Part shown: positions 1 through 64,000 of the stretch, one piece after another | Numbering within the stretch: the stretch's first letter is position 1 | How the letters are laid out: each line of letters starts with the position of its first letter | DNA from: a virus | DNA: 64,000 nt | Strand: one strand, 5' to 3' | Virus record (IMG/VR): IMGVR_UViG_3300037010_002844 | Location: 64,001-128,000 of that record | Position numbers and translations under genes: made by a program | Notes under the pieces: generated by a model | Told to the model about the DNA's origin: nothing | Databases searched by the model: none | Seen by the model: the letters and a program-made list of their open reading frames with translations, nothing else

Positions 1-254
1 CAAGCCTTCCAGACCGCTGGTGCTCCACCGGGGATGTCATTGACGTTCCGTGACATGGAGCGATACCATTCAATCTCACGAGCCACGTAGTCCTGATTGA
101 CCGTTCCGAAGATCGATGTTTCGTTAGCGATGAACGTAGCACCGACGACCTCGATCATCTTGCAACCAGACTTGTCAGTAACGTGTTCCTGGCGTTCCTT
201 GAGGTCCTTAAACAAGGAGCGAACATCGGCAACCTTGTATTGAATTTGAATCAA
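1..254 (-). CDS. Deoxypyrimidine (dCMP/dUMP) hydroxymethylase, T4 gp42-like. Only the N-terminal 84 codons are present; the rest lies beyond the window edge.
   Basis: Not in the ORF track because it runs off the edge. My minus-strand translation from TTG 254-252 is IQIQYKVADVRSLFKDLKERQEHVTDKSGCKMIEVVGATFIANETSIFGTVNQDYVAREIEWYRSMSRNVNDIPGGAPAVWKA. It aligns without gaps to my recollection of the T4 gp42 N-terminus (VDKTGVKTIEIIGASFVADEPFIFGALNDEYIQRELEWYKSKSLFVKDIPGETPKIW). GGAGG lies 5 nt upstream of the TTG. Confidence 0.75.
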   Translation of the reverse strand, partial: MIQIQYKVADVRSLFKDLKERQEHVTDKSGCKMIEVVGATFIANETSIFGTVNQDYVAREIEWYRSMSRNVNDIPGGAPAVWKA

Positions 255-443
255 CTATTCCTCCACGCTTCTCGATGTTTTGATTACCAGCGATCCATTC
301 TTTAGACTCACAAGCTCCAAGAGCACCGGTTCTTGTTGGGAAGGTAGAAACCCAGCAAACTTCGCAGTGTCGACATGTTCTCTTAGAGCAGTGCGTAGAT
401 CATTACTGCTTGTAACAGCGTGTGTTGTTTCGATGATTTTCAT
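255..443 (-). CDS. Hypothetical 62-aa protein, translationally coupled between the epimerase and the hydroxymethylase.
   Basis: Internal ATG at 443-441 overlaps the epimerase TGA (ATGA). Its TAG at 255-257 directly abuts the TTG start of the next gene. Sequence starts MKIIETTHAVTSSNDLRTALREHV... Confidence 0.45.
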   Translation of the reverse strand: MKIIETTHAVTSSNDLRTALREHVDTAKFAGFLPSQQEPVLLELVSLKNGSLVIKTSRSVEE

Positions 444-1399
444 GTGTGCAGCTTCAATACCTTGGTCCACGACCAGTTGTCCTCGTACCACTTGATGGTG
501 CGGTCCAAGCCGTCCCAGAATCGTACCACGGGGATGTACCCGAGTACACGCTCAGCTTTCGAAACGTCGGCCTGCGTGTGCATCACATCACCCGGGCGCC
601 AAGGGGCATCGACATAGGAAGCGCCCGGATAACGACGCTTGAGCTCCTCAAGGATCTCTTTGTTCGTCGTTCGATCACCGCACGCCACGTTGAATGTTTC
701 GGCTCCAAGCTTTCCAGAATACGTGGCTGCCTTCATGCAGGCTGACACCACGTTGTCCACGTAACACATGTCACGGGACTGTGAGCCGTCACCGTCGGAG
801 CGCATAGGCACGCCTTTCTTGATCGCCGTCAACCACGCAGAAACCGCAGTAGCGTACGGTGAATCGCCGAGTTGATTGGGTCCGAAGACGTTGAAGAACC
901 GCATGCAGGCTGAGTCGAGACCGTAAAGCTCGCTGTACAACCGCAGATAGTCCTCAATGATCGCCTTCTGCAGAGCATAAGGCGACTTGGGATTCCGTGG
1001 AAAAGTCTCAGGGGTCGGCAGCACATCAGCGCCTCCGTACACAGATGAGCTGGAGGCGAAGACGACGTGATTGACATTGCCCTTGCAAGCCTCCAGGAGG
1101 AGCAATGTCTTGTCGACGTTGACCTCATGCGTTCTCAAGGGATAGAGGACTGAGTAAGAGACCCGCGGGACCGCCGCCAGGTGAATGACCGTGTCAAACT
1201 CCTGACGCCTGATCCGATCGAGGACCGTGGAGTTCGCAAAGTCGTTGGGTTGAAAGCGCACTGCGATGGGCGATGGCAAGAATTCGCGGTGACCGTTGCT
1301 CAGGTCATCGACGCAGGTGACGTGCCACCCAGCATCTAGACACGCCTTCGTCAGGTTCGAACCTATAAAACCCGCGGCACCCGTAATCAAAACTCTCAT
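440..1399 (-). CDS. NAD-dependent sugar-nucleotide epimerase/dehydratase (extended SDR, UDP-hexose/pentose 4-epimerase-like).
   Basis: N-terminal Rossmann motif VLITGAAGFIGSNL. Catalytic ASSSSVYG ... SPYALQK (S...YxxxK). Length of 319 aa is typical. Confidence 0.85.
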   Translation of the reverse strand: MRVLITGAAGFIGSNLTKACLDAGWHVTCVDDLSNGHREFLPSPIAVRFQPNDFANSTVLDRIRRQEFDTVIHLAAVPRVSYSVLYPLRTHEVNVDKTLLLLEACKGNVNHVVFASSSSVYGGADVLPTPETFPRNPKSPYALQKAIIEDYLRLYSELYGLDSACMRFFNVFGPNQLGDSPYATAVSAWLTAIKKGVPMRSDGDGSQSRDMCYVDNVVSACMKAATYSGKLGAETFNVACGDRTTNKEILEELKRRYPGASYVDAPWRPGDVMHTQADVSKAERVLGYIPVVRFWDGLDRTIKWYEDNWSWTKVLKLHT

Positions 1400-1431
1400 G
1401 AGGTCATTATATGCCTCACAGAGTCCTTAGT

Positions 1432-2226
1432 TCAACGGGTCGTGTTTAGCGACAAAAAGATGGTACCCCGGACAGGGTCAGCATCCAAGACACCACGAAT
1501 TGACGGGCTGGTGTAGTCGGCAAACAAACCCTCATCGGAAGTGTCTGCTAGGATCGCAGCAGGATCCTCGATCGAGGACTCAAATCCAAGCTTTATCATG
1601 ACCTCATCAAGATATATTGACACTTTCATGCACTGCTCGGGCGGAACCATCATACTGCACTTCGTCTTCAACGTCTTTGCATCCGGCATGGGCGAACAGG
1701 TGACCTTCGTCCCCTTGAGGCGTATGGCCTCACGCACAGCATTGACGACCTCAGTCAGCGTCTTCGGAGCCTTCTTGATGAGAGCAGTTGTCTTCGAACC
1801 CGACATCACGGAAACGACGGCCGTTGCCAGTGCCTTCGGATCGAACTTTGCGGGCCTGTGACCTGGGGCATAGTTCATGGCGTTGAAGTAACTGTCCGCC
1901 ATGTCAAGAACTGCATCGTGAACGTAGAACTCGACCATATCGAGCCACGTATCATGGCGTTCTGCAGGATCACGGATGCCAGACATCTCGGCCTCGATAT
2001 TGGTCCACGCCTCGTAAATCGCGCCGAAGATGGGCCCACCTTCGTAATCCTCATCGAGGGCCTCGTCGACGAGATCATCCGGCGCACCGGCCTGTTCGAG
2101 CGCCATGGCAAATGCCTTGCGAAACTCGGAAAATGACTTCGGAGGCGCTGCAGCGGCCTCCATGAGGTTGGCTACGACGGCGAGTACCTCTTCACGGATC
2201 ATTTGAACAAGCTCTGACTTCTTCAT
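1432..2226 (-). CDS. Hypothetical protein carrying the shared N-terminal leader motif.
   Basis: 264-aa ORF. N-terminus is MKKSELVQMIREEV (I-x-E leader, see findings). The AT-rich palindrome GGTAATAATTACC lies 20-32 nt upstream of the start. Confidence 0.6.
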   Translation of the reverse strand: MKKSELVQMIREEVLAVVANLMEAAAAPPKSFSEFRKAFAMALEQAGAPDDLVDEALDEDYEGGPIFGAIYEAWTNIEAEMSGIRDPAERHDTWLDMVEFYVHDAVLDMADSYFNAMNYAPGHRPAKFDPKALATAVVSVMSGSKTTALIKKAPKTLTEVVNAVREAIRLKGTKVTCSPMPDAKTLKTKCSMMVPPEQCMKVSIYLDEVMIKLGFESSIEDPAAILADTSDEGLFADYTSPSIRGVLDADPVRGTIFLSLNTTR

Positions 2227-2285
2227 CGGCGGAGTCTCCCTGGCAGGTAATTATTACCTTAGGCGGAGGGGGCCTATAACTAGGC

Positions 2286-2530
2286 CTACACTTCTCGCAA
2301 GAGTGCCCTTGAAATTGCCAGACGACCACCGAAATTGATGTTTTTGAACTCAGCACTAACGAGTCCCCCACAGAATACGCAAGAATCCGTGGGTCTGACG
2401 GGCACTTTCTTTAGCTCTTCGATGCGCTTCTTTTCTTTCTCACGGGCAGCCTCAGCAACCTCTTTGAAGCGCTTTTCTCTTTATTTGCAGGTAGACTGTC
2501 GAGCCACCTCGCGAAAATGAATTGATCCAT
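2286..2530 (-). pseudogene. Small ORF broken by a frameshift (or an assembly indel).
   Basis: MDQFIFARWLDSLPANKEK (frame of ORF 2411..2608) is followed, in another frame, by a start-less open stretch 2289-2480: EKRFKEVAEAAREKEKKRIEELKKVPVRPTDSCVFCGGLVSAEFKNINFGGRLAISRALLREV*. The frames meet at the A-rich run near 2470-2485. Confidence 0.35.
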
Positions 2531-2553
2531 GTGATCGGGATCTTTATCGTTCT

Positions 2554-3891
2554 TCACAGCAGGTCCATGCGCTTCATCGCCATCGGCGTCGTGGCCTCGT
2601 ACGAACATCGAGCTCGGACGACCGTCCGCAGACGATCGAGCCAGTCCTTCATGTACGCAGGTCGTTCCTTGATGTTATGAATCAAAGCTGAAGCAATGTG
2701 ATGCAGATCCTTGAAGTCCGGCGACGCCAAGAAGGGCCACTTACTGGCCTCCTGAGCGATGCTCGAATATTCGAAGTTATCGATCCACAGAGGCATACAC
2801 CCGAGCTCAATGCATTCTCGAGCGGCGGTGCCCCCATAGGTGTCCTGATCATAGAGGCTGACAGCGATGTCAGCCTGACGACAGATGACCTTGAACTCGT
2901 CGCGGTTAAAGGCATCCGGGACCAATGAAACGTAGCCATTAGGCCCGCACTCCTTCTCGAGCTCGTGGTTGAAGAACTTCTGGCTGGGGTTGCCCGCTAG
3001 CACAACGAAGTCCTGGCGCAGTTCACGGAGTTTCGGCAAGATGTCAAACATGAACTTGCCACAGTTGGTGTAGTCCGACGAACGACCGCGCCCGCCGACA
3101 CGGTTCGGGACGAAGAGGATGACCTTGCCTTCGGCGTGCCAGCGATTCAACAGGTCGGGATCAAACCTGACGTTGCTCATGTCGGGCTTAGAGTTGATCT
3201 CCTCGGCTGAGTAACCATCGTCCCAGGGATCCGACTTCATCAAGATGTCATTGACAATGTCCCGCTTCAGGACATTGTCAGCCTCGCGCTCGAACTCCTT
3301 CAAGGCCGAGGGACACTGCCAGAAGTTCCAGTCAGCCTTTATGGCTGCCTCAAGCTGGCCGAACCAGAGCGAGGCCTCTTCCGGAAACTTGGGACAAGAA
3401 GGTACGTCGACGAAGTGACTGTGCACGTAAAACCTGGGCCTATAACCACCAGTCACGTGGAACAACGCCTTGAAGTTGCGAAGGTGCATTGGGTCGTTGA
3501 TGTAGACCGCGTCCCACTTGGGCTTTTTGCCGATCTTCTGCATTCCGAGATCAAGGGCACTGGCGAGTGCCGACCAGTTGAAGTCGTACCGTGTCACCAA
3601 CGCGTTGGCGATGATCTCGTGCTCGATGAAATTCAGACGGCGCTCGCCATCCTCACCGTACTTGGCCCACAGGTCAGCATTGACATCCCGGGGATCTGTG
3701 ATAACCTGACGACCAGCGGGATCACCCGTCTTGGGGCACATCACGTCAATGTGAAGGTCAGGATTGAGCTTCAGCATTTCACGGACGCGGCCCATCACCA
3801 TCTGCCATCCTGAGTCACATTCGAGCAGAAACTTACCGTAGGTATTGTAATTGCTCAACTGTGTCTCGATCAAGAGCCTCTTGTGTTCCAT
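2554..3891 (-). CDS. GT-B fold glycosyltransferase (GT1/GT4-like); candidate DNA or sugar glycosyltransferase.
   Basis: 445 aa. The C-terminal half reads VILFVPNRVGGRGRS...VVLAGNPSQKF...YGGTAARECIELGCMPLW, which resembles the nucleotide-sugar binding E-x7-E region of GT-B enzymes. Confidence 0.6.
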   Translation of the reverse strand: MEHKRLLIETQLSNYNTYGKFLLECDSGWQMVMGRVREMLKLNPDLHIDVMCPKTGDPAGRQVITDPRDVNADLWAKYGEDGERRLNFIEHEIIANALVTRYDFNWSALASALDLGMQKIGKKPKWDAVYINDPMHLRNFKALFHVTGGYRPRFYVHSHFVDVPSCPKFPEEASLWFGQLEAAIKADWNFWQCPSALKEFEREADNVLKRDIVNDILMKSDPWDDGYSAEEINSKPDMSNVRFDPDLLNRWHAEGKVILFVPNRVGGRGRSSDYTNCGKFMFDILPKLRELRQDFVVLAGNPSQKFFNHELEKECGPNGYVSLVPDAFNRDEFKVICRQADIAVSLYDQDTYGGTAARECIELGCMPLWIDNFEYSSIAQEASKWPFLASPDFKDLHHIASALIHNIKERPAYMKDWLDRLRTVVRARCSYEATTPMAMKRMDLL

Positions 3892-4044
3892 GAAGCAGTA
3901 TCTACTACTTGTTTATCAAGTTGTATTGGGTTGAAGGAAAAGGCAAGCGATCAGGCCAAGCGACAAACGTCGATCAATCGCTATGGCGTCAAATGCTATG
4001 CAAGCACCTGAAGCTCTAGAAAAAAGACATGTCTCGAACACAGA

Positions 4045-4170
4045 CTATAGGCAACACATTGGGTGCAATAATCTTGCCTCCACACTTTTTGCTTCCATGA
4101 GAAGACACTCCATACCATAGTGGTTCTTGTAGTCAGAAGTGTCTTTCCCATAGTAGCAACAGGGGTGCAT
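4045..4170 (-). CDS. 41-aa Cys-rich micro-ORF (MHPCCYYGKDTSDYKNHYGMECLLMEAKSVEARLLHPMCCL).
   Basis: ATG 4170-4168 shares one base with the methyltransferase TGA (TGATG). HPCC and HPMCC motifs sit at the two ends. No homolog recognised. Confidence 0.25.
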   Translation of the reverse strand: MHPCCYYGKDTSDYKNHYGMECLLMEAKSVEARLLHPMCCL

Positions 4171-4853
4171 CAGGTCGCCTTCTTGTAGACACGAGTGTTC
4201 TTGCGGTAGAAGCTCGCAAAGGCACACTTCAGGCGATTGCCCTTACCTGGCACCTTGAGGTTGGCAAATGCAGCTGACAACGCGGGATCGACCACGTACC
4301 CGCGGGTCGCCATCTTCTTGATGACCTCGTCGACCGGTTGGCAGTTGACATGGTGACGCCCCCACTGTGGGTGCCAATCTGGCCCTCCCGGCAGGCGCTC
4401 GCCCAACCGATTGACCTTCAACGTCAAGTTGGCATCATAGGTACCCCAGCCCGAGGCCACGCCGAAGACTACGAGCCTCGGATCCGGCGACAACAGGCAG
4501 TCCAAAAAGTTCGACTCTTTGTCATGAGTCACGTGTTCCATCGCCTCGAGCGACATGCAGACATCGCGTGAGCCCACCGTCAGGTTCTGAGGCGACACAG
4601 TCCCAATGTCGATCTTTTGGAAGTTCTTGACATCGATCCTCAGCTGATTGACGTCAGCGAAGCCATCGCAGCCCCAGACCGGGATGCTGCCCTCGAGCGG
4701 CTCCAACCAATCACCTTGACCGCAGCCGAAGTCGGCAATCGACTCAGCCTTCAGAACATTCAAAACGAAATCCTTCCACGCCGGTAGCCCGTGAGCGAAA
4801 TACTGCCGACCATCGTCAAAGAAGCCACTGTCGTAATTGATGGGTTTTGCCAT
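4170..4853 (-). CDS. Class I SAM-dependent methyltransferase.
   Basis: Motif I is IADFGCGQGDW, post-I is WGCDG, motif II is DVCMSLEAMEHV. I place the start at ATG 4853-4851 (MAKPINYD), 1 nt after the upstream TGA, rather than at the ORF-track start 4916. Confidence 0.7.
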   Translation of the reverse strand: MAKPINYDSGFFDDGRQYFAHGLPAWKDFVLNVLKAESIADFGCGQGDWLEPLEGSIPVWGCDGFADVNQLRIDVKNFQKIDIGTVSPQNLTVGSRDVCMSLEAMEHVTHDKESNFLDCLLSPDPRLVVFGVASGWGTYDANLTLKVNRLGERLPGGPDWHPQWGRHHVNCQPVDEVIKKMATRGYVVDPALSAAFANLKVPGKGNRLKCAFASFYRKNTRVYKKAT

Positions 4854-4854
4854 G

Positions 4855-5394
4855 TCAGTCCTTGTTAAGGAAGTCGATGATTTCCTCGGTCTCGCGGGCG
4901 AGGTTCTCGTCGTCAACGTTCAACCTCAAGATCCTGCACTTCGACCAACTTGCAAATTCCTCATAGGCGCTGTGAAGGCTGGTCAGCAGCTCTTCTCCAA
5001 TGCTAGGGTCGAGGTCGTCCTTGATACCCGCGTAATTGGAGCGTTGCGCAAAGATCACGCGAGCGCCCAATGATGCCCATGCCTCGTCCATGTGTCGCAG
5101 CATCATCAAGTCGGTCTCACGGCCAAATACCTTTGCATATGCATACTCACACGGAAAGCCTCGGTCGAAGATGACACTGTAGCCCGTTTGCTTCAACAGG
5201 TCATATACACGGGGATCTGCGAAACGCAGTTGATTCAAGAATTTGTCGTTCTTGGTGACCCGCGAGCTTAGAAATGAGGTGTATTCTGAGGTCGCCTTGA
5301 AATACGGAATGCCAGTTACCCGCGAAAGCTCGCGGGCCATCTCGGTCTTACCACAACGATCTGGTCCGACAAAAAACGTTAGTGATTGTTTCAT
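4855..5394 (-). CDS. P-loop nucleoside/nucleotide kinase (Tmk/dNMP-kinase-like).
   Basis: Walker A is FFVGPDRCGKTEMA. A Tmk-like DRGFPCEYAYAKVFG segment is present. 179 aa. Confidence 0.6.
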   Translation of the reverse strand: MKQSLTFFVGPDRCGKTEMARELSRVTGIPYFKATSEYTSFLSSRVTKNDKFLNQLRFADPRVYDLLKQTGYSVIFDRGFPCEYAYAKVFGRETDLMMLRHMDEAWASLGARVIFAQRSNYAGIKDDLDPSIGEELLTSLHSAYEEFASWSKCRILRLNVDDENLARETEEIIDFLNKD

Positions 5395-5509
5395 TTACTT
5401 CCTTCCAGATTACGTCTGGATCTTGACGGGCAAGATCAAATACAATCTTGGGAAATCAACATCTGTTACTACACGAAACTCTATCCCGCGTTACGCCATG
5501 CCGATTATC

Positions 5510-6079
5510 TTAAACCGTGGGAATCGGCGTGTTCAGCTCGGGCGCATCTTGCACGTTTTCATAGTTCACGTAGAGCCCGTGACTGCCCACGCCCTTGCGC
5601 ACGTGTCCCAGGGACTCGCAGAAGACCACGTACTGCGCCAGCTGTTCCTCAACCTTCGACACCTCACCCACCTGGTCCTTGCCACGGTGCTTAAAGGTCA
5701 CACGTTGGCCCACAGAATATTTGGGAGTAACCCCATGGTGGTTTACCCATTCCGCGATCAGAGAATTGTGAGCCTTGATTCGCATGTAAGCTACATCCTC
5801 CAAGAGGTGGAGGAGCTCGTGATCAACCTCCCAGTAGTGAATGTTGTCCAACATCTTGGCAATGTCGTACGCATCGTCGTCGAACCTGACGGCACTTCTC
5901 AGGTCATCATGGATCTCCTTCAGGTAGGATTTCTCAAACTTGTCGGTGTCATCGCCCGCGGACTTCATCCACTGAATGACGCGTGGCATCAGGGCATCGA
6001 GCAGGCGCTCGAGCACCTCGGGATCCGTGCGATTCGGGCGAGGCGGCCAACCGCAGCCGAAGAGGACCTGCTGCTTCAT
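5510..6079 (-). CDS. Hypothetical protein.
   Basis: 189-aa ORF with an ATGA overlap to the upstream gene. No motif recognised. Confidence 0.5.
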   Translation of the reverse strand: MKQQVLFGCGWPPRPNRTDPEVLERLLDALMPRVIQWMKSAGDDTDKFEKSYLKEIHDDLRSAVRFDDDAYDIAKMLDNIHYWEVDHELLHLLEDVAYMRIKAHNSLIAEWVNHHGVTPKYSVGQRVTFKHRGKDQVGEVSKVEEQLAQYVVFCESLGHVRKGVGSHGLYVNYENVQDAPELNTPIPTV

Positions 6080-6267
6080 GGTTTGCTACTGTCGTAGAGT
6101 TCCTGTAGGGAGTTTGTGATCGTTTGGATGATTCCTGGTCGAATTCGGACCCAACACGGACTGCACAGCAACCCACGATTGGTGTGCCACTTTTGTGGGT
6201 CGAACGCCCAGTGAGGTGCCCCGCACTCAGGACAGGTGACCTTGACAATATCATCATTCGACGACAT
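6076..6267 (-). CDS. Small zinc-ribbon protein.
   Basis: CPECGAPHW...CSPCW (CxxC...CxxC). 63 aa. Confidence 0.5.
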   Translation of the reverse strand: MSSNDDIVKVTCPECGAPHWAFDPQKWHTNRGLLCSPCWVRIRPGIIQTITNSLQELYDSSKP

Positions 6268-6344
6268 GACATGAAAGTACTTTAGTACGCCCTCGGTTTA
6301 CACTTAGGCGTGCACCCGCACGATGGAGGGAATAATTACCATGC

Positions 6345-9300
6345 ATGAAGGTCACCCTGGGCACATTGCGCGAGTCAATCCTAGAAAGCTACGTTGAGAT
6401 TCTCGTCGAAGGCCGCATAGAAGACGCCCGTGAACGGTACCCTGACATTTCCGACGAGGACTTCGATGACCTAGTCGAGAATCAGCCGCAAGGGTCCAAC
6501 AACAAGTACCTGATGTGGTGTGCCAAGCAGGTCGACGATGGCTTTTCAGTCAACGTCGTCGTCCAGAACATGCGATTGTTCGACGGCAACAAGCAGCGAC
6601 TCGAGAAGAAGGACATCAACCAGTATGAAGATCCCAGCGCCATCGAGACCGCTGTCCAGGCCTTGGGTGGCAAGTCGAAGAGCCAGGAGTCCAAGCAGGC
6701 CAAGGCTGATTCTGACGTGATCTACAATGATGATCACTGGTTGGTCATCCGTCCTCACACCATGGGAGCCTCCTGCAAGTACGGCATCGGAACCAAGTGG
6801 TGCATTGCAGCGACCACGAGCCACAACTACTTCTCGACGTATTCAACCAGCAACAACAAGTTCTACTTCGTCATTGACAAGACGCAGTTGCAGACCACAC
6901 CCCCGCCTCCGAGTTCCAAGTACGCCATCGTCATTCGTGACGAGGCGGGCCGCAATAATGAGGCCTACGATGCCTCTGACAAACGAGTCCCGGTATCGAC
7001 AGTTGCTAAACACGTGGGCGTCGAGTGGCCGGCAATCTGGTCAAAGATTGAGGCTCACGTCAAGAAGGTCCCACTGACCCGTGAGGTTGAGGACGAACAA
7101 CGCGCGGTTGAGGAGCATGTCAATGACCTGATGGCGGGCAAAGACGTGTCTTCGCAGGCGCTACAAAAAATCGCCAAGAGTGCCAAGATGACGTTGCGGG
7201 TGGTGCAGAAGGTCTATGATCTCGCGGCGAAGAAGGTCGAGACCGGAGAAGACAAGTACATGCTTTCATTCTTGATGTATGCGCTCAGCGACAACATCGG
7301 CAACTTGACGCCCGATGCGGCGATGTTCTTCATTCAGAAGATCGGCGATGGCGGCAACAGCTACTACATCAAGCGGGCCATCGAACATGCCAACCTGACA
7401 GAAGAGAACTTCACGCAGTTGGTGAAGAGCGGCAACGAGGCCGTCATCGCGGCCATCATGGAGAATCCACGCGCTCCTGACGCATTGAAGGACGAGATCG
7501 TTAAGGTCATTCCGAACTTCAAGAATGACATGGCAAAACACGATGCATGGTGGGCCTTGATCAAAAGCGGGCGCTACACGCTTGAGCAGTTCAAGGAAGC
7601 CGTGGAAAGCAGCTCTGCTTCACATTACCACGTCGTCGCAGGTCAGGTGTTGAGACACATTGACGAACTGAACTTGACGCCCGAGCAGCTCATGTTGATC
7701 CCCGTCACTGACGAATACGACCTGAAGAACATCATGAAGGCACCCAACCTGCCACCGGCTCACCTAGGTGCCTTGATCGTTAAGCTCCGTGACAAGTTGT
7801 CGACGCAGTTCTTGATCAAGTTGTTGAAGCAGTCGAACATCGACTCTGACACTGTCGAGTTGTTGTGGAAGTCGGTCACGCCCGACATCAGGACGGCGCT
7901 ATTGCAGAACCCGTCGATCGGAGCGTCAAATGCCAGCAAGTTCGCCCTCAGCAAGAATCACGCCTACCGCTTTGCGGTGGCCCACAATCCGGTCACGCCC
8001 AAGGAGGACCTAGCTGTCCTCGCAGGTGATGAGTCGACTTCTACGCGGGCCGCGGTGGCTGCTAACCCCAACACGCCCGTTAATGTTCTGAAACAGCTAT
8101 CCCGCGATGAGGCCGTCGCCATCCGCGCGGCTGCCGCGTCAAATGCCGCTGTCGGCAACGATGTCCTGCAGGCCTTGACCAAAGACAGCGACAACTTCGT
8201 CAGGAGGGTCGCTCGCAAGACTCTGAAGTCCCTAAAGGTCGCTGAGGCCTATGTCAAGGCTGCGATGGGCATGCGTAGGATCTTGTTGGAAGAGCTCAGC
8301 GACGAAAACGAGAACCAGGACATCATGAATCCCTCCTGGCGCGACATCTCGACAAAGTCTCTCAAGTCTGACGAGTTCATTGTCATCTTCTTGCTGCAGA
8401 ACAACGGCCACGCCACCCGCGAAGAAATCGAGTCAGCATGGTTTGACTGGATGGGTCGCCTGGTTCGACGCCACGATTTGTGGAAGAGCACTCAACACGG
8501 CAAGGAACCCGTGCGAGGCATCAATGCCAGCGGCTCAGCTTGGTACTGGGCACCGCCGGGTATCGACAAGGGCGCGCTGTTCCAGCTGACGCCCGCGGGC
8601 GCGGCTGCTGCCATGCATGCCCTGAACAAGGTTCGTGGCAGCGTTGAGCCAAGGCGCTCTGAGGTCGGCTCGGCCGGCGCACGCCCGGGCAGGACGTACT
8701 ACATCAGCAATGATGTCTCGGCTTTTGACATCACCGGCCGCGAAAATGACGAGATCGAAAGTGAAGAGATCGAGGTCAATCGTTACTCTTCCGAGCCCGT
8801 CATCCGCGGTGGCAAGTACACGAAGTTGTCACCGAATCGCAGCCGTGCGTCCAGGATGCGCACCAAGGGCGCGGTCTACTGGAAGTTCACGAGCCCGAAT
8901 GGCCGTGAGACGTACACCAAGAACCTACCTCAGGTTGCCTTGAAGCGCGGTGCCGAGGTCACATACGTCAAGGCTGTCCATGCTCCGGGTAGCGGTGGTC
9001 ACCCGTACAACATGGCGATGGTCAAGTATGGCGACAGGTACCTGTTGACCGCATTCCCGTTGATGACGACGGCCTCGGGCGCCCGTGAGGAAAATGCACC
9101 AGAAAACGTGGCGCCGCCGATTAAGAAGTCGCCGCCGTCGAAGGCAACAGCTGCCGCGCCCGCCGCAGCTGCAGCGATTGAGCCCACGGCAGCCAAGGGT
9201 CCGAAGACGACCTACAAAATCTACGGCCGATTCAAAGGTCACCCGGCCGCGACGCGATTGAAAGGTCAAGCCTACGTGGCCGGACAAGACACGCAGTTCT

Positions 9301-9404
9301 CGGCCGGTGAGCAGGCAGTCATTTCCAAGACGGACGACGGCAAGCTCAAGGTCAAGAAGGCTGACTCGGATCACAGCCAGATCTGGGAGCCGATTGACGG
9401 CTAA
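6345..9404 (+). CDS. Large (1019 aa) LRV/HEAT-like repeat protein with the N-terminal leader motif; candidate packaged virion protein.
   Basis: N-terminus is MKVTLGTLRESILESY. The central region has repeats of the leucine-rich-repeat-variant type (AVAHNPVTPKEDLAVLAGDESTSTRAAVAANPNTPVNVLKQLSRDEAVAIRAAAASN). There is an Ala/Pro-rich linker near the C-terminus. It is one of the few plus-strand genes. Confidence 0.7.
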   Translation: MKVTLGTLRESILESYVEILVEGRIEDARERYPDISDEDFDDLVENQPQGSNNKYLMWCAKQVDDGFSVNVVVQNMRLFDGNKQRLEKKDINQYEDPSAIETAVQALGGKSKSQESKQAKADSDVIYNDDHWLVIRPHTMGASCKYGIGTKWCIAATTSHNYFSTYSTSNNKFYFVIDKTQLQTTPPPPSSKYAIVIRDEAGRNNEAYDASDKRVPVSTVAKHVGVEWPAIWSKIEAHVKKVPLTREVEDEQRAVEEHVNDLMAGKDVSSQALQKIAKSAKMTLRVVQKVYDLAAKKVETGEDKYMLSFLMYALSDNIGNLTPDAAMFFIQKIGDGGNSYYIKRAIEHANLTEENFTQLVKSGNEAVIAAIMENPRAPDALKDEIVKVIPNFKNDMAKHDAWWALIKSGRYTLEQFKEAVESSSASHYHVVAGQVLRHIDELNLTPEQLMLIPVTDEYDLKNIMKAPNLPPAHLGALIVKLRDKLSTQFLIKLLKQSNIDSDTVELLWKSVTPDIRTALLQNPSIGASNASKFALSKNHAYRFAVAHNPVTPKEDLAVLAGDESTSTRAAVAANPNTPVNVLKQLSRDEAVAIRAAAASNAAVGNDVLQALTKDSDNFVRRVARKTLKSLKVAEAYVKAAMGMRRILLEELSDENENQDIMNPSWRDISTKSLKSDEFIVIFLLQNNGHATREEIESAWFDWMGRLVRRHDLWKSTQHGKEPVRGINASGSAWYWAPPGIDKGALFQLTPAGAAAAMHALNKVRGSVEPRRSEVGSAGARPGRTYYISNDVSAFDITGRENDEIESEEIEVNRYSSEPVIRGGKYTKLSPNRSRASRMRTKGAVYWKFTSPNGRETYTKNLPQVALKRGAEVTYVKAVHAPGSGGHPYNMAMVKYGDRYLLTAFPLMTTASGAREENAPENVAPPIKKSPPSKATAAAPAAAAAIEPTAAKGPKTTYKIYGRFKGHPAATRLKGQAYVAGQDTQFSAGEQAVISKTDDGKLKVKKADSDHSQIWEPIDG

Positions 9405-9739
9405 ACGTCGTCCTTGCGGTTGCCGATGCCCGGGGAGATGTTGCTAAATCTAGCACGTCGCTCGTGACCCTCGCGATCATAGTCACGAACTCGCTCGATG
9501 ATCCCGCGGAAAAATCCACTCCACTCATCAAGCGTGACTTCTTTCTTGAAGTCCTCAGCTAGCTGGACGGCATACGCCTCGATCTCTTCCTCCGAGGCTT
9601 CTGTCATGTCATTGCTGAGGGCCATGCGTAGCTTCCGCGCCAGCTTAACGCTGGGAGGAGGCAACATCCACTGGTTCTTTTCTTTATCCCAAGTTGGGAG
9701 AGAGACCTGTAGCGTTATCACGATGCCGCGTCGACTCAT
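9401..9739 (-). CDS. Hypothetical protein.
   Basis: Internal Met (MSRRGIVITLQ...) of ORF 9401..9874. The upstream part of the track ORF is Arg/Ser-rich and overlaps another acidic ORF (9684..9877). Confidence 0.35.
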   Translation of the reverse strand: MSRRGIVITLQVSLPTWDKEKNQWMLPPPSVKLARKLRMALSNDMTEASEEEIEAYAVQLAEDFKKEVTLDEWSGFFRGIIERVRDYDREGHERRARFSNISPGIGNRKDDV

Positions 9740-10067
9740 CTGCGATCCTTTCTTCCTCGAGGCACCTGTTGTCGCGCTCCGTCCTCTCCATCGTCTCTTC
9801 CCACTGTTGTTCAGCGGCTTCCCAAGCCTCGGCCCACTGTCGGAGTGCGTCCGCGTTGGGCACGCCCTCGTCATTCATAGCTTCAGGTCCTCCAAAGACG
9901 CAGAGATATGACTGTTGTGTGCCGTGGCCCCACAGTTGCACGGAGCGTAGCCCTCGTGATCGCATTCAGCTGGGCACGAGTCCGAGTGCCCGCGGTGGTT
10001 GCCAGCGAGACCTTGGCACGGACTATCTTCTCGATCAACTGTTCGTAGGTGTACATGGGTTTTATGT

Positions 10068-11198
10068 TTACGTGATTTCCCTCAACTTCCAGACCGTCGT
10101 CGACGCGCCAAAGTCGTCCCTCTTGACCTCGGCACAACACAGGATGAAGGGGTCAGGAAGCTCCTTGCCGCCCCAGACAGAAATCTTCGTGGCCTTGCCA
10201 GTGGGTCCAACCGCAAAGATTTGCACATATTCCTTGCCATTGCGGGTCTTCTTCTTGATGCCCGTCACCGGCTTGCCACCCTTCTTTGCAGCAACAGGGG
10301 CCGTGACAAACCAGACGACCGCCGTGTCACCGTGCTCCAGGTCGTCAATGCTATTGACGCCCTTCTTCTCCAAGGCAGCCAAGATTTCGATGTCAATCAT
10401 GGCGGTGACGTCCAAAGCACCGAAGACGTCGACCATATTTTGAGCACGTTCAGAAGACGACCAGTCCTCGATGTCAGCGTAGTCCCTGACCAACTGGTAG
10501 AAGTTCTTAAGGCCCTCGTGCGGGTCAGACTTCGGGTGTCGCTTGATCAACGCCCCGTGATCGATGTCGACCTCTTCGGTGACCTCGACGCCCTTGCGCT
10601 TCTTGGTCACGGTCTCCACGTGAGAACCGAAGAGGACCTCGTGCATGTGATGATAGTTGTTGAAGACCTTGCCTTCGCCCACGATGTCCATACTGCCGAA
10701 GGCACCGATCTTGACCAGGGCCTCCATCGCCTTCTTGTTGAACTTGCTGTGTTTCCACTCGAAGTTGTCATCCCACAGCAACTCCTCGATAGTGTTGTAG
10801 GGACGGTTGGCCATGATCTCTTCGACCGCCGAGTCGCCGACACCCTTGCAGGACGTCATCGACGGCATCAACTTCTTGCCGGGCAGCGCGGTCCACCCGA
10901 GCCCCGCCAGGTTGATGTCGATCGGGACGATCTGATAGCCCAAGGCCTTTACCTCGCTGAACGCCTTAGCACGTTGAGCAGGAGTGTGCGACATGCTTTC
11001 GAGATAGGCACACAGCCATTCCTCCTCGTGATATGTCATCAGCCAGGCGCACCAGAAGCTGTCAATGGCGTATGCCACTGCATGGCTGTTAGACGTCAGT
11101 ATCCCGTTAGCGAGATAGAACTGGTGATCCGGGTGATCGACTTCGAGGTCATAGGTCTGGTGTCGACCCACGGGTGTGATAGACTTGATGTTACTCAT
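10068..11198 (-). CDS. dnaE: DnaE (Pol III alpha) fragment 8 of 8: C-intein 7 plus the C-terminal extein.
   Basis: C-intein 7 at 11088-11198 is MSNIKSITPVGRHQTYDLEVDHPDHQFYLANGILTSN. The extein at 10071-11087 starts SHAVAYAIDSFWCAWLMTYHEEEW, which matches the DnaE KSHAAAYA helix onward. Confidence 0.85.
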   Translation of the reverse strand: MSNIKSITPVGRHQTYDLEVDHPDHQFYLANGILTSNSHAVAYAIDSFWCAWLMTYHEEEWLCAYLESMSHTPAQRAKAFSEVKALGYQIVPIDINLAGLGWTALPGKKLMPSMTSCKGVGDSAVEEIMANRPYNTIEELLWDDNFEWKHSKFNKKAMEALVKIGAFGSMDIVGEGKVFNNYHHMHEVLFGSHVETVTKKRKGVEVTEEVDIDHGALIKRHPKSDPHEGLKNFYQLVRDYADIEDWSSSERAQNMVDVFGALDVTAMIDIEILAALEKKGVNSIDDLEHGDTAVVWFVTAPVAAKKGGKPVTGIKKKTRNGKEYVQIFAVGPTGKATKISVWGGKELPDPFILCCAEVKRDDFGASTTVWKLREIT

Positions 11199-11419
11199 GT
11201 GAGCAGGTCCTTCAACAGGTCTTCGATCGCTCCTGCGTTCGGTTCATCAAGCATTGCTTTAGCATACTCTTCTTCAATGTACTCGTCAGTCGGCTGGAGT
11301 TCAACCTTCGTTTCGCTTTTGCGTCGGTAACGTGCCGCGGCCCGTAACAGTTCGATCGGACTCAGACCCATGCGTTGGGCAATGTCATTCAGTGCGATTT
11401 CAAACGGCGGTCTTTTCAT
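11195..11419 (-). CDS. Small hypothetical protein (possible HTH) inside the intein-7 gap.
   Basis: 74 aa, with IALNDIAQRMGLSPIELLRAAARY. Overlaps the neighbouring genes at both ends. Confidence 0.4.
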   Translation of the reverse strand: MKRPPFEIALNDIAQRMGLSPIELLRAAARYRRKSETKVELQPTDEYIEEEYAKAMLDEPNAGAIEDLLKDLLT

Positions 11420-12449
11420 ACGCTTTTCCTATCCGATGAACGCCAGGTCGAGGATCTTTCAGGATCTCAAAAAGCTTTTTCAAGCAATCAGGTTCGAAGC
11501 GACCGCCATCCTTGTATGAGAACTGATCGTAAGAAATTCGAATGAGTGTCCAATCATGTTTAGTGATGTAATCATCAAGCATTGCATCCATGCACTTCAC
11601 TCGTTCAAAATTATCCTCGCCTTTAATACGTGCATTAAAATGGATGATTCCATCAAATTCAACATAAATGTGTCTTGATCGATCGGCAATGTCAACTTGC
11701 TTTCTTTTAGATTTGTTTGGAAAAGCAACTGACTTGACGACCTGATTATGAACAAAATCATAACCTTCAACGTTTTTCAACAAATCAAACAACGCTAATT
11801 CCGGAATGCTATGCCAAATAGCATGTGCAGCTTTTGTGCACTTTTCGTAGAACTCATCGGGGTTCAACTCACGCCAACGGGCCAGGCGCTCAGCACGTGC
11901 CTTGAGTATCTCAGGCCGGGTTGACGTTAGTCTTGCAACGTCTGATGAACGTTTACGGGCTTCAGGTCGTCGATTAAGTTCTCCCATTAGTTCAGAGCGA
12001 CGTTTCCTCTCGCCCGGATTGCTCGTGATGGCCTCACTGACCGCACGGCCCATCTTTTCCTTGTAGGCAGTCAAATCATCACCGCGTGCCTTCGCTCGTT
12101 TGAGCCAGGCGAAATTCTGCCCACGATGCTTGAAACGCGCTGTCGAGACTTTCGATGTGATTGCGGCAGTCGGGTACGCTTTCAGGTATTCTTCTTTGCT
12201 CATACCATGCGTCCCCGACAAGTGCTTTGCCAGTGCCTTACCCGTGAAGCCACAGACTTGGCATGTGACACTCTCACTGTCACCGAGTATGAATCCTTGG
12301 CACCTAGCTTGGTGTTTTTCGTAGGCCTTCAGGTAGACGAAGAGCCTGCTACATCGGTCACAACGATGCTGAGGCCCCGTTCGGCAATCATCCACAGGGG
12401 CAACATCTCGTTTGTCTCCTTCGTCCTGAACTTGTGATCCCACGTGCAC
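11400..12449 (-). mobile_element. Free-standing homing-endonuclease gene in the intein-7 gap (MucR-like zinc finger plus a DUF559/Vsr-like PD-(D/E)XK domain).
   Basis: CQVCGFTGKALAKHLSGTHGMSKEEYLKAYP resembles the Ros/MucR finger. The C-terminal SIPELALFDLL...QVDIADRSRHIYVEFDGIIH resembles the DUF559/Vsr-like nuclease core. It lies between N-intein 7 and C-intein 7. Confidence 0.65.
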
Positions 12450-13030
12450 TTTACCTTCTCTCCGGTCACCAACTCCACTTCTACCAAGTCTAGCTCACCG
12501 TGGTCGTGTTTTGCAACAACAGGGACGAGGATGTTTTTACCTGAATTCTCATCACGAGACATGACCAGGTCGCCGGGTTCGATGTGTTGAAGCTGCTTTG
12601 TCTCTTTGAACGTGCCGTCTGAAAAAAAGGTATTTACTGGTTCCGAAAAGTACAAACTTTTATTGAAGCCGTAGCCCGCGAAGTACAGAATCTTGTCGTA
12701 GAGGTTGTTGGCCACCTTCTCGGTATAACCGTTGGCGATGCAACCCTTGACGAACCCGTCACGGGTCTCTTGGGCTGCCTTCTTTGCCGCCTCACCGCCC
12801 GAGATGCTGCGCTTCATGATTGCGCGACGGACCTCGTCACACTTGTCCTTCGGGAAGCCGGCAGCCTTCTCGGCGAGTTCCATCACCTGTTCCTGAAAAA
12901 TTATGCAGTTATGCACGAGAAGGCCATTTGCGAAGAAGTTGTTGTTCTTCTTGACCTGGATGTCGTACACAGGCTGTGCAGGAACACGCTTGATCGCACG
13001 GATCTTGACGGGAACTACGTCAGGCATCAC
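12329..13030 (-). CDS. dnaE: DnaE fragment 7: C-intein 6, extein, N-intein 7.
   Basis: C-intein 6 at 12908-13030 ends PVYDIQVKKNNNFFANGLLVHN. The extein at 12659-12907 is CIIFQEQVMELAE...DEVRRAIMKRS...ILYFAGYGFNK. N-intein 7 at 12332-12658 is SLYFSEPVNTFFSDG...CTWDHKF. Confidence 0.85.
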   Translation of the reverse strand: MMPDVVPVKIRAIKRVPAQPVYDIQVKKNNNFFANGLLVHNCIIFQEQVMELAEKAAGFPKDKCDEVRRAIMKRSISGGEAAKKAAQETRDGFVKGCIANGYTEKVANNLYDKILYFAGYGFNKSLYFSEPVNTFFSDGTFKETKQLQHIEPGDLVMSRDENSGKNILVPVVAKHDHGELDLVEVELVTGEKVKCTWDHKFRTKETNEMLPLWMIAERGLSIVVTDVAGSSST

Positions 13031-13344
13031 TTACGCTCCGTTTCACGATGAGTCTGACAAACAATGTGTAATGACATTGAGCGCGACAAAGCATCACTGC
13101 CTAGAACGACTCGGCAAGGGTTGAGATTTTCCCCCACATGACGCATCCATTCTTGCAAAGCGTTGATCAATCGTTGGGCTTCGTTGAAACCCTCATGCGA
13201 GGGTGGAAACTGACAGCAACCTACCAAATCTCTAGTCCCAGGATCATATGCAATGATTCGCAAATTCCCATGAACGTTCATCTCTAGCGTTAGAGATCCA
13301 TAAACATCGTCATCGATCTCGCTAGTGTAAAGATCTGCGCTCAT
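13027..13344 (-). CDS. Hypothetical protein (cargo ORF in the intein-6 gap).
   Basis: 105-aa ORF with an ATGA-type overlap to fragment 7. No motif recognised. Confidence 0.45.
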   Translation of the reverse strand: MSADLYTSEIDDDVYGSLTLEMNVHGNLRIIAYDPGTRDLVGCCQFPPSHEGFNEAQRLINALQEWMRHVGENLNPCRVVLGSDALSRSMSLHIVCQTHRETERK

Positions 13345-13345
13345 A

Positions 13346-13591
13346 TCATTTTTCTTTCATGTTCAATGATGATGCGCAGAGTTGGCACACTGGTCCATCA
13401 ACACTCAAAACACGTTGACCATGGTATTCGAGCTCCATATCATTTCCGACCTCTTCATAAGCTCGAAATGTGTCGAACCAGTCGGCATACGTGAGATCAT
13501 CACGCTTTCCAAATGCCGTATGTGACTTCATCGTGTTGATAAAGTTCTTGAACGACGTAAGCAACTCCTCTTCAAAATCATCAATCTTCAT
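13346..13591 (-). CDS. Hypothetical protein (cargo ORF in the intein-6 gap).
   Basis: 81-aa ORF starting MKIDDFEEELLTSF. No nuclease motif. Confidence 0.45.
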   Translation of the reverse strand: MKIDDFEEELLTSFKNFINTMKSHTAFGKRDDLTYADWFDTFRAYEEVGNDMELEYHGQRVLSVDGPVCQLCASSLNMKEK

Positions 13592-13662
13592 GTCTAAATT
13601 GTCCTCAATTTGAGGTGATAGTTCAAGGCATCAGACTCCCAGACGCGGTACACCGTGAAGCC

Positions 13663-13842
13663 TCAAGTTCTTGTGGCAAGCGTCCATAATTGATCAAGCC
13701 TAAATTGCTTCTTCATCGCAGGTGTTAGTTCATGCTTCGCTGGGTTACTGTGCCAATAGTCGCCGTCGTACTCGATGATGAGGTTGAGTGATGGCACGAC
13801 GAAGTAGCCTGGTTTCAGTACTTCATTCCCAAAATCTCGTCT
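13663..13842 (-). pseudogene. Remnant of a Vsr-like homing endonuclease.
   Basis: My translation of a start-less open stretch is RRDFGNEVLKPGYFVVPSLNLIIEYDGDYWHSNPAKHELTPAMKKQFRLDQLWTLATRT*. The IEYDGDYWHS core matches AIECNG(V/L)YWHSE of the two intact endonucleases at 15352 and 17837. Confidence 0.6.
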
Positions 13843-14414
13843 TCAGACGTCAGTTCACCTGCTTGCACCCAACCACGAGGCGTCATGACAAGGTGATCTT
13901 CAGTCAAAGACAAAGTTTCTCCACCCTCCAGCTCAACCTCGATGATGTCACGTACGCCGTTTGAGGCGACAGCGACAACTTCGTCCATCTCGACGGTCTT
14001 CGTCATTTCATTGTATGACGGAAGCTTAGTTCCCACCATTCCTTGTTCAACGATTTGTCTAATGGGAACCTCACCTTGCTCAGTAAGGATATGTGTGTCA
14101 CCCGTCAAACACGAGTATGTCTTCTTCAGGATGTCGTTGACGCGGTGATCGCCCCACTCCAACTCCTTGCCGTCATTCTTCGCCTCCAAGTACAGTCGAT
14201 CGACTTTGGCGGCCAAGGGACCCGGGCGATAGATGCTGGTCAGCGTCGCGATGTCGATGATGCTCTTGGGCTTGCCTTTGACAAAGAGTCGCTGAGCGCC
14301 CTGGCCCGTGCAATTGTGAACAACGACGTCGTTAGCGACGAAATTATGATGATTTCGCACCTCGATGTCGTAGACGTGGCGCTTACCCACGCTGCGTGAT
14401 GACACAAGCTTCAA
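13815..14414 (-). CDS. dnaE: DnaE fragment 6: C-intein 5, extein, N-intein 6.
   Basis: C-intein 5 at 14313-14414 is MKLVSSRSVGKRHVYDIEVRNHHNFVANDVVVHN. The extein at 14112-14312 is CTGQGAQ...LTSIYRPGPLAAK...ILKKTYS. N-intein 6 at 13818-14111 is CLTGDTHILTEQG...LTEDHLVMTPRGW. Confidence 0.85.
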   Translation of the reverse strand: MKLVSSRSVGKRHVYDIEVRNHHNFVANDVVVHNCTGQGAQRLFVKGKPKSIIDIATLTSIYRPGPLAAKVDRLYLEAKNDGKELEWGDHRVNDILKKTYSCLTGDTHILTEQGEVPIRQIVEQGMVGTKLPSYNEMTKTVEMDEVVAVASNGVRDIIEVELEGGETLSLTEDHLVMTPRGWVQAGELTSEDEILGMKY

Positions 14415-14772
14415 GCGTCGTCTCCTTCTTTTCTAGCAACTGTAGGTCATATCCACTGACAAGTGCACACTTGAGCGTCGGATGCAACGTTACGAATGCG
14501 TCAAACTTCTCCCTAGCATCATCACGCCACCAGCCCTTGACTTCCACGTACACCCGCTTAAAGAGCTCCAACGTCGGTCATTGACGATGGAAGATCATGT
14601 ACGCCTCTCTTGTGAGCTGGATCCTGATCTCCTCCTCGCTGAAGCCCTCGTCCATGCAATGACGCCAGTTGTCATACAGGTCGACGACGCCATTCTTTCC
14701 GTTCCCGTTGCCCGCTGAGTGCAGAAAGTACAAAGGGGCGCTACGATGAGCGGAGCGCGTCCGTACAATCAC
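14383..14772 (-). pseudogene. T7 endonuclease I-like homing endonuclease remnant with an in-frame TGA (intein-5 gap).
   Basis: ORFs 14578..14772 and 14383..14571 are in the same frame and are separated only by TGA 14578-14580. VYVEVKGWWRDDAREKFDAFVTLHPTL resembles T7 endonuclease I FVETKGLWESDDRKKHLLIREQHPEL as I recall it. The upstream PD motif is not preserved. Confidence 0.55.
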
Positions 14773-14856
14773 ATGTTGCGGAGTCGTGGGCCTGTTGCGT
14801 CTCTGTAAGGCGACATGGCCACGGTCGCGGCGAAACCTGCGACCAAAACGCCCGCC

Positions 14857-15333
14857 TCACGTCAATCCACGAGCTTCGTAACCACTGCTAGACCCAATCA
14901 ACTCGTCGTCTTCGGTTAGGTGCTGTGCCTCAACCCACCCGCGATTCTTCGTCAAGATGGGATGATCAGCGGTGCAGACAAGCTTCTTGCCGTCGTCGAA
15001 CACGAGCTCGATGCACTCCTTGGGTCCTTGGTCGTAAACGACGTCGACGACTGATGTGGTGAACTGCTGCTTGACTTCATCGAAGACCGTCACCTCGTCA
15101 CCGACATGGACGTCCTTGATCAACTTGTACGAGTCATCGCCCATCAGCACTGCCGTGTCCTGGTCGACGCACTGGAAGATGCCTGCCCACTTGCCTTTCT
15201 CGTAGACCTCGTAAGGTTTGGGATCGGTGAAATCAATGACGGCCGGGTGCATGTGCTGCTCGAACCAGGTCTTGATGTCATTGAATGATACCGCATTTGT
15301 ATGTGCGTCAACGTTAGCAACGACTTTTGCCAT
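14857..15333 (-). CDS. dnaE: DnaE fragment 5: degenerate C-intein stub, extein, N-intein 5.
   Basis: MAKVVANVDAHTN is a decayed block-G-like stub. The extein at 15172-15294 is AVSF...DPKPYEVYEKGKWAGIFQ. N-intein 5 at 14860-15171 is CVDQDTAVLMGDD...CTADHPILTKNRGWVEAQHLTEDDEL. Confidence 0.8.
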   Translation of the reverse strand: MAKVVANVDAHTNAVSFNDIKTWFEQHMHPAVIDFTDPKPYEVYEKGKWAGIFQCVDQDTAVLMGDDSYKLIKDVHVGDEVTVFDEVKQQFTTSVVDVVYDQGPKECIELVFDDGKKLVCTADHPILTKNRGWVEAQHLTEDDELIGSSSGYEARGLT

Positions 15334-15351
15334 GTCTTTGTAAAGGTACTT

Positions 15352-17151
15352 TCACAGGTCCATAACGTACACCGCGTTGGAGCAACCAAAGATCTTAAAA
15401 AGCCTGTGTTCCATCGCCATCTCTTCTTGTGATGCGATCCCCGGAATCGCCCTGACAGCAAATCTATCGATACGATTTTGTCCGTCCGTCCACCAAAACC
15501 TAGGCTGCGTCATGTGATCAAATCTAAAACCAGATAGTTCATACGCCCGGCCAGTGCCACCCAACCTCATGTCACGGTATGTGATCATTTTTTGGTAACC
15601 ATGCTCACGTGACCAATCCCTGGCAGCGTTGATCAACCGCGACATGCCTCCAACGACGATGGTATCGCGGGCCGTTGAAACCCGCGCCAATTCAATTGTC
15701 TTAGATCCCCACTTAGTCTGCTGGTGCGGTTTTCGCAATGTCAATGCACAAATAATGTTTCCAGCAATGTCCTCTAGCCAGAACGAATGCGACGAAGGAG
15801 TGTTTCCATCGAGGTGATTGTTCGCCATGAACTGAGCGGTGATGGCTGGACGACCGCTGCGAAGATGTAGCTTTCGTGCCATCACGCGAGTAGCAAGACC
15901 AAGCTTTACCCTGATCATGCTTTTGATGATGTTTTTCTTTACATCATGGTGCCATTCATCGTCGAAGATATGTAGCAACGACACACCACGCTCAAGAGCG
16001 CGAGTCGACTTGTCTTGGTGATACGATGGTGGAGTACCGGTCGCCTCACTGTGCCAATAGACACCGTTGCACTCGATGGCAATCCTTCCGTTACCTGACA
16101 CGATGTCCAGCTCATAAGGCGCGATTGACTGTCTGTCGTTGGCGATGGCGTTCGAATCGAGCTTGACGAAGAAATCGAACACCTCACGATGCCAGCGAGA
16201 GAAATTAGCCGGGTAGCACGTTGAACACACCTTTCCCTTGTAAAGGACGTTAAAGGGAACAATATCAGGTACGTTACAACTGACGCATGTCACATGCACC
16301 GGTGTTGAGTATCCAGCAAACTCAAATTTTTCGATGTTCCACCTCGACCGCAGTGCATCAACTCGCCGTTCGACCTCTTCGAGAGACAACCGAAAAGGAG
16401 AGTTAGTGCCGTTCTCGATAAGGCGTTTTCTAGTCTCGATGATCGAACGTTTGATATCTTCAGAATTAGCGTTCCGAGACCAATGATTCAAGCGAACGCC
16501 TTCGCCGATCCGTTCTGATCGCCGTTTGATCCTATCGTCAGTTTCTGACGTCTGACCGTGCTGCGTCCAGTGTTTTTCTACTTGCCATTTTTCAGTCAAT
16601 GCTCGAGAGATGTTATGCGCAGCTCTTGTGATAGATTCATTATTTTCTTTAGTTTGTCCTGTTCTCCAGTGCCCGTGTTTTTTGATGAAATCACGACAAC
16701 CTTGTGCGGCCCTTCGAACCGATTCAGACGTTGTTTCTGACAGCCCCTTGTTCCATGCAGGCAATGATTTTGATTTCCGGCTAAGCGCACCTCTTACTTG
16801 AGAGTTCTTCTTGCTACAAACTCCACAGAGACGTTCATATCCCGTTTGAAAGGTCATGAACTTGACCGGCCCTGAACACTGAACGCACGGTCCAGGGTGC
16901 TCTCGAAAAAGAAGGTACGCAGCCTCCGCATTGAGCCCGTGCTTTTTAAGGAGATGTGCGCGGAGCGAATTTAGGCTAGCTTTTCGCAATGGATCATTGC
17001 ACTGTGGGCACCTCGAAGGACACGATGTCATCGCCGGGCCCGAGCTCCCTCGCAAGGATGGTGCCCCTGTTGCTGGTGACGATTCGTTGGTCGCCGTAGA
17101 CGCCTCGTGTCGTTCCATCGTCGAGTTGGATCTCAAACCACCCTCTTTCAT
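15352..17151 (-). mobile_element. Free-standing homing-endonuclease gene (zinc finger, NUMOD3-like repeats, Vsr-like nuclease, conserved C-terminal domain) at junction 4.
   Basis: Contains CPQCNDPL...HLLKKH, WNKGLSETTSESV and TGQTKENNESI repeats, and YELDIVSGNGRIAIECNGVYWHSE. The C-terminus is YRDMRLGGTGRAYELSGFRF...FWWTD...IFGCSNAVYVMDL. It is a paralog of 17837..19570. The true start is probably an internal Met (17118 or 17031), because the track start overlaps fragment 4. Confidence 0.75.
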
Positions 17152-17851
17152 GTCGTTCCTTTTTGATGATGAGCTCGATGGCGCGCTCGATGAGCCGCAT
17201 CGTTTCTAGACCTAGGAGGTCGTACTTGATGAACTCTCCGATCTTCTCAAGGTGTTTATAATTTACGCCCTCGACCCAAGGTGACTGTGGCTCGCGGACG
17301 CCGGCCTTGCCTTTGGACGTCACCAAAGGCATCTTGTTGGGCAAATCGTCTGCAATCAGCACACCACCCGCGTGACGACCGAGACTACGATTCTGCTTGA
17401 AGAGGATCTTGATCGACTCGGCGACGACCGGGTACTTCTCAATGAAGCCGCGAAACGACGGGCTGACCGGCTGCTTACACTCTGGGCTACAGCCCTGGCA
17501 GATGGACTTCGACTCCGGGCCCTTAGGAGCCCTGCAGTGGAAGGCCATGGCCTCATCGTAGGTCAAGACGAACAGATTCTTGTCGTCGCCTTCCTTCATC
17601 GTCGCCTTACGGACCTCGTCCTCGACGGTCCGCGTGGCAGCGTTGGTCTCCTCGAATGGGATGCCGTAGAACTTGCCGATATCCTTTACAAGCGTTTTTA
17701 GTTTGAAACAGTTATAATTGCTGATGGGAACGACGTTTTCCCACCCAAAAAAGTTTCGAAGTTCATCAAGAACCTCATCTCGCCTGGCAAGATCGGTGTT
17801 GTGAACAACGACGCTCTTGTTGGACGCCAAAAATGAATGAACGACCATCAC
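16994..17851 (-). CDS. dnaE: DnaE fragment 4: very short C-intein 3, palm/fingers extein, degenerate N-intein remnant.
   Basis: Starts MVVHSFLASNKSVVVHN (17798-17848, ATG at 17848). The extein is TDLARRDEVLDELRNFFGWENVV...SLGRHAGGVLI...IKYDLLGLETMRLIERA. The tail at 16997-17140 is WFEIQLDDGTTRGVYGDQRIVTSNRGTILARELGPGDDIVSFEVPTVQ. Confidence 0.85.
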   Translation of the reverse strand: MMVVHSFLASNKSVVVHNTDLARRDEVLDELRNFFGWENVVPISNYNCFKLKTLVKDIGKFYGIPFEETNAATRTVEDEVRKATMKEGDDKNLFVLTYDEAMAFHCRAPKGPESKSICQGCSPECKQPVSPSFRGFIEKYPVVAESIKILFKQNRSLGRHAGGVLIADDLPNKMPLVTSKGKAGVREPQSPWVEGVNYKHLEKIGEFIKYDLLGLETMRLIERAIELIIKKERHERGWFEIQLDDGTTRGVYGDQRIVTSNRGTILARELGPGDDIVSFEVPTVQ

Positions 17852-19570
17852 ATGAATCCTAACTCAACTACAGTTGAATTTACATGCGCTCGTTGTGGTC
17901 GAAACCACGAAACGCTACGAGCATTGAAGATCCACGAGGCACGACACAGGCGAGAAGACGCCAGGCCTCCCAAACAGGTGTCAACTTACGCGTGTCCGTG
18001 GTGTGAGGCGTCATATGACAGCGGGCGTAAGTTGACATTGCACTGCACAAAAACGCACCAAAAATCACCCGTCGTTGTGTATGAAACAAGGTACCCAGGG
18101 TGCAGGAAGACGTGCATCGATTGTTGCGACTGGGTCAGGTTCATCGATCAAGAAAAAGGATACCCCGAACGGTGTCCACGTTGTAGCCGAAAACACGCAT
18201 ACGCGTCCAAGGGCACCTCGTCATGGAACAAAGGCCTGACGAAAGACAATGACGAACGCATGTCAGCCAGTGCTGCAAACATGCGAGCTCACTACAAGGA
18301 ACACGGTCACCACAACTCCGACAAGACAAAGGAAAACAACGAAAGCCTTAAACAAAAGGCGGCAAAAATCAGCGACAGCCTGCGGAGGTATTATGCAACG
18401 CACAGCGGCTGGTCACTTGGCCTGACAAAGGATACGTCTAGCATCATTGAATCTCGCAGTAAGAAGATCAGCGCTTCGTTGAAAGGACGATTCTTTAGCG
18501 ACGTAACGCTTGAAAAAATGCGCAAGGCAAAGTTGCTGACGCACGACGAGGTACAAAAACGCCTCAAAGAAAAGCAGCTTAAACTCATTGACGAATATGT
18601 CGATACTGTCACCAAAGCGCGCATCGAATGCACGATATGTTCAACAATATTTGAGCGTTGCGTTGGCGCAGTGTTCAACAACGAGGCCAAGTGTCCCACC
18701 TGCTTTCCGCCTTGGTCAGACAAAACGAGCAGGTGGCAACAGGACGTCTACGCATTTATCCAGACGCTGGCACCTGACGCAGTCCTTAGCGATCGTAAGA
18801 CGCTCGGCGGAATGGAGCTCGACATACTCATTCCATCGCGCATGTTTGCCATCGAGTGCAATGGCCTATACTGGCACAGCGAGGCCGCCAATAGATTTGA
18901 GCACGATCACGCGGAAAAGAAGAGATTGCTGTCCCTCAAAGCCGGCGTATCGCTTTTCACGTTATTTGAGGATGAGTGGCGCGACAAACGACCGATAATC
19001 GAAAGCATGTTGCGCCATCGCCTTGGGTTTTCTACCAAAGTCGATGCGCGTAAGTTGAAAGCAGAACGCTGCGAGCCCGAAGAAGTTCGAGAATTCATCA
19101 ATCAGTGCCACCTCGACGGTCACGTGAGGGCCCAATTTGCCGTGCGATTGGTAACCTCATCGGGCGAAATCGTAGGCGCCTGCAGCCTTAGGTGGGCACG
19201 AAATGGGGCAGACAGAACGACGATTGAGATCGCTCGCCTGTGCTTCAAGCTTGGCACACATGTACGAGGCGGGGTGTCAAAATTGCTATCAAAGGCAAAA
19301 GCTATAGCAAGAGAAAACAATGCAGCGAGGTTGATGTCTTACTCAGACAATCGCTTGGGAGGAAACGGTTATGCCACCTCAGGCATGAAGTTCAACGGTA
19401 CCACAGTCGCTCGCTTCTGGTGGACTGACTTCATGCATCGTTACGACAGGTTCAAGTACCGAGCCAACAAGAAGCAAGGTCTAACAGAAAAACAGGTAGC
19501 GGAGGCTGCCGGCGTTTATCGCATCTATGGCTGTAGCAACTCTCGCTACGTCTTAGACGTCACAGCGTGA
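17837..19570 (+). mobile_element. Homing-endonuclease gene on the opposite strand inside the intein-3 gap (C2H2-like finger, NUMOD3-like repeats, Vsr-like nuclease, conserved C-terminal domain).
   Basis: Contains CARCGRNHETLRALKIHEARH, then WNKGLTKDNDERM and SDKTKENNESL and GLTKDTSSIIESRSKKIS, then MELDILIPSRMFAIECNGLYWHSE. The C-terminus is YSDNRLGGNGYATSGMKF...FWWTD...IYGCSNSRYVLDV. Its ATG at 17837 overlaps, head to head, the ATG at 17848 of fragment 4. Confidence 0.8.
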
Positions 19571-19872
19571 CGCTAATGTCATCGTCAAACTTTGAGGACG
19601 CATTTTCTTTGAGCCAGAAGATGGCGTCAATTGTGCGCTCGTCGGCGTCGGCGTCATCGCACGACGTAGCCCCATAGTATGGGGGCCAAATCGTGCTCAA
19701 ACCCTTTAACGCGCAGTTTGACCTGACAATCTTGAAATTCAGGATTTTCTGCAGCTCTCGTCTGAGCTATTCTTTCCAGGCCAGACACTATCACATCATC
19801 TGCTCGGCAGAATCGCCGTTGTCTGTAAGCTGCACCGCATCAACGTTGCTCGGACACGGTCCCAACTCCAGC

Positions 19873-20610
19873 TCAAATTTCATAGTTGCGCTCGCTGTGG
19901 TCTGTTCTTCTCTTAGACGCGCACCAATCGCTGCAAAAATTGTCTCCTTCGCCACACGCAAGGAACGTGCCAGGAATGACGCCCATGCAATAACCGACGT
20001 CATGTGATGGATCACCTCCACTTAGAATGGACGTATTGAACGGTACCACGTGGAATCTGTGATCGTCTTCAACAGTCAGGTCGACGTATCTAGCGTTGGA
20101 AGAGCCCCAACCACCGTGCTCGATCGATACGACCTCAACGCTGCCGCATGATGCCATCAATTCATCTCCGACCTTAAGGTCGCGGCAGTACACGATGACG
20201 CCGTCAGCTCTGACAAATTTGTGACCGGGCACCACCAAAATGTGGCCCAACGTACCATCATTGGCCCTAACTCTGACCCAGACAGCGTCCTCGAATGGCC
20301 GCAAATTTCTAGCATAGGTCGCAGTTACTGCGTGTGGCATTCCATCGCCTCCCAGGACGACGTCGCCGACAATGATGTCAACAGCTCGCTTATGAGTGCC
20401 GTCTGTCATGACGACAAGATGGTCCTCGTGGACGCAGTCGATATCAGGAGCACCAGAGTTATGTGTCAGCACCCAATCGCTATCGTTGTTGGACACCCAA
20501 AACGTATGCTGGCCTTCGACCTCGATGTCGATGAGTTCTACACTTTCATCGACAACCTCGATAGCTTCAATTTTGGCCGTGCTTGCTGATGAGATGTTGG
20601 GTTCCTGCAT
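19873..20610 (-). CDS. dnaE: DnaE fragment 3: C-intein 2, 7-aa extein, long N-intein 3.
   Basis: C-intein 2 at 20458-20610 ends ELIDIEVEGQHTFWVSNNDSDWVLTHN. The extein SGAPDID is at 20437-20457. N-intein 3 runs down from 20436 as CVHEDHLVVMTDG...VVPGHKF...ARYVDLTVEDDHRF (to about 20053). About 60 unrelated codons follow. Confidence 0.8.
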   Translation of the reverse strand: MQEPNISSASTAKIEAIEVVDESVELIDIEVEGQHTFWVSNNDSDWVLTHNSGAPDIDCVHEDHLVVMTDGTHKRAVDIIVGDVVLGGDGMPHAVTATYARNLRPFEDAVWVRVRANDGTLGHILVVPGHKFVRADGVIVYCRDLKVGDELMASCGSVEVVSIEHGGWGSSNARYVDLTVEDDHRFHVVPFNTSILSGGDPSHDVGYCMGVIPGTFLACGEGDNFCSDWCASKRRTDHSERNYEI

Positions 20611-21532
20611 AGTCCCTGTGCTCTAGATTGGCAATCGTATGGTACAAACCTTGTCGACGAAGTTCACCATAGAAGTCATTCATGTACACGACGTCGATGC
20701 GCTGACCAGACGCCACAACGACTTCCCGTGAACGTGCGTTTGAGTTAAGCAACTTTGAGAAACGCGATTTGCCTTCTCGCACACCTTTCAACTCCACGTA
20801 TCGGTCCTCATCACTGAACCAAAAGTCTGGAGTGTAACACTTCTCTTTGCCATCGATGACAACATGGAAAGACCTATGTTCATAGAATGGCATCTTACCG
20901 AGGTGCAAGCAATATCTGTAGTAGTCGGCTTCGAACGAGCTCTTGAAGTACGGGCTGTTTAGGATGTCGGAACGAAAACACGAGCGTCCGTTCACATGTG
21001 AAGCAACCATATCACGTGACTGTGCCTCGCGGGTGCACCGTTTGGAACAGAACCGCGGCACGTAGCTCTTCTTGGTGACGATCGGTTCGCTACAAACTTC
21101 GCATACCAACGTGTGGCGGTCAAACCTCGATGCAGCGAAACATTTGGGTGAACAGAACCTGCGATTGACGTTCTTCGTTGAGAAAGTGCCTAGACACTGT
21201 ACACATGTCAGTGTACGGAGCTCATTCTTTGTCAGCGCTTTCGCAGTGTACTTGTGCCTGCACGCATTCGAACATAGTTTTCTGTTGTTGTGACACTTTG
21301 GAACGTAGAACTCATCGCCGTACTCGACGCACGTCTTCACAAGCCTCGAGGGCATGGGAGCGTGTGACATCAGCTTCCTGTGAGCGACGGCACACTCATC
21401 AGTGCAGTACGGGCGATGGAGCCTACTACCAGAACCCTTGCAGTTGGGCTCATAGTTGAACTGAAACATAATACCACAGTGTTTACACTGTTTCTCAATG
21501 ATGCTCATAGTGGTACGTGTACAGCTCGTCAC
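20567..21532 (-). mobile_element. Free-standing homing-endonuclease gene in the intein-2 gap (four CxxC...FCSxxC zinc modules plus a T7 endonuclease I-like PD-(D/E)XK domain).
   Basis: The repeats are CKHCG...RPYCTDEC, CVEYG...RKLCSNAC, CVQCL...RRFCSPKC and CEVCS...PRFCSKRC. The C-terminal KCYTPDFWFSDEDRYVELKGVREGKSRFSKL matches the T7 endo I YTPDF...FVETKG core as recalled. Confidence 0.7.
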
Positions 21533-21992
21533 TCGTCGACAGCTCAGATGTATACTTCTTCACAGGTTGTCCATCAGGACCCACTGTCAACCACACATGA
21601 TTTTCAGAACACGTGAACGTAGTACCATTCACCTTCACGCGGTACGTCTTCTCATGTTTTGTGGTCATGGTGAACGTAACTTTACGGTGTGAGCCATCCT
21701 GTGAGACAACGCTGTCACCGACTTTCACGTCTCGAAGCGCGGACGACGAACCATCTGACATCAATACCTTTGTGTCTGGCGACAGACACCTGTGAACGCT
21801 AAGGAATCGCGCGAAAGGCAGGTCCCAGAACAACGGGTCCAAGTCGGTGATGTATAGGACGTAGGCGACCAGAGAGCCACCGCCCGAATTGTGGACTGCA
21901 ATACCTTCCACGTTGTAAGTGTGGCTGTTTTCCACACACAGGTCTACGACCTCACCCTTATACGGTACGACAGTCTTACTTCTGAGCTTCAT
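21495..21992 (-). CDS. dnaE: DnaE fragment 2: C-intein 1, 33-aa extein, N-intein 2.
   Basis: C-intein 1 at 21888-21992 is [35 protein letters not shown]. The extein at 21789-21887 is [33 protein letters not shown], matching the DnaE GSAAGSLVAY..ITDIDP..FERFLNPER region. N-intein 2 at 21498-21788 is [13 protein letters not shown]...CSENHVW. Confidence 0.85.
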
Positions 21993-22076
21993 GATATGCG
22001 TTCGCTCTCTTCATGTAAGCCTTGAGATCCCTGTCTAATAGACATTTGACGAGGATCAGGTAAACTTAGTTGAGTT

Positions 22077-23762
22077 TCATTCAACCTCGATTAGGTCATC
22101 ATCTTCAGTCAAGTGTTGTGCTTCAATCCACCCACGATTCTTCGTCAGAAACTTATGCTCCTTGGTGCACCTGATCTTCTTACCGTCATCAAACTCGAGT
22201 TCTAGCAGCTCCTCATCAACCTGATACCTGAAGATCTGAGTCACCATCTGATCAACACCATATGCATCCTTGATAACGTCGCCCACCTTGATGGTGCCAA
22301 TGGGAGCATGCATGCCGTCAGCCATTAGAACCCGCGTCTCAGGAACGAAACAACCGCGGGCTGGGCCGGTAAGGCACACATTGCGTGCCAGCTCCATGAT
22401 CTTCTGGTAGGAAATGAAGTAGTCAGAGTTTTTCATCACCTTAATGACGCCGAGTTCCTCCTTGAGGCGCGCGATATACTCTGGCTTGTCTTGAAGACCA
22501 CGCTTCACCATGCCCACCTTACAAAGCGAGATGAGGTGATTGAACGAGGTCGTGCCTTCGGGCACCAACAACCTCGTCGGAAACTTGGGCGAACGATCGG
22601 GTGGAATCTCCCCGATGACACTGTGTGCGATATCGTGAGTCCGCTCAATGGCGTCACAGACGACTTCATCGTCATACCAGTCGGTGCCTTCCTTGGAGCG
22701 CTGGTACTCATCCCACATCTGTTGGGCGTTCTTCGGATAGAGCTCACACTTCAGCTCATCCTTCGACTTCGGAATCGCGTCAGGATTGATCTCCTGGTAG
22801 TTCATCCAACCCAGGCGCTTGTAGAGCTCACGGTCCTTCCAACGATCGGGATTATAGTAGTGAGCATCGCCGGTGACGATCAGCTGCTTGTTGAGCCCAT
22901 TGCGACGAGCGAACTCCAGGATCGCGCGGTTGACGAGGTTCTGCGCCGGTAGGCGATTGAACTGCAGCTCGAGGAAGTAGTTTCCTTCGCCGACTGCATC
23001 GACCATGTGCTGGTAGGTATTGCCCACCGCGACAACGCATTTCTCGAGCAGCACAGGGTCACTGAGCAACCGTGCGTCGAGCTCGTCAAACTTGTACTGT
23101 TGGATTTCCTGGAATATGGAGTACGCCGGCATGCCGCCGATACAAGCGCTGCTGACGATGATGTCGCCGCCTTTGGCTGCCTCTTTGAGGACAGCATGGT
23201 CAATGCGCGGGAACTTGTAGAAGCCCTTCAAGAATCCCTTCGAACATGCTGCGAAGATCGCCAACAGGCCCTTCTGGTTCTTGGGCAGAATGACTAGGTG
23301 ATGCCGTCGGTTGACGGGATTGAAGTGTTTGGTCGATTTGGACTCTTCCTCGTTTTCGACAGTCAAGGCGTTGGACATCTCAATGTCCTCAGTCTCATCA
23401 TTTTCATCGATGGTGGCGATGATCTTGGTCTGCAGCTTTTCCTGCTCCTTAGCAAGCTTGGCCGCAACCCTCCTGTCTCCCTTCGCCTGCTCTGCGAGTT
23501 CGACGTCCTTCTTCCATTGCTCCAGGTCGGGATGGTAGTACGCCTCGACGCCGGGAATGTACTTGAACGACTTTCCCTTATTGGCCTTGGCCCACTCCTC
23601 GACCCACAGTTGAGCGTGGGCATAGGAGTTCATGTTCCCGTGCTCGGTGATGGCATGGCCATCGAGCCCGTTCTCCATGCACCACTTGAAGTGTTCATCG
23701 GGATAGCCCAAACCATCGAAGGGCGCATTACGAGAAGCCCGTGTGGTTGTGCAAACCGACAA
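22077..23762 (-). CDS. dnaE: DnaE fragment 1: PHP and N-terminal half, plus N-intein 1.
   Basis: Contains FDGLGYPDEHFKWCMENGLDGHAITEHGNMNSYAHAQ (PHP) and ends ...CLTGPARG, followed by N-intein 1 at 22080-22352 (CFVPETRVLMADG...CTKEHKFLTKNRGWIEAQHLTEDDDLIEVE*). The track start (TTG 23762) is an artefact. The real N-terminus is in another frame (see 23728..23820). Confidence 0.85.
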   Translation of the reverse strand: MSVCTTTRASRNAPFDGLGYPDEHFKWCMENGLDGHAITEHGNMNSYAHAQLWVEEWAKANKGKSFKYIPGVEAYYHPDLEQWKKDVELAEQAKGDRRVAAKLAKEQEKLQTKIIATIDENDETEDIEMSNALTVENEEESKSTKHFNPVNRRHHLVILPKNQKGLLAIFAACSKGFLKGFYKFPRIDHAVLKEAAKGGDIIVSSACIGGMPAYSIFQEIQQYKFDELDARLLSDPVLLEKCVVAVGNTYQHMVDAVGEGNYFLELQFNRLPAQNLVNRAILEFARRNGLNKQLIVTGDAHYYNPDRWKDRELYKRLGWMNYQEINPDAIPKSKDELKCELYPKNAQQMWDEYQRSKEGTDWYDDEVVCDAIERTHDIAHSVIGEIPPDRSPKFPTRLLVPEGTTSFNHLISLCKVGMVKRGLQDKPEYIARLKEELGVIKVMKNSDYFISYQKIMELARNVCLTGPARGCFVPETRVLMADGMHAPIGTIKVGDVIKDAYGVDQMVTQIFRYQVDEELLELEFDDGKKIRCTKEHKFLTKNRGWIEAQHLTEDDDLIEVE

Positions 23763-23820
23763 ATCGTCGGGGCACTCGCACCGAGCTTCCCTTGGCGTCC
23801 TCCTTTCCTTGCTGCGTCAT
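23728..23820 (-). other. dnaE: True 5' end of dnaE (PHP motif I), out of frame with the rest of fragment 1.
   Basis: ATG 23820-23818 (ATGA overlap with the upstream stop) gives MTQQGKEDAKGSSVRVPRRFVGLHNHTGFS, then TAA at 23730-23728. Removing one base in tcg-t-aat would read ...GFSNAPFDGLGYPDEH, the canonical PHP HxH...DG continuation. Confidence 0.7.
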
Positions 23821-24137
23821 TTACCTTCCCACCTTACCTTGTCACGGTACTGTAGACCCAATTGACGGTACTGGACACCGTCAATGACCACGATAGTCAC
23901 TTCAGGAAACTTGATTCGCATCAGTGCAAGCTGATAGCACGCCTTGTCAGACCACCTTCCCTTAATTTCGTAGTACACGCTTTCATCGTGAACGAAAATC
24001 TGGTGTGTACCAAGCCGGCCATGTCGGCGATCTGCGGCAACGTGGCCATACCAATGGGTATCAGCACGCGGAGCCACTTGGGCAGCTTGTTCCAGGTGGG
24101 CTTCAGCTGGGTGACGAGCTATGAAACAACGATGCAA
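23817..24137 (-). CDS. Small T7 endonuclease I-like protein, probably a degenerate homing-endonuclease remnant.
   Basis: THQIFVHDESVYYEIKGRWSDKACYQLALMRIKFPEVTIVVIDG parallels YTPDF...FVETKGLWESDDRKK...HPELDIRIVF. The PD aspartate position is not conserved. Confidence 0.45.
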   Translation of the reverse strand: MHRCFIARHPAEAHLEQAAQVAPRADTHWYGHVAADRRHGRLGTHQIFVHDESVYYEIKGRWSDKACYQLALMRIKFPEVTIVVIDGVQYRQLGLQYRDKVRWEGK

Positions 24138-24211
24138 CCAGCGGCAACCTCGGCAGCAATGTCTGCAAGAACCATGTCGTCATGGTAAACCGGAAGCGAT
24201 CAGTTTTACAT

Positions 24212-25234
24212 CTAGGCGATGACCTTCCGGAAGTAATCGATGGAACGTTTGAGGCCTTCTGCGAGCTGCACCTTGGGCTCCCACCCTAGACGATTCTGGG
24301 CTTGGGTGATGTCGGGCCGACGCTGCGTCGGGTCATCGACAGGCAGCGGTTTGTAGTCAAACCAACGGGCCACATCGCGGTGAGGTGCCTCGCGCCCACC
24401 GTAGATTTGGTGAATGACCTCCTTCGCCAACTGATTCATCGTGAACTCGTGCGGGTTGCCGAGGTTGATGGGCATCCGCGGGTTGTTGCCCAGATCGCCC
24501 AAGGTCACAATGCCTTTGATCAGGTCGTCCACGTAACAAAAGCTACGTGTCTGTTGACCGTCACCGTAGATCGTCAACTTCTCGCCCTTCAAGGCCTGGA
24601 CGATGAAATTGCTGACGACCCGGCCATCGTATGGGTCCATGTGCGGACCGTAGGTGTTGAAGATCCGGACCATGCGAGCGTCGACACCGTGGGTATGTAG
24701 GTAGTCATAGCACAGGGCCTCTGCCGCACGTTTTCCCTCGTCGTAACAGGCTCTGGGCCCGTAGGAGTTGACGCGACCTCGGTATGACTCGACCTGCGGC
24801 GAACTCTCGGGATCACCATAGACCTCAGAAGTCGAAGCGTGGACCACGATCGATCCATGCGATGCCGCCAGTTCCAGGACGTTCTGGACGCCTAGCGTAC
24901 AGGTCATCATGGTCTCCACGGGCATGCGCTGGTAGATGGGCGGCGATGCTGGGCAGGCGAAGTTGTAGATGATGTCGAAGCGTACCGAGTGCATCGACCC
25001 GGTGTCGTAATCGTGAATCACGCGACTAAAGCGACTGTCTCCATGGACGTCAGCGATATCGCAGTACATCAACGTCGCCAGCGGAAACTTCTTGATCTCA
25101 TCGACCTGAATCGACTCCGGCTTCGACGAACAGAAATTGTCGAGGCCGAGGACCTTGTCACCCGCCCTCAAGTGATGTAGCATCAAGTGCGAACCCAGAA
25201 AACCAGCGGCTCCCGTGACGAGGACAGTCTTCAT
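24212..25234 (-). CDS. UDP-glucuronate decarboxylase (UDP-xylose synthase)-like extended SDR.
   Basis: VLVTGAAGFLGSHL, then ASTSEVYGDPESSPQVESYRGRVNSYGPRACYDEGKRAAEALCYDY. This closely matches the UXS signature ASTSEVYGDP...GPRACYDEGKR as I recall it. Confidence 0.85.
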   Translation of the reverse strand: MKTVLVTGAAGFLGSHLMLHHLRAGDKVLGLDNFCSSKPESIQVDEIKKFPLATLMYCDIADVHGDSRFSRVIHDYDTGSMHSVRFDIIYNFACPASPPIYQRMPVETMMTCTLGVQNVLELAASHGSIVVHASTSEVYGDPESSPQVESYRGRVNSYGPRACYDEGKRAAEALCYDYLHTHGVDARMVRIFNTYGPHMDPYDGRVVSNFIVQALKGEKLTIYGDGQQTRSFCYVDDLIKGIVTLGDLGNNPRMPINLGNPHEFTMNQLAKEVIHQIYGGREAPHRDVARWFDYKPLPVDDPTQRRPDITQAQNRLGWEPKVQLAEGLKRSIDYFRKVIA

Positions 25235-25243
25235 GCGTCCATT

Positions 25244-25585
25244 CTATCCAATCGTCACGTGCTCTACACTGCCTTTACGCGGGTAGCTTTCGAGATACGC
25301 AATCAACAAGCGTCTTGACACGGGCTCCCAATCAATGCCGGCGCTTCCGCGAGACATTTCGTCGAACCAAAACTGAAAGACGTCGGAGACCATTTGAACC
25401 GCAATGGGCGTTGCTTCCTCGGCATCTGCGAGTTGAAAACCCGCCTCGTTGAAGCGCGCCAGGATTGACAACGCCTCACTCTCGTACTCGTCATCGTGCG
25501 GAGAGTGAAGACCCATCGGATCGACCTCGTAGAGGATTGTAGCCATCTCAATGAGGAGTTCTGCTTTGCTCTTCGCCTTGTCCAT
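25244..25585 (-). CDS. Hypothetical acidic protein.
   Basis: 113-aa ORF. No motif recognised. Confidence 0.5.
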   Translation of the reverse strand: MDKAKSKAELLIEMATILYEVDPMGLHSPHDDEYESEALSILARFNEAGFQLADAEEATPIAVQMVSDVFQFWFDEMSRGSAGIDWEPVSRRLLIAYLESYPRKGSVEHVTIG

Positions 25586-25621
25586 GCCCTCAATGTAACA
25601 CAGGAAGCGATATTTAGTTCA

Positions 25622-26038
25622 ATGAAGAAGCAACAGTTCGATGAGACAGCGCGCCGCATGTTCAAAATCCTAGTTGAACGCTTCGGCGAGCCCATCGGTG
25701 ATGCGCCCGCAGTCCCAGGCGTCCCAGACGAGAGAAACGAGGCGCTCGAGGCCGGCGGTTTCCCGACCTGTCCTGAGTGTGGAGGTCAGTACGCAATTGA
25801 GACCGACGTGCCGGGCGAGTTGCTGTGCCACGATTGCGGCGCAACTTATACGCCTGATGTGAACGAGGCCAAGAAGCGCAATGGCCCATCAAAGAAGGCC
25901 GCAAAGTCTTGGATCAATGGAACCAAGAAGTTCAAGGACAAGGTCACCAAGGCGAAGAAGGCTGGCGCCAAAAATCCTGAGGGACTCGCGGCCTGGATGC
26001 AACACAAGGCAACCGGCAAATGGCCTTCGGCCAAGTGA
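25622..26038 (+). CDS. Zinc-ribbon protein with a Lys-rich tail.
   Basis: I chose the internal ATG at 25622 (MKKQQFDETARRMF) because the track start overlaps the divergent gene. Contains CPECGGQYAIETDVPGELLCHDCG. Confidence 0.5.
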   Translation: MKKQQFDETARRMFKILVERFGEPIGDAPAVPGVPDERNEALEAGGFPTCPECGGQYAIETDVPGELLCHDCGATYTPDVNEAKKRNGPSKKAAKSWINGTKKFKDKVTKAKKAGAKNPEGLAAWMQHKATGKWPSAK

Positions 26039-26091
26039 TGGCCACAGCCACGACATTCTTTTGAATATTCTACGGGCCTTTGAATGACCGC

Positions 26092-26319
26092 TCAGTGACG
26101 GCGGAAGCCACTGTGAGGATGTCCATACCCAGGATGCGGGTACCAGCGCCTGTAACCCGAATGCCAAGTGTAGTAGACGCCCATATGATAGTAGACGCCA
26201 GGACTCACGTAAATCGCGCCGGGCGGATAATCGTAGTACGCAACTGGATAGCCACCGTGGCCCACCACGCAACCGCTGAGTCCGAGCGCCAGGATCAGCG
26301 CTGCCAACAACTTCTTCAT
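26092..26319 (-). CDS. Small lipoprotein rich in Tyr/Gly/Pro/His.
   Basis: Signal peptide plus lipobox: MKKLLAALILALGLSGC. 75 aa. Confidence 0.7.
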   Translation of the reverse strand: MKKLLAALILALGLSGCVVGHGGYPVAYYDYPPGAIYVSPGVYYHMGVYYTWHSGYRRWYPHPGYGHPHSGFRRH

Positions 26320-26320
26320 G

Positions 26321-26875
26321 TTAGACTCCGGTGGCGATTCGCTGTTTCAGCAGGTAAACGTGGCCCTCGTGCTTGTCCTCGATGCCAGCGATCAAATTGT
26401 CGAGGCCACGCGTCAAGGTGCCAGCCTCCTTCATGGAGTCGACCAGATTCTTGACGACAACGAGAAAGTTCATTTCAGCCAGTAGGCTGCGCTTGGCCAG
26501 CTCCGTCGGCTGTGGGATCATTTGCGACATCCCGTAACCCTGCACGAGTCGCATGATCTGCGACGTCTGCAACGCCAAGTTGACATTCTCCGTCGTGCCC
26601 AGGCCAACTGCCTTTTCAGCGATCGAGTCGACCTCTTCAACGACGGCAGTGTACAGCCTGTCGAACAACAGATGATCACCGTAGAACAAATCACCCTTCG
26701 AGGTCCAGTGATGATTCTGGTGAACCATCGCTAGAAACTTCAGGTGGACCAGCAACACCGAAAGCTGCGGGTAGGGCAGCGCGCCCCACTCTGAACACAT
26801 GTTGTCGAGGACGATTGAGACGTTCGGGTCTGAGACGACCACCTGCACCTCAAGTGTTTCTGCGAGGCGCCTCAT
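26321..26875 (-). CDS. Dps/ferritin-like four-helix-bundle protein.
   Basis: HLKFLAMVHQNHHWTSKGDLFYGDHLLFDRLYTAVVEEVDSIAEKAVGLG matches the Dps pattern HW.v.G..F...H.lf...y......D.iAER...LG. Confidence 0.7.
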   Translation of the reverse strand: MRRLAETLEVQVVVSDPNVSIVLDNMCSEWGALPYPQLSVLLVHLKFLAMVHQNHHWTSKGDLFYGDHLLFDRLYTAVVEEVDSIAEKAVGLGTTENVNLALQTSQIMRLVQGYGMSQMIPQPTELAKRSLLAEMNFLVVVKNLVDSMKEAGTLTRGLDNLIAGIEDKHEGHVYLLKQRIATGV

Positions 26876-26879
26876 CGTC

Positions 26880-28031
26880 TCACCTCAACTCAGCGTTGAA
26901 CGAAATCATTCCTGCCTTAGTAGGATTTGTCGACCAGTTGATCCTGACGGGCTCGCCGTTCATCGCTTGAAGCATGTTCCAGTTCTTGACGTAGAGGTCG
27001 AGGGCACGTTCCGCCAACCGCGAGACGTTGCCGTTGCCAGGCACTCGGGCCAAGCATGGGATCTTGATATCACCCGAGAGTCCTTCCGTAACGCGAAACT
27101 TGCGTAGCGACTTGGGCATCACTGACTCGCGGACATTGAACAGCTTGTTGGCCTGCTTGACGTACTCTGCGGCCGAGACGTCTGAGTGCAGCAGCGTTTC
27201 CAACGGGTCAACCGCTTCTGAGAAGAGCTGCGGCAGCTCAGGCTCGAGGCCTTCACGAAGTGACTGGGCGATCTCCTTCAACGCATAGCGTTCCAGAGTC
27301 CGATCGTCCTTCTCCTTAAGCTGCTTCATGATCTCTTTGTAGAGCTTCTTCTCGTCGATTTCCACGCCTGACGTGGCTTTCGACGAAGCACAGAACCTGT
27401 GAACGACAGGCTCTTCCCATTGTCCTTCGATATTGCCGCCATAGTCCTGAATGAACTTGTGTGCCGTTGTCTCGTACCAGGCGTCGCTCAGGCCCTCGTC
27501 AGTGGCCGCGCCGTCCTGTTTGACGGTGTCGCCCAACGGTTCTTCGCCGTACATGTCAAACGGTTCGTCTTTCTTGTCGGGAGTGGCCAGGCCGGCCTCT
27601 GTCAACTTCTTGTCGTGGAAGATGACACGAAGTGCATCGTCATTGGGCGTGCGCTTCAGCATCTCCTTGACCAGGCTCGCAGGCAACCGGCGAGCGACTG
27701 CGTGACGAACAGCGGCGCTCTTGTCACCGCGCATCCGAGCAACGTACCGCTCCGGCAGCGTCCTGGCCGCAAGCACGCGGGCCTCGACTGACGCGCTATC
27801 AGCGAACTTCAACATCACAGCAGGTTTGAAGTTGATCTGTGACTCACGGCCAGTTCGCTCCAGCACGCTGATCCGATCGTTGGCGCCCTCGGCCAGCTGG
27901 TCCAACTTGACGTTCGTCAGAACGGATGGACCTAGCACCCGGGACACTTCCTGACGGAGGGCATCGACAGCCTTTTCTTCGGCCAAGGTCCGATCGACGA
28001 CCCTCTGTAGCTCTTGCAGCCTCAATCGCAT
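26880..28031 (-). CDS. Hypothetical protein with the leader motif and HEAT/LRV-like segments.
   Basis: N-terminus is MRLRLQELQRVVDRTLAEE. An internal segment reads ARVLAARTLPERYVARMRGDKSAAVRHAVARRLPASL. 383 aa. Confidence 0.6.
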   Translation of the reverse strand: MRLRLQELQRVVDRTLAEEKAVDALRQEVSRVLGPSVLTNVKLDQLAEGANDRISVLERTGRESQINFKPAVMLKFADSASVEARVLAARTLPERYVARMRGDKSAAVRHAVARRLPASLVKEMLKRTPNDDALRVIFHDKKLTEAGLATPDKKDEPFDMYGEEPLGDTVKQDGAATDEGLSDAWYETTAHKFIQDYGGNIEGQWEEPVVHRFCASSKATSGVEIDEKKLYKEIMKQLKEKDDRTLERYALKEIAQSLREGLEPELPQLFSEAVDPLETLLHSDVSAAEYVKQANKLFNVRESVMPKSLRKFRVTEGLSGDIKIPCLARVPGNGNVSRLAERALDLYVKNWNMLQAMNGEPVRINWSTNPTKAGMISFNAELR

Positions 28032-28067
28032 GAAGTGACTCCTACGCTCTAAGTATTGTACACAATC

Positions 28068-28319
28068 TCAACGCGAGCGTTTGCGGCCATCGAGCCCCAT
28101 GGCCACCATCCACTTTTTGATGGCGTCCTTGATATCATCAGGCACGTATACGCTGCGCTCGGCGTAAACAGGATCGTCGACCAGCAACTGGTCGTACGTC
28201 TCCTCAGGCTGCGAGCCTCCCCAACAGTCACGTGCTTCGCACAACCGCTTAAACTCCTCGCGGATCGACCGCCGGAGTTGTCCGACAGTGATCCGCGAGA
28301 TTCGCTTGTCGTTACTCAC
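28068..28319 (-). CDS. Hypothetical small protein with the leader motif.
   Basis: MSNDKRISRITVGQLRRSIREEFKRL. 83 aa. Confidence 0.5.
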   Translation of the reverse strand: MSNDKRISRITVGQLRRSIREEFKRLCEARDCWGGSQPEETYDQLLVDDPVYAERSVYVPDDIKDAIKKWMVAMGLDGRKRSR

Positions 28320-28332
28320 GAAGAGTAACTAT

Positions 28333-28860
28333 TCAGCCTTGAGGAAGGAACATCTCCCAATCGGGATGCCAATCATTGCCCTTTGCGACGTCCCAGAAGT
28401 GCAATGGAGACGGCTCCATTGGAGCCTTTCGCAAAGGCATGCCGGCCTCGACGGGCGTCTTGTTGGCCTTCTTCTTGTTGCATGGTTTACAAGAAGCCAC
28501 GCAATTCTTCCAACTCGTCCCGCCGCCACGCGACTTGGGCTGCACGTGGTCGATCGTCACATTGCTCCAGTGAAGCGGCGCATGACAGTACTGACACTGC
28601 CAATTGTCGCGGTTGAAGAGGACCTTCTTCCGGAAACGCGGAACCTTCCAGCGCTTGTGAACGCGCTCAAGAACGCGGATCGTGGCAGGCACGTCCCAAG
28701 TACGTCCAGGACTCGTCAGCTGTTCACCTTCCCAGATGGAAGGCTTACCACTGAGATCGACGATCTCGGCGATGCCCTTGTAGACCATGATAAATGCTTC
28801 CACGTCCGATAGGAAATGGAGCGGCGAGTAGTCGGCGTTGAGTAGAAGGGCTCTCTTCAT
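28333..28860 (-). CDS. HNH endonuclease.
   Basis: DNWQCQYCHAPLHWSNVTIDHVQPKSRGGGTSWKNCVASCKPCNKKKANK. I placed the start at the internal Met (MKRALLLNADYSPL), which is typical for this family. Confidence 0.85.
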   Translation of the reverse strand: MKRALLLNADYSPLHFLSDVEAFIMVYKGIAEIVDLSGKPSIWEGEQLTSPGRTWDVPATIRVLERVHKRWKVPRFRKKVLFNRDNWQCQYCHAPLHWSNVTIDHVQPKSRGGGTSWKNCVASCKPCNKKKANKTPVEAGMPLRKAPMEPSPLHFWDVAKGNDWHPDWEMFLPQG

Positions 28861-28961
28861 GAGAAACCTCGTAGGACCACTATAACTAGTCGTGACCAAG
28901 AATTGCATCGTCCGTGCTCTTTGTTGAGCACTGAACGATTCAACAGCGATTTACGCAGGCC

Positions 28962-29933
28962 TTAGCGCGCCATCGCAAAGTCGAAGCTGACGTGTCCAAC
29001 GTCAGCATCAATCTCACACTGCGCGCCGATCGGTACCGGCCCGGTCAGCGGCCCATGTGAGAATGGGTAACCATACGTGCAGGGAGGACCATTTCGAAAG
29101 TACTCCTCGATCGAGTTTTCAATGGACGGTTCACGTTCCTCAGTCCGCTTAGGGACCTCGGCAAATTCTCCGATGACGATGCCATTGACCATGTTCAACA
29201 TGCCCGAAAGACGCATGTGAAGGAACTCGCGGCCGAGAATCTCACCGCTCTTGTGGACGTCTTCGATGAAAAGGATCGTGCCCGTAAGTTCAGGCATGTA
29301 CGGCGTCCCGAGCAGGTGCACGAAGGTGTCAGCGTTTCCACCAATCACGTTACCAGTGGCCTTGCCAGGGCACACGGTCCTCGGAAAATATTCAGAAAAA
29401 TCAAAGGGTTGAGTTCCCCAAGGCTCGTCAGACATCATCAGGCGCAACGTCAATCGAAACGAGTCGGAATCGGCTCGGCGAATGGCCTCGCCCTTATCGA
29501 GACGAATCGACGGCGATTGACCGTTGATAGAGATGAGCCCGGCACGGGCCAGGATGCCCGCATTCAACGCCGTGATGTCAGACATGCCCAACAGGGCCTT
29601 TCTCGAGGCTCGAATCATTCGATAGTCGAGATAGGGAAGGATTGCAGCTGAACCCATGCCGCCGCAAACGGCGAGCACGCCGTTGATGCTTGGGTCCGAA
29701 AATGCCCAATTGAGCTCTGCGGCGCGATCTGCAAGACTGCCCGCGTGGATGTTGTCGCTGCGTAGGTTGCGAACGCAGGGACCCAAGACAGGAACGAGTC
29801 CCATCTCACGCATGATATCCATGCCCTCCGTCACCTCATCCGTCTTGAACGGCGAGGCCGGAGCCACTAGCGCGATCTTGGCGCCTCTACGCAGTTTCCG
29901 GGGCGTCAGGTACATCGACTTTAAGTATGTCAA
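28962..29933 (-). CDS. LD-carboxypeptidase (peptidase S66, MccF/LdcA-like).
   Basis: AKIALVAPASPF, nucleophile motif LLGMSDITALN, then ILFIEDVHKSGE and YPFSHGP (Ser-Glu-His triad context). Confidence 0.8.
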   Translation of the reverse strand: MTYLKSMYLTPRKLRRGAKIALVAPASPFKTDEVTEGMDIMREMGLVPVLGPCVRNLRSDNIHAGSLADRAAELNWAFSDPSINGVLAVCGGMGSAAILPYLDYRMIRASRKALLGMSDITALNAGILARAGLISINGQSPSIRLDKGEAIRRADSDSFRLTLRLMMSDEPWGTQPFDFSEYFPRTVCPGKATGNVIGGNADTFVHLLGTPYMPELTGTILFIEDVHKSGEILGREFLHMRLSGMLNMVNGIVIGEFAEVPKRTEEREPSIENSIEEYFRNGPPCTYGYPFSHGPLTGPVPIGAQCEIDADVGHVSFDFAMAR

Positions 29934-29937
29934 AACA

Positions 29938-31098
29938 TCAATTCAAATCCGTCTCGACCTGTGACTTGGGATTCGTAAGCTTCTCAATTGTCGGCTGCAG
30001 CGACGCCGAGGTCCGCCTGTACAATTCCTTCATCGGGTAATTGTAGGCCTCAGGCGGGTAGTACATGCTGAGTTTCATCAGGTTTTCAGACGAGAAGCAT
30101 CGCATGATCGGATGCAGGTAGTTGAAGATGAAATCGTATGGCTTCCGCGGCGGTGCATTCTCACGGTAAACCGGAGCATAACCGCCGGCCTCGATATCCT
30201 GGATCACCTGATCGATGTTGTCGTTCAACATCTGCAGGCTAGCGGGCGTCAGGCCGTTGTCGTACCCGTGCTTCTTGACCCACTTGGCCAACCGTGACAT
30301 CATGTAGTTTTGCTTCCAGGTGTGAATGTGAATCATCTTGTTCTGGAAGAGCCACTCCCACCCCTCGGGAATGAAAAGTTGGTCATTGACGATGTAACAG
30401 GCGGCGTTGTAAATGTCAAAGCCGTCCACGATCTCTTCTGGAGATCCGAGGAACTTGGTAATCGTCTGCACCAACTGCCCATCCAATCCGCCCTGAGCAA
30501 AGCAGATGAACTCTTCACCAAAGCCGGCTGGGGTGATGTTGTTGACGATGCGTGCAGGCTCGAGGTATTGCGGCGACTGCTTGACCTCGAACAGGAATGT
30601 CTCCAGGCAGTAGCGATTCCGGAACCAGACATCGATGTCACCCATGTTCTTCTTCCAGAAGTGCCTTGTCTGGTGAATGTTGTTGAAGTCGAGCCCGGCT
30701 GAGCCCATCCCGATGCCCATGTAACGCTTCAACTCATTGATGACTGGTCGCTCGGACATCTCGTATGTCTCGATGGGTCGATCGTACCATTGGCACGAAG
30801 ACACTAGGGACTTCTCGCTTGCCGCGACCTTGAGGTAACTGAACGGATCATCTGTACCAAGGTGGACTGCGGCCCGCTTAATGCCCGCCGCGATCAACTC
30901 TTTGTTGGTCTTCAACCAGTGCTCTGGTCCACCATGAACCAGCTGCATCGAGGCGATCTTAGTCGCAAATCCACCAGCAATGAAGCCACCGTGCTCGTGC
31001 ACCTTGCCCAACAGCCAACTCGTGCGTTCATTCAGAACGCCTGCGTTATAGAGCAGTTCGACGATCGGCGCTTTGAACGTCAAGGCATGGTGTTGCAT
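29938..31098 (-). CDS. Hypothetical protein.
   Basis: 386-aa ORF. GGFIAGGFA ... GDIDVWF segments are noted but not assignable. Confidence 0.55.
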   Translation of the reverse strand: MQHHALTFKAPIVELLYNAGVLNERTSWLLGKVHEHGGFIAGGFATKIASMQLVHGGPEHWLKTNKELIAAGIKRAAVHLGTDDPFSYLKVAASEKSLVSSCQWYDRPIETYEMSERPVINELKRYMGIGMGSAGLDFNNIHQTRHFWKKNMGDIDVWFRNRYCLETFLFEVKQSPQYLEPARIVNNITPAGFGEEFICFAQGGLDGQLVQTITKFLGSPEEIVDGFDIYNAACYIVNDQLFIPEGWEWLFQNKMIHIHTWKQNYMMSRLAKWVKKHGYDNGLTPASLQMLNDNIDQVIQDIEAGGYAPVYRENAPPRKPYDFIFNYLHPIMRCFSSENLMKLSMYYPPEAYNYPMKELYRRTSASLQPTIEKLTNPKSQVETDLN

Positions 31099-31124
31099 GC
31101 CTACATACTACCAAGCTTTATACT

Positions 31125-31907
31125 TTAAGTACAAATATAGTGGACACTCAACGCATCTAGCCGAGCCTTTGTTATTGCGATTGCCTGCGGGTTGGCATCA
31201 CCTACTACGAACTGACGACCAAGACCCGCGCTCGCCACGGCAGTTGTTCCCGATCCGCAGAAAGGATCGAGGACTGTTCCTTCCGGCGGTGAAGACGCCA
31301 GAATCGCTCGCTCGATCAACTTGACGGGTTTCTGATTTGGATAACCCGTGCGTTCCTTGGACGCGGTTCCCACGATCGACATCCACCACACGTCGGTCGG
31401 CACCTTTCCAGCAGCGGCCCGTGCCGGGTCCTTCTGAAGCCCCGGTGCCATGTACGGAATGCGATCGATGTCGTTCCAATTGAAGACGTGCTTGCCACGT
31501 TCCTTGGCATAGACCAGGATCGTATCATGTTTAGCGGGCCAGCGATCCTTGCCGCGGCCTCCGAAATCATAGGCCCAGATGACCTCGTTCAGGAAGTTAT
31601 CCCGCGTGAAGATCTTATCGAGCTCCACCTTGGCATAATGAACCCAACGAGGGTCCAGGTGCAAGTAGAGAGTTCCTGTCGGTTTCAAGACCCTGTGTAG
31701 GGCCGCCAGATGAGGCACGAGAAAACCCACGTAATCCTCAAACCTGTCACTATAGCCCATTTCCGGGAATACTTGATCGCCCACGCGTCTTTGAGCCCGC
31801 TGGACGGTGCCGGTTCCAAAAGGTGGATCGGTATAGACCAGATCGATGCTCTCCTCGGGCAGCGACTGGATCACAGAAAAGGCATCGGCCAGATGAACAC
31901 TGTTCAC
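31125..31907 (-). CDS. DNA methyltransferase (beta-class N6-adenine/N4-cytosine).
   Basis: IDLVYTDPPFGTG (DPPF catalytic motif) at the N-terminus and VLDPFCGSGTTAVAS (SAM motif I) at the C-terminus. GTG start. Confidence 0.85.
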   Translation of the reverse strand: MNSVHLADAFSVIQSLPEESIDLVYTDPPFGTGTVQRAQRRVGDQVFPEMGYSDRFEDYVGFLVPHLAALHRVLKPTGTLYLHLDPRWVHYAKVELDKIFTRDNFLNEVIWAYDFGGRGKDRWPAKHDTILVYAKERGKHVFNWNDIDRIPYMAPGLQKDPARAAAGKVPTDVWWMSIVGTASKERTGYPNQKPVKLIERAILASSPPEGTVLDPFCGSGTTAVASAGLGRQFVVGDANPQAIAITKARLDALSVHYICT

Positions 31908-32286
31908 TGGCCGATCTTACTACGATGACGTCGCCATGATAGGTCGCATTGAGAGTAGCATCACCCTCTATCGTAGCCCCAGCGACTTTGGTCTTTGCCA
32001 TCGAGAGCATCGAGCAGCATGTCGACCTTTTCAGTTCGGCCTCAAGGACCCGCAATGGCTTCAGTCGCTCGAGCAGATCCTTCTTTTGGCGAGGAGGAAG
32101 TCCCTGGTTGATATTGGATCCACGTTGGCATCAGCGATATTGATCGCCTTCGCGGTCGTAGGGTTGACCGGCGGCTTCCGGGAAGGTGACGGTGATCTGT
32201 TTAGCTTCGTACACCTGGTTGGGGTTTGACTTGATGATCACCGTCACCTCAACTTCGCATGTGACCTCTAGCTTGTGATGGTTGGC

Positions 32287-32305
32287 GGCCCACTCTCAGT
32301 GGGCC
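32287..32305 (-). terminator. Stem-loop just downstream of the stop of gene 32315..32623.
   Basis: GGCCCAC-tctca-GTGGGCC, a 7-bp perfect stem. No U-tract follows, so terminator function is uncertain. Confidence 0.3.
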
Positions 32306-32314
32306 TCGACCACC

Positions 32315-32623
32315 TCATCGCGAGTCAGCTTCACGATCACTGCGCCCCAGCTGCTCCAGGCGGTGCTTGATGTGATCAATGGCGTTCACGGCCTGCTCAT
32401 CATCGCGGCCAGCTGCGATCAAACGTCTGACCATCTTCGCCGTCTTCTCGGGCTTCCACTTGCGAGTGATCTTGCGCTTCATCAGCGCCTCCAATCGAGC
32501 TCGACGTGGGCCAGCGTAGGCGTGCTGGTTCTCGAACGTCTTGAGAACCTTCTTGAGGTGCTCAGCATTCTCTTCGATTTCCTTGACTTCTTCTTCCGTG
32601 ACGGGTGCTGTCTTGGTATCCAT
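32315..32623 (-). CDS. Hypothetical basic/acidic helical protein.
   Basis: 102-aa ORF. No motif recognised. Confidence 0.5.
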   Translation of the reverse strand: MDTKTAPVTEEEVKEIEENAEHLKKVLKTFENQHAYAGPRRARLEALMKRKITRKWKPEKTAKMVRRLIAAGRDDEQAVNAIDHIKHRLEQLGRSDREADSR

Positions 32624-32635
32624 GTGTCCTCTGCT

Positions 32636-33427
32636 TCAGGATACAACGGGCGGTGGCTCGTTTACACGGAGGCGTTTCACCATGTCATCAAAGATCGTTG
32701 GGTCACTTTCGACCAACGCGAACCTACGACCGAGCTTTCGCGCCGCGAAGCCCGTGACGCCTGAGCCCGCGAAGGGATCGATGATCCACTCGCCTGGGTC
32801 TGTGTGAACCTCAATCATGACCTCGTGAAGGCGTTGAACCTTCTCCGTCGGGTGGACCTTGCCCCGCATCAATTCTGTGATGTCAGTCCAGACGTTGGAG
32901 CGTCGATAGAACTCGCTTTTGGCCGGATACTTCGCATTGTAGCCCGCATAACCACGCTTCTCATCCAAGAGAGGCACATGGAACTTTCTAGGCTTCTTCA
33001 TGGGACCCTTGACGAAGTAAGCAAGCTCCTCGCGAGTAAAAAGGTAGTTCCACTGCACGCCGTAGGCACGGCGCTTCTTCCAGGTGATCAGGTTCGCCAG
33101 CTCAAATTGGTCCTTGATCTCCACGTCGCACAGGTAGCGCATGAACGGCCTGAAGCTCGGCTGCCCAATGCCACCCCAGACGTAGAACGCGCCCCCATCG
33201 TGAAGTGCGTGGGTCGTCCAACGCAGCGTCCAATCGATCATCCACGATGCAAATGCCTTATCGGATTGTTGAACGCGGTCCCACTTTTCACGGACCACGT
33301 TTCCGTATGGCGGATCCGCAATGATCAAACCGACCTTCCCGGTGGCCTCGACCGTCGCCAGGACGGTCACGAGGTCGGTACAGTCGGCTTGAATTGCTAG
33401 GCCGTCCGTGAACTTTTCGATTTTCAT
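32636..33427 (-). CDS. DNA methyltransferase (N6-adenine type, DPPY).
   Basis: GLIIADPPYGNV and IIDPFAGSGVTGFAARKLGRRF. Confidence 0.85.
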   Translation of the reverse strand: MKIEKFTDGLAIQADCTDLVTVLATVEATGKVGLIIADPPYGNVVREKWDRVQQSDKAFASWMIDWTLRWTTHALHDGGAFYVWGGIGQPSFRPFMRYLCDVEIKDQFELANLITWKKRRAYGVQWNYLFTREELAYFVKGPMKKPRKFHVPLLDEKRGYAGYNAKYPAKSEFYRRSNVWTDITELMRGKVHPTEKVQRLHEVMIEVHTDPGEWIIDPFAGSGVTGFAARKLGRRFALVESDPTIFDDMVKRLRVNEPPPVVS

Positions 33428-33681
33428 TTCATGATCCTCAATGTCTCTCTAATCTCGAACCGGGCCACCTCACGGCCGGCCTCGTAAGCATGGTCCAACA
33501 TGTGACAGATGACGTCCGCCGCAAGATCATGACGATCCTTATCGTCGTTCAGGCACTTGATAGCCCATTCGTTGTTGTGTTGTTGCAGATGAACGCTCGA
33601 ACCGTGCTGACTCAGTCCTGGGCCTTGGAAGACGTGCTGCTTCCCCGAGGCCGTGTGACTGTGCCTGAAGGTGTAGCTCAC
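33424..33681 (-). CDS. Hypothetical protein.
   Basis: 85-aa ORF overlapping both neighbours by 4 nt. Confidence 0.45.
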   Translation of the reverse strand: MSYTFRHSHTASGKQHVFQGPGLSQHGSSVHLQQHNNEWAIKCLNDDKDRHDLAADVICHMLDHAYEAGREVARFEIRETLRIMK

Positions 33682-34526
33682 GGGACGTTGATGACCGTCT
33701 GAAGCTGCGGTTGGTAGTATTCAGCGCCGCCCACGTGAACAAACATGTTGTTCGTAATCTGCAGATCTGCTTTCCCGTGGGTGTGACCCGCGAAGACCTC
33801 AAAGCGAACCTTCGGGTAGGCCTGCGCGGCCTGCCTCAACATGTCGCCCATCATCTTCGACGTGTACCAAGGCTGGTGCGCCGCGTCGCCCTTCTGCCCC
33901 TCGAAGATATGCGATTCCTCGAAAGGTGGGAAGTGCGTTGCCACCAGGATGACCGTGTGGTAGCGAGCAGCTGCCTTGATGCCGTTCATCACGTGGGTCA
34001 CCCCCTCGTGAGCCAACTTCCGCGAGACCGAGATGATCTTGCTATAGTTGGGTGAACGGCCGCCGTACATCGACGCTGCGCCCATCGCGCCCTCGCTGAC
34101 GAAGTCACCGATCCGGTGCCAGTCCATCATGATGAACCGCGAGTTTCGAGCATCGCCGTAGAGGGCATCGTACCATCCATCGTGGCCCACCAATGCCGTC
34201 GCCGGCGAGAGCGCCACGTAAGGCGTGGTCGGCAGGTATCGCAGAAACTGCGACATATTGCTGACATCCTTCATCTCCTTGCGGACTGTCTCGGTAGTGC
34301 CACCGTAGTAATCGTGATTGCCCAAAACGTAGTAAACCGGACGGCCGACGACCTTCTCCACGGCCGACAAGTGATACGTCAGATCACGAGCGATCGAGAT
34401 GTCACCCGTCAGGAGGACGGCGTCAGGATTGTCCTTGATCAGCGCCTGGCCAAAAGCCACAAGAGCCCCCGGTCTTTCAGCGATGAAATCAAGGTGAACG
34501 TCAGTGGCCCATGCAAGCTTCGGCAT
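33678..34526 (-). CDS. Calcineurin-like metallophosphoesterase.
   Basis: WATDVHLDF, LLTGDIS, VLGNHDYY and GHTHG motifs appear in the canonical order. Confidence 0.8.
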   Translation of the reverse strand: MPKLAWATDVHLDFIAERPGALVAFGQALIKDNPDAVLLTGDISIARDLTYHLSAVEKVVGRPVYYVLGNHDYYGGTTETVRKEMKDVSNMSQFLRYLPTTPYVALSPATALVGHDGWYDALYGDARNSRFIMMDWHRIGDFVSEGAMGAASMYGGRSPNYSKIISVSRKLAHEGVTHVMNGIKAAARYHTVILVATHFPPFEESHIFEGQKGDAAHQPWYTSKMMGDMLRQAAQAYPKVRFEVFAGHTHGKADLQITNNMFVHVGGAEYYQPQLQTVINVP

Positions 34527-34558
34527 GATCTTATTTTACTTCAAAGTGGGTTGTTGGA

Positions 34559-35104
34559 TCAGAGCTTGAAGCGACAGACATTGGCCACGTACTGTCGCAC
34601 GTCGTCGAACGTCTTTCCGTTCCCGTAACGTCTGCACAGGTGCGTCAGATACTGCGGGTACTTGCCGTTCTCCCACTTCTCCGCGTTCCAGGCGATGGCC
34701 CGATCAAGTTCCTCGAGGTCAGCCACGAGCAACAGCGAATAGTCAGCCGACTCGCAGACGTACTGCGCGACGGGGCCGGGGAGCAGTGCAAGCATCGACA
34801 GGTAGCAATCGCGGTAGTGCCGCGCATCGAACATGTAACACTCGTCGATGAATTGTTGGTCAGGGTCGCCAGTGTGCCCCGTCTTCAACCAACGTTCTGT
34901 GACGAGAGCTTGATCAGCCAACGTGCAGTAGATTCGAATGTCTGCGAACTTGACCTTGTGCTGGTAGACCATAATGGTCGACGTCCACGGTTGCGTCCCG
35001 TCAGTGTACCACGAGCCATTGCACCGCGGCACGGGATACCGCAGCGCGGCTCCGATGAACCGGGCCACATCGTTGAGGTTGGGTTCCTGCTTGTTCTTCA
35101 TCAC
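34559..35104 (-). CDS. Hypothetical protein.
   Basis: 181-aa ORF. No motif recognised. Confidence 0.5.
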   Translation of the reverse strand: MMKNKQEPNLNDVARFIGAALRYPVPRCNGSWYTDGTQPWTSTIMVYQHKVKFADIRIYCTLADQALVTERWLKTGHTGDPDQQFIDECYMFDARHYRDCYLSMLALLPGPVAQYVCESADYSLLLVADLEELDRAIAWNAEKWENGKYPQYLTHLCRRYGNGKTFDDVRQYVANVCRFKL

Positions 35105-35988
35105 GTGTCGCTCCTGAACATGTGCTCCAGCGCACCTGGAATCAGGCCGTTCTGCAAGATGGGTCTGTCGTGCCAGTGTTCGTCTTGCCCCGCGATGTGG
35201 CTGACGAAGTCGTCACGCACGAACTTGTAGCGGCCCTTCACGATACCGTCCTTCTCCCACTTGACGTAGAGGCCCTCCATCGTGGGACCGACGTAGTACT
35301 TCTTTCGCAGCTCTTCACATCTGGCGATCCACTCGTCCTGCTGGAACACGTAGTGTCCCCTCTTACCCAGGACGTTACACACAACAACAGCATCGTACCA
35401 CGAAGACTCGCACGACAGCAACGAGTCGTTGTGACGTGACTTTCCCTCGCTCACAAACGCAGACGGGCCGATCATAGACTTCAGCTCTTCGACGCCCGAC
35501 ACAAGGCCAGTTGCGATCACCCGCACAGGCACGATCCTGACGGGTGCAGACGTGCGTCTCAGCAACTCGTCACGGGCGGGTGTCGACAGGAACGTGTCGG
35601 TCTCCCTGTCGAAGACGTCGAACTCCATGAAGTAGTGTGGTAGCCTGTCGTACCAGATCGTGTGACAGGCGAACATCCACTCACCGTACATCACGTAGCG
35701 TTCGCCAAGCATCTCGTACAAACCCATCTCATGTGTCGCTGCCCACTGTTTCAACAGTTCGAACTGCTTTTCACGGGGACCTCCATGAAGGTAGTGCCCA
35801 CGCGACTGTAGCTTCATCTCACCGTCGACGAAGGAAATGCCGACGTTAGCACCGTCGATCTTCTCCTCGATGAGGAGGTGTTTGCCGGCGAGCTCCTCCC
35901 ACGGGACGGCCTCGAGGTCGTCGTCCCCATGTTGGAACCGCGAACCACGAATGTGTCTTGTGCGCGGGAACTTTTTCATCTCGCTCAT
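35101..35988 (-). CDS. ATP-dependent RNA ligase (Rnl2/Rnl5-like nucleotidyltransferase).
   Basis: KFPRTRHIRGS, then motif I LLIEEKIDGANVGISF (KxDG), then YVMYGEW. Confidence 0.75.
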   Translation of the reverse strand: MSEMKKFPRTRHIRGSRFQHGDDDLEAVPWEELAGKHLLIEEKIDGANVGISFVDGEMKLQSRGHYLHGGPREKQFELLKQWAATHEMGLYEMLGERYVMYGEWMFACHTIWYDRLPHYFMEFDVFDRETDTFLSTPARDELLRRTSAPVRIVPVRVIATGLVSGVEELKSMIGPSAFVSEGKSRHNDSLLSCESSWYDAVVVCNVLGKRGHYVFQQDEWIARCEELRKKYYVGPTMEGLYVKWEKDGIVKGRYKFVRDDFVSHIAGQDEHWHDRPILQNGLIPGALEHMFRSDT

Positions 35989-36269
35989 AGCTTCACCAGA
36001 TGTTTCTGTTCGTATCCGTAGCGCAGGCCGCTGGATTGCAAGCGAACGTCAACGAAGTCTTTCGCATCCTCATACGTAAAGTCACCGACGATGCCAAGAC
36101 ACTCGCCGAACTCATCTACGCGTGAGGTCGAGCAGGAAATGCAGCCCTCGTCGGGCAGCTCTGAATCGGCAGGACCTCGAAGTCCCTTGTGATTTCACGG
36201 AGTGCACTGCCCACGAAGAATCACCTTGAACTCCTCGGTCATCTTGACCTGGTCACCGCACTTCAACAT
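35985..36269 (-). pseudogene. Small ORF interrupted by an in-frame TGA, translationally coupled to the RNA ligase gene.
   Basis: MLKCGDQVKMTEEFKVILRGQCTP-TGA(36197-36195)-NHKGLRGPADSELPDEGCISCSTSRVDEFGECLGIVGDFTYEDAKDFVDVRLQSSGLRYGYEQKHLVKL*. Its stop overlaps the ligase ATG (ATGA). I checked the frame by coordinate arithmetic. Confidence 0.35.
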
Positions 36270-36299
36270 GTTACAATTCTATTCCACTGAATCGTGAAG

Positions 36300-36599
36300 T
36301 TACATACCCGCGCACTCTTTTGCCCAACGTAGTTCATCCTCGAGGAATGCCACGCGTTGAGCATCCTCAAACTGCCGGAGCTTCTGCCGATAGGCATTGC
36401 GTGTCGCCTCGGCATTTCGATAGCGAAAGCGATTCTTTGCCAGCCTCTCGGAGACGTCGATCGTCTGGACGTGGGTGATCTCGAACTCGTGGATCTCCGG
36501 CCAGGGTCCCTAGTCGTCACAGGTGCTCGCAGCCATTCCAAGGTGACGCTTGTATTCTTGCTCTGTCGTATAGAGCCAAGCGCGCTTGTGATCAGACAT
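36300..36599 (-). pseudogene. Small ORF interrupted by an in-frame TAG.
   Basis: MSDHKRAWLYTTEQEYKRHLGMAASTCDD-TAG(36512-36510)-GPWPEIHEFEITHVQTIDVSERLAKNRFRYRNAEATRNAYRQKLRQFEDAQRVAFLEDELRWAKECAGM*. Confidence 0.35.
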
Positions 36600-36727
36600 C
36601 CACGCGAGGCCGCCACCCGACCAGGAACTGCGTGCTTCCTACACGTATTGTCCCTAGCAGAAGATCGCGAAGAGCCTCATCCTCGATTTCACTTGTAGGG
36701 ATCGTAGCCGCTGCCGTAGCACGTGGT

Positions 36728-37057
36728 CTACGAGCTACCGAGACCCAGGTCGACGCTGACCTGCAGTTGTGCATTACCCAACTGTCTGACCTCGAAAAAG
36801 AAAAAGTTCTTCTTGTCCCTGGCCGCACGTAGGACCCACTCACCGAGCGTTTCCTTGTCAGGGAAGGCAAAGTAGTGAATGTCAGGCACCGTCGACGATG
36901 AATCGCTATCGTGAGAATCGTAGGCCGGCATCCACTCCGTCCGGGTGTCGAACAGGACGGCAGCGAAATGCGGACCCTTGGGCTTCTTCTCAGGACGATC
37001 GACCATGAACTGCGTCCAGTCGTGGTAGTTGTAATCGTCCATGTACTTCTTCGGCAT
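36728..37057 (-). CDS. Hypothetical protein.
   Basis: 109-aa ORF starting MPKKYMDDYNYHDW. Confidence 0.5.
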   Translation of the reverse strand: MPKKYMDDYNYHDWTQFMVDRPEKKPKGPHFAAVLFDTRTEWMPAYDSHDSDSSSTVPDIHYFAFPDKETLGEWVLRAARDKKNFFFFEVRQLGNAQLQVSVDLGLGSS

Positions 37058-37064
37058 GGCATCC

Positions 37065-37289
37065 TCAGCAGGGGTTGTCGCGGTAATGCTTCACAATGGT
37101 GAGGATCTCATCGACCTCATCGTCTCCGCAGTCCTTGTAGCTCTTCCCCTTCGTTGACTTGATGCGTTCCCAGAGGTGAGCATAAGAGTTACGCTTCGCG
37201 AGTCCGGGATGAAGCGGAAGCTTCCCGTCGAGGTGGGCTCCCGCCTCCTTCACGGCTTCCTGGATGCGCTTGCAGTTTTCAGGACTCAT
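37065..37289 (-). CDS. Hypothetical protein.
   Basis: 74-aa ORF. Confidence 0.5.
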   Translation of the reverse strand: MSPENCKRIQEAVKEAGAHLDGKLPLHPGLAKRNSYAHLWERIKSTKGKSYKDCGDDEVDEILTIVKHYRDNPC

Positions 37290-37674
37290 CGATGTCGCCA
37301 GTCTTCAAGCGAAGCAAGTCGTTCTTCGAGATCTCGAACTTTTGCCGCCAACAATTTGGTGCAAGTTGATCCACAGTGACCGGCGCCGGTTTCGTGATCA
37401 GCGTGAAGGTTGTCAGTGTAGCGAGGAAACCCGCAAAATCAGTGAGAGTCGGAAAGGAAAGACTCAGTGGAACAAAGGCATGCGCGGTCTGACATACAAT
37501 TTTAGCGAAGAAGATCGACAGAAAGCACGTGAACAACGCATTACTTTCAGCAAGTTACGGCCCATGTTAGGAAAACGACACAGCGATAAAACTCGCGCAA
37601 AGATGCGAAAATCTCATCGCTGTTCGAAGTACGGTGAACCCAGCCACCAGAAGATGACCCGTAAATCCTCCTAG
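37264..37674 (+). pseudogene. NUMOD3-only remnant of a free-standing homing endonuclease.
   Basis: CSEETRKISESRKGKTQWNKG and GKRHSDKTRAKMRKSH are NUMOD3-type DNA-binding repeats. No nuclease domain is present. It is on the plus strand and converges on pnkp. Confidence 0.5.
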
Positions 37675-38675
37675 AACGCACCTGGGGCTACTTGAAAACA
37701 GGTCAGGCCGATGCTGCGCCAGAAGTCGACGACCTGATTGCGATCATCGAGGACGAAGTCCACGTGGTACTTACCGGCCACGAACTTGTCGAACAGCTCC
37801 TGCTTGATGACGGCGTCCTTGCGCTGGTCGAGCTTTCCCGGATCGGGCGCAGTCTCGCCACGCATGTGCAGCTCGTACGGGATAGGCATGGTCGCAGATG
37901 TCTCCACCATGTCCTGCGTGAATGCTGGGTTGGCGACGCGGCAGTACTTCTCAATGAAGCGCTGCGTCTCGGGACGGTACTTCTGGTCGCGGCCCGACAT
38001 GAACATGATCTTGTAGCCCTGAGCGTGCATCGCCAGGACTGTTCGGATCACCGGCCAATTGGGCTTGTCGATCTCGTCGCAGTTCGACGCATCGTATGGC
38101 GTGCGGTTGCCGATGATGGCCAACGTCCCATCGAGGTCACACATGATCGCCTTCGGCAGGCTCTCGTCCTGGATGATGACTCGGAACGAGTCCGGCCGCG
38201 GTTCGTAGTAGCACTCCTTGTCGGAGAGCTTGCGCCCCTTGTCGAGGCCAGCGCCACGGGCCATGTCAAGGATGATCTTCTCACCCACATGAGCGAACCC
38301 GGTGCGCTGTGCATCGCGAGCGATGCAGGTCTTGACATCAACATTGACACCCTTCTCGATGACCTTGACGTCGCCATAGCTCGCAGCCGCAGCGTGCAGC
38401 TTCTTGACGGTCATCGGCACCAGGTGCGTGTCATCCAGGATGACATCGTAACCCGCGTCGAAGGCCTGACGCATCAGCGCTTCCTTCATTGAGCGAACAA
38501 GGTCCTCACGAGAGTTGTCACGAGCGTGTGGGTTGTTGCCAGGGCCCACGCACATGCCGCGCAAATCATCGCGGTTGATGCGCACCCAACGCTTGGGCTC
38601 GCGCTTCACCAGCGCCGCGGCTTCGGTCGACTTACCGGAACCCGGCAGGCCCTTGAAAATCACGAGAGTACGCAT
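37671..38675 (-). CDS. pnkp: Polynucleotide kinase-phosphatase (T4 PseT-like).
   Basis: N-terminal P-loop VIFKGLPGSGKST. C-terminal HAD phosphatase motif IMCDLDGTLA. Confidence 0.85.
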   Translation of the reverse strand: MRTLVIFKGLPGSGKSTEAAALVKREPKRWVRINRDDLRGMCVGPGNNPHARDNSREDLVRSMKEALMRQAFDAGYDVILDDTHLVPMTVKKLHAAAASYGDVKVIEKGVNVDVKTCIARDAQRTGFAHVGEKIILDMARGAGLDKGRKLSDKECYYEPRPDSFRVIIQDESLPKAIMCDLDGTLAIIGNRTPYDASNCDEIDKPNWPVIRTVLAMHAQGYKIMFMSGRDQKYRPETQRFIEKYCRVANPAFTQDMVETSATMPIPYELHMRGETAPDPGKLDQRKDAVIKQELFDKFVAGKYHVDFVLDDRNQVVDFWRSIGLTCFQVAPGAF

Positions 38676-38714
38676 ACCTTGACTCTATTCTCTGTGATGG
38701 TTGTTTTGCACAAC

Positions 38715-38746
38715 ATCAATGCGGGCCGTCTCTGACCCGCATTGAT
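38715..38746. terminator. Perfect 11-bp inverted repeat between the nucleotidyltransferase and pnkp genes.
   Basis: ATCAATGCGGG-ccgtctctga-CCCGCATTGAT. A second small hairpin (GTTGT-gcaaa-ACAAC) is adjacent. No clear U-tract. Confidence 0.4.
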
Positions 38747-38761
38747 TCGCTGCGTTTGTTG

Positions 38762-39718
38762 TCAGCCGTGGAGCGTCAGGTACCGCTCCGTCATCGACAC
38801 CACGAATTTGTCGATGAGCTTACGGTCGGGCTCTCGACGCAGGGTTGAGGTCTCATAGAGCTCGTTGGCACGTTTCTCCAGTGCATCGGCACGCTCAATC
38901 AGGGCATCGTAGTCGTGCTCGCCCCGGCGATACGCCAGGATCTCTTCGCGGTCGCCACGTTCCTGACGGTCCACGTAGACCTTATGGTCTTCGAGGATTT
39001 CAACGGCCATGGTCTTGAGGCGAATCAGGTGCATGCCATGTTTCACGTCAAAACCCCACTTGGCCTCAAGCTCGGCACGAGCTGGGTTCCGAGTCTTGAG
39101 CCAGTTGACGTACTGGTCGTAGTGCGTCTTCGCAGCCTGATACTGCTTCTCCCGCGTGAACAGGGTCAGCACGTCCTTGGGCAGGTCCAGCTCAATCCCG
39201 TCGGCGACTGCCGCATCGTAGGCACCCAACTCCGACTTCGAGACCTTGCTCGTCTCGGAAAGTCCGAATGACTTCCTCGAAGGAGCTTCCTTGGGCGGGT
39301 TGAGCAACCACGAGCGATGCGTCTTGATGCGCTGCAGCTGGGCATGGGCATAGCCCGAGAAGGTGAACTTCGCCTTCTTGGACAAGAACTCGTCCTTGAT
39401 GCTGCGCAACTCTTCGCCGAACTCGTCGATCTTCAACACGTGCCTGTCGGCCACGTGGAGGATCTCGATGATGTTCGGGTTGCAGTCGGCAGCGAGCCTA
39501 GCAAACTTGTTGAGGGCATAGGTTACCGAGTCGACGCCGTCGCTCTTGGAACCCATGTGTTCCGCCTGCTCGAACGTCTTCATGAAGCCCAAGTAGTACT
39601 CCTTGGGAGCGATGGCAACGCCCTTGAAGTCCTCGTCAGAGGTGGCGACGTTCAGGCCATAGGCGTGAGAACCGTGCCGAACGTAGAGGATTGTGCGCTT
39701 TTTGACGTCAAAGTCCAT
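38762..39718 (-). CDS. Pol-beta-fold nucleotidyltransferase of the RNA-repair-associated (RlaP-like) family.
   Basis: ILYVRHGSHAYGLNVATSDEDFKGV (GS...D.D signature). It sits next to pnkp and the RNA ligase. Confidence 0.65.
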   Translation of the reverse strand: MDFDVKKRTILYVRHGSHAYGLNVATSDEDFKGVAIAPKEYYLGFMKTFEQAEHMGSKSDGVDSVTYALNKFARLAADCNPNIIEILHVADRHVLKIDEFGEELRSIKDEFLSKKAKFTFSGYAHAQLQRIKTHRSWLLNPPKEAPSRKSFGLSETSKVSKSELGAYDAAVADGIELDLPKDVLTLFTREKQYQAAKTHYDQYVNWLKTRNPARAELEAKWGFDVKHGMHLIRLKTMAVEILEDHKVYVDRQERGDREEILAYRRGEHDYDALIERADALEKRANELYETSTLRREPDRKLIDKFVVSMTERYLTLHG

Positions 39719-39810
39719 GTCTTCACCTCCCGTAAGGGTACTTTCATCCTACCCCAACGAGTAACGATTGTGCACAGGCACTCGCGGGCCCGAAAGGCCT
39801 ACTTATAGTC

Positions 39811-40080
39811 ATGTCGAAATCCACCCTCGCGCTACTTCGTGAGTTCATCAGCGAAATCATGCTGAGCGAGGCGCCTGTCAACCTGCAGGTCCCCAAGGAC
39901 AAGAAGCAGGCCGACGCATTCATCGACATGTTGCTATGGGCAGGCGAGAAGATGCAGGCCACTCAGGAAGAGGTCGACACTGCCGTCGAAAAGGCCAAAG
40001 ACAAAAACGACTGGTCTGACGCGCTTGACTTGATCTCAACCTACTTTGTGATGAAGGGCATCAAGTTCAAGCGTCAGTGA
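39811..40080 (+). CDS. Hypothetical small protein with the leader motif.
   Basis: MSKSTLALLREFISEIML. 89 aa, plus strand. Confidence 0.5.
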   Translation: MSKSTLALLREFISEIMLSEAPVNLQVPKDKKQADAFIDMLLWAGEKMQATQEEVDTAVEKAKDKNDWSDALDLISTYFVMKGIKFKRQ

Positions 40081-40528
40081 CTTCGACGCGAATGTTCTCG
40101 ACCTGCATCACCACCTCAGTGATAACGGGAGACGGGTCGCCGTAGTCAAGAAACTGCGGTGTGGCGTGCAGTGGCTTGACTGTCATGGTCCATACTTCAG
40201 TCGCGCTGCCGGCGGCATTGATGAACTTGAAGACGGCTTGGCGCGACTTCTTCTCTTGACACCACTCCTGAAACTGTGAGTAGATCGATTGCCCTTCGAT
40301 CTCGTAAAACTGCGCTGTCAAGAATGACTGGCGGTCTGCTGCGGCCCAAAGCATCGGCAGCTGAGCGCTCTTAACGAGGAACGTGTCCAGACCTTCGATT
40401 GCAAGGACCCATCGATTTCTGCGCTGCGGGCGAAACTTCTCATCCTCTGGCTTGACTTCGATGACTCGAGCCTGAGGTTTGGGTGACCAGAAGGTCCGCT
40501 TGAAAAATTCGAGAAATTGAGAGAGCAT
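40067..40528 (-). CDS. Hypothetical protein.
   Basis: 153-aa ORF. Confidence 0.5.
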   Translation of the reverse strand: MLSQFLEFFKRTFWSPKPQARVIEVKPEDEKFRPQRRNRWVLAIEGLDTFLVKSAQLPMLWAAADRQSFLTAQFYEIEGQSIYSQFQEWCQEKKSRQAVFKFINAAGSATEVWTMTVKPLHATPQFLDYGDPSPVITEVVMQVENIRVEVTDA

Positions 40529-40543
40529 GATAAACCGTATCAG

Positions 40544-40930
40544 TCAATAGCCATTTTCGATGCGCTCCACGTTGGTGCGACCCTTTTCGAGGTAAGCCTC
40601 GAACAGTTCATCCAATGTGATACCTGAGGCGATGACGAGCTCGAGGTAGAGATGCAGAGCATCGACTAGCTCTTCTTTGTATTCCTCGCGGTCCACGTGA
40701 GGAAGTTCAGTCGCCCGGTGTGACTTTGCATTCTTGAGATGCTGCCCGGCCTCAAACAGTTCCTCCATGATGTGATTGCGAATGTCCTTCAGGAACTTCT
40801 GCCCTTGCTTCGACGTAATGTCAGTCGGGAAGTCCGGGAAACCGCGCTTCTTCTGCAGGAGCCTCATGAACGACTCCTGTTGGTCCCAAAGCATCTGCAA
40901 ACGATCGGTCATCCGTACACCCTCACGCAT
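40544..40930 (-). CDS. All-alpha NTP pyrophosphohydrolase (dimeric dUTPase/dCTPase, MazG-like superfamily).
   Basis: IMEELFEAGQHLK...EEYKEELVDALHLYLELVIASG...YLEKGRTNVERIENGY matches the dimeric-dUTPase pattern EE..E...E.vDalHf......K...N..R...GY. Confidence 0.6.
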   Translation of the reverse strand: MREGVRMTDRLQMLWDQQESFMRLLQKKRGFPDFPTDITSKQGQKFLKDIRNHIMEELFEAGQHLKNAKSHRATELPHVDREEYKEELVDALHLYLELVIASGITLDELFEAYLEKGRTNVERIENGY

Positions 40931-40936
40931 TCGCGC

Positions 40937-40967
40937 ATCGTGTTATCGTGTTATCGTGTTATCGTGG
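40937..40967. repeat. Tandem 8-bp repeat ATCGTGTT, about 3.9 copies.
   Basis: Read directly: atcgtgtt atcgtgtt atcgtgtt atcgtgg. It spans the 3' end of ORF 40951..41319 and the region 7-37 nt upstream of the next gene's start. Confidence 0.9.
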
Positions 40968-41319
40968 ATCTCGAGCACCTTTGGGATGCTACCATCCTTC
41001 TCAGTCTGATAGCCGCCTGCGAGGTCCAGGCCACTGGAGTGCGACTTTTGGCTAGGTCATCGAAGACCATTGCGTCTCGGAGTCGCAACTGTTCCGTTGT
41101 CATCCACCCGCCATACGGGTCATTGATGTGTGGATCAGCGCCGGCCTGGAACAGGACGATGTCAGTGTAACTCATCCAGTCGAGGACGTCACTGAGCTCT
41201 CGGAAGAGATCATTGACCTGACTGTGATGCATGTAGCGTTGGCCGGCCGTGAAGTGTTGAATCCAAGAACCGGCGTTGAGGCGCTTGATGATCTCGGGAT
41301 CACTCATCGGGTAGGTCAT
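40951..41319 (-). pseudogene. C-terminal fragment of an HDAC/acetylpolyamine-amidohydrolase-fold protein, with an apparent frameshift.
   Basis: DIVLFQAGADPHINDPYGGWMTTEQLRLRD matches the deacetylase pattern aGfDah.gDplG.l.lt. The expected GGY motif appears only in another frame (GLDLAGGYQTEKDGSIPKVLEIH). The N-terminal catalytic half is absent. Confidence 0.35.
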
Positions 41320-41394
41320 CCTCTCTGAACATCATGCACGGGAAGAGCATCACTCCGATGAACAGGATCTGCCACCAAGACAACTCTTCCACGA

Positions 41395-41655
41395 TCAACT
41401 CTTGAAGATGACGCTCGAACCCTGACGGGCCTGCTGATGCTCCTGCGCTTCCGCGAGCAACTTCTCGTGCATCTGCTTGATGGATGCCACGTAGGCGGGG
41501 GTCAAGGTCAACGTCTCGCCATCGCCGGCAGGTTCAACCTCGATCTGGCGCATCAGATCGACGACGTCAATGCCAAGGATCATGCCCTCCTGGACGATCT
41601 GGGCAATACGCGCGATAACGGTGTCATTCAGTTTGTGGCTCATGGTTCGTATCAT
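41395..41655 (-). CDS. Hypothetical protein.
   Basis: 86-aa ORF. Confidence 0.45.
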   Translation of the reverse strand: MIRTMSHKLNDTVIARIAQIVQEGMILGIDVVDLMRQIEVEPAGDGETLTLTPAYVASIKQMHEKLLAEAQEHQQARQGSSVIFKS

Positions 41656-41676
41656 ACTCCTTCATCTGACGGGTGA

Positions 41677-42258
41677 TCAAAGAAGGCCGTGCTTCTTGAC
41701 CTGTTCAATGACTCGCTCATGAACATTGACGCGAGTGCCCTCACAAGACACTAGCACCGTGTCGGGATCATGCTTCCCGTGATCTGCGTAAAGGACTCGA
41801 ACACGAGCCTGGAGGGTGTCATCCTTCTCATAGACGTCATCCTTGCGATCGATGTGAGATCGACCGTGCAATACGATTGTCAGGTCGGGCTTACGGAGGC
41901 GTGAACACAGTTCACGGGTCCATTGGGGATTTGCCCCGCCTGCACAACCGTAGACGATGGCCGACAGCGCCCAACGATCGAGCACGACAAAGTCATTGTC
42001 GGCCTCGAGTTCGGGCAGCTGATAGGTTTGAAAGATTCGCTTGTTGATGTACTGCGTCCACTGAAAGAGATTGGGCATCGACTTGGCAATACCTTTTCTC
42101 AACATCCAGTAGATGGCCTTGTGCGTAAAGTTGTCGTTGAATGGTACTTCAACGAGAGTTGCGCGGTGACCATTGTGCTTCAAATATGCAGTCAACAGCT
42201 TTGACTGCGTCTCCTTGCCCACCTTGTCAGGGCCCTCAATGACGATCAACTTGGCCAT
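41677..42258 (-). CDS. tmk: Thymidylate kinase.
   Basis: LIVIEGPDKVGKETQSKLL (P-loop) and VLDRWALSAIVYG (DRY-like motif). Confidence 0.8.
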   Translation of the reverse strand: MAKLIVIEGPDKVGKETQSKLLTAYLKHNGHRATLVEVPFNDNFTHKAIYWMLRKGIAKSMPNLFQWTQYINKRIFQTYQLPELEADNDFVVLDRWALSAIVYGCAGGANPQWTRELCSRLRKPDLTIVLHGRSHIDRKDDVYEKDDTLQARVRVLYADHGKHDPDTVLVSCEGTRVNVHERVIEQVKKHGLL

Positions 42259-42266
42259 GTGTTTCC

Positions 42267-43031
42267 TCAGACGTACAGTGCGCGGAGATTGCCGTCAGGC
42301 ATCACCAGCTCGAACGCCTCGAGGCTGGCCTGAAATTGTCCGGTCATCTGGGCGAGCTTCAGCATCGCTTCCGCGATGTGCCGCACTTCGACCTGAGCGT
42401 GCTTCGAGTAGCGCAGCCTCAGGAAGTGGACGAAGCTTCGAAAGTTGAACATCACGTCAGCCGTGATCTGATTGCCGTAAGGTAGATAGAACCTCGCGGT
42501 CTCCTTGGCGCGCTTGCGTGGCACTCCCTTGGTCACGAGTCGCTCCAACGTTTCATGGTAGCGTTCCATCGCCTGTTCCATGTGATCGATGTAACGAGCA
42601 CGTTCTTCATCGTCCCAATCGAATGGCACGTAGTACTTGTCGTCCTTCAGCTCCTTATATCGAGCCGATTCTGCATTGACAGAAACGCCGATGCGGTGCT
42701 TGATCAGGTGGATGTGCGTGGCAATGTCAGTCGTCACCAGGAAGTGCAGAGACGACTTCTCGAAAGGCGTCTCGTGACCAGCAGAAGCGAGGTCCTTCAA
42801 CAACTTCGGAAGTCGGGCACGCTTCTCGTCGGTCAGATCCCGCGAGGTACTGGTCCAGGCTGACATGGCATGGCTCTGATCGCCACCGTAGATGCCGACC
42901 AGCTCGACGGTGTTGGGACCAGCGCCTTTGCCCTTGATCTTGATGGGCTCCGGAGGAGGCGAAGAAATAGTCGGCACCTCAACTTGGGGCTGAGAACCTT
43001 TGCTGGTTTTTGCGGATTTCTTCTGCTTCAT
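42267..43031 (-). CDS. thyX: FAD-dependent thymidylate synthase ThyX.
   Basis: ThyX signature IKHRIGVSVNAESARY (RHR..S......S.RY). Confidence 0.9.
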   Translation of the reverse strand: MKQKKSAKTSKGSQPQVEVPTISSPPPEPIKIKGKGAGPNTVELVGIYGGDQSHAMSAWTSTSRDLTDEKRARLPKLLKDLASAGHETPFEKSSLHFLVTTDIATHIHLIKHRIGVSVNAESARYKELKDDKYYVPFDWDDEERARYIDHMEQAMERYHETLERLVTKGVPRKRAKETARFYLPYGNQITADVMFNFRSFVHFLRLRYSKHAQVEVRHIAEAMLKLAQMTGQFQASLEAFELVMPDGNLRALYV

Positions 43032-43069
43032 TCTGTGTCCTCTTTCTTGGCATCGATGATGGCCTCAGA

Positions 43070-43309
43070 TCACTCGAACAGATTGTGGAGACATGGGTAA
43101 TCCACGGGCTGCAGCAGAACGGCGCCAAAGGCGCCCGACTTGCTCTGAAAGCCGAAAACATACTTCACCGCAATCCAAAGGCAACGATACCACGGATGAT
43201 AGTGCGACAGAAAGACCTCGGTCGTCACGAGGCCGTCTTCAGTGTCAACTGCAATACATAACGTGTGTTCAGCACAACCGCACTGGCACTCGTAGTATTC
43301 CCTCTCCAC
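43070..43309 (-). CDS. Hypothetical Cys-containing protein.
   Basis: 79-aa ORF starting MEREYYECQCGCAEH. Confidence 0.45.
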   Translation of the reverse strand: MEREYYECQCGCAEHTLCIAVDTEDGLVTTEVFLSHYHPWYRCLWIAVKYVFGFQSKSGAFGAVLLQPVDYPCLHNLFE

Positions 43310-43349
43310 GAGAAAGAAGTATAACCTACGTTAGGTCGACTGTTTCAAC

Positions 43350-43613
43350 TCACGTCTGCTGGATGAATTGCCAGAGGGCGTCTTCAGCCACAGCGTACAT
43401 CTTCTCGTCGAGCTCAGCCAGTGTCTTGTTGGCGATCTGCATCAACTCACGGGCCTGTGACGGATTCTCAGCGCGAAGCTGGATGAACCGCTTGACGTGC
43501 TGGCGGATCCGATCAGTGCAGTCGTCCGTCGCCTGACGCACCATGAACTCTGGGACGCCGCGCATGAACTCCTCGCAGATGATCTGCCTCAGATCTCCCA
43601 GACGAACCTTCAT
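43350..43613 (-). CDS. Hypothetical small protein with the leader motif.
   Basis: MKVRLGDLRQIICEEF. 87 aa. Confidence 0.55.
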   Translation of the reverse strand: MKVRLGDLRQIICEEFMRGVPEFMVRQATDDCTDRIRQHVKRFIQLRAENPSQARELMQIANKTLAELDEKMYAVAEDALWQFIQQT

Positions 43614-43972
43614 CAGGACTCCGACTTGCCCTTCAGAGCACGAGCCCAGGCGCCCTTGACCGCGCTACCGACCTGCGACATCATGGTCTCAGTCGCGCCC
43701 TCGGCGGCCTGCTTCAACTGCTCGTAGGTCGCATCGTCAAATTCACGTGAGCCCTCGTCGTACTTGTCGGCGTGTGCCAACAGCAGTGCATGCATCACAG
43801 AATTACTGAAGTGGCGCTCGAGGTTGCCCAAGGCCTGCGAAATGTTCTGCGACTCGAGAGGATCCTTGACGGCAGTGTTGCCGGCACGAAAGAGCGCCGG
43901 CGACAGTCCGACTTCGGAGATGACACTTTCGCGGATCAGGCGACGTAGGGTTCCCAACTTGATCTTCATCAC
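43613..43972 (-). CDS. Hypothetical small protein with the leader motif.
   Basis: MMKIKLGTLRRLIRESV. 119 aa, overlapping its neighbours. Confidence 0.55.
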   Translation of the reverse strand: MMKIKLGTLRRLIRESVISEVGLSPALFRAGNTAVKDPLESQNISQALGNLERHFSNSVMHALLLAHADKYDEGSREFDDATYEQLKQAAEGATETMMSQVGSAVKGAWARALKGKSES

Positions 43973-44391
43973 AGTTCCTCTGAATCGTTGTGGTCAATGA
44001 CAGAAGCCACGGCCTCGTAGATGCCGTCTGACAGGTCGTTCAACCGCGAGCTGATCTCAACGGTAATATTTGCGCGGAGATCTTCGAGATCATCAACGTA
44101 CTCCAGCGATTCCTTGAGGGTCCGAGGAGTGATGCGGTTCAACCCATCAGACTTCCGGTAGGTCTCCTCCGCGATGATTGCGTAGGCCTTCTTTTGGAAA
44201 TTCTCGACCGCCGAGGTCGCCTCTTCGAAGACAAGCTGCGAAAGACGTTCCTGGATGACCAACTGCGTGTCGGTGTCAAATCCACTGACCATTTCCTTGA
44301 ACGAGGGCTCACGGCGCTTTTCCAGCGCCGTTTGCACTTCTTCCTGAATGATCTCGTTGATTCGGACGGCCTGCCGAGGCGTGATTCTCAT
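43969..44391 (-). CDS. Hypothetical small protein with a weaker version of the leader motif.
   Basis: MRITPRQAVRINEIIQEEV. 140 aa. Confidence 0.55.
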   Translation of the reverse strand: MRITPRQAVRINEIIQEEVQTALEKRREPSFKEMVSGFDTDTQLVIQERLSQLVFEEATSAVENFQKKAYAIIAEETYRKSDGLNRITPRTLKESLEYVDDLEDLRANITVEISSRLNDLSDGIYEAVASVIDHNDSEEL

Positions 44392-44404
44392 GCAGGTAAG
44401 TATC

Positions 44405-47400
44405 TCACCCGCATTTGCTGTTTCCGCAGTTCATGCAAGTAACGCATCCCTGCTGATAGGCGAGCGACGTCGAGGCACAGATCGGGCAACACTTTTCCTG
44501 CGTTGCCTTGGTCCCATCCACGATGTAGTGCTTGCTCAACGTTCGCGCGATAACCGTCGAGAACGAGAACAGATCGCTGTGCTTGTCCTTGCGGAGCTGC
44601 TCGACGACAAGGTGAACTGGTACTCCATGTCGAAGTGTCATCGACAAGGTTCGAGTGTGCGCTCCGTACAACGGATTGTCGAAGAGGTTGACAATGTCCT
44701 TATAGAGAAGGAAATTGTCGTCCAGGTCGACGCGGAGGTTGTACGTGGACACCCCGTCAGCGTTCTTGCCGTTCTTGATGAGGACGCCCTTCTTGGCCTT
44801 CCTCGGGACTTCAACCTGTTCTGACAGTCCGGCGAACAGCTCGTAAGGCTTGCCGTTCATGAGGCCCACGAAGACCAGGTACTTCTCACCCTTGATCGAA
44901 ACGTGGTGAATGTCACACTCCAGCTCCTTCGGACGCTTCAGAGAGTGAGACTCGGCGATATTCTTGGGTTGGTCCGCCGCTGTCTTCTTCTCGTCCTTGA
45001 TGAGGACGCCATCACGAGAACCATCTCGATAGATGGTGACGCCCTTGCAACCAGTCTCCCAACCGCGCATGTAGATCTGCTTCACCACATCGACCGGCGT
45101 GTCACTCGGAATGTTGGTGGTGTTCGAGATGGAGTGACAGACCCACTTCTGAGCTGCGGCCTGGACGTCGATCTTCTTGACCCAGTCGATGTCATTCGAC
45201 GTGGCACCGAAGTAAGGCGACTTTTCCACGTCGGTCTCACCAGTGACGTCCATCCACTTCTTGAATCCGTGGTGATAGACCGTGTACTCCTGCCACTTGT
45301 CGCCCATGGCGTCAACGAAGTCGACACGAGCATCCAAGTCATTCGGATTGATCTTCTTCCTTCGCTTGTAGCTCAGGAGGAAGGCGGGCTCGCAGCCAGA
45401 TGTAGTCTGGGTCAAGATGGAGACAGAGCCAGCTGGCGCTGTCGTCGTCAAGGCGATGTTGCGACGTCCATAGAGACGATACTGATCACGGAGCTCATGA
45501 TCAGCGTCCATCACTTGTTCAATGAAAGGATGTCCCTCTTCCACCTTGTGGGAAAAAATCGGGAAGGGACCACGATCACGTGCCATCTCAACAGTCGAGC
45601 GGTAGGCACCCAACGCGAGGCCCTTATAGATCTGCTCAGTGACGTTGATAGACTCGTCCGAACCGTACTTGATGTTGAGGTAGGCCAAGGCATCGCCCAA
45701 GGCAGTGATGCCCAAGCCGGTGCGACGACCATTGATTGCAGTGTTGCGGATCTTGGTCCATAGCTCGATTTCGGGCCGCTTCACGTCAGCGGGCTCAGGG
45801 TCATTCTCGATCTTCTGCATGATTCGATCAATGGCCTCGAGCTCCAGGTCGACGAGATCGTCCATCAACTTCTGCGCCTTCTTAACAACATCGTTGAAGC
45901 GCACGAAGTCAAAACTGGCGTGAGGAGTAAATGGATCTCTGACGAAGCGAGCGAGGTTGACGAGAAGCAAACGACATGAATCGTAAGGCGACAGCGTAAT
46001 CTCACCGCATTGTTCGCTAGCGATTATTACGTTTGCTTGATTTTGGAACTGTACAAGCTTTTCGTCACCAACATACATGCACAGTGTGTGCTCTCCGTCG
46101 ACAGTGCCGTTGTACACGTCTTCGACACCCGCGGGTTCAACGCTGATCACGCGGTGATTGTGCAATGCCGCGGCCTCTTTCAGGGCAGACCAGGACGCAA
46201 AACCGTTTTTGGTACCGATTCGTGCCGGCACATCCAAGCGTCGACATTCGGCAACCCACTCTCTTCCCAAGGGCTCTCTACCCAACGTAAACCTAAGTGA
46301 GGTAAAGGCGTCAAGTTGCTGTTTTCGCGTTACTTCTGCACGATCAGCGTGAAGCTTCTTCAGGTTCTCTGCCCGTGCAACGTTCTTATTGGCCTTCCTG
46401 TTTGCGTAGAGGTTGGAACACGAATGTGAGCAGAATGCCTGTTCACGTCGGCAGTACGGCAGCGCGAACATTTCGTTGCACCACTCACACGTCCGGTTGA
46501 CGTACAGCTCACCGTCGATCACATCGACATCATAACCTTCTTCAAGGGCCTGAACGTACGTACGTTGAATCCTCGTGTCGAGTTCTGGTGTTGAGATGTC
46601 GACCTCTCGAGCCGCCCAGCACGACAGGTCGTAGAAGCTTCCCAGCTCGCTGCGACGCCAGGCCGAAAACGACATCGGCAGCGACCGTTGTTTAGCGTAA
46701 GCGTACCACTCGTTCAGTGAAACGCGGCGGCCGAGCGACCGGGTCAACCCCAGCACGTGTTGGCGGATGTCATCATTGGTGACGTTGTCATAGGCACGCG
46801 GATTGTTGGCCCCACCGACGCTCTCGCTCATCTTCGCCGAATATTCAGCAAACTTGCCAGCGACTTTATGAGCAACCCAAAGTTGATCGCCATTCAACAG
46901 CTCGTCGACTCGCTTCCGGGATCCGTCACGCATGATCATCGTGTGGTTTCCGGTGGCCTTAAAAGTGTGACCTCCCTCAATGGTCACCTTGAACACAGGA
47001 ACTCCCTTACCGGTAAGCCTAGGATTCCTCATCAGGCGGATGCCAATTTTTCCTGTGGCCTCCTGGTAACAATAGACCGGCAAGTCCTTGCCTTCGTCAG
47101 CTAGCTGCTTGATGGGCACGTAACCCCTTCCGTCAGCGACGGCGATAAGAGTTTCTCCCGTAATGCACGGGTTGGTGCTCGTCGAGCCGTAACCAAACGC
47201 AGCGTAGGCATCTGCTGGCCCGCGGCGCAGGACAGTGTCCCAGAACAGCAAACCGGGTTCAGCAGATTCCCATGCTGCCTGGATGATCTCATGCCACAGT
47301 TGGCGAGCGTCTACCTGTTCCTCGACGATGTGAGGAACGTCTTTGTCAACTGGAAACCGCAGTTGAACCTGCGTACCCGCCTTAACGGCGTTCATGAACT

Positions 47401-48046
47401 CGTCTGTCAAACGAATCGATATGTTGGCGCCCGTGACCTTCTTCTTGTTCTTCTTGATGTTGATGAAGGTGCGAATCTCCGGGTGGTGCACCGACACTGT
47501 CAACATCAGCGCGCCTCGGCGGCCGCCTTGGGCCACCTCGCGACAGGTATTACTGTAGCGCTCCATGAAGATGCCCAGGCCATCGGTGGTGCGGGCAGCG
47601 TTGGCAGTCTCGATACCCTTCGGGCGAATCGTCGAGATGTCAAAACCCACGCCGCCGCGACGCTTCATGATCTGCGCCTGTTCCTGGTCAGTCTTTAGGA
47701 TGCCGCCATAGGAATCATAAGGGCTCTCGATAACGAAGCAGTTGCTCAACGACTGAAACTGGTACGGATTGCCAACTGCCGACATGGGTGATCCCTGTGG
47801 GACCACGTCCCATGAAGAGAAGAGCTCATAGATCTCTTGCTCTGACATGGCGTTCGGATACCGTGTCTCGATGCGAGCAAACTCCCGCGCCTCGCGCCGG
47901 TGCATGTCGTCAGGGGTAGCCTCGTAAATGTTTCCCTTAAGATCCTGCAGCGCATACTTGCCTGCAAAGACCTCACCCGCCAGCTCATCTCCACGAAAAT
48001 ACTCGATCGACGCATCGCGAACGTGCTGATACGTGAAAGTCCTCAT
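44405..48046 (-). CDS. nrdJ: Class II (adenosylcobalamin-dependent) ribonucleotide reductase NrdJ, interrupted by one contiguous intein.
   Basis: N-terminal YFRGDELAGEVFAGKYALQD; GGVGFDISTIRPKG; the active-site TNP[intein]CGEITL; and a C-terminal CCPICAS...CVTCMNCGNSKCG zinc module. Confidence 0.9.
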   Translation of the reverse strand: MRTFTYQHVRDASIEYFRGDELAGEVFAGKYALQDLKGNIYEATPDDMHRREAREFARIETRYPNAMSEQEIYELFSSWDVVPQGSPMSAVGNPYQFQSLSNCFVIESPYDSYGGILKTDQEQAQIMKRRGGVGFDISTIRPKGIETANAARTTDGLGIFMERYSNTCREVAQGGRRGALMLTVSVHHPEIRTFINIKKNKKKVTGANISIRLTDEFMNAVKAGTQVQLRFPVDKDVPHIVEEQVDARQLWHEIIQAAWESAEPGLLFWDTVLRRGPADAYAAFGYGSTSTNPCITGETLIAVADGRGYVPIKQLADEGKDLPVYCYQEATGKIGIRLMRNPRLTGKGVPVFKVTIEGGHTFKATGNHTMIMRDGSRKRVDELLNGDQLWVAHKVAGKFAEYSAKMSESVGGANNPRAYDNVTNDDIRQHVLGLTRSLGRRVSLNEWYAYAKQRSLPMSFSAWRRSELGSFYDLSCWAAREVDISTPELDTRIQRTYVQALEEGYDVDVIDGELYVNRTCEWCNEMFALPYCRREQAFCSHSCSNLYANRKANKNVARAENLKKLHADRAEVTRKQQLDAFTSLRFTLGREPLGREWVAECRRLDVPARIGTKNGFASWSALKEAAALHNHRVISVEPAGVEDVYNGTVDGEHTLCMYVGDEKLVQFQNQANVIIASEQCGEITLSPYDSCRLLLVNLARFVRDPFTPHASFDFVRFNDVVKKAQKLMDDLVDLELEAIDRIMQKIENDPEPADVKRPEIELWTKIRNTAINGRRTGLGITALGDALAYLNIKYGSDESINVTEQIYKGLALGAYRSTVEMARDRGPFPIFSHKVEEGHPFIEQVMDADHELRDQYRLYGRRNIALTTTAPAGSVSILTQTTSGCEPAFLLSYKRRKKINPNDLDARVDFVDAMGDKWQEYTVYHHGFKKWMDVTGETDVEKSPYFGATSNDIDWVKKIDVQAAAQKWVCHSISNTTNIPSDTPVDVVKQIYMRGWETGCKGVTIYRDGSRDGVLIKDEKKTAADQPKNIAESHSLKRPKELECDIHHVSIKGEKYLVFVGLMNGKPYELFAGLSEQVEVPRKAKKGVLIKNGKNADGVSTYNLRVDLDDNFLLYKDIVNLFDNPLYGAHTRTLSMTLRHGVPVHLVVEQLRKDKHSDLFSFSTVIARTLSKHYIVDGTKATQEKCCPICASTSLAYQQGCVTCMNCGNSKCG
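46010..47167 (-). mobile_element. 386-aa intein in the NrdJ TNPCGE active-site motif.
   Basis: Residues 294-679. Starts CITGETLIAVADG, has block B GNHTM, and ends ANVIIASEQ followed by +1 Cys. Internal modules are two homing-endonuclease-associated-repeat-like segments (LGRRVSLNEWYAYAKQRSLPMSFSAWRR; LGREPLGREWVAECRRLDVPARIGTKNGFASWSALKEAA) and one CxxC...FCSxxC zinc module. I saw no LAGLIDADG, HNH or GIY-YIG motif. Confidence 0.8.
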
Positions 48047-48128
48047 TCAGTTATTCTCCATGGCATTGAAGATGGTTTTCGCCGGCCAAGCGAAGCAGCC
48101 CATTGAGCAGACATAACTATACCGAGAT

Positions 48129-49592
48129 TCAGCTCAGCCCTGAACTGCCCGAACCTTCGCTCCCTCCGTCGCCAAAGCCGGACTTTTTCATCTTGTCGCC
48201 GAGCAGGGGGTCATTGCGAAGCTCCTTCCACTTCACGCGAAGGGCGCGCTTCACTTCATCCTCGTCTTCCTTGACGGCTGCGTCCAACGAACCGGCGTTG
48301 CCAACGATCTCGAACTTGCTTTTCGAGGTATCGATTTTTACCGAATAGACGAGGCCATCACGGCCCGCACGGTTCTTGGCGACGTAGAGGCGACCAAATC
48401 CCGTAGCCTTCTCGTGAGCGCGTCTCGAGATGCTCAACACCACGTCAGCGACCATCGCCTTGCCATAGGCCTCACTCATGTTGCCAAGGTCAACAATGTC
48501 GCTGTTGGAGCCTTCCTTGTTGGACTGCGATGCGGTCCAGATTGGGATGCTCTTCTCCGCTGAGAAACCGCGAAGTTCCTCGTAGATCAGCTTCAACTCA
48601 TGACGCAGCGAATCGTACTGCCGCGTCGATCGCATGATGTCAGCGTAGTCGATGATGATGAGGCCAGGCCTGAAGCCCTTGACGTCCAACCGCTCGATGT
48701 GATTGCGAAGGGTGTAGATACTGGCCGTGTTGGTCGGGAACTCCTTGATGATGAGGCGACCCAACTTCATGCCTTTGTAGTTGTCGAGGACTTTCTCTTT
48801 GTTGTCAATGACGTGGTTAGAGTCGATGTCACAGAGGTTTGAATCATAGCGGCGGCCGACGGCCGCCTCAGAGAGCTCAAACGTGTAGTGAAGAACGTCG
48901 ACCTGATTGCGCAGTGCGTTGGCGCCCAGGAACGTCAACATGTGGCTCTTGCCCACGCCGGTGGGAGCAACGATGACGCCGATCTCGCCGCTACCCAGGC
49001 CACCGTTGAGAATGTCCTTCTTGTCGAGCTCGTCTAGTCCCGTGGCCACGCAGTTGCGTTGAAGTTGGGTGAAGCGCGCCTCGAAGTCATTAAAGAAATC
49101 ATGGCCCAATTGTGGGGCAGTGCCCACCATCACTGCCTTCTTGATGCCTTCGACAATTGACTCGTATTTCTCGGCCTGCATGTCATCGACCGCACTCTCC
49201 AGCGCGGCCTTGAGGGCCTGCTTGCGACAGAAGTCCAGCGACTTTTCCTTGACGTACTGGAGGTCACCCGGGTCAGGGTTAGCCCGCATACGCTGCAGGT
49301 AGTCGATGATCTGATCACGGAGCACCGTGTCTGTGCCCACCTTCAACTCATCACGGATGATGGTGATGAGTAGTTGCAGGGTCGGAAAGACCTTGTATTT
49401 CTTTGCGTAACCGAAATAACGATCAGCCAAGAAGGCGAGGTACTTCAGTTCTAGATACCCATTGTCAAAAACCTCGAGCATCTGCTCGGCAAACTGCCTG
49501 TCGACCAACAAGGCCTGGACGAACTTCTCCTGAAATGACTTTCCGTACGTTCCGAATGTTGCCTTGGTGGTGATCCTGTCGTCGCTCATCAT
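48129..49592 (-). CDS. dnaB: DnaB-family replicative helicase (T4 gp41-like).
   Basis: Walker A GVIVAPTGVGKSHM, Walker B LIIIDYADIM, and a RecA-like C-terminal domain. No intein. Confidence 0.85.
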   Translation of the reverse strand: MMSDDRITTKATFGTYGKSFQEKFVQALLVDRQFAEQMLEVFDNGYLELKYLAFLADRYFGYAKKYKVFPTLQLLITIIRDELKVGTDTVLRDQIIDYLQRMRANPDPGDLQYVKEKSLDFCRKQALKAALESAVDDMQAEKYESIVEGIKKAVMVGTAPQLGHDFFNDFEARFTQLQRNCVATGLDELDKKDILNGGLGSGEIGVIVAPTGVGKSHMLTFLGANALRNQVDVLHYTFELSEAAVGRRYDSNLCDIDSNHVIDNKEKVLDNYKGMKLGRLIIKEFPTNTASIYTLRNHIERLDVKGFRPGLIIIDYADIMRSTRQYDSLRHELKLIYEELRGFSAEKSIPIWTASQSNKEGSNSDIVDLGNMSEAYGKAMVADVVLSISRRAHEKATGFGRLYVAKNRAGRDGLVYSVKIDTSKSKFEIVGNAGSLDAAVKEDEDEVKRALRVKWKELRNDPLLGDKMKKSGFGDGGSEGSGSSGLS

Positions 49593-50566
49593 TCCTCTGA
49601 TTTGTTGCCTAGGTTGTCGATGCCGTTGAACGCGTAGAAGAAACCTTCTGCATCAAAGTCATTGACGCCCTCTTTGATAAGGGCCTTGATCAGCCCCATC
49701 CTATCGATGCGGGGTCTAAATGTACTGATCAGGTGGTCAACCTTCGAAGCCTGGTGCGCTGATAGCATTGAACCATCGAGGAACACCAACTTCCAGTTAC
49801 GCTTGACCTCTTCCTCATGATCAACGATACGTTGATAGAGCACGCTCTCGTCAGCATGAGAGTGACAAAACTTGAGCACGTCCTCGAGCAACACTTCCTC
49901 TTCTAGAGACAAGAAAGGCAGCACGCGAGCGACAGTCTTGAAGCCTAAACCTTTGACGCCCGGAATGTTGTCGCTCGGGTCACCACACAGTGCCTTGGCC
50001 AAGGCGAAGTTGTGAGGCTGCACTCGGAAGTCCTTGACAACGTCTTCCGGGACGATGTAGGTCTTCTTGTGCAAATTGTAGACTCGAGTGTTCTCGTCTA
50101 GCAACTGGTACATGTCCTTGTCGCTGGAAGCGATGACCTTGGGGACAGCCTTGAAGGGACCACGAGCTAGGTAGGCGATGACATCGTCACCCTCACAGTC
50201 CGAAACGTAGATCTGACAAACCGGGCAACACTTCAGCATGCCGAGCAACGCGATGATCTGGTGCTGACGATTCTCTTCTGTGTCTGGGATGTCGTCCTCA
50301 TAGAAGCGGTTTAGCTTCCCGGGTTTTCGGTTGAGCTTGTACTCGGAATAGAGGGCTCGACGCCTCTGTGAGCCTCCGCCCTCCCAAGCGATGTAGACCG
50401 CCGAAGGTCCGATCTCGTTGACGAGACGTTGAAGCGTCTTCAGGAATCCGATGCAACCGCCCATTTGGTAGCCATGGGCGCTCATCGAGGGGTACGCACT
50501 GTAGCTACGTACGAAGAGGTTCATACTATCCACAATAAGGACAGGTCTTTGTACGTTATTTTGCAT
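49589..50566 (-). CDS. 5'-3' exonuclease / flap endonuclease (T4 RNase H-like).
   Basis: N-terminal PIN-like VLIVDSMNLFVRSY. H3TH motif GDPSDNIPGVKGLGFKTVARVL. Confidence 0.85.
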   Translation of the reverse strand: MQNNVQRPVLIVDSMNLFVRSYSAYPSMSAHGYQMGGCIGFLKTLQRLVNEIGPSAVYIAWEGGGSQRRRALYSEYKLNRKPGKLNRFYEDDIPDTEENRQHQIIALLGMLKCCPVCQIYVSDCEGDDVIAYLARGPFKAVPKVIASSDKDMYQLLDENTRVYNLHKKTYIVPEDVVKDFRVQPHNFALAKALCGDPSDNIPGVKGLGFKTVARVLPFLSLEEEVLLEDVLKFCHSHADESVLYQRIVDHEEEVKRNWKLVFLDGSMLSAHQASKVDHLISTFRPRIDRMGLIKALIKEGVNDFDAEGFFYAFNGIDNLGNKSEE

Positions 50567-50600
50567 TTCAATACCGCCTACCCAATACAGGATCTATACC

Positions 50601-51560
50601 ATGCCTACCAAGATCGTCATACCGCCAGAGAACATCAATGAGATGCGTAATTTGTTCTGTTCTGGCGCCAGCATCCCAGAGCTCATGCTAAAGTACGGTC
50701 TCTCACGGAACAAGGTCACTGCTACCCTTCAAAACGCTCTGGGCGAGGAATACACGACATATGCTCAGAAGATCATCGCCGGTTGTGCTGTAAAATCTGC
50801 TGACAAACGGCGTGGGCGCAAACAAAACCGAACTCCGAAGTGGAACGCTAAAATCGCTGATGCAAATCGAGGAAAGAAACGATTAGAAGAGACAAAAGCT
50901 AAGATCAGCGAAGCATCACGCACACGCTTCGAGCGTGGCACCTGGTCGAAAGAAAAACACATTGAGGCTATGAAGAAGGCCGTACAAACCAAGCGTAAGA
51001 ACGGCTACTTTCAGTTTCATTCACAGCGTCATTCTGAGTAGACGAAGGAACACACACCGATGCGTGGTAAGAAAATGTCAGATGAGGCGTGGCAAAAGAT
51101 GCGTAAAGCAAAAACGCTTTTTTGAACTGGGTGGTGAGCCCTCGCACTTAGATCGCATCATTCCTGCACATGAATGTCAAAAACATAGTGAAAATACCAA
51201 GCGCATGTGTGCAAATGGCAAATTTTCATACGGCGACGGTTCTGTAATGCGTAGTAAGCTCGAAAAACGTATCTACGATCAAGCGCTCACCGTCTTTCCA
51301 GACGCTCAACACTCACGTTGGCTCACTGTCAATGACACCACGTACGTCTTCGACATCTTCATCCCATCGATCAAGACGTTCATCGAAGTCAATGGGAACT
51401 ATTGGCACCTTAACTCACGGATCTACGAGGCCACACACACCACGACGCATACCGTGATGTGATGGCTTCAGAGATCTGGGAACGAGACGCTGTAAAACGT
51501 CACGTCGCTGAATCTCAAGGCTATCGTGTCATCAATCTTCCACTGCAGCCTGACGTCCAT
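50601..51560 (+). pseudogene. Decayed free-standing homing endonuclease (NUMOD3 repeats plus a Vsr-like core).
   Basis: Frame 0 has NUMOD3-like GRKQNRTPKWNAKIADANRGKK and RLEETKAKISEASR, then an in-frame TAG at 51039-51041, then GKKMSDEAWQKMRKAK. A frame change at the T6 run 51118-51123 leads to SKLEKRIYDQ...VFDIFIPSIKTFIEVNGNYWHLN. A second frame change near the (CA)n at 51431-51450 leads to EIWERDAVKRHVAESQGYRVINL. Confidence 0.65.
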
Positions 51561-51563
51561 CCG

Positions 51564-52013
51564 TCACTGCCTCCCCGTGCTACCGAAGCCGCCCTGTCCG
51601 CGATCAGTCAACGATAGCTCTTCCGAGCCCTCGAAGACCGCCTGAATAACTGGCGCAATCACCAATTGGGCAATCCTGTCGCCTTTTCGAACATAGAAGT
51701 GAGTGTTCGAAGAATTGCGCAGGATGACCTTCACCTCGCCTCGGTAGTCAGAATCAATGGTTCCTGGTGAGTTCAACACGGAGATTCCATGCTTTGCAGC
51801 CAGACCTGACCGCGATCGAACCTGTCCCTCGTACCCAGGCGGAATTTCGAGGAACAATCCCGTCGAGATCAGTGCCTGGCCATGCGCCCTGACTTCCTTG
51901 TCCTCGTCAGCAATGATGTCACAGCCCGCCGCGCCGGCCGTTTGATAGGCCGGCGCATTGGGACCGCGAAACTTGATGGTGACCTTGGTGACGAAGTAGT
52001 CCTTGTCAGTCAT
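51564..52013 (-). CDS. dut: Trimeric dUTPase.
   Basis: AGAAGCDI, GQVRSRSGLAAKHGI, PGTIDSDYRGEV and GGFGSTG motifs. I placed the start at ATG 52013 (MTDKDYF), which overlaps the recA stop (ATGACTGA). Confidence 0.9.
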   Translation of the reverse strand: MTDKDYFVTKVTIKFRGPNAPAYQTAGAAGCDIIADEDKEVRAHGQALISTGLFLEIPPGYEGQVRSRSGLAAKHGISVLNSPGTIDSDYRGEVKVILRNSSNTHFYVRKGDRIAQLVIAPVIQAVFEGSEELSLTDRGQGGFGSTGRQ

Positions 52014-53250
52014 CGCCCACGACCTCATCGTCATCAGAGTCAGGCGTTTCGCCTTCTCCCGCCACCTCGCCACCGTGAACGGTCAATGCTGCGTCAATGA
52101 CCTTGTCGATGAAAGGCTTGAAGACCTCGTCCTTCATCAAATCACCGAAGTCGTCCTTGTAGAACTTCTTCTCGATCAGGACTTCACCCGTCTCAGCATC
52201 GCTGACGAGCAGTTCCTTCCAGGCCTGGGTACCTGAAATCTTGATCTCCACCTTCTTCACGTTCCCCTTGGAGTCCGTGTAATCGGCAAAGACCTTGTTC
52301 TTATCGCACCATGAGCGACACTCATCGAAGATGAAGGTGTGTTCCACAATGCCTTTGCCGAAGTGAATGTCGAACTCACACTTTCGGAAAGGCGCCGCGA
52401 CCTTGTTCTTCTTGATAGAGACGGTCACGTGAATGCCGATGATGTTGCCTGCCTTGTCCTTGATGGGGCTGCCTGAGCCCAATCGAATCCGCAGCGAGGC
52501 GTGGAACGGAATGGCCTTGCCACCCGGGGTCGTCATCGGATCACCGTGCATCACCCCGATCTTTTCGCGGAGCTGGTTGATGCAGATGAACGTCACGTTA
52601 TTCTGACCGATGACGCCAGTGATCTTGCGCATACCCTTGCTGATGACGCGGGCCTGCAGACCGACCGTGTTCTGGTCGTAGTCGCCGTCGAGCTCTGCCT
52701 TCGGCGAGGTGGCAGCGACGGAGTCCCAAATCACGAGGATCGGGATGTTTTTGTCGACGATCTGCTTCGCCTTGTTGATCGTGGACTCCACGATGGCGAA
52801 GACCTCCTCGGTGCAGTGGGTATCGCAATAGACGAATTTCTTCGCCACGTTGATGCCCATGTGCCGCAGCTTATCAAGCGGCGTCGCGTTCTCAGTGTCT
52901 ACGTAAACAACGAGACCGCCCATCGACTGGACGACTGCTGCTGCATGGTATGCAAGGTGTGACTTGCCCGATGAAGGCAGGCCAGAGATCTCGATGATGC
53001 GTCCCTCGGGATAACCGCCCCCGAGAGCATTTCGAATCGCGTAGTTCAGTTGGATCGACCCTGTGTCGATCCACCGCTTAACAACCGTCGGTGCTTCGTC
53101 CTCACTCAGATTGTACGCCACCCGGACGCCGAACTCCTTGTTGAGCGCCTTGATGAGGTCGGAGGTGAGATCATCGATCTCATCCCCCGGCTTCTTCTTA
53201 GACGTCTTCTCGGAATCGACGTTGGGGGCTGCCTTAGCTGCCCTCGCCAT
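52006..53250 (-). CDS. recA: RecA-family recombinase.
   Basis: Walker A ISGLPSSGKSHL. ICINQLREKIGVMHGDPMTTPGGKAIPFHASLRIRL is nearly the RecA [35 protein letters not shown] segment. Confidence 0.85.
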   Translation of the reverse strand: MARAAKAAPNVDSEKTSKKKPGDEIDDLTSDLIKALNKEFGVRVAYNLSEDEAPTVVKRWIDTGSIQLNYAIRNALGGGYPEGRIIEISGLPSSGKSHLAYHAAAVVQSMGGLVVYVDTENATPLDKLRHMGINVAKKFVYCDTHCTEEVFAIVESTINKAKQIVDKNIPILVIWDSVAATSPKAELDGDYDQNTVGLQARVISKGMRKITGVIGQNNVTFICINQLREKIGVMHGDPMTTPGGKAIPFHASLRIRLGSGSPIKDKAGNIIGIHVTVSIKKNKVAAPFRKCEFDIHFGKGIVEHTFIFDECRSWCDKNKVFADYTDSKGNVKKVEIKISGTQAWKELLVSDAETGEVLIEKKFYKDDFGDLMKDEVFKPFIDKVIDAALTVHGGEVAGEGETPDSDDDEVVGDD

Positions 53251-53260
53251 GTCGCCTCAC

Positions 53261-54163
53261 TTATTCGTTGTCCATCAACTCGTCGAACGCCTCGTCAAGC
53301 GTCTGCTTCTTCACCGGTGCGGCCGAAGCATCGTCATCATCAACCTTGGGCTTGCGAGGCGAAGCCTTCGCCGGCTTCACTGCCTCAGCCTTGGGAGCCG
53401 CAGGTTCATCATGGGCTTTGGCGCCGCGCACGTCCTTCACCAGCTCGTCGAGCTGGTCCTTAGGAGCGGCAGAACCACGCTGAGTGCCCTCGTCACCCGA
53501 GGAGCTCTCGCCGCCCGAGAGCCAGGTGCTAAGGATCGACTCGATCTCTTCCTTGGACTTCAGGCGATACATGTCATCAAGGTTGGGGACTGCGTCGAGC
53601 CAGGACTGCGCCTGCTTCGAATCATCATGCAGCTTGCTGGCCTTCGGCTTGCAAGAGACGGCGGTGTCCTGGAACTGCTTGCCAGGCGCCTGGGAGATAA
53701 CGACCTTGAGGTCGAACCCTTCGTTCGGGTCCAGGATGTCGCCATAGTCCTCATCGAGGAAAAAACCCAGTAGCTGCTGATAGACGATCTTGCCGAAGCT
53801 CCAAACCATCACGCCCTTGTCTTCCTGACCGCGAACGATGACCGGAGCATAGGCACGCATCTTTGGGAGCAACTTCTTTGCCAAGAGCCTGTCGTCAGGC
53901 TTACCGCTGCTGAAGAGCTTCTTGATCAGATCGTCAATCGGATCGGGCTTGTTGAACTGCTTGGGAGACAGAATGCCGGCGTTGGTGCCGATGTAGTAGA
54001 ACCAACGCTCCATGAACGGATTCTCTGAAGAGTTGTTCTTCCATGGAAGACAACGGATCCTGTACTCACCGACGCCCGGCTTCCAGAGTTGGACCGACGA
54101 CGTCTTCTTCGTGCCATTGAGTTCTGCCATGCGGCGACGAATCGCCTCGAGATCTACTGCCAT
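53261..54163 (-). CDS. gp32-like single-stranded DNA-binding protein.
   Basis: LEAIRRRMAELNGTKKTSS..W....GEYRIRCLPW parallels the T4 gp32 AELAAQMAKLNGNKG...W...GQAVIRFLP. It has an acidic C-terminal tail (LDEAFDELMDNE). Confidence 0.7.
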   Translation of the reverse strand: MAVDLEAIRRRMAELNGTKKTSSVQLWKPGVGEYRIRCLPWKNNSSENPFMERWFYYIGTNAGILSPKQFNKPDPIDDLIKKLFSSGKPDDRLLAKKLLPKMRAYAPVIVRGQEDKGVMVWSFGKIVYQQLLGFFLDEDYGDILDPNEGFDLKVVISQAPGKQFQDTAVSCKPKASKLHDDSKQAQSWLDAVPNLDDMYRLKSKEEIESILSTWLSGGESSSGDEGTQRGSAAPKDQLDELVKDVRGAKAHDEPAAPKAEAVKPAKASPRKPKVDDDDASAAPVKKQTLDEAFDELMDNE

Positions 54164-54319
54164 GATTTCCTCTACCTTTTCCGTATTCCATGAATCGACG
54201 GAATGGACCGCACCATGCGGCTCATACCATCTTACAGATCAAGCTTTCACAAGTTCAAGAGACAAAACGTCCTACCATCACAATCGATGTGGTGGCCAGA
54301 TTTCGTCGGTGGAGCGCTG

Positions 54320-54580
54320 TCACTTCCGGCGCTTTTTGCCGGCGTTCTTCCTGCGACCCATGGCGTCAGGGTTCGCACCCAGCGGCGCGGTGTACCCAGC
54401 GACGGCTCCAACACCCGAAAACTCATTGACGTCTTCAACCTCATCACGCTTCTTTCCGTCTTCCGATCCCGTGTCCGGTTCAATGAGCTGGTTTGGAACG
54501 CGAGCATCCCTGGCCGACTCGAGGACCATCCTAACATACCGCACGAGCAATGTCTTGCCCATACTAATAAGTATGACCAC
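54320..54580 (-). CDS. Hypothetical small protein with a basic tail.
   Basis: 86-aa ORF, with a possible start at MGKTLLVRYVRMVLESARD. Weak call. Confidence 0.3.
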   Translation of the reverse strand: MVILISMGKTLLVRYVRMVLESARDARVPNQLIEPDTGSEDGKKRDEVEDVNEFSGVGAVAGYTAPLGANPDAMGRRKNAGKKRRK

Positions 54581-54621
54581 GAGCCGGATTTGTTGAACTC
54601 AGCGACGCAGCGGGTCACTTT

Positions 54622-55209
54622 TCAGGGAAAGCGACCCTTCTCCTGCATCGTCGAGACGTAGTCTGCGGTCATGACAACGTGAGCCAGCAACGGTTCCTTG
54701 AGGCAGTACTGTTTGTTCTCTTCGACGACCCAACCGTCGTTCAAGAGGATGGCCAGCGTCTCATCCCGCGTCAACTTCAGACCGTAGTGATTGCAGAGGA
54801 AGACGCCGCGATGAGGCACCGACATGTGATCGATCTCGCGGTTGTACGAATAGAGCTCACCGCGCTTCGCCTGCCAGTCTTCGGCAAGGACGTAGTAGTC
54901 CTTCTCATGGTCGCCGACCTTGCCCAGATCGTGGAAAAGGCAGCTGATGATGAGCGAGTCCTTCGGGACCGTCCACCCCATCGACTTCACATACGTCATG
55001 GCATTGCCAAGGACGCGCAACGAATGGTCCACCAACCCGCCCGGAAAGGCGTTGTGATAATCCTTCTTACCCGAGGCAGGACACAGTGCTAGGCGCTCAC
55101 CCAGGCCGTCAACCAAGGCTAGGGCATCAGTGGAGCGCGGGCCGAGCTTTTCGCACAATGCGCGGTACTTGTTGAAGCTCTTCTCAATCTCTTCTGCTGT
55201 CAGCGACAT
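54622..55209 (-). CDS. HD-domain phosphohydrolase.
   Basis: H...SCLFHDLGKVGD (HD motif), with downstream His/Asp residues. Confidence 0.8.
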   Translation of the reverse strand: MSLTAEEIEKSFNKYRALCEKLGPRSTDALALVDGLGERLALCPASGKKDYHNAFPGGLVDHSLRVLGNAMTYVKSMGWTVPKDSLIISCLFHDLGKVGDHEKDYYVLAEDWQAKRGELYSYNREIDHMSVPHRGVFLCNHYGLKLTRDETLAILLNDGWVVEENKQYCLKEPLLAHVVMTADYVSTMQEKGRFP

Positions 55210-55231
55210 GTAAGAATCGTACCCTTCACGT

Positions 55232-56458
55232 TCACCGTGTACAAGTAATGAACTCGCACTTCAATGGAAAATAATTGACGTAGCCCGGAACTCGCACCTT
55301 GTCAATTGATTTGACGATGTCAATGCAATCAGGCGCCACATCGAGCAGTAGCGCATCGTGCAGCACAAAGATGGGCCTGACGCCGGGCAATCCCGAGAAC
55401 TGGTTGACGAGCTCTGAAAACCCGAGGAGGCTAACGTCAACACCGGTCGACTGGGCATACGTATTGATGAGGATGTGATCAAGCGGTTCCTCGATCAACA
55501 GCGACCTGCCATAGCGATTGGTGACGTGGCCTGTCTTGATGAACTCGTCCTTGACACGCTTCAACAGTTCCTTGGTACGAAAGAATCGCTTGACCTTGCC
55601 AACGAAGTCGTTGAGTTCCTTGCCTTCGATCCCGAGCACCTCACCCAATGAATGCTTGCCAGATCCGTAGAGCTCAGAGATAACGGCCTGCTTGATGGCG
55701 TTCCGTGAGGCGGTCCCAGCAAACAACTCACGGGAAATGAACGTGTACATGTCAGCGTCTTCGCAACGACCACCGGCCTCGTACAGCAGGACACGGGCCT
55801 CCAATGCCGCGAAGTCAACGTAGGCAATGGCACCACCTTCCTCGACGGGTACTACCATGTCGCGGAACTCTCGCTTCAAGCTAAGGATCGCGGGCCCGCT
55901 TGCGGTCGTCAAGCGCCCAGTGCGTGTTCCGAAGCGATCATAGTCAACGATGGTTGCCATGCCGTCGCTGTCAGGTTGAAAGCTCTCAATCACCTTAGCA
56001 TTGTTTCCCGCGGACGCCCGCAGCTCTAGGTACCGAGCCTTGTCAACACGTGCAGGTTGCAACGACCTGAGGACGGCCGATTGGGGAACCCACGTGTTCA
56101 CGTAATAATCTCGTGATAGGGTGTCCAAGGCAACAGTGGCCTCATTTATGAGGCTTTTTACGAGGCCGCGGTGTTCCCTTTCTGGCATCACCTGTGACCA
56201 CGGCGGCTGCACGTTAGAACCCGACATCAACAGGTTCATTGCATTGATGAATCTCTCGGGTGGTCGAGAGGAAATCTCCTTGCCCGCTAGACGCATCACA
56301 GTGTCCAGGCACCTGTCAGAACGCAGCTTCACCTGGCCCGACAGGTGCCAGACGCCCAAAGGCACATCGTCGACCCAGCGGTAACCCGTGTCGACGTACA
56401 GGTGACGTTCCGTGCCCATCAACCGCGAGTCAATGCAAAAAGGTTCTGTCACGAGCAA
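55232..56458 (-). CDS. Minimal family-A (PolA-like) DNA polymerase domain.
   Basis: Motif A is YVDFAALEARVL, motif B is RNAIKQAVISELYGSG, motif C is IFVLHDALLLDV. Only 408 aa, with no recognisable exonuclease domain. Confidence 0.65.
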   Translation of the reverse strand: MLVTEPFCIDSRLMGTERHLYVDTGYRWVDDVPLGVWHLSGQVKLRSDRCLDTVMRLAGKEISSRPPERFINAMNLLMSGSNVQPPWSQVMPEREHRGLVKSLINEATVALDTLSRDYYVNTWVPQSAVLRSLQPARVDKARYLELRASAGNNAKVIESFQPDSDGMATIVDYDRFGTRTGRLTTASGPAILSLKREFRDMVVPVEEGGAIAYVDFAALEARVLLYEAGGRCEDADMYTFISRELFAGTASRNAIKQAVISELYGSGKHSLGEVLGIEGKELNDFVGKVKRFFRTKELLKRVKDEFIKTGHVTNRYGRSLLIEEPLDHILINTYAQSTGVDVSLLGFSELVNQFSGLPGVRPIFVLHDALLLDVAPDCIDIVKSIDKVRVPGYVNYFPLKCEFITCTR

Positions 56459-56490
56459 ATCGTAACTCGCAAAAGGCCACGATTACACGG

Positions 56491-59400
56491 TCACTTATCG
56501 AGGACCAAGGGATGTGACTTAATCTTGTCAACGAGCTGCGGCGCGCCTTCATATTTGCCATAGGCATCATAGAAGGCCATTGTTAGGCTCGATTCGAACT
56601 TGCCCGGTGCCAGAGTGTGCGTCAAACCAGAGATGCCGTAGATGTTGTCCAACGTGGTGCCGGTGTTGAAGTCAATAAAGAACAGTTGCGAGTAGTTCAA
56701 CAACGGACAACCTATCGTCCGCAGCGTCAATGCTGCAGGAATCACCTTCAAAGGCAGTCCACCCATGCCGCCGCCCTGTGGAGTCGCCTGGACCTTCTTG
56801 CCCGAATTGAGGCCCAACAGCTGCGCTGCGGTCAGGTTAGCATCGTGCTTCGTCTGAACCGATGCATCGATGATTCCCGAGGCATTCATGCCATAGACGA
56901 GGCTGGGCACCATCTTGGAGACCAGGTGCTTGATGCTCTGGTTGCTAGAGACCTCAGTGACCTCGATCAGCTTCACGTGAATCGGGCTGTCATTTGAGTC
57001 GCTCGCTGTCGCAGTCTTAGATGCAATCTTGGTCTTCAGCGGTCCCGCCGTGGTGACCGTCTTCTCGTCATCCCCGTGGTATGCCTTAACCCAGGAATTT
57101 GCATCGACTTCATAGATCGACGAGGCAGAGCCCAAAGGCGTGTCGGCCCGCAGCAGCGCGCCGGCAGCGCGGTACGGGTTAACGGTCTTGTCATAGATGT
57201 GAACGCGGACGATCTTCTTGATCTTTGAGAAACCCGCTGAGCCCGGCTTTGACGGTGAACCCTCGTAGTAACGCAGTAGGTCAGTCGGCACGTCCTTGGT
57301 GGCATCACTAGATGACGCCTTGGCGTGCGTCGTCTCAATGTAGACCTCGATCTGTGGCATCTGAAATGCGCCGCGCTGGCCGTTGACCGACCAGATCAAC
57401 TGGTCGTACTGTGATGCCGTTGCATTGTCCTTGAATGCTGGATCGCGGCCTTTAGGATCCCAAGGTTTGAAGACCTGCGCTGACTTGAATCCATACCCGA
57501 TGGCGCGAGGATCCTGCAGCTGAGCGTCGATGGCCAACTTGACAAACTGTTCAATCGTCATCGTCGTGGTGCCACGGGATTCGATAACTTCCTTGTACTG
57601 TCGCAAAAAGACGGGAAGGTCGATTGGAAACTCGGCGATGCTGATGGCTGAGGCCGGACCGCACTTGTCGTTCAAGGTGTAGAACAACAGTTGAAATTCG
57701 TCGACGCTCTTGACGGTGAACAAGGCCGGGCCCATAAAGACGCTGAAGAGCTTGCCGAACGAGCAGTAGCCTTTCTTCAGGCCGTCCTTCTTCAGATCGT
57801 CGCTCAAGGGATCTGATTTCAGGTACGTCTCCATCTCCTTCAGCAGCGGATGCGAATCATCGGGTCCCGCCTCAGCCTTACGCTTGTCATCCTTGACCCT
57901 GAAAGGCAAGAATGGATCTGGCCCCCTCGACAGTTCCTCAAACTTCCGCGCTACGTATGAAGACGCAATGTTCTTGTACTGCTGCTGGTAATCAAAGACG
58001 TCCTTATTGGCACCGCCCGCTGAAGCGTACAGTTGCTTCAGCTTGGCGATCAATGGATCTGATGTACCTGCGCCAATCTTGCCTGAGTTTCGCAGTGCCG
58101 TCTCGAGCGCAGTGATCGCGTCCAACACCTCGTTGGGCTTCAGATTTGGAAATCCGCCTTGTTCAGCGGTATCGAGGACCATGAACCCGCGGATCTCCTT
58201 GTTGAGACCAGTAGGTGGATTGAGGTTGTAGGCACGGCGAAGTTCACCGATCTGTCGAGCAAGGTCCTCAATCTTCTGCGAGATCTGCTTGAAACCTTCC
58301 TCTGGATCATCAGTGACCTTGATGTCGCGCATCTCAGAGACTGACTTGGTGAACAACTCCAAGGTGATCGTCACTTGACCGACCTGGTCGAACGCAAAGC
58401 CTGCGTTCATGACGCCGTACGCCTCGCGGATCAACATGTTGTTGTTGATGAAGTCAGCGTACGTCTGCGTCGACTTTGTGTCAGATGCTGGCTCGTATGG
58501 ATGTCGCCAGCCGTACGTCAGCCACACTGTGGTGCGTGTGTAGGTCGTGGGCTGAATCAGGTCGGCCAACTCAGCTAGCCTAGAGCGATCGTGCAGCTTG
58601 ATGACCGCCGTGGCCTTCTTGTAGGACATGATGCCCACGGTGGGTGCCACGTTGATGGTGACGTTCTCCAGGGACGCAAAAGGCCGTGTTGGATCGATGA
58701 CGTCAACGTAGCGCTTGCCTTGCTTGGCGGTCACCGGGTCCATGTTGATCAACGTCTGAGGAGCTGTGAACAGTTCCATTCCCGCCGTCGACTTCATGCG
58801 CTGTGAGTCTTTGTCCTCGCCGACCGTCGTCCTAGCGCCGAACATTGCCGCGTTAGGCGTGTCAGCCTGTAGCTTGTCGCCGCCCAATAGGAACTTGAGC
58901 ATGCCAGCGGTGGTCAACGTCAAGGCCTTGTCGTCGCCTTTACTGATACCGCGGTCGAACTCAAACTCGAGCTCTAGGTACGGAACGCACCGCGAGATCA
59001 CCGTCGTCGGCAGGAAATTCAAGAACAGTTCGACCTTCTGCGCATCACGGGCCATTGGCGTGATGAAGGGCGACCGCGAGACGAAGATGCTCAAATCGCG
59101 ATCACCGCGAATCTTGTCGGGATCTTTAAATCCGACGATCTTGTCAACGCTGATGTCATCCTTGACCGTCTTACCGTCAGCGTCTTGATAGATGTACGGA
59201 TATGTCACGTCCGACAGCTTGCCAGCGCCTGCAGTCGTGTAAAAGTTGATCAACCGATTGAACAACTTAAGGTCTTCCGCACCCGTCGACTTGGTCGACA
59301 GTTCTTGCATTTTGGCCAACATCGTGGCAGCATCATAGACGCCACCATTGCCACCTTCGAGCATCAGCCTTTGCAGCTGACGTAGGACAGAATTACGGTT

Positions 59401-59499
59401 CGTGGCATCACTACCTAGACTGACCTTCTGCGCAGCCAACAGATCTGCGGGCTGCAGCATTTGAAAGATACTCTCGAGGCTACCAAAATCACCTGTCAT
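56491..59499 (-). CDS. Large (1002 aa) putative tail/baseplate structural protein.
   Basis: Long ORF tightly packed next to the LysM tail protein. No motif recognised. Confidence 0.45.
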   Translation of the reverse strand: MTGDFGSLESIFQMLQPADLLAAQKVSLGSDATNRNSVLRQLQRLMLEGGNGGVYDAATMLAKMQELSTKSTGAEDLKLFNRLINFYTTAGAGKLSDVTYPYIYQDADGKTVKDDISVDKIVGFKDPDKIRGDRDLSIFVSRSPFITPMARDAQKVELFLNFLPTTVISRCVPYLELEFEFDRGISKGDDKALTLTTAGMLKFLLGGDKLQADTPNAAMFGARTTVGEDKDSQRMKSTAGMELFTAPQTLINMDPVTAKQGKRYVDVIDPTRPFASLENVTINVAPTVGIMSYKKATAVIKLHDRSRLAELADLIQPTTYTRTTVWLTYGWRHPYEPASDTKSTQTYADFINNNMLIREAYGVMNAGFAFDQVGQVTITLELFTKSVSEMRDIKVTDDPEEGFKQISQKIEDLARQIGELRRAYNLNPPTGLNKEIRGFMVLDTAEQGGFPNLKPNEVLDAITALETALRNSGKIGAGTSDPLIAKLKQLYASAGGANKDVFDYQQQYKNIASSYVARKFEELSRGPDPFLPFRVKDDKRKAEAGPDDSHPLLKEMETYLKSDPLSDDLKKDGLKKGYCSFGKLFSVFMGPALFTVKSVDEFQLLFYTLNDKCGPASAISIAEFPIDLPVFLRQYKEVIESRGTTTMTIEQFVKLAIDAQLQDPRAIGYGFKSAQVFKPWDPKGRDPAFKDNATASQYDQLIWSVNGQRGAFQMPQIEVYIETTHAKASSSDATKDVPTDLLRYYEGSPSKPGSAGFSKIKKIVRVHIYDKTVNPYRAAGALLRADTPLGSASSIYEVDANSWVKAYHGDDEKTVTTAGPLKTKIASKTATASDSNDSPIHVKLIEVTEVSSNQSIKHLVSKMVPSLVYGMNASGIIDASVQTKHDANLTAAQLLGLNSGKKVQATPQGGGMGGLPLKVIPAALTLRTIGCPLLNYSQLFFIDFNTGTTLDNIYGISGLTHTLAPGKFESSLTMAFYDAYGKYEGAPQLVDKIKSHPLVLDK

Positions 59500-59502
59500 G
59501 CA

Positions 59503-59796
59503 TCACCCCGTGATTCCTACGACAGCGCCTAGATCCGGGATCCGGATGACGGTCCCAGCGGGAACCTGCATTCCCCAGCCAATGTCGCTGGCAGCAGCCA
59601 AGACCCACCAGTACCGTGAGTCGCCGTAGATAGTTCCGGCCAGCGTATCAAGTCGCTCGACACCGCGTAGCAACAGGGTCTTGGTCGGCACCGTGCCTGC
59701 CTTGATCGCAGCACGCAGGTTATTGATCGACTCAGTCGTACCGTACTGTCGACCAAAATCAAGGATGGGTGTGCGAGCGTATCGAGATGCTGCCAT
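59503..59796 (-). CDS. LysM-type tail protein (P2 gpX-like).
   Basis: GVERLDTLAGTIYGDSRYWWVLAAASDIGWGMQVPAGTVIRIP parallels P2 gpX GDTLDAICVRYYG...VLAANPGL...LPHGTAVELP as recalled. Confidence 0.6.
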   Translation of the reverse strand: MAASRYARTPILDFGRQYGTTESINNLRAAIKAGTVPTKTLLLRGVERLDTLAGTIYGDSRYWWVLAAASDIGWGMQVPAGTVIRIPDLGAVVGITG

Positions 59797-59799
59797 GGC

Positions 59800-62700
59800 T
59801 CACTTCTTGTCGTCAGTATCAGTCGATGGAGCAAAGTAACCCACCGGATAAATGGGAGCCCGATTGTACCCCTGCGAATCGAGACCAGGCGAGATGTCGT
59901 GGATGGGCGTGAATGAGATGGTGACCTTGCACATCATCGGTGCCTTGTGACCAGGCCTGTCGTCCCAATTGACCTTGTCGTACCAGTCAAAGTTCATGGA
60001 ATCGATGAAACCCGCCAAGCCCCGGCCGCCTGCTGACTTGAACGACTTGACAAGTGCGTTCTTCTCAGGATCAAGGAAGTTGCTCAACGAATCGAGCGAT
60101 GTGACCTTGGCGCCTGAAGCCTGGTTGATTGCCTTCAATGTGCTCTGCGTCGGACGCAATTCCGAAGACTTGACGAGGAACTTCTGATTGATGATCTTGT
60201 TCAGAGGATCTTTGTCATTATTGTACAAATTTGTGATGGCCCGAGTAAGCGCGGCCTGTCGAGCAGGATCAGTGATTCCTTGCGAGTTGAAGAACGCAGC
60301 GTCGGGCATCTTGACCTGGACTGCTACAACATCTGCATCGTCTGTCGTTGAGACAACATTGACAGGAATCATGTCAGCATAGGCATCGACCTTCCACCGA
60401 GGGGCCGACGGCACCTGATTGCTAGGCAGCGGATTGCTCTTGCCTGCGTCGGACGCGGAATCGTAGATCTGACCCGGAGTCACGAACCAAGTCTTTTCTG
60501 ACGGCGTGGTTCGTGACTTGATGATCTCCGGCGGTACCTTAAACTGGTTACCTGCATCAAAGTCAAGGCCAGAACTATCACCGAACTGTGCCACCGAATC
60601 ACCACCCAACGTGGCTCCAAAGAGCCTGGCCAACGCGAATCGTGAGTAGTTGGTCGACAACAGGTTGCCCAGCCTCAATCGAACCAACGGTGATGCTGCA
60701 ATCATCTGGCTAAACGGTTGGGTGAAGGCGTAGTTGTTGTCCTTGTCTGACAACCAACGACCTTCGCTGTACTGTGGATAGATGAGAGTCGTCAGCTTGT
60801 TGATTTTGACCCACATGTCCTTGAAATCAGCCGGGCTCGTGGCGGCCACGTAGAAGCTGAGGCCGATCTTGCGGACGGTGCTCTTGTAGATCTTGACGGG
60901 CTCTACACGCCCGAAGCCATCAGATGATTCATAGTTGGCCGTGTAATCGTCAGACAATGACGACAGGAAGGCGTGGAAGGCAATAATCTCGTTGGTCCTC
61001 ACATCGTGAAAATAGAACGGGATGTACTCAGCATCGAGAGCACGTTCCATGTTCCGCAACGTGACATCGTTGTCGTTATCAGAGCCCTTGCCGACCGGGA
61101 TACGATTGCCGTTCTTCTTGCTGGCATCGTTCGACAACAGGTAGTACTGCGCTCGAGTGTCTGCGTCTTCTGAGGCAATGCCTGATTGGAAGCTACCCAA
61201 GTTATCAGTCGTGGCCTGCAGCGCTAGCGTGGCATTCGGCAGCAGGTACAACGCAGGTGCTCTGTTAGAGCTCCACGCCAGCTTGAGATTCTTGCCATCG
61301 CCCATTCGGTTCTTGCCGATGACATTTGACGGAACGTCATCGGGCAGCTTGTCGATGCTCGAGCGCCTGACGGGCTCACCCGGGGCGCTGATGTTGTCAA
61401 AGTCACTGTCGGTCAAGATCTTGTCGCCCAACGTTGAAAACACGTTCAAGGCTGAGACCAACTTTGAATGCCTCAACACATCGAGCATCGACAGCAGGTT
61501 CTTAACGCCAGACACCAGGTTGTTGCTCTGAAAGATCTTCTTGATTGACTCGATGATGCTAGAGATTGAACGGATGACAGCACGTGCAACGACAGAGTTG
61601 TAGCCCGGCGCAGACGTGATGGCTGTGGCATCGATCGTGACCAGGGCACCAGCGGTGCCATCACTAGAAATGCCAAAGAATGCCAGCGTCCCGACCTTGA
61701 GGCAGTCCGAAAACCTATGCAATGTGGGCCTGATTCCCAAGAGGGCGCCGATGTCCAACGGAAAGTTCGGTGGGAATGCATTGGGATCAGCCAGCTTAGC
61801 CTTTGTTGAAGATCCCAAGATGAAGCGACCGTCTCTCGTCTTCTTGTCTTCTGGCGTTCCTTTGATCAATGACAACAATGAGGCCAGGCCCTCGAACAGC
61901 AACTGAACTCCTGCTGTCAAGGCAGTCGACAGGGCGATCATGCCCAATGACGTGATTCCTGAGTAGGTATCGTATGTGTTGTTCATAGATCCCCACGAGC
62001 CATTGGCGATCGACACCAGGCCTTGGTCGGGAATCTCGTCAGCGCTGATGGTCCGGAGGACGTCTTGCGCCTCCAACATCGACAGGTCAATCTTGGTCGT
62101 TCCCAGTTGGTTGAATGACGGCAAGATCGCCTTGGCTTCCATGCCGCCGGAGCTGGGATTCAGACCTTCCTTTGCGGAGTTCAGCTCGCGGGATGCACGC
62201 ACCGACAAGGCAACGCCGACCTGTGCCATTCGTTTGGTCGAAAATCGACCAAACTTGGGTGAGTACAATGTCGGATTATCACTGGCCCCATAGGGAGCGT
62301 CAGACGTAAAGCGATTGTTGGCCAACACAGACTTGGTGTAGTTGCCGACCGTCGTGCCGTCGACTGACCCGTCGGGCACGTCGGGCAGCAAATGATTGCC
62401 GTCAATCGCATCGGGCGGCGAGCCCAACTCTTTGCCTTTCTTGAGCTTGACGATCGCCGGATCAGGCGCGGTGTACTTCTTATCGTCAGTTTGCGCGCCC
62501 GTCATCCATCCCTTCAAATTTGATGTGGATGAAGTGCCGCCGATGATGCTCTTGCCTTTCGTGAAGAAGGTAGAATTTTCGGTGGTGTGATCGGGCGCTG
62601 GAATAGCGGGCGTCTGATTGTTAGGCGCGGAAGTACTGGCATCAGATGCCGTGCCATCGACGGGGTAGTAGTTGATCTGCGTCTTCTTACCCAAGTAGTC

Positions 62701-62886
62701 TGCCAGCGTCTTCTTGGTGGTGTTGCTGAGGTCCTTCTTGGGCGGGTCGTTCTTGTCAACCGTCAAGTCGCCTTTGTCTGTCGTCAGCGGGTAACCAGGC
62801 GCAGGCGGTGCACTCGGGTCGCCAACATCGTAGGTGTACGACTGACCGTCAATGTCGAATCCAGGAGTGCCTGTGTTGGTGCCCAT
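59800..62886 (-). CDS. Large (1028 aa) putative tail/baseplate structural protein.
   Basis: Long ORF between the tape-measure-like and LysM genes. No motif recognised. Confidence 0.45.
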   Translation of the reverse strand: MGTNTGTPGFDIDGQSYTYDVGDPSAPPAPGYPLTTDKGDLTVDKNDPPKKDLSNTTKKTLADYLGKKTQINYYPVDGTASDASTSAPNNQTPAIPAPDHTTENSTFFTKGKSIIGGTSSTSNLKGWMTGAQTDDKKYTAPDPAIVKLKKGKELGSPPDAIDGNHLLPDVPDGSVDGTTVGNYTKSVLANNRFTSDAPYGASDNPTLYSPKFGRFSTKRMAQVGVALSVRASRELNSAKEGLNPSSGGMEAKAILPSFNQLGTTKIDLSMLEAQDVLRTISADEIPDQGLVSIANGSWGSMNNTYDTYSGITSLGMIALSTALTAGVQLLFEGLASLLSLIKGTPEDKKTRDGRFILGSSTKAKLADPNAFPPNFPLDIGALLGIRPTLHRFSDCLKVGTLAFFGISSDGTAGALVTIDATAITSAPGYNSVVARAVIRSISSIIESIKKIFQSNNLVSGVKNLLSMLDVLRHSKLVSALNVFSTLGDKILTDSDFDNISAPGEPVRRSSIDKLPDDVPSNVIGKNRMGDGKNLKLAWSSNRAPALYLLPNATLALQATTDNLGSFQSGIASEDADTRAQYYLLSNDASKKNGNRIPVGKGSDNDNDVTLRNMERALDAEYIPFYFHDVRTNEIIAFHAFLSSLSDDYTANYESSDGFGRVEPVKIYKSTVRKIGLSFYVAATSPADFKDMWVKINKLTTLIYPQYSEGRWLSDKDNNYAFTQPFSQMIAASPLVRLRLGNLLSTNYSRFALARLFGATLGGDSVAQFGDSSGLDFDAGNQFKVPPEIIKSRTTPSEKTWFVTPGQIYDSASDAGKSNPLPSNQVPSAPRWKVDAYADMIPVNVVSTTDDADVVAVQVKMPDAAFFNSQGITDPARQAALTRAITNLYNNDKDPLNKIINQKFLVKSSELRPTQSTLKAINQASGAKVTSLDSLSNFLDPEKNALVKSFKSAGGRGLAGFIDSMNFDWYDKVNWDDRPGHKAPMMCKVTISFTPIHDISPGLDSQGYNRAPIYPVGYFAPSTDTDDKK

Positions 62887-62888
62887 CT

Positions 62889-63149
62889 CTACCCTGTGGA
62901 GCCCGAAGTCGCGCTCTCACTGTTAACTACTTCCCTGTCTCCGGTGAGACCCCTGATCAGTTCGGCACACGCCTCTGGGTCGGCTACGACTTTCTCGGCA
63001 AATTCGTCCATCTGCGAAATCAGGTTGACGAACAACGGTTCCAACATCGCCTGGATCTTCTTGCGATCCTCTTCAGTGCCCGCGAGGATCGCTCGCCGAT
63101 AGAGAGGATCGTTGACTAGCAAGTCTCGAATTTGCTGCTTCGTGCGCAT
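62889..63149 (-). CDS. Hypothetical small protein in the tail module.
   Basis: 86-aa ORF. Confidence 0.4.
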   Translation of the reverse strand: MRTKQQIRDLLVNDPLYRRAILAGTEEDRKKIQAMLEPLFVNLISQMDEFAEKVVADPEACAELIRGLTGDREVVNSESATSGSTG

Positions 63150-63171
63150 GGCAATATCCTACTCCACAATT

Positions 63172-63189
63172 CCCACGATTATTCGTGGG
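63172..63189. promoter_or_regulatory. Stem-loop between the tape-measure-like gene and the next gene.
   Basis: CCCACGA-ttat-TCGTGGG, a 7-bp perfect stem. Function unknown. Confidence 0.3.
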
Positions 63190-63192
63190 TCA

Positions 63193-64000
63193 TCACTTGG
63201 CCGTCACGGGAGTATACGTGTAACCCGTTGCTGTATCGGGCAGTGTGGTCGAAGCAGTCTTGTCGGGCGAGCCCGTCGCAAAGTTGATGCGGTCCCTGAT
63301 GACCGAGTCCTTACGCAGGACGATCGCTTTCTCAACGTCAGAAGCACTCATCTCGATCTTGACGGTCATGTTGATGACGACGTCTTTCGCCTTGATCTCG
63401 TAATTGAACTTGCCGCCCAAACCCATGCCGTTGGCTAGCGTCTTCAACTTGGCGTCCAACTTCAAATCCGGGAGCTTGCCCAAGGCATCATTCAGACTCT
63501 GGGCCTTAGTGACCATGTCGTTGATTGCAATCAACGCGGTGCCGATGCCGTCCTTCGTCATGCTCTTGGAGATGGCCTCAAGGTCGCTACCACTCTTCAG
63601 AATGTCTGTGAAGTTGCCAAAGGCCTTCTTGAGGTTCTCGAGGGCTGCCTTCTGACCAGCGATCTTGCCGATGATCGGATCAGCCAGTGAATCGGAGATC
63701 AACTTCAGTGGGGCGTCGCCTTGTCCGACGCCGCTCTTGGTGATCTTCTCGAAGAACCAACCAATTTCATTCATGATGAGTGCCATCTTGAAACCAATGC
63801 CGGCGATCTGCGTGCCGCCCGACACCAGTGAGTTGACGTCCTTGATGACCTTCATGACATCATTAATGAGGCCGAACAGCAACTTTAGGCTATCGATTTC
63901 CGACTTCTGTCCTGCCAATGTCTTGATGATGGGCAATCCCAAGACGTAAGAAATCAGCTCCATCGGCGCGATGCCGGCGCCGACGCCGCTCTTGAAGATC
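63193..64000 (-). CDS. Tape-measure-like protein, C-terminal part; the ORF stays open to the window edge.
   Basis: No stop lies upstream of the listed Met through 64000 (IFKSGVGAGIAPMELISY...). There is an internal tandem repeat: KSGVGAGIAPMELISYVLGLPIIKTLAGQKSEIDSLK versus KSGVGQGDAPLKLISDSLADPIIGKIAGQKAALENLK. Confidence 0.5.
   Translation of the reverse strand, partial: IFKSGVGAGIAPMELISYVLGLPIIKTLAGQKSEIDSLKLLFGLINDVMKVIKDVNSLVSGGTQIAGIGFKMALIMNEIGWFFEKITKSGVGQGDAPLKLISDSLADPIIGKIAGQKAALENLKKAFGNFTDILKSGSDLEAISKSMTKDGIGTALIAINDMVTKAQSLNDALGKLPDLKLDAKLKTLANGMGLGGKFNYEIKAKDVVINMTVKIEMSASDVEKAIVLRKDSVIRDRINFATGSPDKTASTTLPDTATGYTYTPVTAK

Follow-up and report, generated by a model that had tools for sequence, protein, structure and literature searches.

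Why would a huge phage carry its own gene for a UDP-glucuronate decarboxylase (UDP-xylose synthase, UXS), and where would the UDP-xylose go? The question is raised by an ORF at 24212..25234 (minus strand; 340 aa from ATG to stop) in a 64,000-nucleotide stretch of viral DNA, here called the window, which covers positions 64,001 to 128,000 of IMG/VR record IMGVR_UViG_3300037010_002844. Sugar-coated cytosines are a main means by which phages evade restriction enzymes, CRISPR nucleases and DNA glycosylases, and which of these defenses still work changes with every new sugar on the DNA. Known sources of the sugar donor are the UDP-glucose of the host (T4), a donor tailored by an epimerase, and arabinose derived from ribulose-5-phosphate (RB69). 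If the UDP-xylose of this phage were destined for its DNA, it would represent a third donor-making logic for DNA glycosylation, running from UDP-Glc through UDP-GlcA to UDP-Xyl. Such a DNA hypermodification has not yet been described, and for the first time a sugar nucleotide tailored by a decarboxylase would be seen to supply DNA modification. One would then expect a new modified base, and a conserved, unannotated glycosyltransferase family of 415 members would gain a function. If the xylose goes elsewhere, the finding comes down to a huge phage with an ordinary auxiliary gene for a sugar nucleotide.

The window belongs to an uncultured huge myovirus with contigs of up to 309 kb, and its gene content bears out the original prediction that the DNA is from a phage. 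A 10-kb piece had no megablast match among 50,697 phage records, and in a tblastn search with RecA no cultured relative exceeded 43% identity. No tRNAs are found within the window.

Identity of the decarboxylase

The original prediction had read the ORF as a UXS-like decarboxylase from two motifs, ASTSEVYGDP and ACYDEGKR. These lie at residues 133–142 and around Y164/K168, respectively, and the ORF is real, far beyond chance; genes called independently in Logan and JGI assemblies yield the identical product. The Pfam families GDP_Man_Dehyd and Epimerase span its full length. In a phmmer search of the PDB, the best match is human UXS1 (E=4.5e-83, 282 bits, 52% identity over 257 columns), followed by GalE-like proteins (116 bits), UDP-apiose/xylose synthase (81), RmlB (79) and ArnA (59). 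The identity to Uxs encoded on pSymB of Sinorhizobium meliloti is likewise 52%, over the full length.

The residues point in the same direction. The NAD-binding GxxGxxG motif is present as GAAGFLG near the N-terminus (residues 8–14). In the alignment, the triad T135/Y164/K168 corresponds to T118/Y147/K151 of human UXS1, and the UXS-specific S136/E137/R305 to S119/E120/R277, with R305 sitting within DDPTQRRPD; both sets are invariant across 121 sequences, and all six signature residues of UXS are thus present. In UDP-GlcA 4-epimerases, the positions of Glu120 and Arg277 are occupied by Ser and Thr. An AF2 model (pLDDT 87.5) retrieves UXS1 structures as all of its top 13 fold matches in the PDB. 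In sum, the phage protein resembles human UXS1 and S. meliloti Uxs in identity (about 52%), in being an extended SDR with the GxxGxxG motif and the six signature residues, and in predicted fold. It differs from them in its location, a huge-phage region for replication and DNA modification, and in an 18-residue insertion after the second β-strand, whose length varies across the clade.

Could the ORF instead encode a dTDP-glucose 4,6-dehydratase, a 4-epimerase or an ArnA-like UDP-4-keto-pentose synthase? No NCBIfam equivalog passes its cut-off with this protein, the best model being RmlB (117 bits vs. a cut-off of 365), and the PHROGs label is only “nucleotide-sugar epimerase.” Against these assignments, no other solved family exceeds 116 bits, the UXS-defining Ser-Glu and Arg are retained where epimerases have replaced them, the identity to the S. 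meliloti enzyme is 52%, and the fold search puts UXS1 first; taken together, these make a protein other than a UDP-glucuronate decarboxylase scarcely credible. RmlB, ArnA, UAXS and epimerase identities were ruled out by the scores and the signature residues. Because no NCBIfam equivalog passes, the naming of both UXS and the epimerase described below rests on the PDB and S. meliloti comparisons. By these comparisons, 24212..25234 is an extended SDR decarboxylase of the UXS clade, with a predicted activity of converting UDP-GlcA to UDP-xylose, and the original prediction holds on this point.

A T4-type dCMP hydroxymethylase

At the left edge, the window cuts through a gene for a T4-type dCMP hydroxymethylase, of which the 5′ part (84 codons, with a TTG start at 254) occupies 1..254 on the minus strand. 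Its translation equals the N-terminus of a full-length protein of 219 aa encoded by a related contig (L003:13638-14297). The match of the hydroxymethylase to T4 gp42 in the PDB has E=8e-76. The protein harbors the catalytic Cys, an Asp at position −3 from it (L143D), Asp169 and an Asp at the N177 position, within motifs such as SDFIC and MRSNDVVFGYKND. Its residues at these sites are those of a 5hmdCMP synthase, not of a 5hodCMP synthase. Asp169 is kept, with no D169N replacement, in 34 of 34 ThyA-family genes examined in the clade. Since the phage also encodes ThyX, this gp42-like ThyA homolog is not its thymidylate synthase.

Other nucleotide-metabolism genes in the window are a Tmk-like gene at 41677..42258 and a generic HD-domain protein at 54622..55209; the latter was the only candidate for a gp56-like dCTPase in the part of the genome seen, and it has no PDB match.

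The glycosyltransferase-epimerase-kinase block

Close to the hydroxymethylase gene, on the same strand, lies a gene for a 445-aa protein of an unannotated family (2554..3891, minus strand), referred to as GT445. Its model is a high-confidence GT-B fold that resembles GT4 enzymes and phage DNA glycosyltransferases, being nearer to GT4 than to T4 AGT. It has no Pfam match and no tblastn match in the 50,697 phage records, and all 415 members of its family are without annotation. A profile search found no second GT445-like gene. The conserved adjacency to the hydroxymethylase, together with published glycosyltransferase-epimerase pairs, suggests that GT445 would act on hmC in DNA, and we regard it as a candidate DNA hmC glycosyltransferase.

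GT445 is accompanied by an SDR nucleotide-sugar 4-epimerase of 319 aa (440..1399, minus strand; Pfam Epimerase, 6e-51), with a 264-aa protein of no family match lying between the two (1432..2226, minus strand). Homologs of the 264-aa protein occur only in L010, L023/L093, L025 and L101. On the other side, a 179-aa P-loop kinase-like protein (4855..5394, minus strand) is a candidate hmdCMP/dNMP kinase. Its AAA_28 match is weak (E=2.6e-5, below the Pfam cut-off), and it has neither a PDB sequence match nor similarity to gp1.

To count the recurrence of this block, 30 IMG/VR loci were chosen by the presence of GT445. Of these related viral loci, 28 have the epimerase after GT445 and 28 have a hydroxymethylase of the cytosine type, and the whole glycosyltransferase-epimerase-hydroxymethylase block is found again in 28/30. 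The kinase lies upstream of the glycosyltransferase in 29/30; in L022 it directly adjoins the hydroxymethylase, whose neighbors there have no PDB match. Which enzyme family each part belongs to, and this conserved arrangement, are direct observations.

Substrate of the epimerase

The original prediction had proposed that the separate SDR at 440..1399, which is indeed present, carries UDP-xylose on to UDP-arabinose. Extended to the whole block, this gives a linear route in which UXS makes UDP-xylose, the epimerase converts it to UDP-L-arabinose, and the glycosyltransferase forms arabinosyl-hmC. The clade conserves UXS as well as a 4-epimerase-type SDR, and the latter adjoins the glycosyltransferase. 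Furthermore, uxs of S. meliloti is directly followed by a GalE-type epimerase gene and then a glycosyltransferase gene. In this comparison, however, the phage differs: its UXS has no such neighbors, and its UXS and epimerase genes are 23 kb apart (at least 8 kb in relatives), whereas Uxs and Uxe genes of S. meliloti abut.

The sequence of the epimerase also speaks against the route. Its identity to the Uxe-position protein of the S. meliloti uxs operon, which is GalE-type, is only 31% (111 bits), no closer than to generic GalE. Higher scores are obtained with a Bordetella pertussis capsule protein (PDB 9pmn/10ke, 186 bits), WbgU (169), PelX (164) and WbpP (154). The two best NCBIfam models, TviC and GalE, both stay below cut-off (GalE 153 vs. 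262). By these scores, the protein most closely resembles UDP-GlcNAc/GlcNAcA 4-epimerases, so the donor used by GT445 may be a hexosamine or a uronate; in that case, UXS would be left without an identified transferase. The positions of UXS Glu120 and Arg277 hold Ser/Thr in this protein, which is not decisive for its substrate, and some activity on UDP-Xyl is conceivable.

The analogy that had been drawn with arabinosyl-hmC in phage RB69 is out of date. A Uxs/Uxe-type pathway was once proposed for RB69, which would speak for the linear route, but its DNA is now reported to carry arabosyl groups on 5-hydroxycytosine. The base of RB69, DLP3 and HY126 is made by a flavin-dependent ThyA homolog with D169N, unlike the Asp169-bearing enzyme of this phage. 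Their NDP-arabinose is derived from ribulose-5-phosphate by way of Ara5P instead of from UDP-GlcA, with neither UXS nor Uxe taking part. No arabinose-5-phosphate isomerase or nucleotidyltransferase domains appeared in a general scan of the window ORFs. DNA arabinosylation as known so far thus proceeds by another pathway and on another base. In addition, the epimerase and glycosyltransferase persist in loci without a syntenic UXS. Conversion of UDP-xylose to UDP-arabinose by 440..1399 has no support from these comparisons, and arabinosyl-hmC formed by the linear route is clearly unlikely.

Genomic context of UXS

The upstream neighbor of UXS, separated by a 9-base gap, encodes a 113-aa protein (25244..25585, minus strand) with no Pfam or PHROG match. 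Most syntenic loci have a homolog of it (35–48% identity) in the position immediately upstream of UXS. On the other side is DnaE (Pol III alpha; 13815..23762, minus strand), which is split by inteins and HNH endonuclease ORFs, with matches to PHP, DNA_pol3_alpha, finger, Intein_splicing and Hint spread over several ORFs. Of 80 viral UXS loci, 24 have the fixed gene order p383-Dps-p113-UXS-DnaE, with UXS directly upstream of DnaE; all loci with 54% identity or more are among them. In the window, DnaE lies between UXS and the glycosylation module, which are 20 kb apart. In relatives, DnaE is intact (1207–1238 aa), which leaves about 7.5–9 kb from UXS to the glycosyltransferase; over the relatives compared, this distance spans 6–9.5 kb. 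A promoter and terminator scan of the sequences flanking UXS gave nothing above chance.

This distance leaves room for another reading, in which UXS is an auxiliary metabolic gene whose UDP-xylose goes into some non-DNA glycan, for instance on a virion protein or in a host surface polysaccharide, and its proximity to hmC genes is an inherited gene order. UXS is not adjacent to the block and DnaE stands between them, so common descent, and not function, may account for the conserved synteny. In four more distant relatives (L105, L108, L117, and L122), UXS is absent from the 4–6 kb upstream of DnaE and the glycosyltransferase-epimerase-hydroxymethylase block is kept. Elsewhere, UXS of the Aphanizomenon “phage” Yong-DA lies among polysaccharide genes for Wzy, Wzc, a glycosyltransferase and Ugd (UDP-glucose dehydrogenase), and other viral UXS loci have GT2 and GT17 transferases as neighbors. 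On the other hand, UXS of the huge-phage clade is placed in the region for replication and nucleotide metabolism, away from tail and baseplate genes, which lie beyond the right edge of the window. No GT-A, GT2 or polysaccharide gene is found near UXS in the window.

A second line of evidence against a non-DNA glycan comes from the cultured Pseudomonas phage QdP_Psa3, in which genes for a ThyA-like hydroxymethylase, an HD phosphohydrolase, an AAA_28/dNK kinase, UXS and UDP-glucose dehydrogenase are located within 11.5 kb, the kinase gene adjoining the ThyA-like gene. QdP_Psa3 thus resembles the phage studied here in having, within a few kilobases, UXS (43% identity, with the signature residues kept) together with a ThyA-like hydroxymethylase and an AAA_28-type kinase; its UXS and Ugd are linked in this way to a hydroxymethylase for pyrimidines and to a kinase. 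It differs in being an unrelated 115-kb phage and in encoding UDP-glucose dehydrogenase. Its ThyA-like protein has Asn at the N177 position, which suggests dUMP as the substrate and hmU as the product. No homolog of GT445 or of the epimerase was found in the QdP_Psa3 region examined. With this grouping and the replication-region location weighed against DnaE and the relatives without UXS, we consider service to a non-DNA glycan somewhat unlikely.

UDP-glucose dehydrogenase itself is found in neither the window, nor 10 kb past either edge, nor any locus of the clade; among 125 loci, only QdP_Psa3 and Yong-DA have it. The pathway of this phage would therefore depend on UDP-GlcA of the host.

UDP-xylose inhibits UDP-glucose dehydrogenase, and this, together with the lack of a phage Ugd and of an identified xylose-specific transferase, speaks for UXS as a metabolic sink or regulator. 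UXS would then drain UDP-glucuronate or inhibit UDP-glucose dehydrogenase, stopping synthesis of host capsule, exopolysaccharide or Ara4N, and no xylose would enter phage glycans. In QdP_Psa3, however, Ugd and UXS build flux toward UDP-xylose and do not drain it, and such a role appears quite improbable. The strict conservation of the UXS catalytic residues fits a sink or regulator and a donor-making enzyme alike.

A proposed pathway to sugar-coated phage DNA

The explanation that we prefer is that UXS-made UDP-xylose feeds the glycosylation of hmC in phage DNA. During infection, UXS would oxidize UDP-glucuronate of the host at C4 with its bound NAD+, decarboxylate it, and reduce the resulting 4-keto-pentose to UDP-xylose. 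This step is well supported, the enzyme activity itself being predicted from the family assignment. The T4-type dCMP hydroxymethylase and the kinase would replace cytosine with 5-hydroxymethylcytosine, and the GT-B glycosyltransferase at 2554..3891, aided by the adjacent 4-epimerase, would glycosylate hmC after replication. UDP-xylose would be the phage-made donor for the DNA glycan, either directly, as the source of a second sugar, or after epimerization, and pentose-bearing hmC would shield the phage DNA from host nucleases.

We infer DNA as the acceptor, and likewise which sugar would go where. The position of UXS near the conserved hydroxymethylase, glycosyltransferase and epimerase block, together with the grouping in QdP_Psa3, makes the DNA-decoration idea plausible; decoration by a five-carbon sugar is plausible but unproven. 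As a whole, the explanation seems to us about evenly poised between right and wrong. A wider suggestion is more tentative and falls somewhat short of an even chance: that the huge-phage clade and, separately, QdP_Psa3-like phages use UXS-made UDP-xylose as the donor for glycosylation of hydroxymethyl-pyrimidine DNA, giving xylosyl-hmC, another UXS-derived pentosyl-hmC, or the hmU counterpart, with the unannotated GT445 family as the installing transferase. Both ideas have an easy test system, since QdP_Psa3-like phages are cultured and E. coli can serve for co-expression of every part.

Relation to known glycosylation systems

Glucosylation of hmC in T4 is carried out with gp42, the gp1 kinase, and α- and β-glucosyltransferases. 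The phage studied here shares the T4-type dCMP hydroxymethylase, but its candidate kinase is not homologous to gp1, and GT445 has no sequence similarity to either glucosyltransferase of T4, the likeness being at the level of the GT-B fold only. Furthermore, T4 uses host UDP-glucose and has no sugar-nucleotide enzymes of its own, whereas this phage adds the epimerase and UXS.

Another parallel is offered by the “subclass II” systems, in which phage glycosyltransferases with adjacent epimerases glycosylate 5hmC in an epimerase-dependent manner, with hexose, HexNAc or hexuronate as the adducts (bioRxiv 10.1101/2023.12.21.572611). As in the window, a glycosyltransferase is paired directly with an SDR epimerase beside an hmC-forming enzyme. 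The origin of hmC is different: in those systems it is formed after replication by a methyltransferase and a TET-like dioxygenase, but in this phage it would be formed at the nucleotide level by the ThyA homolog. No decarboxylase, xylose or pentose is mentioned for “subclass II” (bioRxiv 10.1101/2023.12.21.572611). Among the viral loci with UXS, one further neighborhood includes a TET-associated glycosyltransferase.

Identity of the decarboxylase

The ORF at 24212..25234 (minus strand) starts with ATG and encodes a protein of 340 aa, and an identical product is called by gene callers on independent Logan and JGI assemblies. The ORF is real, and the motifs quoted in the original prediction are present, ASTSEVYGDP at residues 133–142 and YDEGK at 164–168. 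Pfam classifies the protein in the extended SDR “Epimerase/GDP_Man_Dehyd” superfamily. Because no NCBIfam model passes (the top one, RmlB, reaches 117 bits where the cut-off is 365), the family was assigned from other comparisons. Among all PDB sequences, the top match is human UXS1 (E=4.5e-83, 282 bits; 52% identity over 257 aligned columns), followed by GalE-like epimerases (116 bits), UDP-apiose/xylose synthase (81), RmlB (79) and ArnA (59). Identity to Uxs, the UDP-xylose synthase of Sinorhizobium meliloti pSymB, is likewise 52%, over the full length (E=4e-116).

The active site of UXS consists of the SDR triad Thr118/Tyr147/Lys151 and the UXS-specific Ser119, Glu120, and Arg277; UDP-GlcA 4-epimerases have Ser and Thr in place of Glu120 and Arg277 (Eixelsberger et al., PMC3438964). 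All six residues are found in the phage protein (T135, S136, E137, Y164, K168, and R305), and none of them varies across the query and its 120 nearest homologues. In an AlphaFold model (pLDDT 87.5), the first 13 PDB matches are UXS1 structures, and confidence is low only in the loop that folds over the substrate in UXS1. Sequence and model together thus indicate, with high confidence, an active UDP-glucuronate decarboxylase producing UDP-xylose, as had been proposed. That the protein is instead RmlB or another non-decarboxylating SDR is highly improbable given the 282 bits to UXS1 versus 116 to the next family and 79 to RmlB, the six signature residues and the fold matches.

A putative hmC-glycosylation module

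Looking up the 445-aa glycosyltransferase ORF (2554..3891) retrieved loci that continue leftward beyond the window. There, the epimerase gene (440..1399) is directly followed by a ThyA-family gene of 219 aa on the minus strand, whose first 84 codons occupy window 254..3. Its product matches T4 gp42 dCMP hydroxymethylase at E=8e-76 and the best thymidylate synthase at 4e-13. In E. coli ThyA numbering, cytosine specificity corresponds to N177D and hydroxymethylation to an acidic residue at L143, while the newly found 5-hydroxy-dCMP synthases are marked by D169N (Lee et al., NAR 2026, PMC13326640). The phage motifs, SDFIC...MRSNDVVFGYKND, read as L143D, D169 kept, and N177D, the signature of a T4-type 5hmdCMP synthase. 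Because ThyX is also encoded, this gene is not the phage's thymidylate synthase, and the phage DNA very probably contains 5-hydroxymethylcytosine (hmC). Other pyrimidine genes are ThyX, a Tmk-like kinase, thymidine kinase, and dCMP deaminase (window 42267..43031 and 41677..42258; 15867-16442 and 17982-18437 of L003, a locus extending past the left edge), a full toolkit consistent with re-routing of dCMP.

The glycosyltransferase, assigned a GT-B fold by structure prediction only, belongs to a well-conserved family of 415 homologues (57–67% identity) without a Pfam or PHROG model, a PDB sequence match, or a match in 50,697 deposited phage genomes. In 30 IMG/VR loci chosen by this protein, about 24 of them distinct, it is followed by the epimerase in 28 and by a ThyA-family gene in 28 (the other two are truncated contigs), and preceded by a 179-aa P-loop protein, a kinase candidate (4855..5394 in the window), in 29. 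The ThyA-family genes of this set comprise short T4-like and long 330–360-aa subfamilies, all with the cytosine-hydroxymethylase signature and none with D169N. Phage clusters in which a glycosyltransferase gene adjoins an epimerase gene were shown by experiment to glycosylate 5hmC, dependent on the epimerase; hexose, HexNAc, or hexuronate was added (Burke et al., bioRxiv 10.1101/2023.12.21.572611). By analogy with these pairs, the conserved module at the left end of the window would be a ThyA-based version of this known kind of system.

Possible linkage of UXS to the module

The closest UXS homologues (54–65% identity) come from the same phage clade, not from bacteria. One gene order is shared by 24 of 80 viral UXS loci, among them all those at 54% identity or above: p383 – Dps-like – p113 – UXS – (DnaJ/WGR) – DnaE – ... 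– kinase – glycosyltransferase – epimerase – hydroxymethylase, where p113 is a 113-aa protein and p383 a further conserved neighbor. With this order, UXS falls among genes for replication and DNA modification, apart from the structural genes. UXS and the glycosyltransferase are about 6–9.5 kb apart where DnaE is intact and 20 kb apart in the window, because inteins and homing-endonuclease ORFs stretch DnaE. About 530 bases (23679..24211) separate the UXS stop from the start of DnaE; no gene is called in them, and promoter and terminator signals do not exceed chance. Relatives have a DnaJ/WGR-domain gene there.

The families of the parts and their conserved arrangement are the basis for the following scheme. 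During infection, UXS would convert host UDP-GlcA to UDP-xylose, and the pentose, directly or after further tailoring, may be transferred to hmC of the phage DNA by the GT-B transferase or by another partner. Phage DNA is the favored destination, at about even odds. Conserved order by itself is no proof of a functional link; the module also occurs in four distant relatives that lack UXS upstream of DnaE, and neither Ugd (UDP-glucose dehydrogenase), in the visible ~84 kb of the phage, nor a second transferase was found. Furthermore, the UXS of Yong-DA is part of a polysaccharide cluster, and delivery of the product to a non-DNA glycan is a lesser but real possibility, to be set against the position of UXS apart from the structural genes. 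A purely metabolic role for UXS appears quite unlikely. The enzyme family is known; UXS attached to a putative hmC-glycosylation module in a huge-phage clade is a new combination.

Independent support for a link between UXS and DNA modification comes from the cultured Pseudomonas phage QdP_Psa3 (L123, PV055685.1; cluster at 2691..11540), which encodes a ThyA-like protein, an HD/YfbR-like phosphohydrolase, an AAA_28/dNK kinase, UXS (43% identical to that of the window), and Ugd within 11.5 kb. Its ThyA-like protein (357 aa) has the hydroxymethylase signature, an acidic residue at L143, and is probably a dUMP hydroxymethylase, since Asn is kept at N177. No DNA-modification study was found in the searchable literature mentioning this phage. 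UXS also lies among replication genes in several other non-redundant viral loci, and a TET-associated glycosyltransferase is one of 85 UXS neighbors (21 of the 28 other non-redundant viral loci).

Near the QdP_Psa3 cluster lies a homologue of Acb3 (CBASS inhibitor). 2OG-Fe(II) oxygenases are frequent neighbors in non-syntenic UXS loci. A second viral contig group (L036, L037, L042, L046, L050, L058, L060, and L063) has UXS 49–52% identical to that of the window and a conserved ~350-aa protein nearby, one gene downstream in most; one member scanned singly (L036:6032-7192) had no Pfam match.

The proposed arabinose route

The original prediction extended the pathway to UDP-arabinose through the 440..1399 epimerase, a step that is not supported here; the epimerase may act on UDP-xylose, but nothing points to it. 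This 4-epimerase-type SDR best matches a Bordetella pertussis capsule protein (186 bits), WbgU (169), PelX (164), and WbpP (154); its top NCBIfam models, TviC and GalE, are both under cut-off. In S. meliloti, a GalE-type gene comes right after uxs, with a glycosyltransferase gene next; the GalE-type gene is taken by position to be Uxe, a characterized UDP-xylose 4-epimerase (cited in PMC6024577). With only 31% identity and 111 bits to this protein, the phage epimerase is ruled out as a Uxe orthologue, and its homologues are retained in loci without syntenic UXS. Judging from sequence, UDP-GlcNAc, UDP-GlcNAcA, UDP-Glc, or UDP-GlcA is at least as likely a substrate as UDP-xylose. A strict Uxs-to-Uxe arabinose pathway is improbable.

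The analogy drawn with RB69 is also out of date. RB69 and DLP3 DNA carries arabinosylated 5-hydroxycytosine, and the proposed source of NDP-arabinose is ribulose-5-phosphate via arabinose-5-phosphate, a route without UXS or Uxe, unlike the UXS-bearing phage here; the Uxs/Uxe route in the 2018 paper was a hypothesis only (PMC6024577). In Shewanella phage Thanatos, cytosine bears a deoxypentose, and the phage has a UDP-xylose pyrophosphorylase rather than UXS. Neither xylosyl-hmC nor a decarboxylase in a phage DNA-modification cluster was found in the searchable literature.

Gene content of the window

By gene content, the window is phage DNA devoted to replication and nucleotide metabolism. It encodes DnaE and ribonucleotide reductase, the former riddled with inteins and the latter containing one, together with DnaB, FEN, RecA, SSB, a PolA-like protein, ThyX, a Tmk-like kinase, two N6/N4 DNA methylases, an HNH endonuclease, and an RNA ligase/PNKP/RlaP set. 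Immediately past the right edge come T4-like genes for baseplate and tail tube, the window's proteins recur on contigs up to 309 kb, and no nucleotide match exists among 50,697 phage records; the source is an uncultured huge myovirus without a close cultured relative.

DnaE (Pol III alpha; 13815..23762, minus strand), a single intact gene of 1207–1238 aa in relatives, is here broken into many ORFs with Hint/intein-splicing domains, between which lie HNH/homing-endonuclease-like ORFs and large ORFs of 599 and 577 aa without assignment, an unusually heavy invasion for one gene. The long plus-strand ORFs 5243..6097 and 9999..11330 are probably artifacts; the source contigs have minus-strand gene calls there instead, for the 179-aa kinase-like protein, a 189-aa protein, and the C-terminal HHH_6 piece of DnaE. 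The class I ribonucleotide reductase large subunit (44405..48046, minus strand, 1213 aa) contains an intein (Intein_splicing, residues 305–653).

Between UXS and the RNA-repair genes, 28333..33427 (minus strand) encodes an HNH endonuclease, an LD-carboxypeptidase (Peptidase_S66), a 386-aa protein with a weak Gad2 match, and the two N6/N4 DNA methyltransferases, which suggest another layer of DNA modification. The RNA-repair set (35101..39718) comprises RNA ligase, polynucleotide kinase-phosphatase, and RlaP nucleotidyltransferase. No tRNA genes are present in the window, and a (split) CCA-adding enzyme is encoded just past its left edge (L003:16458-17982). Also beyond that edge, a 181-aa protein with a proteasome-subunit (HslV-like) domain (L003:15309-15854) adjoins thymidine kinase.

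Follow-up and report, generated by a model that had tools for sequence, protein, structure and literature searches.

The gene cluster described here is most likely an RNA break-repair cassette of a large uncultured phage. On the minus strand of the window—the whole 64,000-nucleotide stretch of DNA that was analyzed—it encodes an RlaP-family nucleotidyltransferase, a T4-type polynucleotide kinase/phosphatase (Pnkp), and an ATP-dependent ligase. The set of ligase, Pnkp, and RlaP is already known and is not a new combination; the novel element is the ligase, which is a member of the bacterial LIG family and is not Rnl1-like. Sequence comparisons suggest that the HD-Pnk partner of LIG has been replaced in this phage lineage by a T4-type Pnkp together with RlaP, with a metallophosphoesterase adjoining the ligase.

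Genes of the cassette

RlaP, Pnkp, and the ligase were all confirmed by profile search at the minus-strand positions given below, bearing out the identities assigned to them in a preliminary description of this DNA; the profile scores exceed curated cutoffs, and the catalytic motifs are intact in alignments of all three enzymes. All of the cassette genes are on the same strand, with the exception of an antisense NUMOD3 open reading frame (ORF). From orfB through to the downstream DNA methyltransferase gene, the genes are connected by start/stop overlaps or separated by short gaps, that between orf180 and the phosphoesterase gene being 32 nt. The neighboring genes in the window are concerned with nucleotide and DNA metabolism (ThyX, Tmk, MazG-like, DNA methylases, RNR, and DnaE). 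HD-Pnk is absent throughout the window; an HD protein of 195 aa (54622–55209) has no kinase domain.

The RlaP-family Pol-beta nucleotidyltransferase (318 aa; 38762–39718, minus strand) is encoded 2.8 kb upstream of the ligase on the same strand. It matches PF10127 (2.5e-18; 67 bits against a cutoff of 23) and, over its full length, phrog_388 (1.8e-62). The Pol-beta signature is complete: G16-S17, D28, D30, and D63 are the same in every sequence of an alignment that includes T4 NrdC.11 and phage homologues. Relatives occur in 659 phage records of the GenBank phage collection. By analogy with characterized homologues, it is predicted to add one or two NMPs onto an RNA 3'-OH. Such addition has been demonstrated for two Pseudomonas RlaPs only, in a 2025 preprint: given a mimic of a cleaved tRNA, they extended the 5' fragment at its 3'-OH. 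RNA, not DNA, is the substrate of the RlaPs characterized so far, which favor the 3' end in such a mimic (PMC12776372). Their proposed role is to put back nucleotides that RloC-type nucleases have cut out, and the addition of 1–2 nt to the 3'-OH of broken RNA fits that replacement, not the repair of CCA or tRNA 3' ends that had been suggested for this gene.

Pnkp is a bifunctional polynucleotide 5'-kinase/3'-phosphatase of T4 type (334 aa; 37671–38675, minus strand), with matches to AAA_33 (2.9e-17), HAD_PNKP (3.8e-44), and phrog_505 (1.3e-77). It is collinear with T4 Pnkp (1ltq, 4.6e-28) and with Capnocytophaga Pnkp1 (4xrp_A, 2.5e-44). Both T4-type halves were verified: an N-terminal P-loop 5'-kinase with the catalytic Asp/Arg, and a C-terminal HAD phosphatase with DxDxT. 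All of the motifs were found (P-loop GLPGSGKST, NRDDLR, DLDGT, SGR, and LDDR), and G9-x4-GKS17, D36, R39, DLDGT, SGR, and LDDR match T4 residues in a full-length alignment. Pnkp matches at least 2000 records in the GenBank phage collection.

Four small minus-strand ORFs lie between Pnkp and the ligase. Homologues of orf74 (37065–37289) occupy the same position in related phages (L001, L002, L007, L008, L009, and L014; 49–59% identity), and those of orf109 (36728–37057) are in the Pnkp–ligase interval of nine related loci (23–77% identity); neither has a family match in profile searches. The other two contain in-frame stops, as had been noted previously: orfA (36300–36599) has a TAG at 36512–36510 (codon 30), and the Cys/His-rich orfB (35985–36269) has a TGA at 36197–36195 (codon 25). 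The orfA homologue in L012 (9715–9981), directly upstream of the ligase, is intact, with Asn in place of the stop, and conservation runs past the stop. The post-stop part of orfB has 34 relatives, the intact homologues being 92–99 aa with D, Y, T, or G at the stop position; the gene of the closest homologue (P0160, 57% identity, in L121) shares 4 nt with that of a PF09414 ligase of 270 aa, and the final stop of orfB itself overlaps the ligase start codon (ATGA). Because both stops recur in L034, a contig that is 100% identical but was assembled independently, and intact homologues exist elsewhere, they are real nonsense codons and not assembly errors.

The preliminary description omitted the plus-strand NUMOD3 ORF (37264–37674; NUMOD3 2.5e-08), which matches TIGR01453 at profile positions 94–160 only and has no homologue in related loci. 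From its sequence it is recognizable as the truncated remnant of a GIY-YIG-type homing endonuclease, comprising the DNA-binding part only and inserted between Pnkp and orf74, and it is not a working part of the repair module.

Downstream of the ligase is orf180 (34559–35101, minus strand), which has no known fold; it starts within the ligase stop codon (TGATG), with AGGAG lying 9 nt before its ATG. As an insert peculiar to the lineage, orf180 separates the ligase from a calcineurin-like metallophosphoesterase (282 aa; 33678–34526, minus strand), which matches Metallophos (1.3e-10), phrog_1649 (1.2e-16), and TIGR03729 (5.9e-13) and contains DVH, GD, GNHD, and GHTH motifs. The metallophosphoesterase gene directly follows the ligase, or orf180, in about 20 related loci; a different Metallophos protein follows the ligase in L018. 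It is a candidate extra end-healing enzyme, placed in the module from its position only; orf180, orf74, and orf109 may likewise have roles in the cassette.

The ligase as a member of the LIG family

The ligase (295 aa; 35101–35988, minus strand) is an ATP-dependent polynucleotide ligase of the HD-Pnk-associated LIG family, and matches PF09414 with 106 bits (E=2.4e-30; cutoff 27). Motif I (KxDG) is K43-I-D45-G46, with K, D, and G invariant across 32 sequences, and aligns to KLDG of NgrRnl; K43 is the predicted AMP-accepting lysine. Motifs III, IIIa, IV, and V and the nucleotidyltransferase fold are all present. The protein consists of the adenylyltransferase domain only, as is characteristic of LIG-type proteins (about 210–270 aa), its extra length being a low-confidence insert (residues 183–212) common to its closest relatives.

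The fold is nearest to those of Rnl5 and Rnl2, but their extra domains are missing, and Rnl1 is less similar. Assignment to each of these families was rejected: the C-terminal helical tRNA-specificity domain of Rnl1, the C-terminal domain that Rnl2 requires for nick 5'-adenylylation, and the N-terminal OB-like domain that Rnl5 (DraRnl, NgrRnl) needs for nick sealing are all lacking. The alignment with NgrRnl begins at NgrRnl residue 158 of 340, and about 36 ligase residues precede motif I; an hhalign comparison with DraRnl gave a probability of 2.5%. The corresponding comparison with DRB0100 of Deinococcus, a short (210 aa) and distant protein, gave 96.5% (E 1e-9) over the N-terminal half only, and the position of the catalytic lysine matches DRB0100, being K40 in family members without the N-terminal extension. 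With 44–51% identity to proteins at 80 bacterial loci, the ligase belongs to LIG and does not sustain the analogy with T4 Rnl1 drawn previously. Its only matches in the GenBank phage collection are in three records, all of uncultured huge phages, at no more than 31% identity.

Gene order and relationships to known systems

The linkage of the three genes extends beyond this genome into related phage contigs. About 20 related contigs of up to 369 kb, with 44–69% ligase identity, retain the arrangement RlaP-Pnkp-[variable]-ligase-[orf180]-Metallophos; since these loci share ancestry, its conservation inside the lineage argues only weakly that the genes function together. Among the 31 phage loci with upstream sequence, a T4-type Pnkp lies within 10 kb of the ligase in 26 and RlaP in 20, distant phages with 35–36% ligase identity and no other synteny being among them, and HD-Pnk stands in at two (L021 and L031) of the five without a T4-type Pnkp. 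The ligase adjoins TyrRS or EF-Ts genes in distant phage loci. In bacteria, HD-Pnk is adjacent, downstream, and co-oriented with the ligase relative at 72 of 77 loci, forming a LIG-HD-Pnk operon.

Such operons are known in Runella slithyformis and Deinococcus radiodurans (DRB0100-DRB0099-DRB0098). The ligase is of the same family, its direct comparison among studied members being DRB0100, which is also a lone adenylyltransferase domain; here, however, end healing falls to a kinase-HAD Pnkp of T4 type, and RlaP and a Metallophos enzyme are encoded close by. The T4 tRNA repair system (Pnkp and Rnl1, with NrdC.11) has a Pnkp of this type, collinear with that of the window and sharing every catalytic motif, an RlaP homologous to ours with an identical catalytic Asp triad, and the same presumed purpose of undoing host tRNA cleavage, but its ligase has the C-terminal tRNA-specificity domain and its repair genes are dispersed, whereas those here are clustered.

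The combination was previously considered a three-enzyme variant, yet ATP-dependent ligase, PNK-HAD, and RlaP have already been described as the common RNA-repair set of jumbo phages (PMC7824862), and T4 itself has an RlaP, NrdC.11 (PMC12776372). The jumbo-phage sets (Burroughs & Aravind 2016; Iyer et al. 2021) comprise the same three functional classes, with a predicted logic of healing, restoring lost nucleotides, and sealing, although the survey names Rnl1 and Rnl2 among jumbo-phage ligase families. RlaP is also encoded beside an RNA ligase in the Pseudomonas RtcB-RlaP-RtcA operon (Carruthers et al. 2025 preprint), and biochemistry is available for RlaP in that context only. RtcB, however, is a 3'-phosphate ligase, and its chemistry is ill suited to the 3'-OH that RlaP generates, a conflict that does not arise for a 5'-PO4/3'-OH ligase like that of the phage. 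The Capnocytophaga Pnkp1/Rnl/Hen1 complex supplies the best solved-structure match to the window Pnkp, and its ligase is likewise a separate polypeptide.

Proposed function and alternatives

RNA repair, already proposed for this region, stands as its most likely theme, and we favor, at somewhat better than even odds, a cassette that repairs RNA breaks as an anti-defense measure against host ribotoxins such as anticodon nucleases. The substrate would be RNA, probably tRNA, and the steps would probably follow one another in this order. Pnkp would heal the cleaved RNA, converting 5'-OH to 5'-PO4 and 2',3'-cyclic phosphate or 3'-PO4 to 3'-OH, with the adjoining metallophosphoesterase perhaps acting as a second phosphoesterase; RlaP would add one or two NMPs to the 3'-OH if the nuclease had also excised 3'-side nucleotides, as in the RloC type; and the ligase, adenylylated at K43, would presumably join 3'-OH to 5'-PO4. 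A LIG-family ligase, usually found in a two-gene LIG-HD-Pnk operon, would have taken a T4-type Pnkp in place of HD-Pnk, with RlaP recruited nearby.

In favor of this reading count the profile matches and intact catalytic residues of the three enzymes, the shared strand and tight spacing of the genes, the order retained in related contigs, the presence of Pnkp or HD-Pnk near the ligase in distant phages and in bacteria, the RNA specificity of characterized RlaPs, and the TyrRS or EF-Ts genes beside the ligase in distant phage loci. Several observations count against RNA repair: RNA joining has been demonstrated for no member of the LIG family, the neighborhood is one of DNA metabolism, and there are no tRNA genes in the window. 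The context of replication and nucleotide metabolism also agrees with a cassette that mends DNA or RNA-DNA junctions, in which Pnkp would heal 5'-OH/3'-PO4 DNA ends and the ligase would seal nicks in phage DNA arising from replication, recombination, or host nuclease attack. T4 Pnkp and HD-Pnk process DNA ends as well as RNA ends, and HD-Pnk is called a 'DNA/RNA end-healing enzyme' in the title of one cited paper. Moreover, the Deinococcus DRB0100-PARG-HD-Pnk operon is radiation-induced and tied to DNA-damage resistance, HD-Pnk mutants are radiation-sensitive, and the sole positive report for the family claims DNA ligation by DRB0100 upon addition of PprA and DRB0098. We regard DNA repair as unlikely.

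A different concern is whether the ligase seals ordinary healed ends at all. Runella LIG (PMC6097658) and Deinococcus DRB0100 (PMC1997131) both self-adenylylate but, in two independent laboratories, sealed none of the RNA or DNA substrates tested, including those with 3'-OH/5'-PO4 ends. Pnkp and RlaP could thus repair RNA while the 'ligase' has a special requirement (a 2'-PO4 end or a partner protein) or uses another acceptor, sealing being left to another phage or host ligase; its lack of an accessory substrate-binding domain and the small conserved ORFs translationally coupled to it on either side are in keeping with this, as are the clustering of LIG with Tpt1 in Runella (PMC6097658) and a Tpt1 homologue 5.5 kb from the ligase in one related phage (L005). 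Tpt1 is, however, absent from the window and from all loci other than L005, linkage of orf180 and orfB to the ligase is not universal, and orfB carries a stop in this genome. The ends left by T4-type Pnkp and by HD-Pnk are 2'-OH/3'-OH, not 2'-PO4. That the ligase is almost always paired with a kinase/phosphoesterase is what would be expected of a classical 3'-OH/5'-PO4 ligase. We rate this alternative, too, as unlikely.

We consider it very unlikely that RlaP, Pnkp, and the ligase are mere neighbors in a conserved early nucleotide-metabolism block, sharing no pathway. In the lineage, synteny extends over the entire block Tmk-orf86-MazG-like-RlaP-Pnkp-...-ligase-Metallophos-MTase, the 2.8 kb between RlaP and the ligase holds unrelated ORFs and a homing-endonuclease remnant, and three distant loci (L027, L030, and L032) have Pnkp but no RlaP within 10 kb; however, distant phages in which the remaining synteny is lost still have Pnkp no more than about 1 kb from the ligase, the Pnkp-less phages L021 and L031 and the bacteria keep another kinase/phosphoesterase at the ligase, and RlaP and RNA ligases are reported to be distributed alike among jumbo phages.

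Within the preferred reading of RNA break repair, there is a doubtful extension: that this phage lineage displays the pathway in which the orphan LIG family (the DRB0100 and Runella LIG type) naturally works, namely the sealing of RNA breaks with an end-healing enzyme and RlaP, possibly requiring a small partner encoded alongside (orf180 or an orfB-type Cys/His protein). Two laboratories have found no joining substrate for the family since 2007; if this extension is true, the phage enzymes would provide a handle for finally revealing it.

Three probable RNA-repair genes in a large phage

The preliminary description was borne out as a whole in what it observed: three enzyme genes lie within 35101-39718, all on the minus strand, exactly as it had described them. 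The nucleotidyltransferase RlaP (38762-39718; 318 aa) matches PF10127 (E 2.5e-18) and, along its whole length, phrog_388 (1.8e-62); its G-S element and three carboxylates (D28/D30/D63) are kept, and do not vary across an alignment with T4 NrdC.11 among its sequences. Pnkp (37671-38675; 334 aa) has a P-loop kinase domain and a PNKP HAD phosphatase domain (3.8e-44; phrog_505, 1.3e-77), and aligns end to end with T4 Pnkp, with the P-loop, the Asp/Arg of NRDD, DxDGT, SGR and DDR all kept. The ligase (35101-35988; 295 aa) was recognized by profile search as PF09414 RNA_ligase (E 2.4e-30), and its motifs I (K43xDG), III, IIIa, IV and V are kept and invariant among 32 aligned family members. T4-type Pnkp is matched in at least 2000 GenBank phage records and RlaP in 659, but the ligase in only three—all uncultured huge phages, with identities of 31% or less—and it is therefore the ligase, not the nucleotidyltransferase, that is the unusual part.

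The window belongs to a large phage, regarded as uncultured because no near-identical DNA was found among GenBank phages. Its genes include RNR and DnaE interrupted by inteins, together with DnaB, RecA, ThyX, Tmk, dUTPase and a 5'-3' exonuclease; no tRNA or tmRNA was found in the window. DnaE (DNA polymerase III alpha; 10068-23762, minus strand) is split into at least seven separate ORFs, with Pfam matches in the order PHP / pol3_alpha N-terminus, pol3_alpha, finger and HHH_6, and the pieces are parted by Hint/intein segments and by unrelated ORFs at 15352-17151 (minus) and 17837-19570 (plus); the gene looks as if it has been invaded by several inteins or split inteins. The RNR large subunit (44405-48046, minus strand; 1213 aa) has an Intein_splicing match over residues 305-653. 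At 6345-9404 the plus strand, opposite to the strand of almost all other genes in the window, encodes a protein of 1019 aa that has leucine-rich-repeat-variant (LRV) repeats.

The ligase and its bacterial relatives

An Rnl1-type reading of the ligase has to be corrected, since the protein is an adenylyltransferase domain alone and its family has the LIG genomic context in bacteria. The protein has about 36 residues before motif I and about 37 after motif V; an Rnl5 N-domain is therefore missing, and so are the C-domains of Rnl1 and Rnl2. The 32-member alignment also reveals conserved elements specific to the family, PRTxHxxGSxxQxxDxD at the N-terminus and HWHDRPIxQN at the C-terminus. Direct comparison of the ligase with solved structures gave no significant sequence match (one at chance level, E 0.44), and the family profile gave no more than a marginal match to NgrRnl. 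A variable, low-confidence insert at residues 183-212, between motifs IIIa and IV, is common to the closest relatives and absent from most family members, including all of the bacterial ones.

The family search returned 4074 matches. In a collection of species-representative genomes there were at least 600 pattern matches, and 589 relatives were confirmed among the matches listed, with members in Myxococcota, Planctomycetota, Actinomycetota, Chloroflexota, Cyanobacteria, Bacteroidota, Firmicutes and Alphaproteobacteria. No T4-type Pnkp or RlaP was found near the ligase in the bacterial loci. A co-oriented protein of about 380 aa, which has an HD domain at its N-terminus and a P-loop kinase at its C-terminus (HD-Pnk), lies directly downstream in 72 of the 77 bacterial loci with enough sequence. 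This is the LIG-HD-Pnk order described by Shuman's laboratory in Runella slithyformis, the likeness to Runella being one of gene arrangement. Deinococcus DRB0100 (LigB), the first gene of a DRB0100-PARG-HD-Pnk operon, is a shorter and distant relative (hhalign probability 96.5%, E 1e-9, N-terminal half); its K40 coincides exactly in position with the motif I lysine of those family members that have no short N-terminal extension. In a rough neighbour-joining tree, the clade of this phage falls beside and not inside the bacterial group, and DRB0100 is far outside.

Gene order and partners in related phages

Thirty-three phage loci encoding relatives of the ligase were collected, 31 of them with upstream sequence. 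About 20, on contigs of up to 369 kb and with ligase identities of 44-69%, share one gene order on one strand: Tmk, orf86, MazG-like, RlaP, Pnkp, variable small ORFs, ligase, orf180 or nothing, Metallophos and DNA methylase. T4-type Pnkp is within 10 kb of the ligase in 26 of the 31 loci and RlaP in 20, although these loci are related by descent and the counts are not independent. In distant phages (35-36% ligase identity), where the rest of the synteny is absent, Pnkp is still about 1 kb upstream of the ligase. Among the five loci lacking Pnkp, two (L021 and L031) have HD-Pnk beside the ligase and one (L018) a different Metallophos, and the comparison shows end-healing modules swapped around a constant ligase.

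No HD-Pnk was found in the window; a stand-alone HD-domain protein (54622-55209, minus strand; 195 aa), which has no kinase domain and is not HD-Pnk, lies beside a family-A DNA polymerase fragment. Tpt1 was likewise not found in the window. The related locus L005, with neither Pnkp nor RlaP near its ligase, encodes a Tpt1/KptA RNA 2'-phosphotransferase (3899-4450) 5.5 kb upstream of the ligase (59% identical), an arrangement reminiscent of the Tpt1-LIG-HD-Pnk cluster in Runella. In distant huge phages the ligase family is found beside HD-Pnk, TyrRS, NAPRTase or an EF-Ts homologue (L031 8498-14404; L028-L033 about 11400-12700; L018 8683-9282), a translation and NAD neighbourhood where the window has a nucleotide-metabolism block; TyrRS is confirmed only for the L031 ORF, and among the ORFs of about 410 aa in L028-L033 the one scanned (L028) has no Pfam match.

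The 1.7 kb between Pnkp and the ligase is a variable region and appears to be an insertion hot spot. It contains two small genes, orf74 and orf109, whose homologues occupy the same position in related phages; DUF7487 and other ORFs occupy this spacer in relatives. Antisense between Pnkp and orf74 is a NUMOD3-only ORF (37264-37674, plus strand), which has kept the DNA-binding tail of a GIY-YIG-type homing endonuclease but not the catalytic domain, and which is absent from the related phages. The two ORFs reported to carry in-frame stops do so, and the stops are genuine. On the minus strand, orfA (36300-36599) has a single TAG at 36512-36510 and orfB (35985-36269), with a C..H...CxxC pattern, a single TGA at 36197-36195. 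Both are present in an independent, identical assembly. An intact orfA homologue directly upstream of the ligase in the related locus L012 has Asn at the stop position, with similarity continuing beyond it, and intact orfB homologues of 92-99 aa match on both sides of the stop and have D, Y, T or G there. Errors are thus excluded as the source of the stops. Either these are nonsense mutations and orfA and orfB recent pseudogenes, or they are sites of read-through. Selenocysteine at the orfB TGA (context C-T-P-stop) is unlikely, since the homologues never have Cys there and no SECIS family was matched; genome-wide stop-codon reassignment is ruled out, as long ORFs are normal under code 11 and the two stops are different codons. 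No Rfam match was found in 33000-41000 at E values up to 1. The terminal stop of orfB overlaps the ligase ATG, and its closest intact homologue overlaps a PF09414 ligase in the same way, by 4 nt; an exhaustive search found 34 orfB relatives, and one of the more distant, P0163, is not ligase-linked, so the family is not an obligate ligase partner.

Genes are tightly packed from the ligase onward. The start of orf180 (34559-35101, minus strand) is on the last base of the ligase stop, with AGGAG ahead of it, which couples its translation to that of the ligase; a metallophosphoesterase with intact metal-binding motifs follows, and then come a small ORF and an N6/N4 DNA methylase, each with an overlap of 4 nt. 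The 39 metagenomic relatives of orf180 have no domain annotation, and a protein identical to it is encoded on contigs of up to 309 kb. It is missing in several relatives, where the phosphoesterase directly follows the ligase. Its model is confident (pLDDT 89.7), with no structural neighbour in PDB or BFVD and no profile match to PDB sequences; that it is the ligase's missing accessory domain or a divergent HD domain is a conjecture for which these searches gave no match. The metallophosphoesterase has no PDB sequence match and a single phage match. It occupies the position, beside the ligase, of the bacterial HD phosphoesterase domain, and judged by this position it may be a further healing activity; the healing phosphoesterase in bacterial Pnkp of the Pnkp-Hen1 system belongs to the same calcineurin-like superfamily. 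A Hen1-type methyltransferase is ruled out, the neighbouring methylases being DNA N6/N4 methylases. Promoter and terminator scans gave counts no higher than in shuffled sequence and are uninformative on co-transcription.

Proposed healing, filling and sealing of cut RNA

The best-supported reading, to which we give slightly better than even chances, is that RNA cut by host ribotoxins is mended in a heal-fill-seal pathway. Pnkp would phosphorylate the 5'-OH and remove the 2',3'-cyclic or 3'-phosphate, RlaP would extend the 3'-OH where nucleotides had been trimmed, and the ligase, adenylylated on K43, would join the ends. RlaP owes its name to the RNA ligase genes with which it is associated (Burroughs & Aravind 2016, as related by the citing papers PMC12776372 and PMC7824862). 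According to a survey of jumbo phages, RlaP is their commonest nucleotidyltransferase, has a distribution parallel to that of RNA ligases, and is predicted to put back nucleotides missing at the break (PMC7824862). A December 2025 preprint, which also assigns T4 NrdC.11 to the family, reports that two RlaPs from Pseudomonas extend an RNA 3'-OH by one or two NMPs, do not act on DNA, prefer the 3' end of the 5' half in a cleaved-tRNA mimic, and give higher aminoacylation of repaired tRNA that had lost one nucleotide; its authors note that a 3'-OH product fits 5'-PO4 ligases better than RtcB (PMC12776372). If the phage enzyme is a classical ligase, it would belong with the 5'-PO4 ligases. The earlier interpretation is supported in part: the three enzyme identities stand. 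The 'three-enzyme variant' is not special, a ligase with Pnkp and RlaP being the standard expectation (PMC7824862, PMC12776372), and a role in CCA or tRNA 3'-end repair finds no support, as characterised RlaPs act at the break 3'-OH of the 5' tRNA half (PMC12776372).

Sealing is the weak link of the pathway because no member of the ligase family has been shown to join RNA. The ligase of the LIG-HD-Pnk operon has no reproducible joining substrate and its role in DNA repair is debated in Deinococcus; we think it unlikely that the cassette repairs DNA or junctions. DRB0100, with an adenylation domain only, takes AMP on K40 and ligated neither DNA nor RNA (PMC1997131), and a later report of its DNA ligase activity, as cited in PMC6300522, needed PprA and DRB0098; special end or partner requirements of the phage ligase are a similarly doubtful explanation. 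That the genes are merely syntenic neighbours is rather improbable: the loci share descent, but simple synteny explains poorly why an end-healing kinase recurs beside the ligase in different molecular forms.

Under the heal-fill-seal reading the class of module is not new, since phages are already known to counter host defences with RNA repair cassettes of this kind. The variant combines a LIG-type ligase with T4-type Pnkp, RlaP and a metallophosphoesterase; a lineage of large uncultured phages has conserved this combination, which may already be listed in Burroughs & Aravind 2016. Its pairing of the ligase with T4-type Pnkp and the RNA-specific RlaP is independent contextual evidence that the ligase family works on RNA ends. 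The bacterial LIG-HD-Pnk operon and the phage RlaP/Pnkp RNA-repair toolkit, so far studied separately, are hereby linked, and the phage lineage supplies new divergent LIG orthologues and candidate partners. An orphan bacterial ligase family is in this way tied to RNA repair, with a direct experimental route to its substrate.

What the first reader, a model, noticed from the sequence alone, without database searches (positions are those of the whole stretch)
43350..44391. At least eight proteins share an N-terminal leader ending in I/L-x-E, a possible capsid-targeting and prohead-protease signal
Three tandem small genes here begin MKVRLGDLRQIICEE, MMKIKLGTLRRLIRES and MRITPRQAVRINEIIQEE. The same pattern opens five other genes:
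- the 1019-aa repeat protein (6345: MKVTLGTLRESILES)
- 1432..2226 (MKKSELVQMIREE)
- 26880..28031 (MRLRLQELQRVVDRTLAEE)
- 28068..28319 (..ITVGQLRRSIREE)
- 39811..40080 (MSKSTLALLREFISEI)

The consensus is K-(I/V)-x-L-x-x-L-R-x-x-I-x-E-(E/S). Every copy ends in I-x-E or L-x-E within the first ~25 residues. In T4, internal head proteins and Alt carry a short N-terminal capsid-targeting sequence that is removed by the prohead protease after (L/I)-x-E. These otherwise unrelated proteins may therefore be a set of packaged and ejected proteins, which are candidate anti-defence or takeover effectors, recognisable by this leader.
Basis: partly seen in the sequence, partly recalled or inferred. Interest (0 to 1): 0.75.

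Follow-up and report, generated by a model that had tools for sequence, protein, structure and literature searches.

The report
Shared capsid-address tag on phage proteins
A huge uncultivated T4-like phage puts the same 15-22-residue N-terminal helix, ending in Ile-x-Glu, on many otherwise unrelated late proteins; it most likely works like the T4 capsid-targeting sequence and may let packaged proteins be predicted from sequence alone.

Summary
The leader is real, but two of the eight claimed members fail.

**Membership.** A profile trained only on other phages ranks five claimed N-termini (genes ending at 28319, 2226, 43613, 43969 and starting at 6345) as the top five of 60,039 window positions. 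Gene 44391 is borderline. Genes 39811 and 28031 fail.

**Spread.**
- At least eight more copies lie just outside the window, four of them in tandem between the tail sheath and tail tube genes.
- The strict pattern MKITKxQLxxIIxEE hits at least 120 viral contigs.
- It hits only six suspect MAG contigs in 596 Gbp of cellular genomes.
- No Pfam family or paper text covers it.

**Function.** Conservation is at protein level. The rest of each protein is hypervariable, and the 140-aa gene is an ORFan.

Two new lines tie the leader to head assembly:
- Leader genes in the replication region carry the same ATA[C/G/A]TTA upstream motif as the sheath, tube and gp13 genes, so they are probably late genes.
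- In other phages, leader genes sit within 1-3 genes of a T4 gp21-type prohead protease in 12 of 18 loci that hold one.

**Limits.** Cleavage, packaging and ejection are untested. This phage's own protease was not found. I read it as a T4 CTS analogue, not a homologue, and a new variant of a known kind.

The parts
43350..43613 (-). 87-aa gene, third of the tandem trio. Its leader is MKVRLGDLRQIICEE, a core member.
   Evidence: Leave-one-out: best non-training hit, 19.8 bits. Independent IMG/VR profile: 12.2 bits, 3rd of 60,039 positions.
43613..43969 (-). 118-aa gene, second of the trio. Its leader is MKIKLGTLRRLIRES, a core member. It overlaps both neighbours at start and stop.
   Evidence: and the gene call. 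Leave-one-out 24.3 bits. Independent profile 9.9 bits, 5th. A single-sequence AF2 model puts residues 5-19 in a helix followed by a break, at low confidence (mean pLDDT 65).
43969..44391 (-). 140-aa gene, first of the trio. Its N-terminus MRITPRQAVRINEIIQEE is a borderline leader. The protein is an ORFan.
   Evidence: Leave-one-out rank 197. Independent profile 6.3 bits, 9th. Its only match among 5.8 billion proteins is itself, and IMG/VR holds no relative.
44397..44403 (-). ATACTTA, a promoter-like motif of the late structural-gene type. It sits 5 nt before the trio's first start codon, with no Shine-Dalgarno sequence between.
   Evidence: The same motif precedes the gp13, 1004-aa and sheath genes, and the variant ATATTTA precedes the tube gene.
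6345..9404 (+). 1019-aa protein with the leader MKVTLGTLRESILES. It has LRV/HEAT-like repeats and a phrog_17056-type domain at residues 110-260. ATAATTA lies at 6332-6338, 6 nt before the ATG.
   Evidence: 10.3 bits, 4th. No PDB relative by sequence.
28068..28319 (-). 83-aa gene. The leader SRITVGQLRRSIREEF starts at residue 8. ATAGTTA lies at 28326-28332.
   Evidence: Best hit of the independent profile in the window, 24.2 bits.
1432..2226 (-). 264-aa acidic protein (net charge -14) with the short leader MKKSELVQMIREE. ATAATTA lies at 2248-2254, followed by a GGGAG ribosome site.
   Evidence: Leave-one-out rank 13. Independent profile 18.8 bits, 2nd. Charge.
39811..40080 (+). 89-aa gene starting MSKSTLALLREFISEI. 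This is a doubtful member. The upstream sequence is CTACTTA, one mismatch from the motif.
   Evidence: Leave-one-out rank 38. Independent profile only 1.1 bits. Upstream sequence.
26880..28031 (-). 383-aa gene starting MRLRLQELQRVVDRTLAEE. Sequence does not support it as a leader, but it is preceded by ATACTTA at 28050-28056 plus an AGGAG ribosome site.
   Evidence: Leave-one-out rank 2081. Independent profile -2.2 bits. No homology to the clade's 327-aa leader family. Motif.
54320..54562 (-). 80-aa gene starting MGKTLLVRYVRMVLES, preceded by ATACTTA at 54568-54574. It is a gene of the late-motif class but not a leader member by the independent profile.
   Evidence: Independent profile -3.2 bits. 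Gene call in L009 at 18588-18830.
25622..26038 (+). 138-aa gene preceded by ATATTTA at 25610-25616. It makes a near-threshold match to the Lar restriction-alleviation zinc ribbon. It has no leader by profile.
   Evidence: Pfam PF14354: E 2.9e-6, 27.9 bits against a cut-off of 28.6. Profile score -2.1.

Best explanation
The leader is an N-terminal address tag, a functional analogue of the T4 capsid-targeting sequence. It forms a 15-22-residue amphipathic helix. The consensus across phages is M-K-I-T-K-x-Q-L-K/R-x-I-I-K-E-E-[LI]-x-x-[LV]-L. In this phage it reads [KR]-[IV]-x-[LV]-G-x-L-R-x-x-I-x-E-[ES].

The proposed mechanism is as follows.
1. The proteins are made late, together with virion proteins.
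2. The helix docks them onto the scaffolding core of the prohead.
3. A gp21-type serine protease then cuts after the invariant Glu of I-x-E. This frees the variable cargo inside the head.
4. The cargo is either ejected with the DNA or, for some acidic members, degraded and expelled like T4 gp67 and gp68.

Shown here:
- the leader is conserved at protein level;
- it sits at the N-terminus;
- it is restricted to phages;
- the cargoes are hypervariable;
- leader genes share an upstream motif with structural genes;
- leader genes are physically linked to gp21-type protease genes and T4-type head modules.

Inferred only: docking to the core, cleavage, packaging and ejection.
For: 1. **Real and N-terminal.** Leave-one-out and independent profiles support it. 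Held-out DNA of the same phage gives only N-terminal hits.
2. **Protein-level selection.** The codons differ between copies.
3. **Widespread and phage-specific.**
   - 504 proteins at E<=1e-3 among 1.84 billion.
   - At least 120 IMG/VR stretches for the strict pattern.
   - Only 9 stretches on 6 MAG contigs in 596 Gbp of cellular genomes.
4. **Positioned and variable as expected.**
   - The Met lies a median 9 residues after an in-frame stop.
   - Median protein length is 106 aa.
   - 346 cargoes fall into 242 clusters.
   - The 140-aa gene is an ORFan, while the neighbouring neck protein has at least 935 homologues, the 120 listed being 71-100% identical.
5. **The hosts are T4-type phages.** Neighbours are T4-type TerL, gp20 portal, gp23 and Peptidase_S77. 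18 of 120 loci hold a protease matching T4 gp21 at E 1e-19 to 1e-27.
6. **Linkage to the protease.** In 12 of those 18 loci a leader gene lies 1-3 genes away, and in 11 it lies within 94 nt. An example is L043: leader, protease, three leaders, scaffold-like gene, gp23.
7. **Probable late expression.**
   - ATA[C/G/A/T]TTA occurs 18 times in 101 kb.
   - 14 of those sites lie within 48 nt upstream of a called gene start. By my own estimate about 3% would do so by chance.
   - The genes preceded include gp13, the 1004-aa protein, sheath and tube, plus leader genes 2226, 6345, 28319, the trio and L006 10595.
   - The motif is kept upstream of the same structural genes in a relative whose neck protein is 75% identical.
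8. **A variable gene slot.** The sheath/tube region holds 1 leader gene (L152), 4 (this phage) or 9 (L092).
9. **Protease specificity probably conserved.** gp23 homologues of these phages keep L-x-E sites at the propeptide boundary. T4 CTS facts come from PMC9026906, PMC5694885 and PMC3012670.
Against: - No head gene or protease of this phage itself was seen in about 101 kb. The link runs through relatives: a neck protein 69-70% identical in L190 and L193, whose gp23 is 59% identical to that of L055, which carries the protease.
- There is no sequence similarity to T4 head proteins, so this is analogy, not homology.
- Conservation continues 6-8 residues past the proposed cut: E15 in 81% of copies, and hydrophobic residues at positions 16, 19 and 20. 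A bare cleavage site does not require this.
- Cargoes are mostly acidic, whereas T4 IPI-III are described as basic proteins (PMC9026906).
- Many leader genes sit next to the tail sheath or among replication genes rather than in a head module.
- In one lineage a conserved leader protein lies directly upstream of TerL, where a small terminase would be expected.
- Cultured relatives checked (Mel-JY01, S-RSM4) lack a strong leader in their head modules.
Confidence: 0.55

Rival explanations
1. These are prohead core or scaffold accessory proteins rather than delivered effectors. The leader is a core-assembly helix, as in T4 gp67, gp68 or gp22. The proteins fill or shape the large scaffold and are degraded and expelled before DNA packaging, so nothing is ejected into the host.
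For: - The genes occupy the gp67/gp68 slot between portal and protease, or the slot next to the scaffold gene.
- Cargoes are mostly acidic, as the T4 gp67 sequence is.
- A conserved 131-148-aa head-module protein after the protease has a leader-like N-terminus, MKKSELKQLIKPVVKECIHEVLLEEG.
- Motif conservation extends past the putative cut site.
Against: - Extreme cargo turnover and ORFan status do not suit essential assembly parts.
- Copy number per slot varies from 1 to 9.
- Large members such as the 1019-aa repeat protein do not look like scaffold filler.
- T4 gp67 and gp68 find no homologues in these loci.
Confidence: 0.2
2. This is a late-gene family whose shared N-terminal helix binds some other common partner, such as a chaperone, the terminase or portal, tail assembly factors, or a host target. 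There would be no capsid incorporation and no proteolysis.
For: - Many copies sit beside the sheath and tube genes or among replication genes.
- A conserved leader protein sits right upstream of TerL in one lineage.
- Nothing here shows cleavage.
- The helix is conserved beyond the Glu.
Against: - The tight, repeated adjacency to the gp21-type protease gene and placement inside portal-to-capsid modules would be unexplained.
- The invariant Glu preceded by I/L at the -2 position matches the protease's known motif.
- No tail, neck or fibre protein carries the leader.
Confidence: 0.12
3. The signal is not a protein-function signal. It could be an N-terminal codon or translation-efficiency signature of highly expressed late genes (MK..), a recently duplicated 5' cassette, or chance similarity between amphipathic helices.
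For: - AAA-rich second codons are common in well-expressed genes (general knowledge).
- Two of the eight claimed members turned out to be no better than chance.
Against: - DNA is not conserved beyond what the peptide demands, in genomes ranging from 30 to 51% GC across the IMG/VR loci and about 54% in the window.
- Fourteen or more positions are conserved, up to residue 22.
- The strict pattern is expected about 5e-4 times in 1.2e12 positions (own calculation) but occurs in at least 120 viral stretches.
Confidence: 0.03
4. It is a RiPP-type or export leader. Tandem small genes with a conserved leader and a variable core would be precursors of modified peptides or secreted proteins.
For: The architecture looks superficially like prochlorosin-type precursor arrays: tandem genes, a conserved leader and variable remainders.
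Against: - Cargoes have a median of about 90 residues and reach 1004 residues (the 1019-aa protein less its 15-residue leader), with 0.4% Cys.
- No modifying enzyme or transporter recurs among neighbours, which are head and tail genes.
- The leader is charged and amphipathic, without a hydrophobic core or a GG/GA cut site.
Confidence: 0.02

Closest known systems
[quoted passage not shown]
   Same: - A short N-terminal peptide is shared by otherwise unrelated, fast-evolving, non-essential proteins. In T4 it is 10-19 residues (PMC9026906).
- It ends in (I/L)-x-E, which gp21 cuts.
- The host phage is T4-like.
- The genes are polymorphic between close relatives.
- Large enzymes can carry the tag as well as small proteins (Alt in T4, the 1019-aa protein here).
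   Different: - No detectable sequence similarity to T4 head proteins.
- The helix is longer, about 15-22 residues, and much more strongly conserved.
- There are far more tagged genes per genome: at least 13 profile-supported genes in 101 kb, against four proteins (IPI-III and Alt) in T4.
- Cargoes are mostly acidic.
- Genes are scattered, each with its own late-type promoter motif or placed in sheath/tube and protease-flanking arrays.
- Cleavage and packaging are not demonstrated.
T4 prohead core proteins gp67 and gp68
   Same: They are small late proteins encoded between the portal and the protease. They are incorporated into the scaffolding core. T4 gp67 is very acidic and carries an internal LIKEE. 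In one lineage the leader genes occupy exactly this slot.
   Different: There is no sequence similarity. gp67 and gp68 are conserved single-copy core genes, whereas leader cargoes are hypervariable and multi-copy.
Propeptides of giant-phage head and ejection proteins (phiKZ gp175 and SPN3US gp245 protease substrates; SPN3US paralogues gp53 and gp54 with identical 15-residue N-termini)
   Same: Many head proteins of huge phages carry N-terminal propeptides cut after Glu. Diverged paralogues keep an identical N-terminus that contains the cleavage motif (PMC5694885).
   Different: Those proteases prefer a small residue at P3 (A/S/G-x-E), and their propeptides are long and varied. Here P3 is Ile or Leu, as in T4, and the leader is one short conserved helix.
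T4-type late promoter TATAAATA
   Same: A short A/T-rich element lies just upstream of structural genes and of genes for head-internal proteins. This comparison rests on my own knowledge of T4, not on a tool result.
   Different: The sequence here is ATA[C/G/A]TTA[C/G]. It often lies only 4-6 nt from the start codon with no ribosome-binding site, which suggests leaderless mRNAs. No gp55 or gp33 homologue was looked for.

Membership tests
T4-type capsid-targeting sequence / gp21-removed N-terminal propeptide | A short peptide at the extreme N-terminus, shared by proteins that are otherwise unrelated | tested here: met
   Profiles place it at N-termini. The Met lies a median 9 residues after an in-frame stop. 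346 cargoes fall into 242 clusters.
T4-type capsid-targeting sequence / gp21-removed N-terminal propeptide | The peptide ends in (L/I)-x-E, the gp21 cleavage motif | tested here: met
   Glu is invariant in 15 aligned copies of this phage. The IMG/VR logo shows I at position 12 in 96% of copies. E14 was fixed by the search pattern.
T4-type capsid-targeting sequence / gp21-removed N-terminal propeptide | The same genome encodes a gp21-type (Peptidase S77) prohead protease | tested here: inconclusive
   Not found in about 101 kb of this phage. Present in 18 of 120 loci carrying the leader. Present in L055, whose gp23 is 59% identical to that of L190, a clade member whose neck protein is 69% identical to this phage's.
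T4-type capsid-targeting sequence / gp21-removed N-terminal propeptide | Sequence homology to T4 CTS peptides or T4 core proteins | tested here: not met
   T4 gp21, 22, 23, 24, 67 and 68 score 8.5 bits or less with the leader profile. T4 gp22, gp67 and gp68 find nothing in leader loci. The T4 IP genes themselves were not fetched.
T4-type capsid-targeting sequence / gp21-removed N-terminal propeptide | Co-expression with head and virion genes (late) | tested here: inconclusive
   The upstream motif is shared with the gp13, sheath and tube genes and conserved in a relative. This is a sequence inference only, with no transcript data.
T4-type capsid-targeting sequence / gp21-removed N-terminal propeptide | The leader is needed and sufficient for incorporation into the prohead core, and is cut off in mature heads | not testable with these tools
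   This needs virion proteomics with N-terminal mapping, or leader-reporter fusions.
T4 gp67/gp68 prohead core proteins | Encoded between portal and protease, with sequence similarity to gp67 or gp68 | tested here: not met
   The position criterion is met in some loci (L027, L029, L031). There is no similarity. In the window the genes lie elsewhere.
phiKZ/SPN3US-type (S80 protease) propeptides | Cleavage motif with a small residue at P3 (A/S/G-x-E) | tested here: not met
   P3 is Ile, Leu or Val in the logo and in the window copies.
RiPP precursor leader peptides | A short Cys/Ser/Thr-rich core, plus a neighbouring modifying enzyme or transporter | tested here: not met
   Cargo median is about 90 residues with 0.4% Cys. 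Neighbours are head and tail genes.
Sec/Tat signal peptides | A hydrophobic h-region followed by a signal-peptidase site | tested here: not met
   The leader is charged and amphipathic, with K, R, Q and E at most positions.

The most novel reading that the evidence does not exclude
A large, uncultivated branch of the T4 superfamily, including phages of 250-315 kb, uses one portable and strongly conserved peptide (MKITKxQLKxIIKEEL-like) as a general ticket into the prohead. On this reading, dozens of hypervariable late proteins per genome form a packaged and ejected proteome that can be read directly from sequence. These range from 43-aa peptides to a 1019-aa repeat protein and include occasional fused two- to four-unit ORFs. 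This would be a much larger arsenal than the T4 IP/Alt set, and a natural tag for loading foreign proteins into capsids.
Probability: 0.4. Interest if true: 0.8.

Novelty: new variant of a known kind. Interest (0 to 1): 0.68.

Why it matters
- **Prediction from sequence.** If the tag works as proposed, a 15-residue motif would predict which proteins of uncultivated T4-like and huge phages are loaded into the capsid and delivered with the DNA. That class includes anti-restriction and host-takeover factors in T4.
- **A candidate list.** The search already yields hundreds of fast-evolving candidates for anti-defence screening: 504 proteins at E<=1e-3, and at least 120 viral stretches.
- **A biological puzzle addressed.** The tag offers an explanation for a very common unannotated N-terminus in aquatic viral metagenomes.
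- **A possible tool.** It suggests a portable tag for packaging cargo into phage heads.
- **A second result.** The linked promoter-like motif gives a first handle on late transcription in this clade.

Tried and rejected
1. **Word-indexed search with a leader alignment.** Only 4 hits, 3 of them from the phage itself. The method is too insensitive for a 15-mer.
2. **tblastn against GenBank phages.** A synthetic triple leader and a real two-leader protein found nothing usable. blastn of an IMG/VR leader locus also found nothing.
3. **DNA-cassette or recent-duplication idea.** Rejected, because there is no nucleotide conservation beyond the codons.
4. **[LI]-x-E enrichment in cargoes as a sign of multi-site degradation.** It is enriched (z = 6.5), but so are [LI]-x-K, [LI]-x-Q and [LI]-x-D, and non-leader proteins show the same. 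This is a helix-periodicity effect and is uninformative.
5. **A second cleavage site upstream of internal leader copies** (hydrophobic-x-E-[GNS]-K). Rejected. This stretch is an in-frame Shine-Dalgarno region. Six of 7 internal units and 75% of first units have a GGAG-type 4-mer, against 12% of random windows. Multi-unit ORFs therefore look like fused tandem genes. They make up only 7 of 360 ORFs in unbiased loci. The profile search over-represents them because their scores add up.
6. **Walking to this phage's head module.** Three extensions reached tail, neck, fibre and patatin genes only.
7. **Orthology rescue of gene 28031.** No homology to the clade's 327-aa leader family. Likewise for 28319 against L190's 114-aa gene.
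8. **Identity of the leader protein upstream of TerL.** No PDB or PHROG match.
9. **Cultured relatives.** The Mel-JY01 and S-RSM4 head modules lack a strong leader.
10. **AF2 without an alignment.** Low confidence (pLDDT 65). It supports only an N-terminal helix. No fold search was run.
11. **Literature.** Searches for the peptide strings and for CTS-like leaders in T4-like phages found no description.
Full report
**What the window is.** The 64 kb are about 54% GC and are mostly read on the minus strand. They encode:
- replication and nucleotide-metabolism genes: a ribonucleotide reductase with an intein, a DnaB helicase, a gp32-like SSB, a UvsX/RecA recombinase, ThyX, thymidylate kinase, RNA ligase and a polynucleotide kinase-phosphatase;
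- two unassigned proteins of about 1000 aa.

Exact-protein look-ups place these genes on metagenomic contigs of up to 309,481 bp. DNA just right of the window encodes a T4-type neck and tail: gp13, gp15, a 1015-aa sheath, the gp19 tube and a T4 baseplate protein. The source is therefore a huge, distant T4-like myovirus. It has no close cultured relative. The best GenBank phage hit to its neck protein is 26% identical.

- *Leave-one-out profiles, Met-Lys columns excluded.* The held-out N-termini of 43613, 43972, 6345 and 28319 come first among non-training hits of 61,423 positions. Gene 2226 ranks 13th, 39811 ranks 38th, 44391 ranks 197th and 28031 ranks 2081st.
- *A profile trained only on 352 leaders from unrelated viral contigs.* Its top five of 60,039 window positions are the N-termini of 28319, 2226, 43613, 6345 and 43972. 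Gene 44391 is 9th. Genes 39811 and 28031 do not score.

So five members are solid, one is borderline and two are not supported. The nucleotide sequences of the 5' ends differ freely at synonymous sites, so selection acts on the peptide.

**More copies in the same phage.** In 10 kb beyond the left end of the window (L006), the three best new hits are all N-termini of called genes: MDRKIRIKVGDLKRILREEF, MKTLTEADVLRIMREEW and MSKVTVTEEAIREMVREV. Beyond the right end, four tandem small genes directly follow the sheath gene and precede the tube gene. Their N-termini are VKITSQKLRKIIKEE, MKITQKQLRQIIRET, MRLISPNRLRELIREA (this gene also has a second internal copy) and MKATIGQIRRIIREK. None of the neck, tail, fibre or sheath proteins in 29 kb of structural genes carries the leader.

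**How widespread is it?**
- A profile of the leader searched with full HMMER against 1.84 billion proteins gave 504 hits at E<=1e-3. The consensus is MKITK(S/R)QL(K/R)xIIKEEL. Of the 149 best hits examined, 143 have a copy at residue 1.
- No Pfam family covers it. A few PHROGs of unknown function touch it.
- No paper in the library contains the peptide strings.
- A degenerate DNA pattern for MKITKxQLxxIIxEE hit at least 120 stretches of IMG/VR. Many stretches hold 2-6 tandem copies on one strand.
- The same pattern hit only 9 stretches on 6 contigs in 596 Gbp of bacterial and archaeal genomes. All six contigs are MAG contigs, some with many copies, and they look like mis-binned phage. By my own calculation, chance gives about 5e-4 hits in that collection.

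**Properties in the 120 IMG/VR loci.**
- There are 367 units in 360 ORFs.
- The Met lies a median 9 residues after an in-frame stop.
- Proteins have a median length of 106 aa.
- Conservation runs to about residue 22: E15 in 81% of copies, and hydrophobic residues at positions 16, 19 and 20.
- The 346 cargoes fall into 242 BLAST clusters, 196 of them singletons.
- Cargoes are mostly acidic, with a median net charge of -6.

Multi-unit ORFs dominate the profile-search list only because their scores add up. They are 7 of 360 ORFs in the unbiased loci. Their internal units keep a ribosome-binding site, so they look like fused tandem genes.

**Hypervariability in this clade.** The 140-aa trio gene has no homologue other than itself among 5.8 billion proteins. 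The neck protein has at least 935 homologues at E<=1e-20, and the 120 best are 71-100% identical. The gene slot around the sheath and tube holds one leader gene in a 313-kb relative (L152), four here and nine in L092. It recurs with 1-4 different leader genes across the 80 clade loci fetched.

**Link to the head, line 1: gene neighbourhood.** Large ORFs next to leader genes in IMG/VR are T4-type TerL (27 of 117 sampled), gp20 portal (9), gp23, Peptidase_S77, sheath and gp32. Eighteen of the 120 loci contain a protease that matches T4 gp21 at E 1e-19 to 1e-27. By tblastn this protease matches the gp21 proteins of T4-like coliphages, cyanophages and vibriophages. In 12 of these 18 loci a leader gene lies within 1-3 genes of the protease, and in 11 it lies within 94 nt.

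Typical gene orders are:
- portal, 277 aa, 179 aa, leader(s), protease;
- leader, protease, three leaders, 133 aa, S21-like, 168 aa, scaffold-like gene, gp23 (L043);
- protease ... scaffold-like gene, gp23, leader, 105 aa, two leaders (L055, from a 273-kb contig).

This is the place where T4 encodes gp67, gp68 and gp22. The gp23 homologues keep L-x-E sites at the propeptide boundary, for example LLKE|A and VLRE|A. The T4-like cleavage preference is therefore probably retained.

This phage's own head module was not reached. Its clade is tied to L055 only indirectly: L190 and L193 have a neck protein 69-70% identical to this phage's, and the gp23 of L190 is 59% identical to that of L055.

**Link to the head, line 2: a shared upstream motif.** ATA[C/G/A/T]TTA occurs 18 times in 101 kb of this phage.
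- Fourteen sites lie within 48 nt upstream of a called gene start on the same strand. By my own estimate about 3% would do so by chance.
- In the structural region the motif precedes gp13, the 1004-aa protein, the sheath, the tube, a patatin-like gene and a 242-aa gene.
- The same genes keep it in a relative whose neck protein is 75% identical.
- In the replication region of the window it precedes leader genes 2226, 6345, 28319 and the trio (44391). It also precedes the doubtful 28031 and two small non-leader genes (54320-54562 and the Lar-like 25622-26038). Just outside the window it precedes L006 10595.
- Narrower forms of the motif are enriched over shuffles.
- Where the spacer is only 4-6 nt there is no Shine-Dalgarno sequence. 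Where it is 18-24 nt there is one.

I read the motif as this clade's late promoter. On that reading the leader genes are late genes embedded among early ones.

**Interpretation.** In T4, IPI-III and Alt carry 6-19-residue N-terminal propeptides. These bind the scaffolding core and are removed by gp21 after (I/L)-x-E. The cargoes are non-conserved and include an anti-restriction protein and an ADP-ribosyltransferase (PMC9026906, PMC5694885, PMC3012670). The leader here has the same logic:
- it sits at the extreme N-terminus;
- it ends in I-x-E;
- it is attached to unrelated, rapidly replaced cargoes;
- it occurs in a T4-type phage;
- the genes appear to be expressed late;
- the genes cluster with a gp21-type protease.

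It shows no sequence similarity to T4 head proteins. It is longer, far more conserved, and tags many more genes. I therefore treat it as a functional analogue and a new variant, not a family member.

The main alternative within the same framework is that many of these acidic proteins are disposable core components rather than ejected effectors.

The open problems are:
- conservation beyond the cut site;
- the arrays next to tail genes;
- a conserved leader protein sitting where a small terminase would be expected;
- the missing protease of this phage;
- the complete lack of direct evidence for cleavage or packaging.

A single-sequence AF2 model of the 118-aa protein shows only a helix at residues 5-19 followed by a break, at low confidence.

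**Verdict.**
- The novelty is a new variant of a known kind.
- Confidence in the capsid-targeting and cleavage mechanism is about 0.55.

Noticed in passing
window 44397-44403(-), 28050-28056(-), 28326-28332(-), 2248-2254(-), 6332-6338(+), 54568-54574(-), 25610-25616(+); L140 6302, 8049, 8791, 11997, 15148; L009 1218: A promoter-like motif, ATA[C/G/A/T]TTA[C/G], precedes structural genes and leader genes. It is often only 4-6 nt from the start codon with no ribosome-binding site, which suggests leaderless late mRNAs. It is conserved upstream of the same genes in relative L152.
   Followed up: partly
window 13815-23762 (-): A DnaE-type DNA polymerase III alpha (PHP, NTPase and finger domains) is broken into several ORFs. 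The pieces are separated by Hint/intein modules and intervening genes. The ribonucleotide reductase at 44405-48046 also holds an intein.
   Followed up: partly
window 25622-26038 (+): A 138-aa gene behind the late-type motif makes a near-threshold match to the Lar restriction-alleviation zinc ribbon (E 2.9e-6; 27.9 bits against a cut-off of 28.6). A 45-residue N-terminal extension does not score as a leader.
   Followed up: partly
IMG/VR loci, e.g. L049 3080-3733, L106 3916-4602, L088 10222-11025: A conserved, very acidic, probably disordered leader protein of 150-260 aa (MKITQQQLYKIILEEY...) lies directly upstream of the large terminase gene. It has a second leader-like segment (GFQLEELxxLIREVL) further in. 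It has no PDB or PHROG match. It is either a head-assembly protein or the small terminase.
   Followed up: partly
proteins P0005-P0152; IMG/VR loci L018, L024, L041, L054, L079, L082, L126: Some ORFs hold 2-4 leader units. Most internal units keep their Met and an in-frame GGAG-type ribosome site. They are probably fused tandem genes with possible internal starts.
   Followed up: yes
Genome-contig loci L144, L148, L149 (NHDW01000006.1, 305,838 bp) and L145, L147 (PBIO01000025.1, 101,404 bp): Contigs filed under a Methylococcaceae MAG and a Halobacteriovorax MAG carry 7 strict leader matches each. They are probably mis-binned phage genomes.
   Followed up: no
IMG/VR leader loci: Eight of 117 sampled large neighbour ORFs are tubulin/FtsZ-family GTPases. 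Other neighbours include Peptidase_M50 and DUF2201 metallopeptidase-like proteins.
   Followed up: no
L136 13155-13382 (Mel-JY01) and IMG/VR loci, e.g. L043 4374-4604, L049 11214-11459: A small gene sits inside the head module between the protease and the capsid gene. In Mel-JY01 it is annotated as ribosomal protein S21; the IMG/VR counterparts were judged S21-like only by eye from length, position and N-terminal sequence.
   Followed up: no
L140 6330-7199: A patatin-like phospholipase gene lies within the fibre and neck module and is preceded by the late-type motif.
   Followed up: no
window 42267-43031 (-) and L006 5535-6194, 7206-7751: The phage encodes both ThyX and a ThyA-type thymidylate synthase. 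It also has a 181-aa protein with a weak proteasome-family hit, a CCA-adding or poly(A) polymerase-like enzyme and an Fe/Mn superoxide dismutase.
   Followed up: no
L152 18579-20249 (-), L190 18235-19890 (-): In relatives, a gene of about 550 aa on the opposite strand, with a Cys-rich N-terminus, is inserted between the sheath-adjacent leader gene and the tube gene. It is absent from this phage.
   Followed up: no
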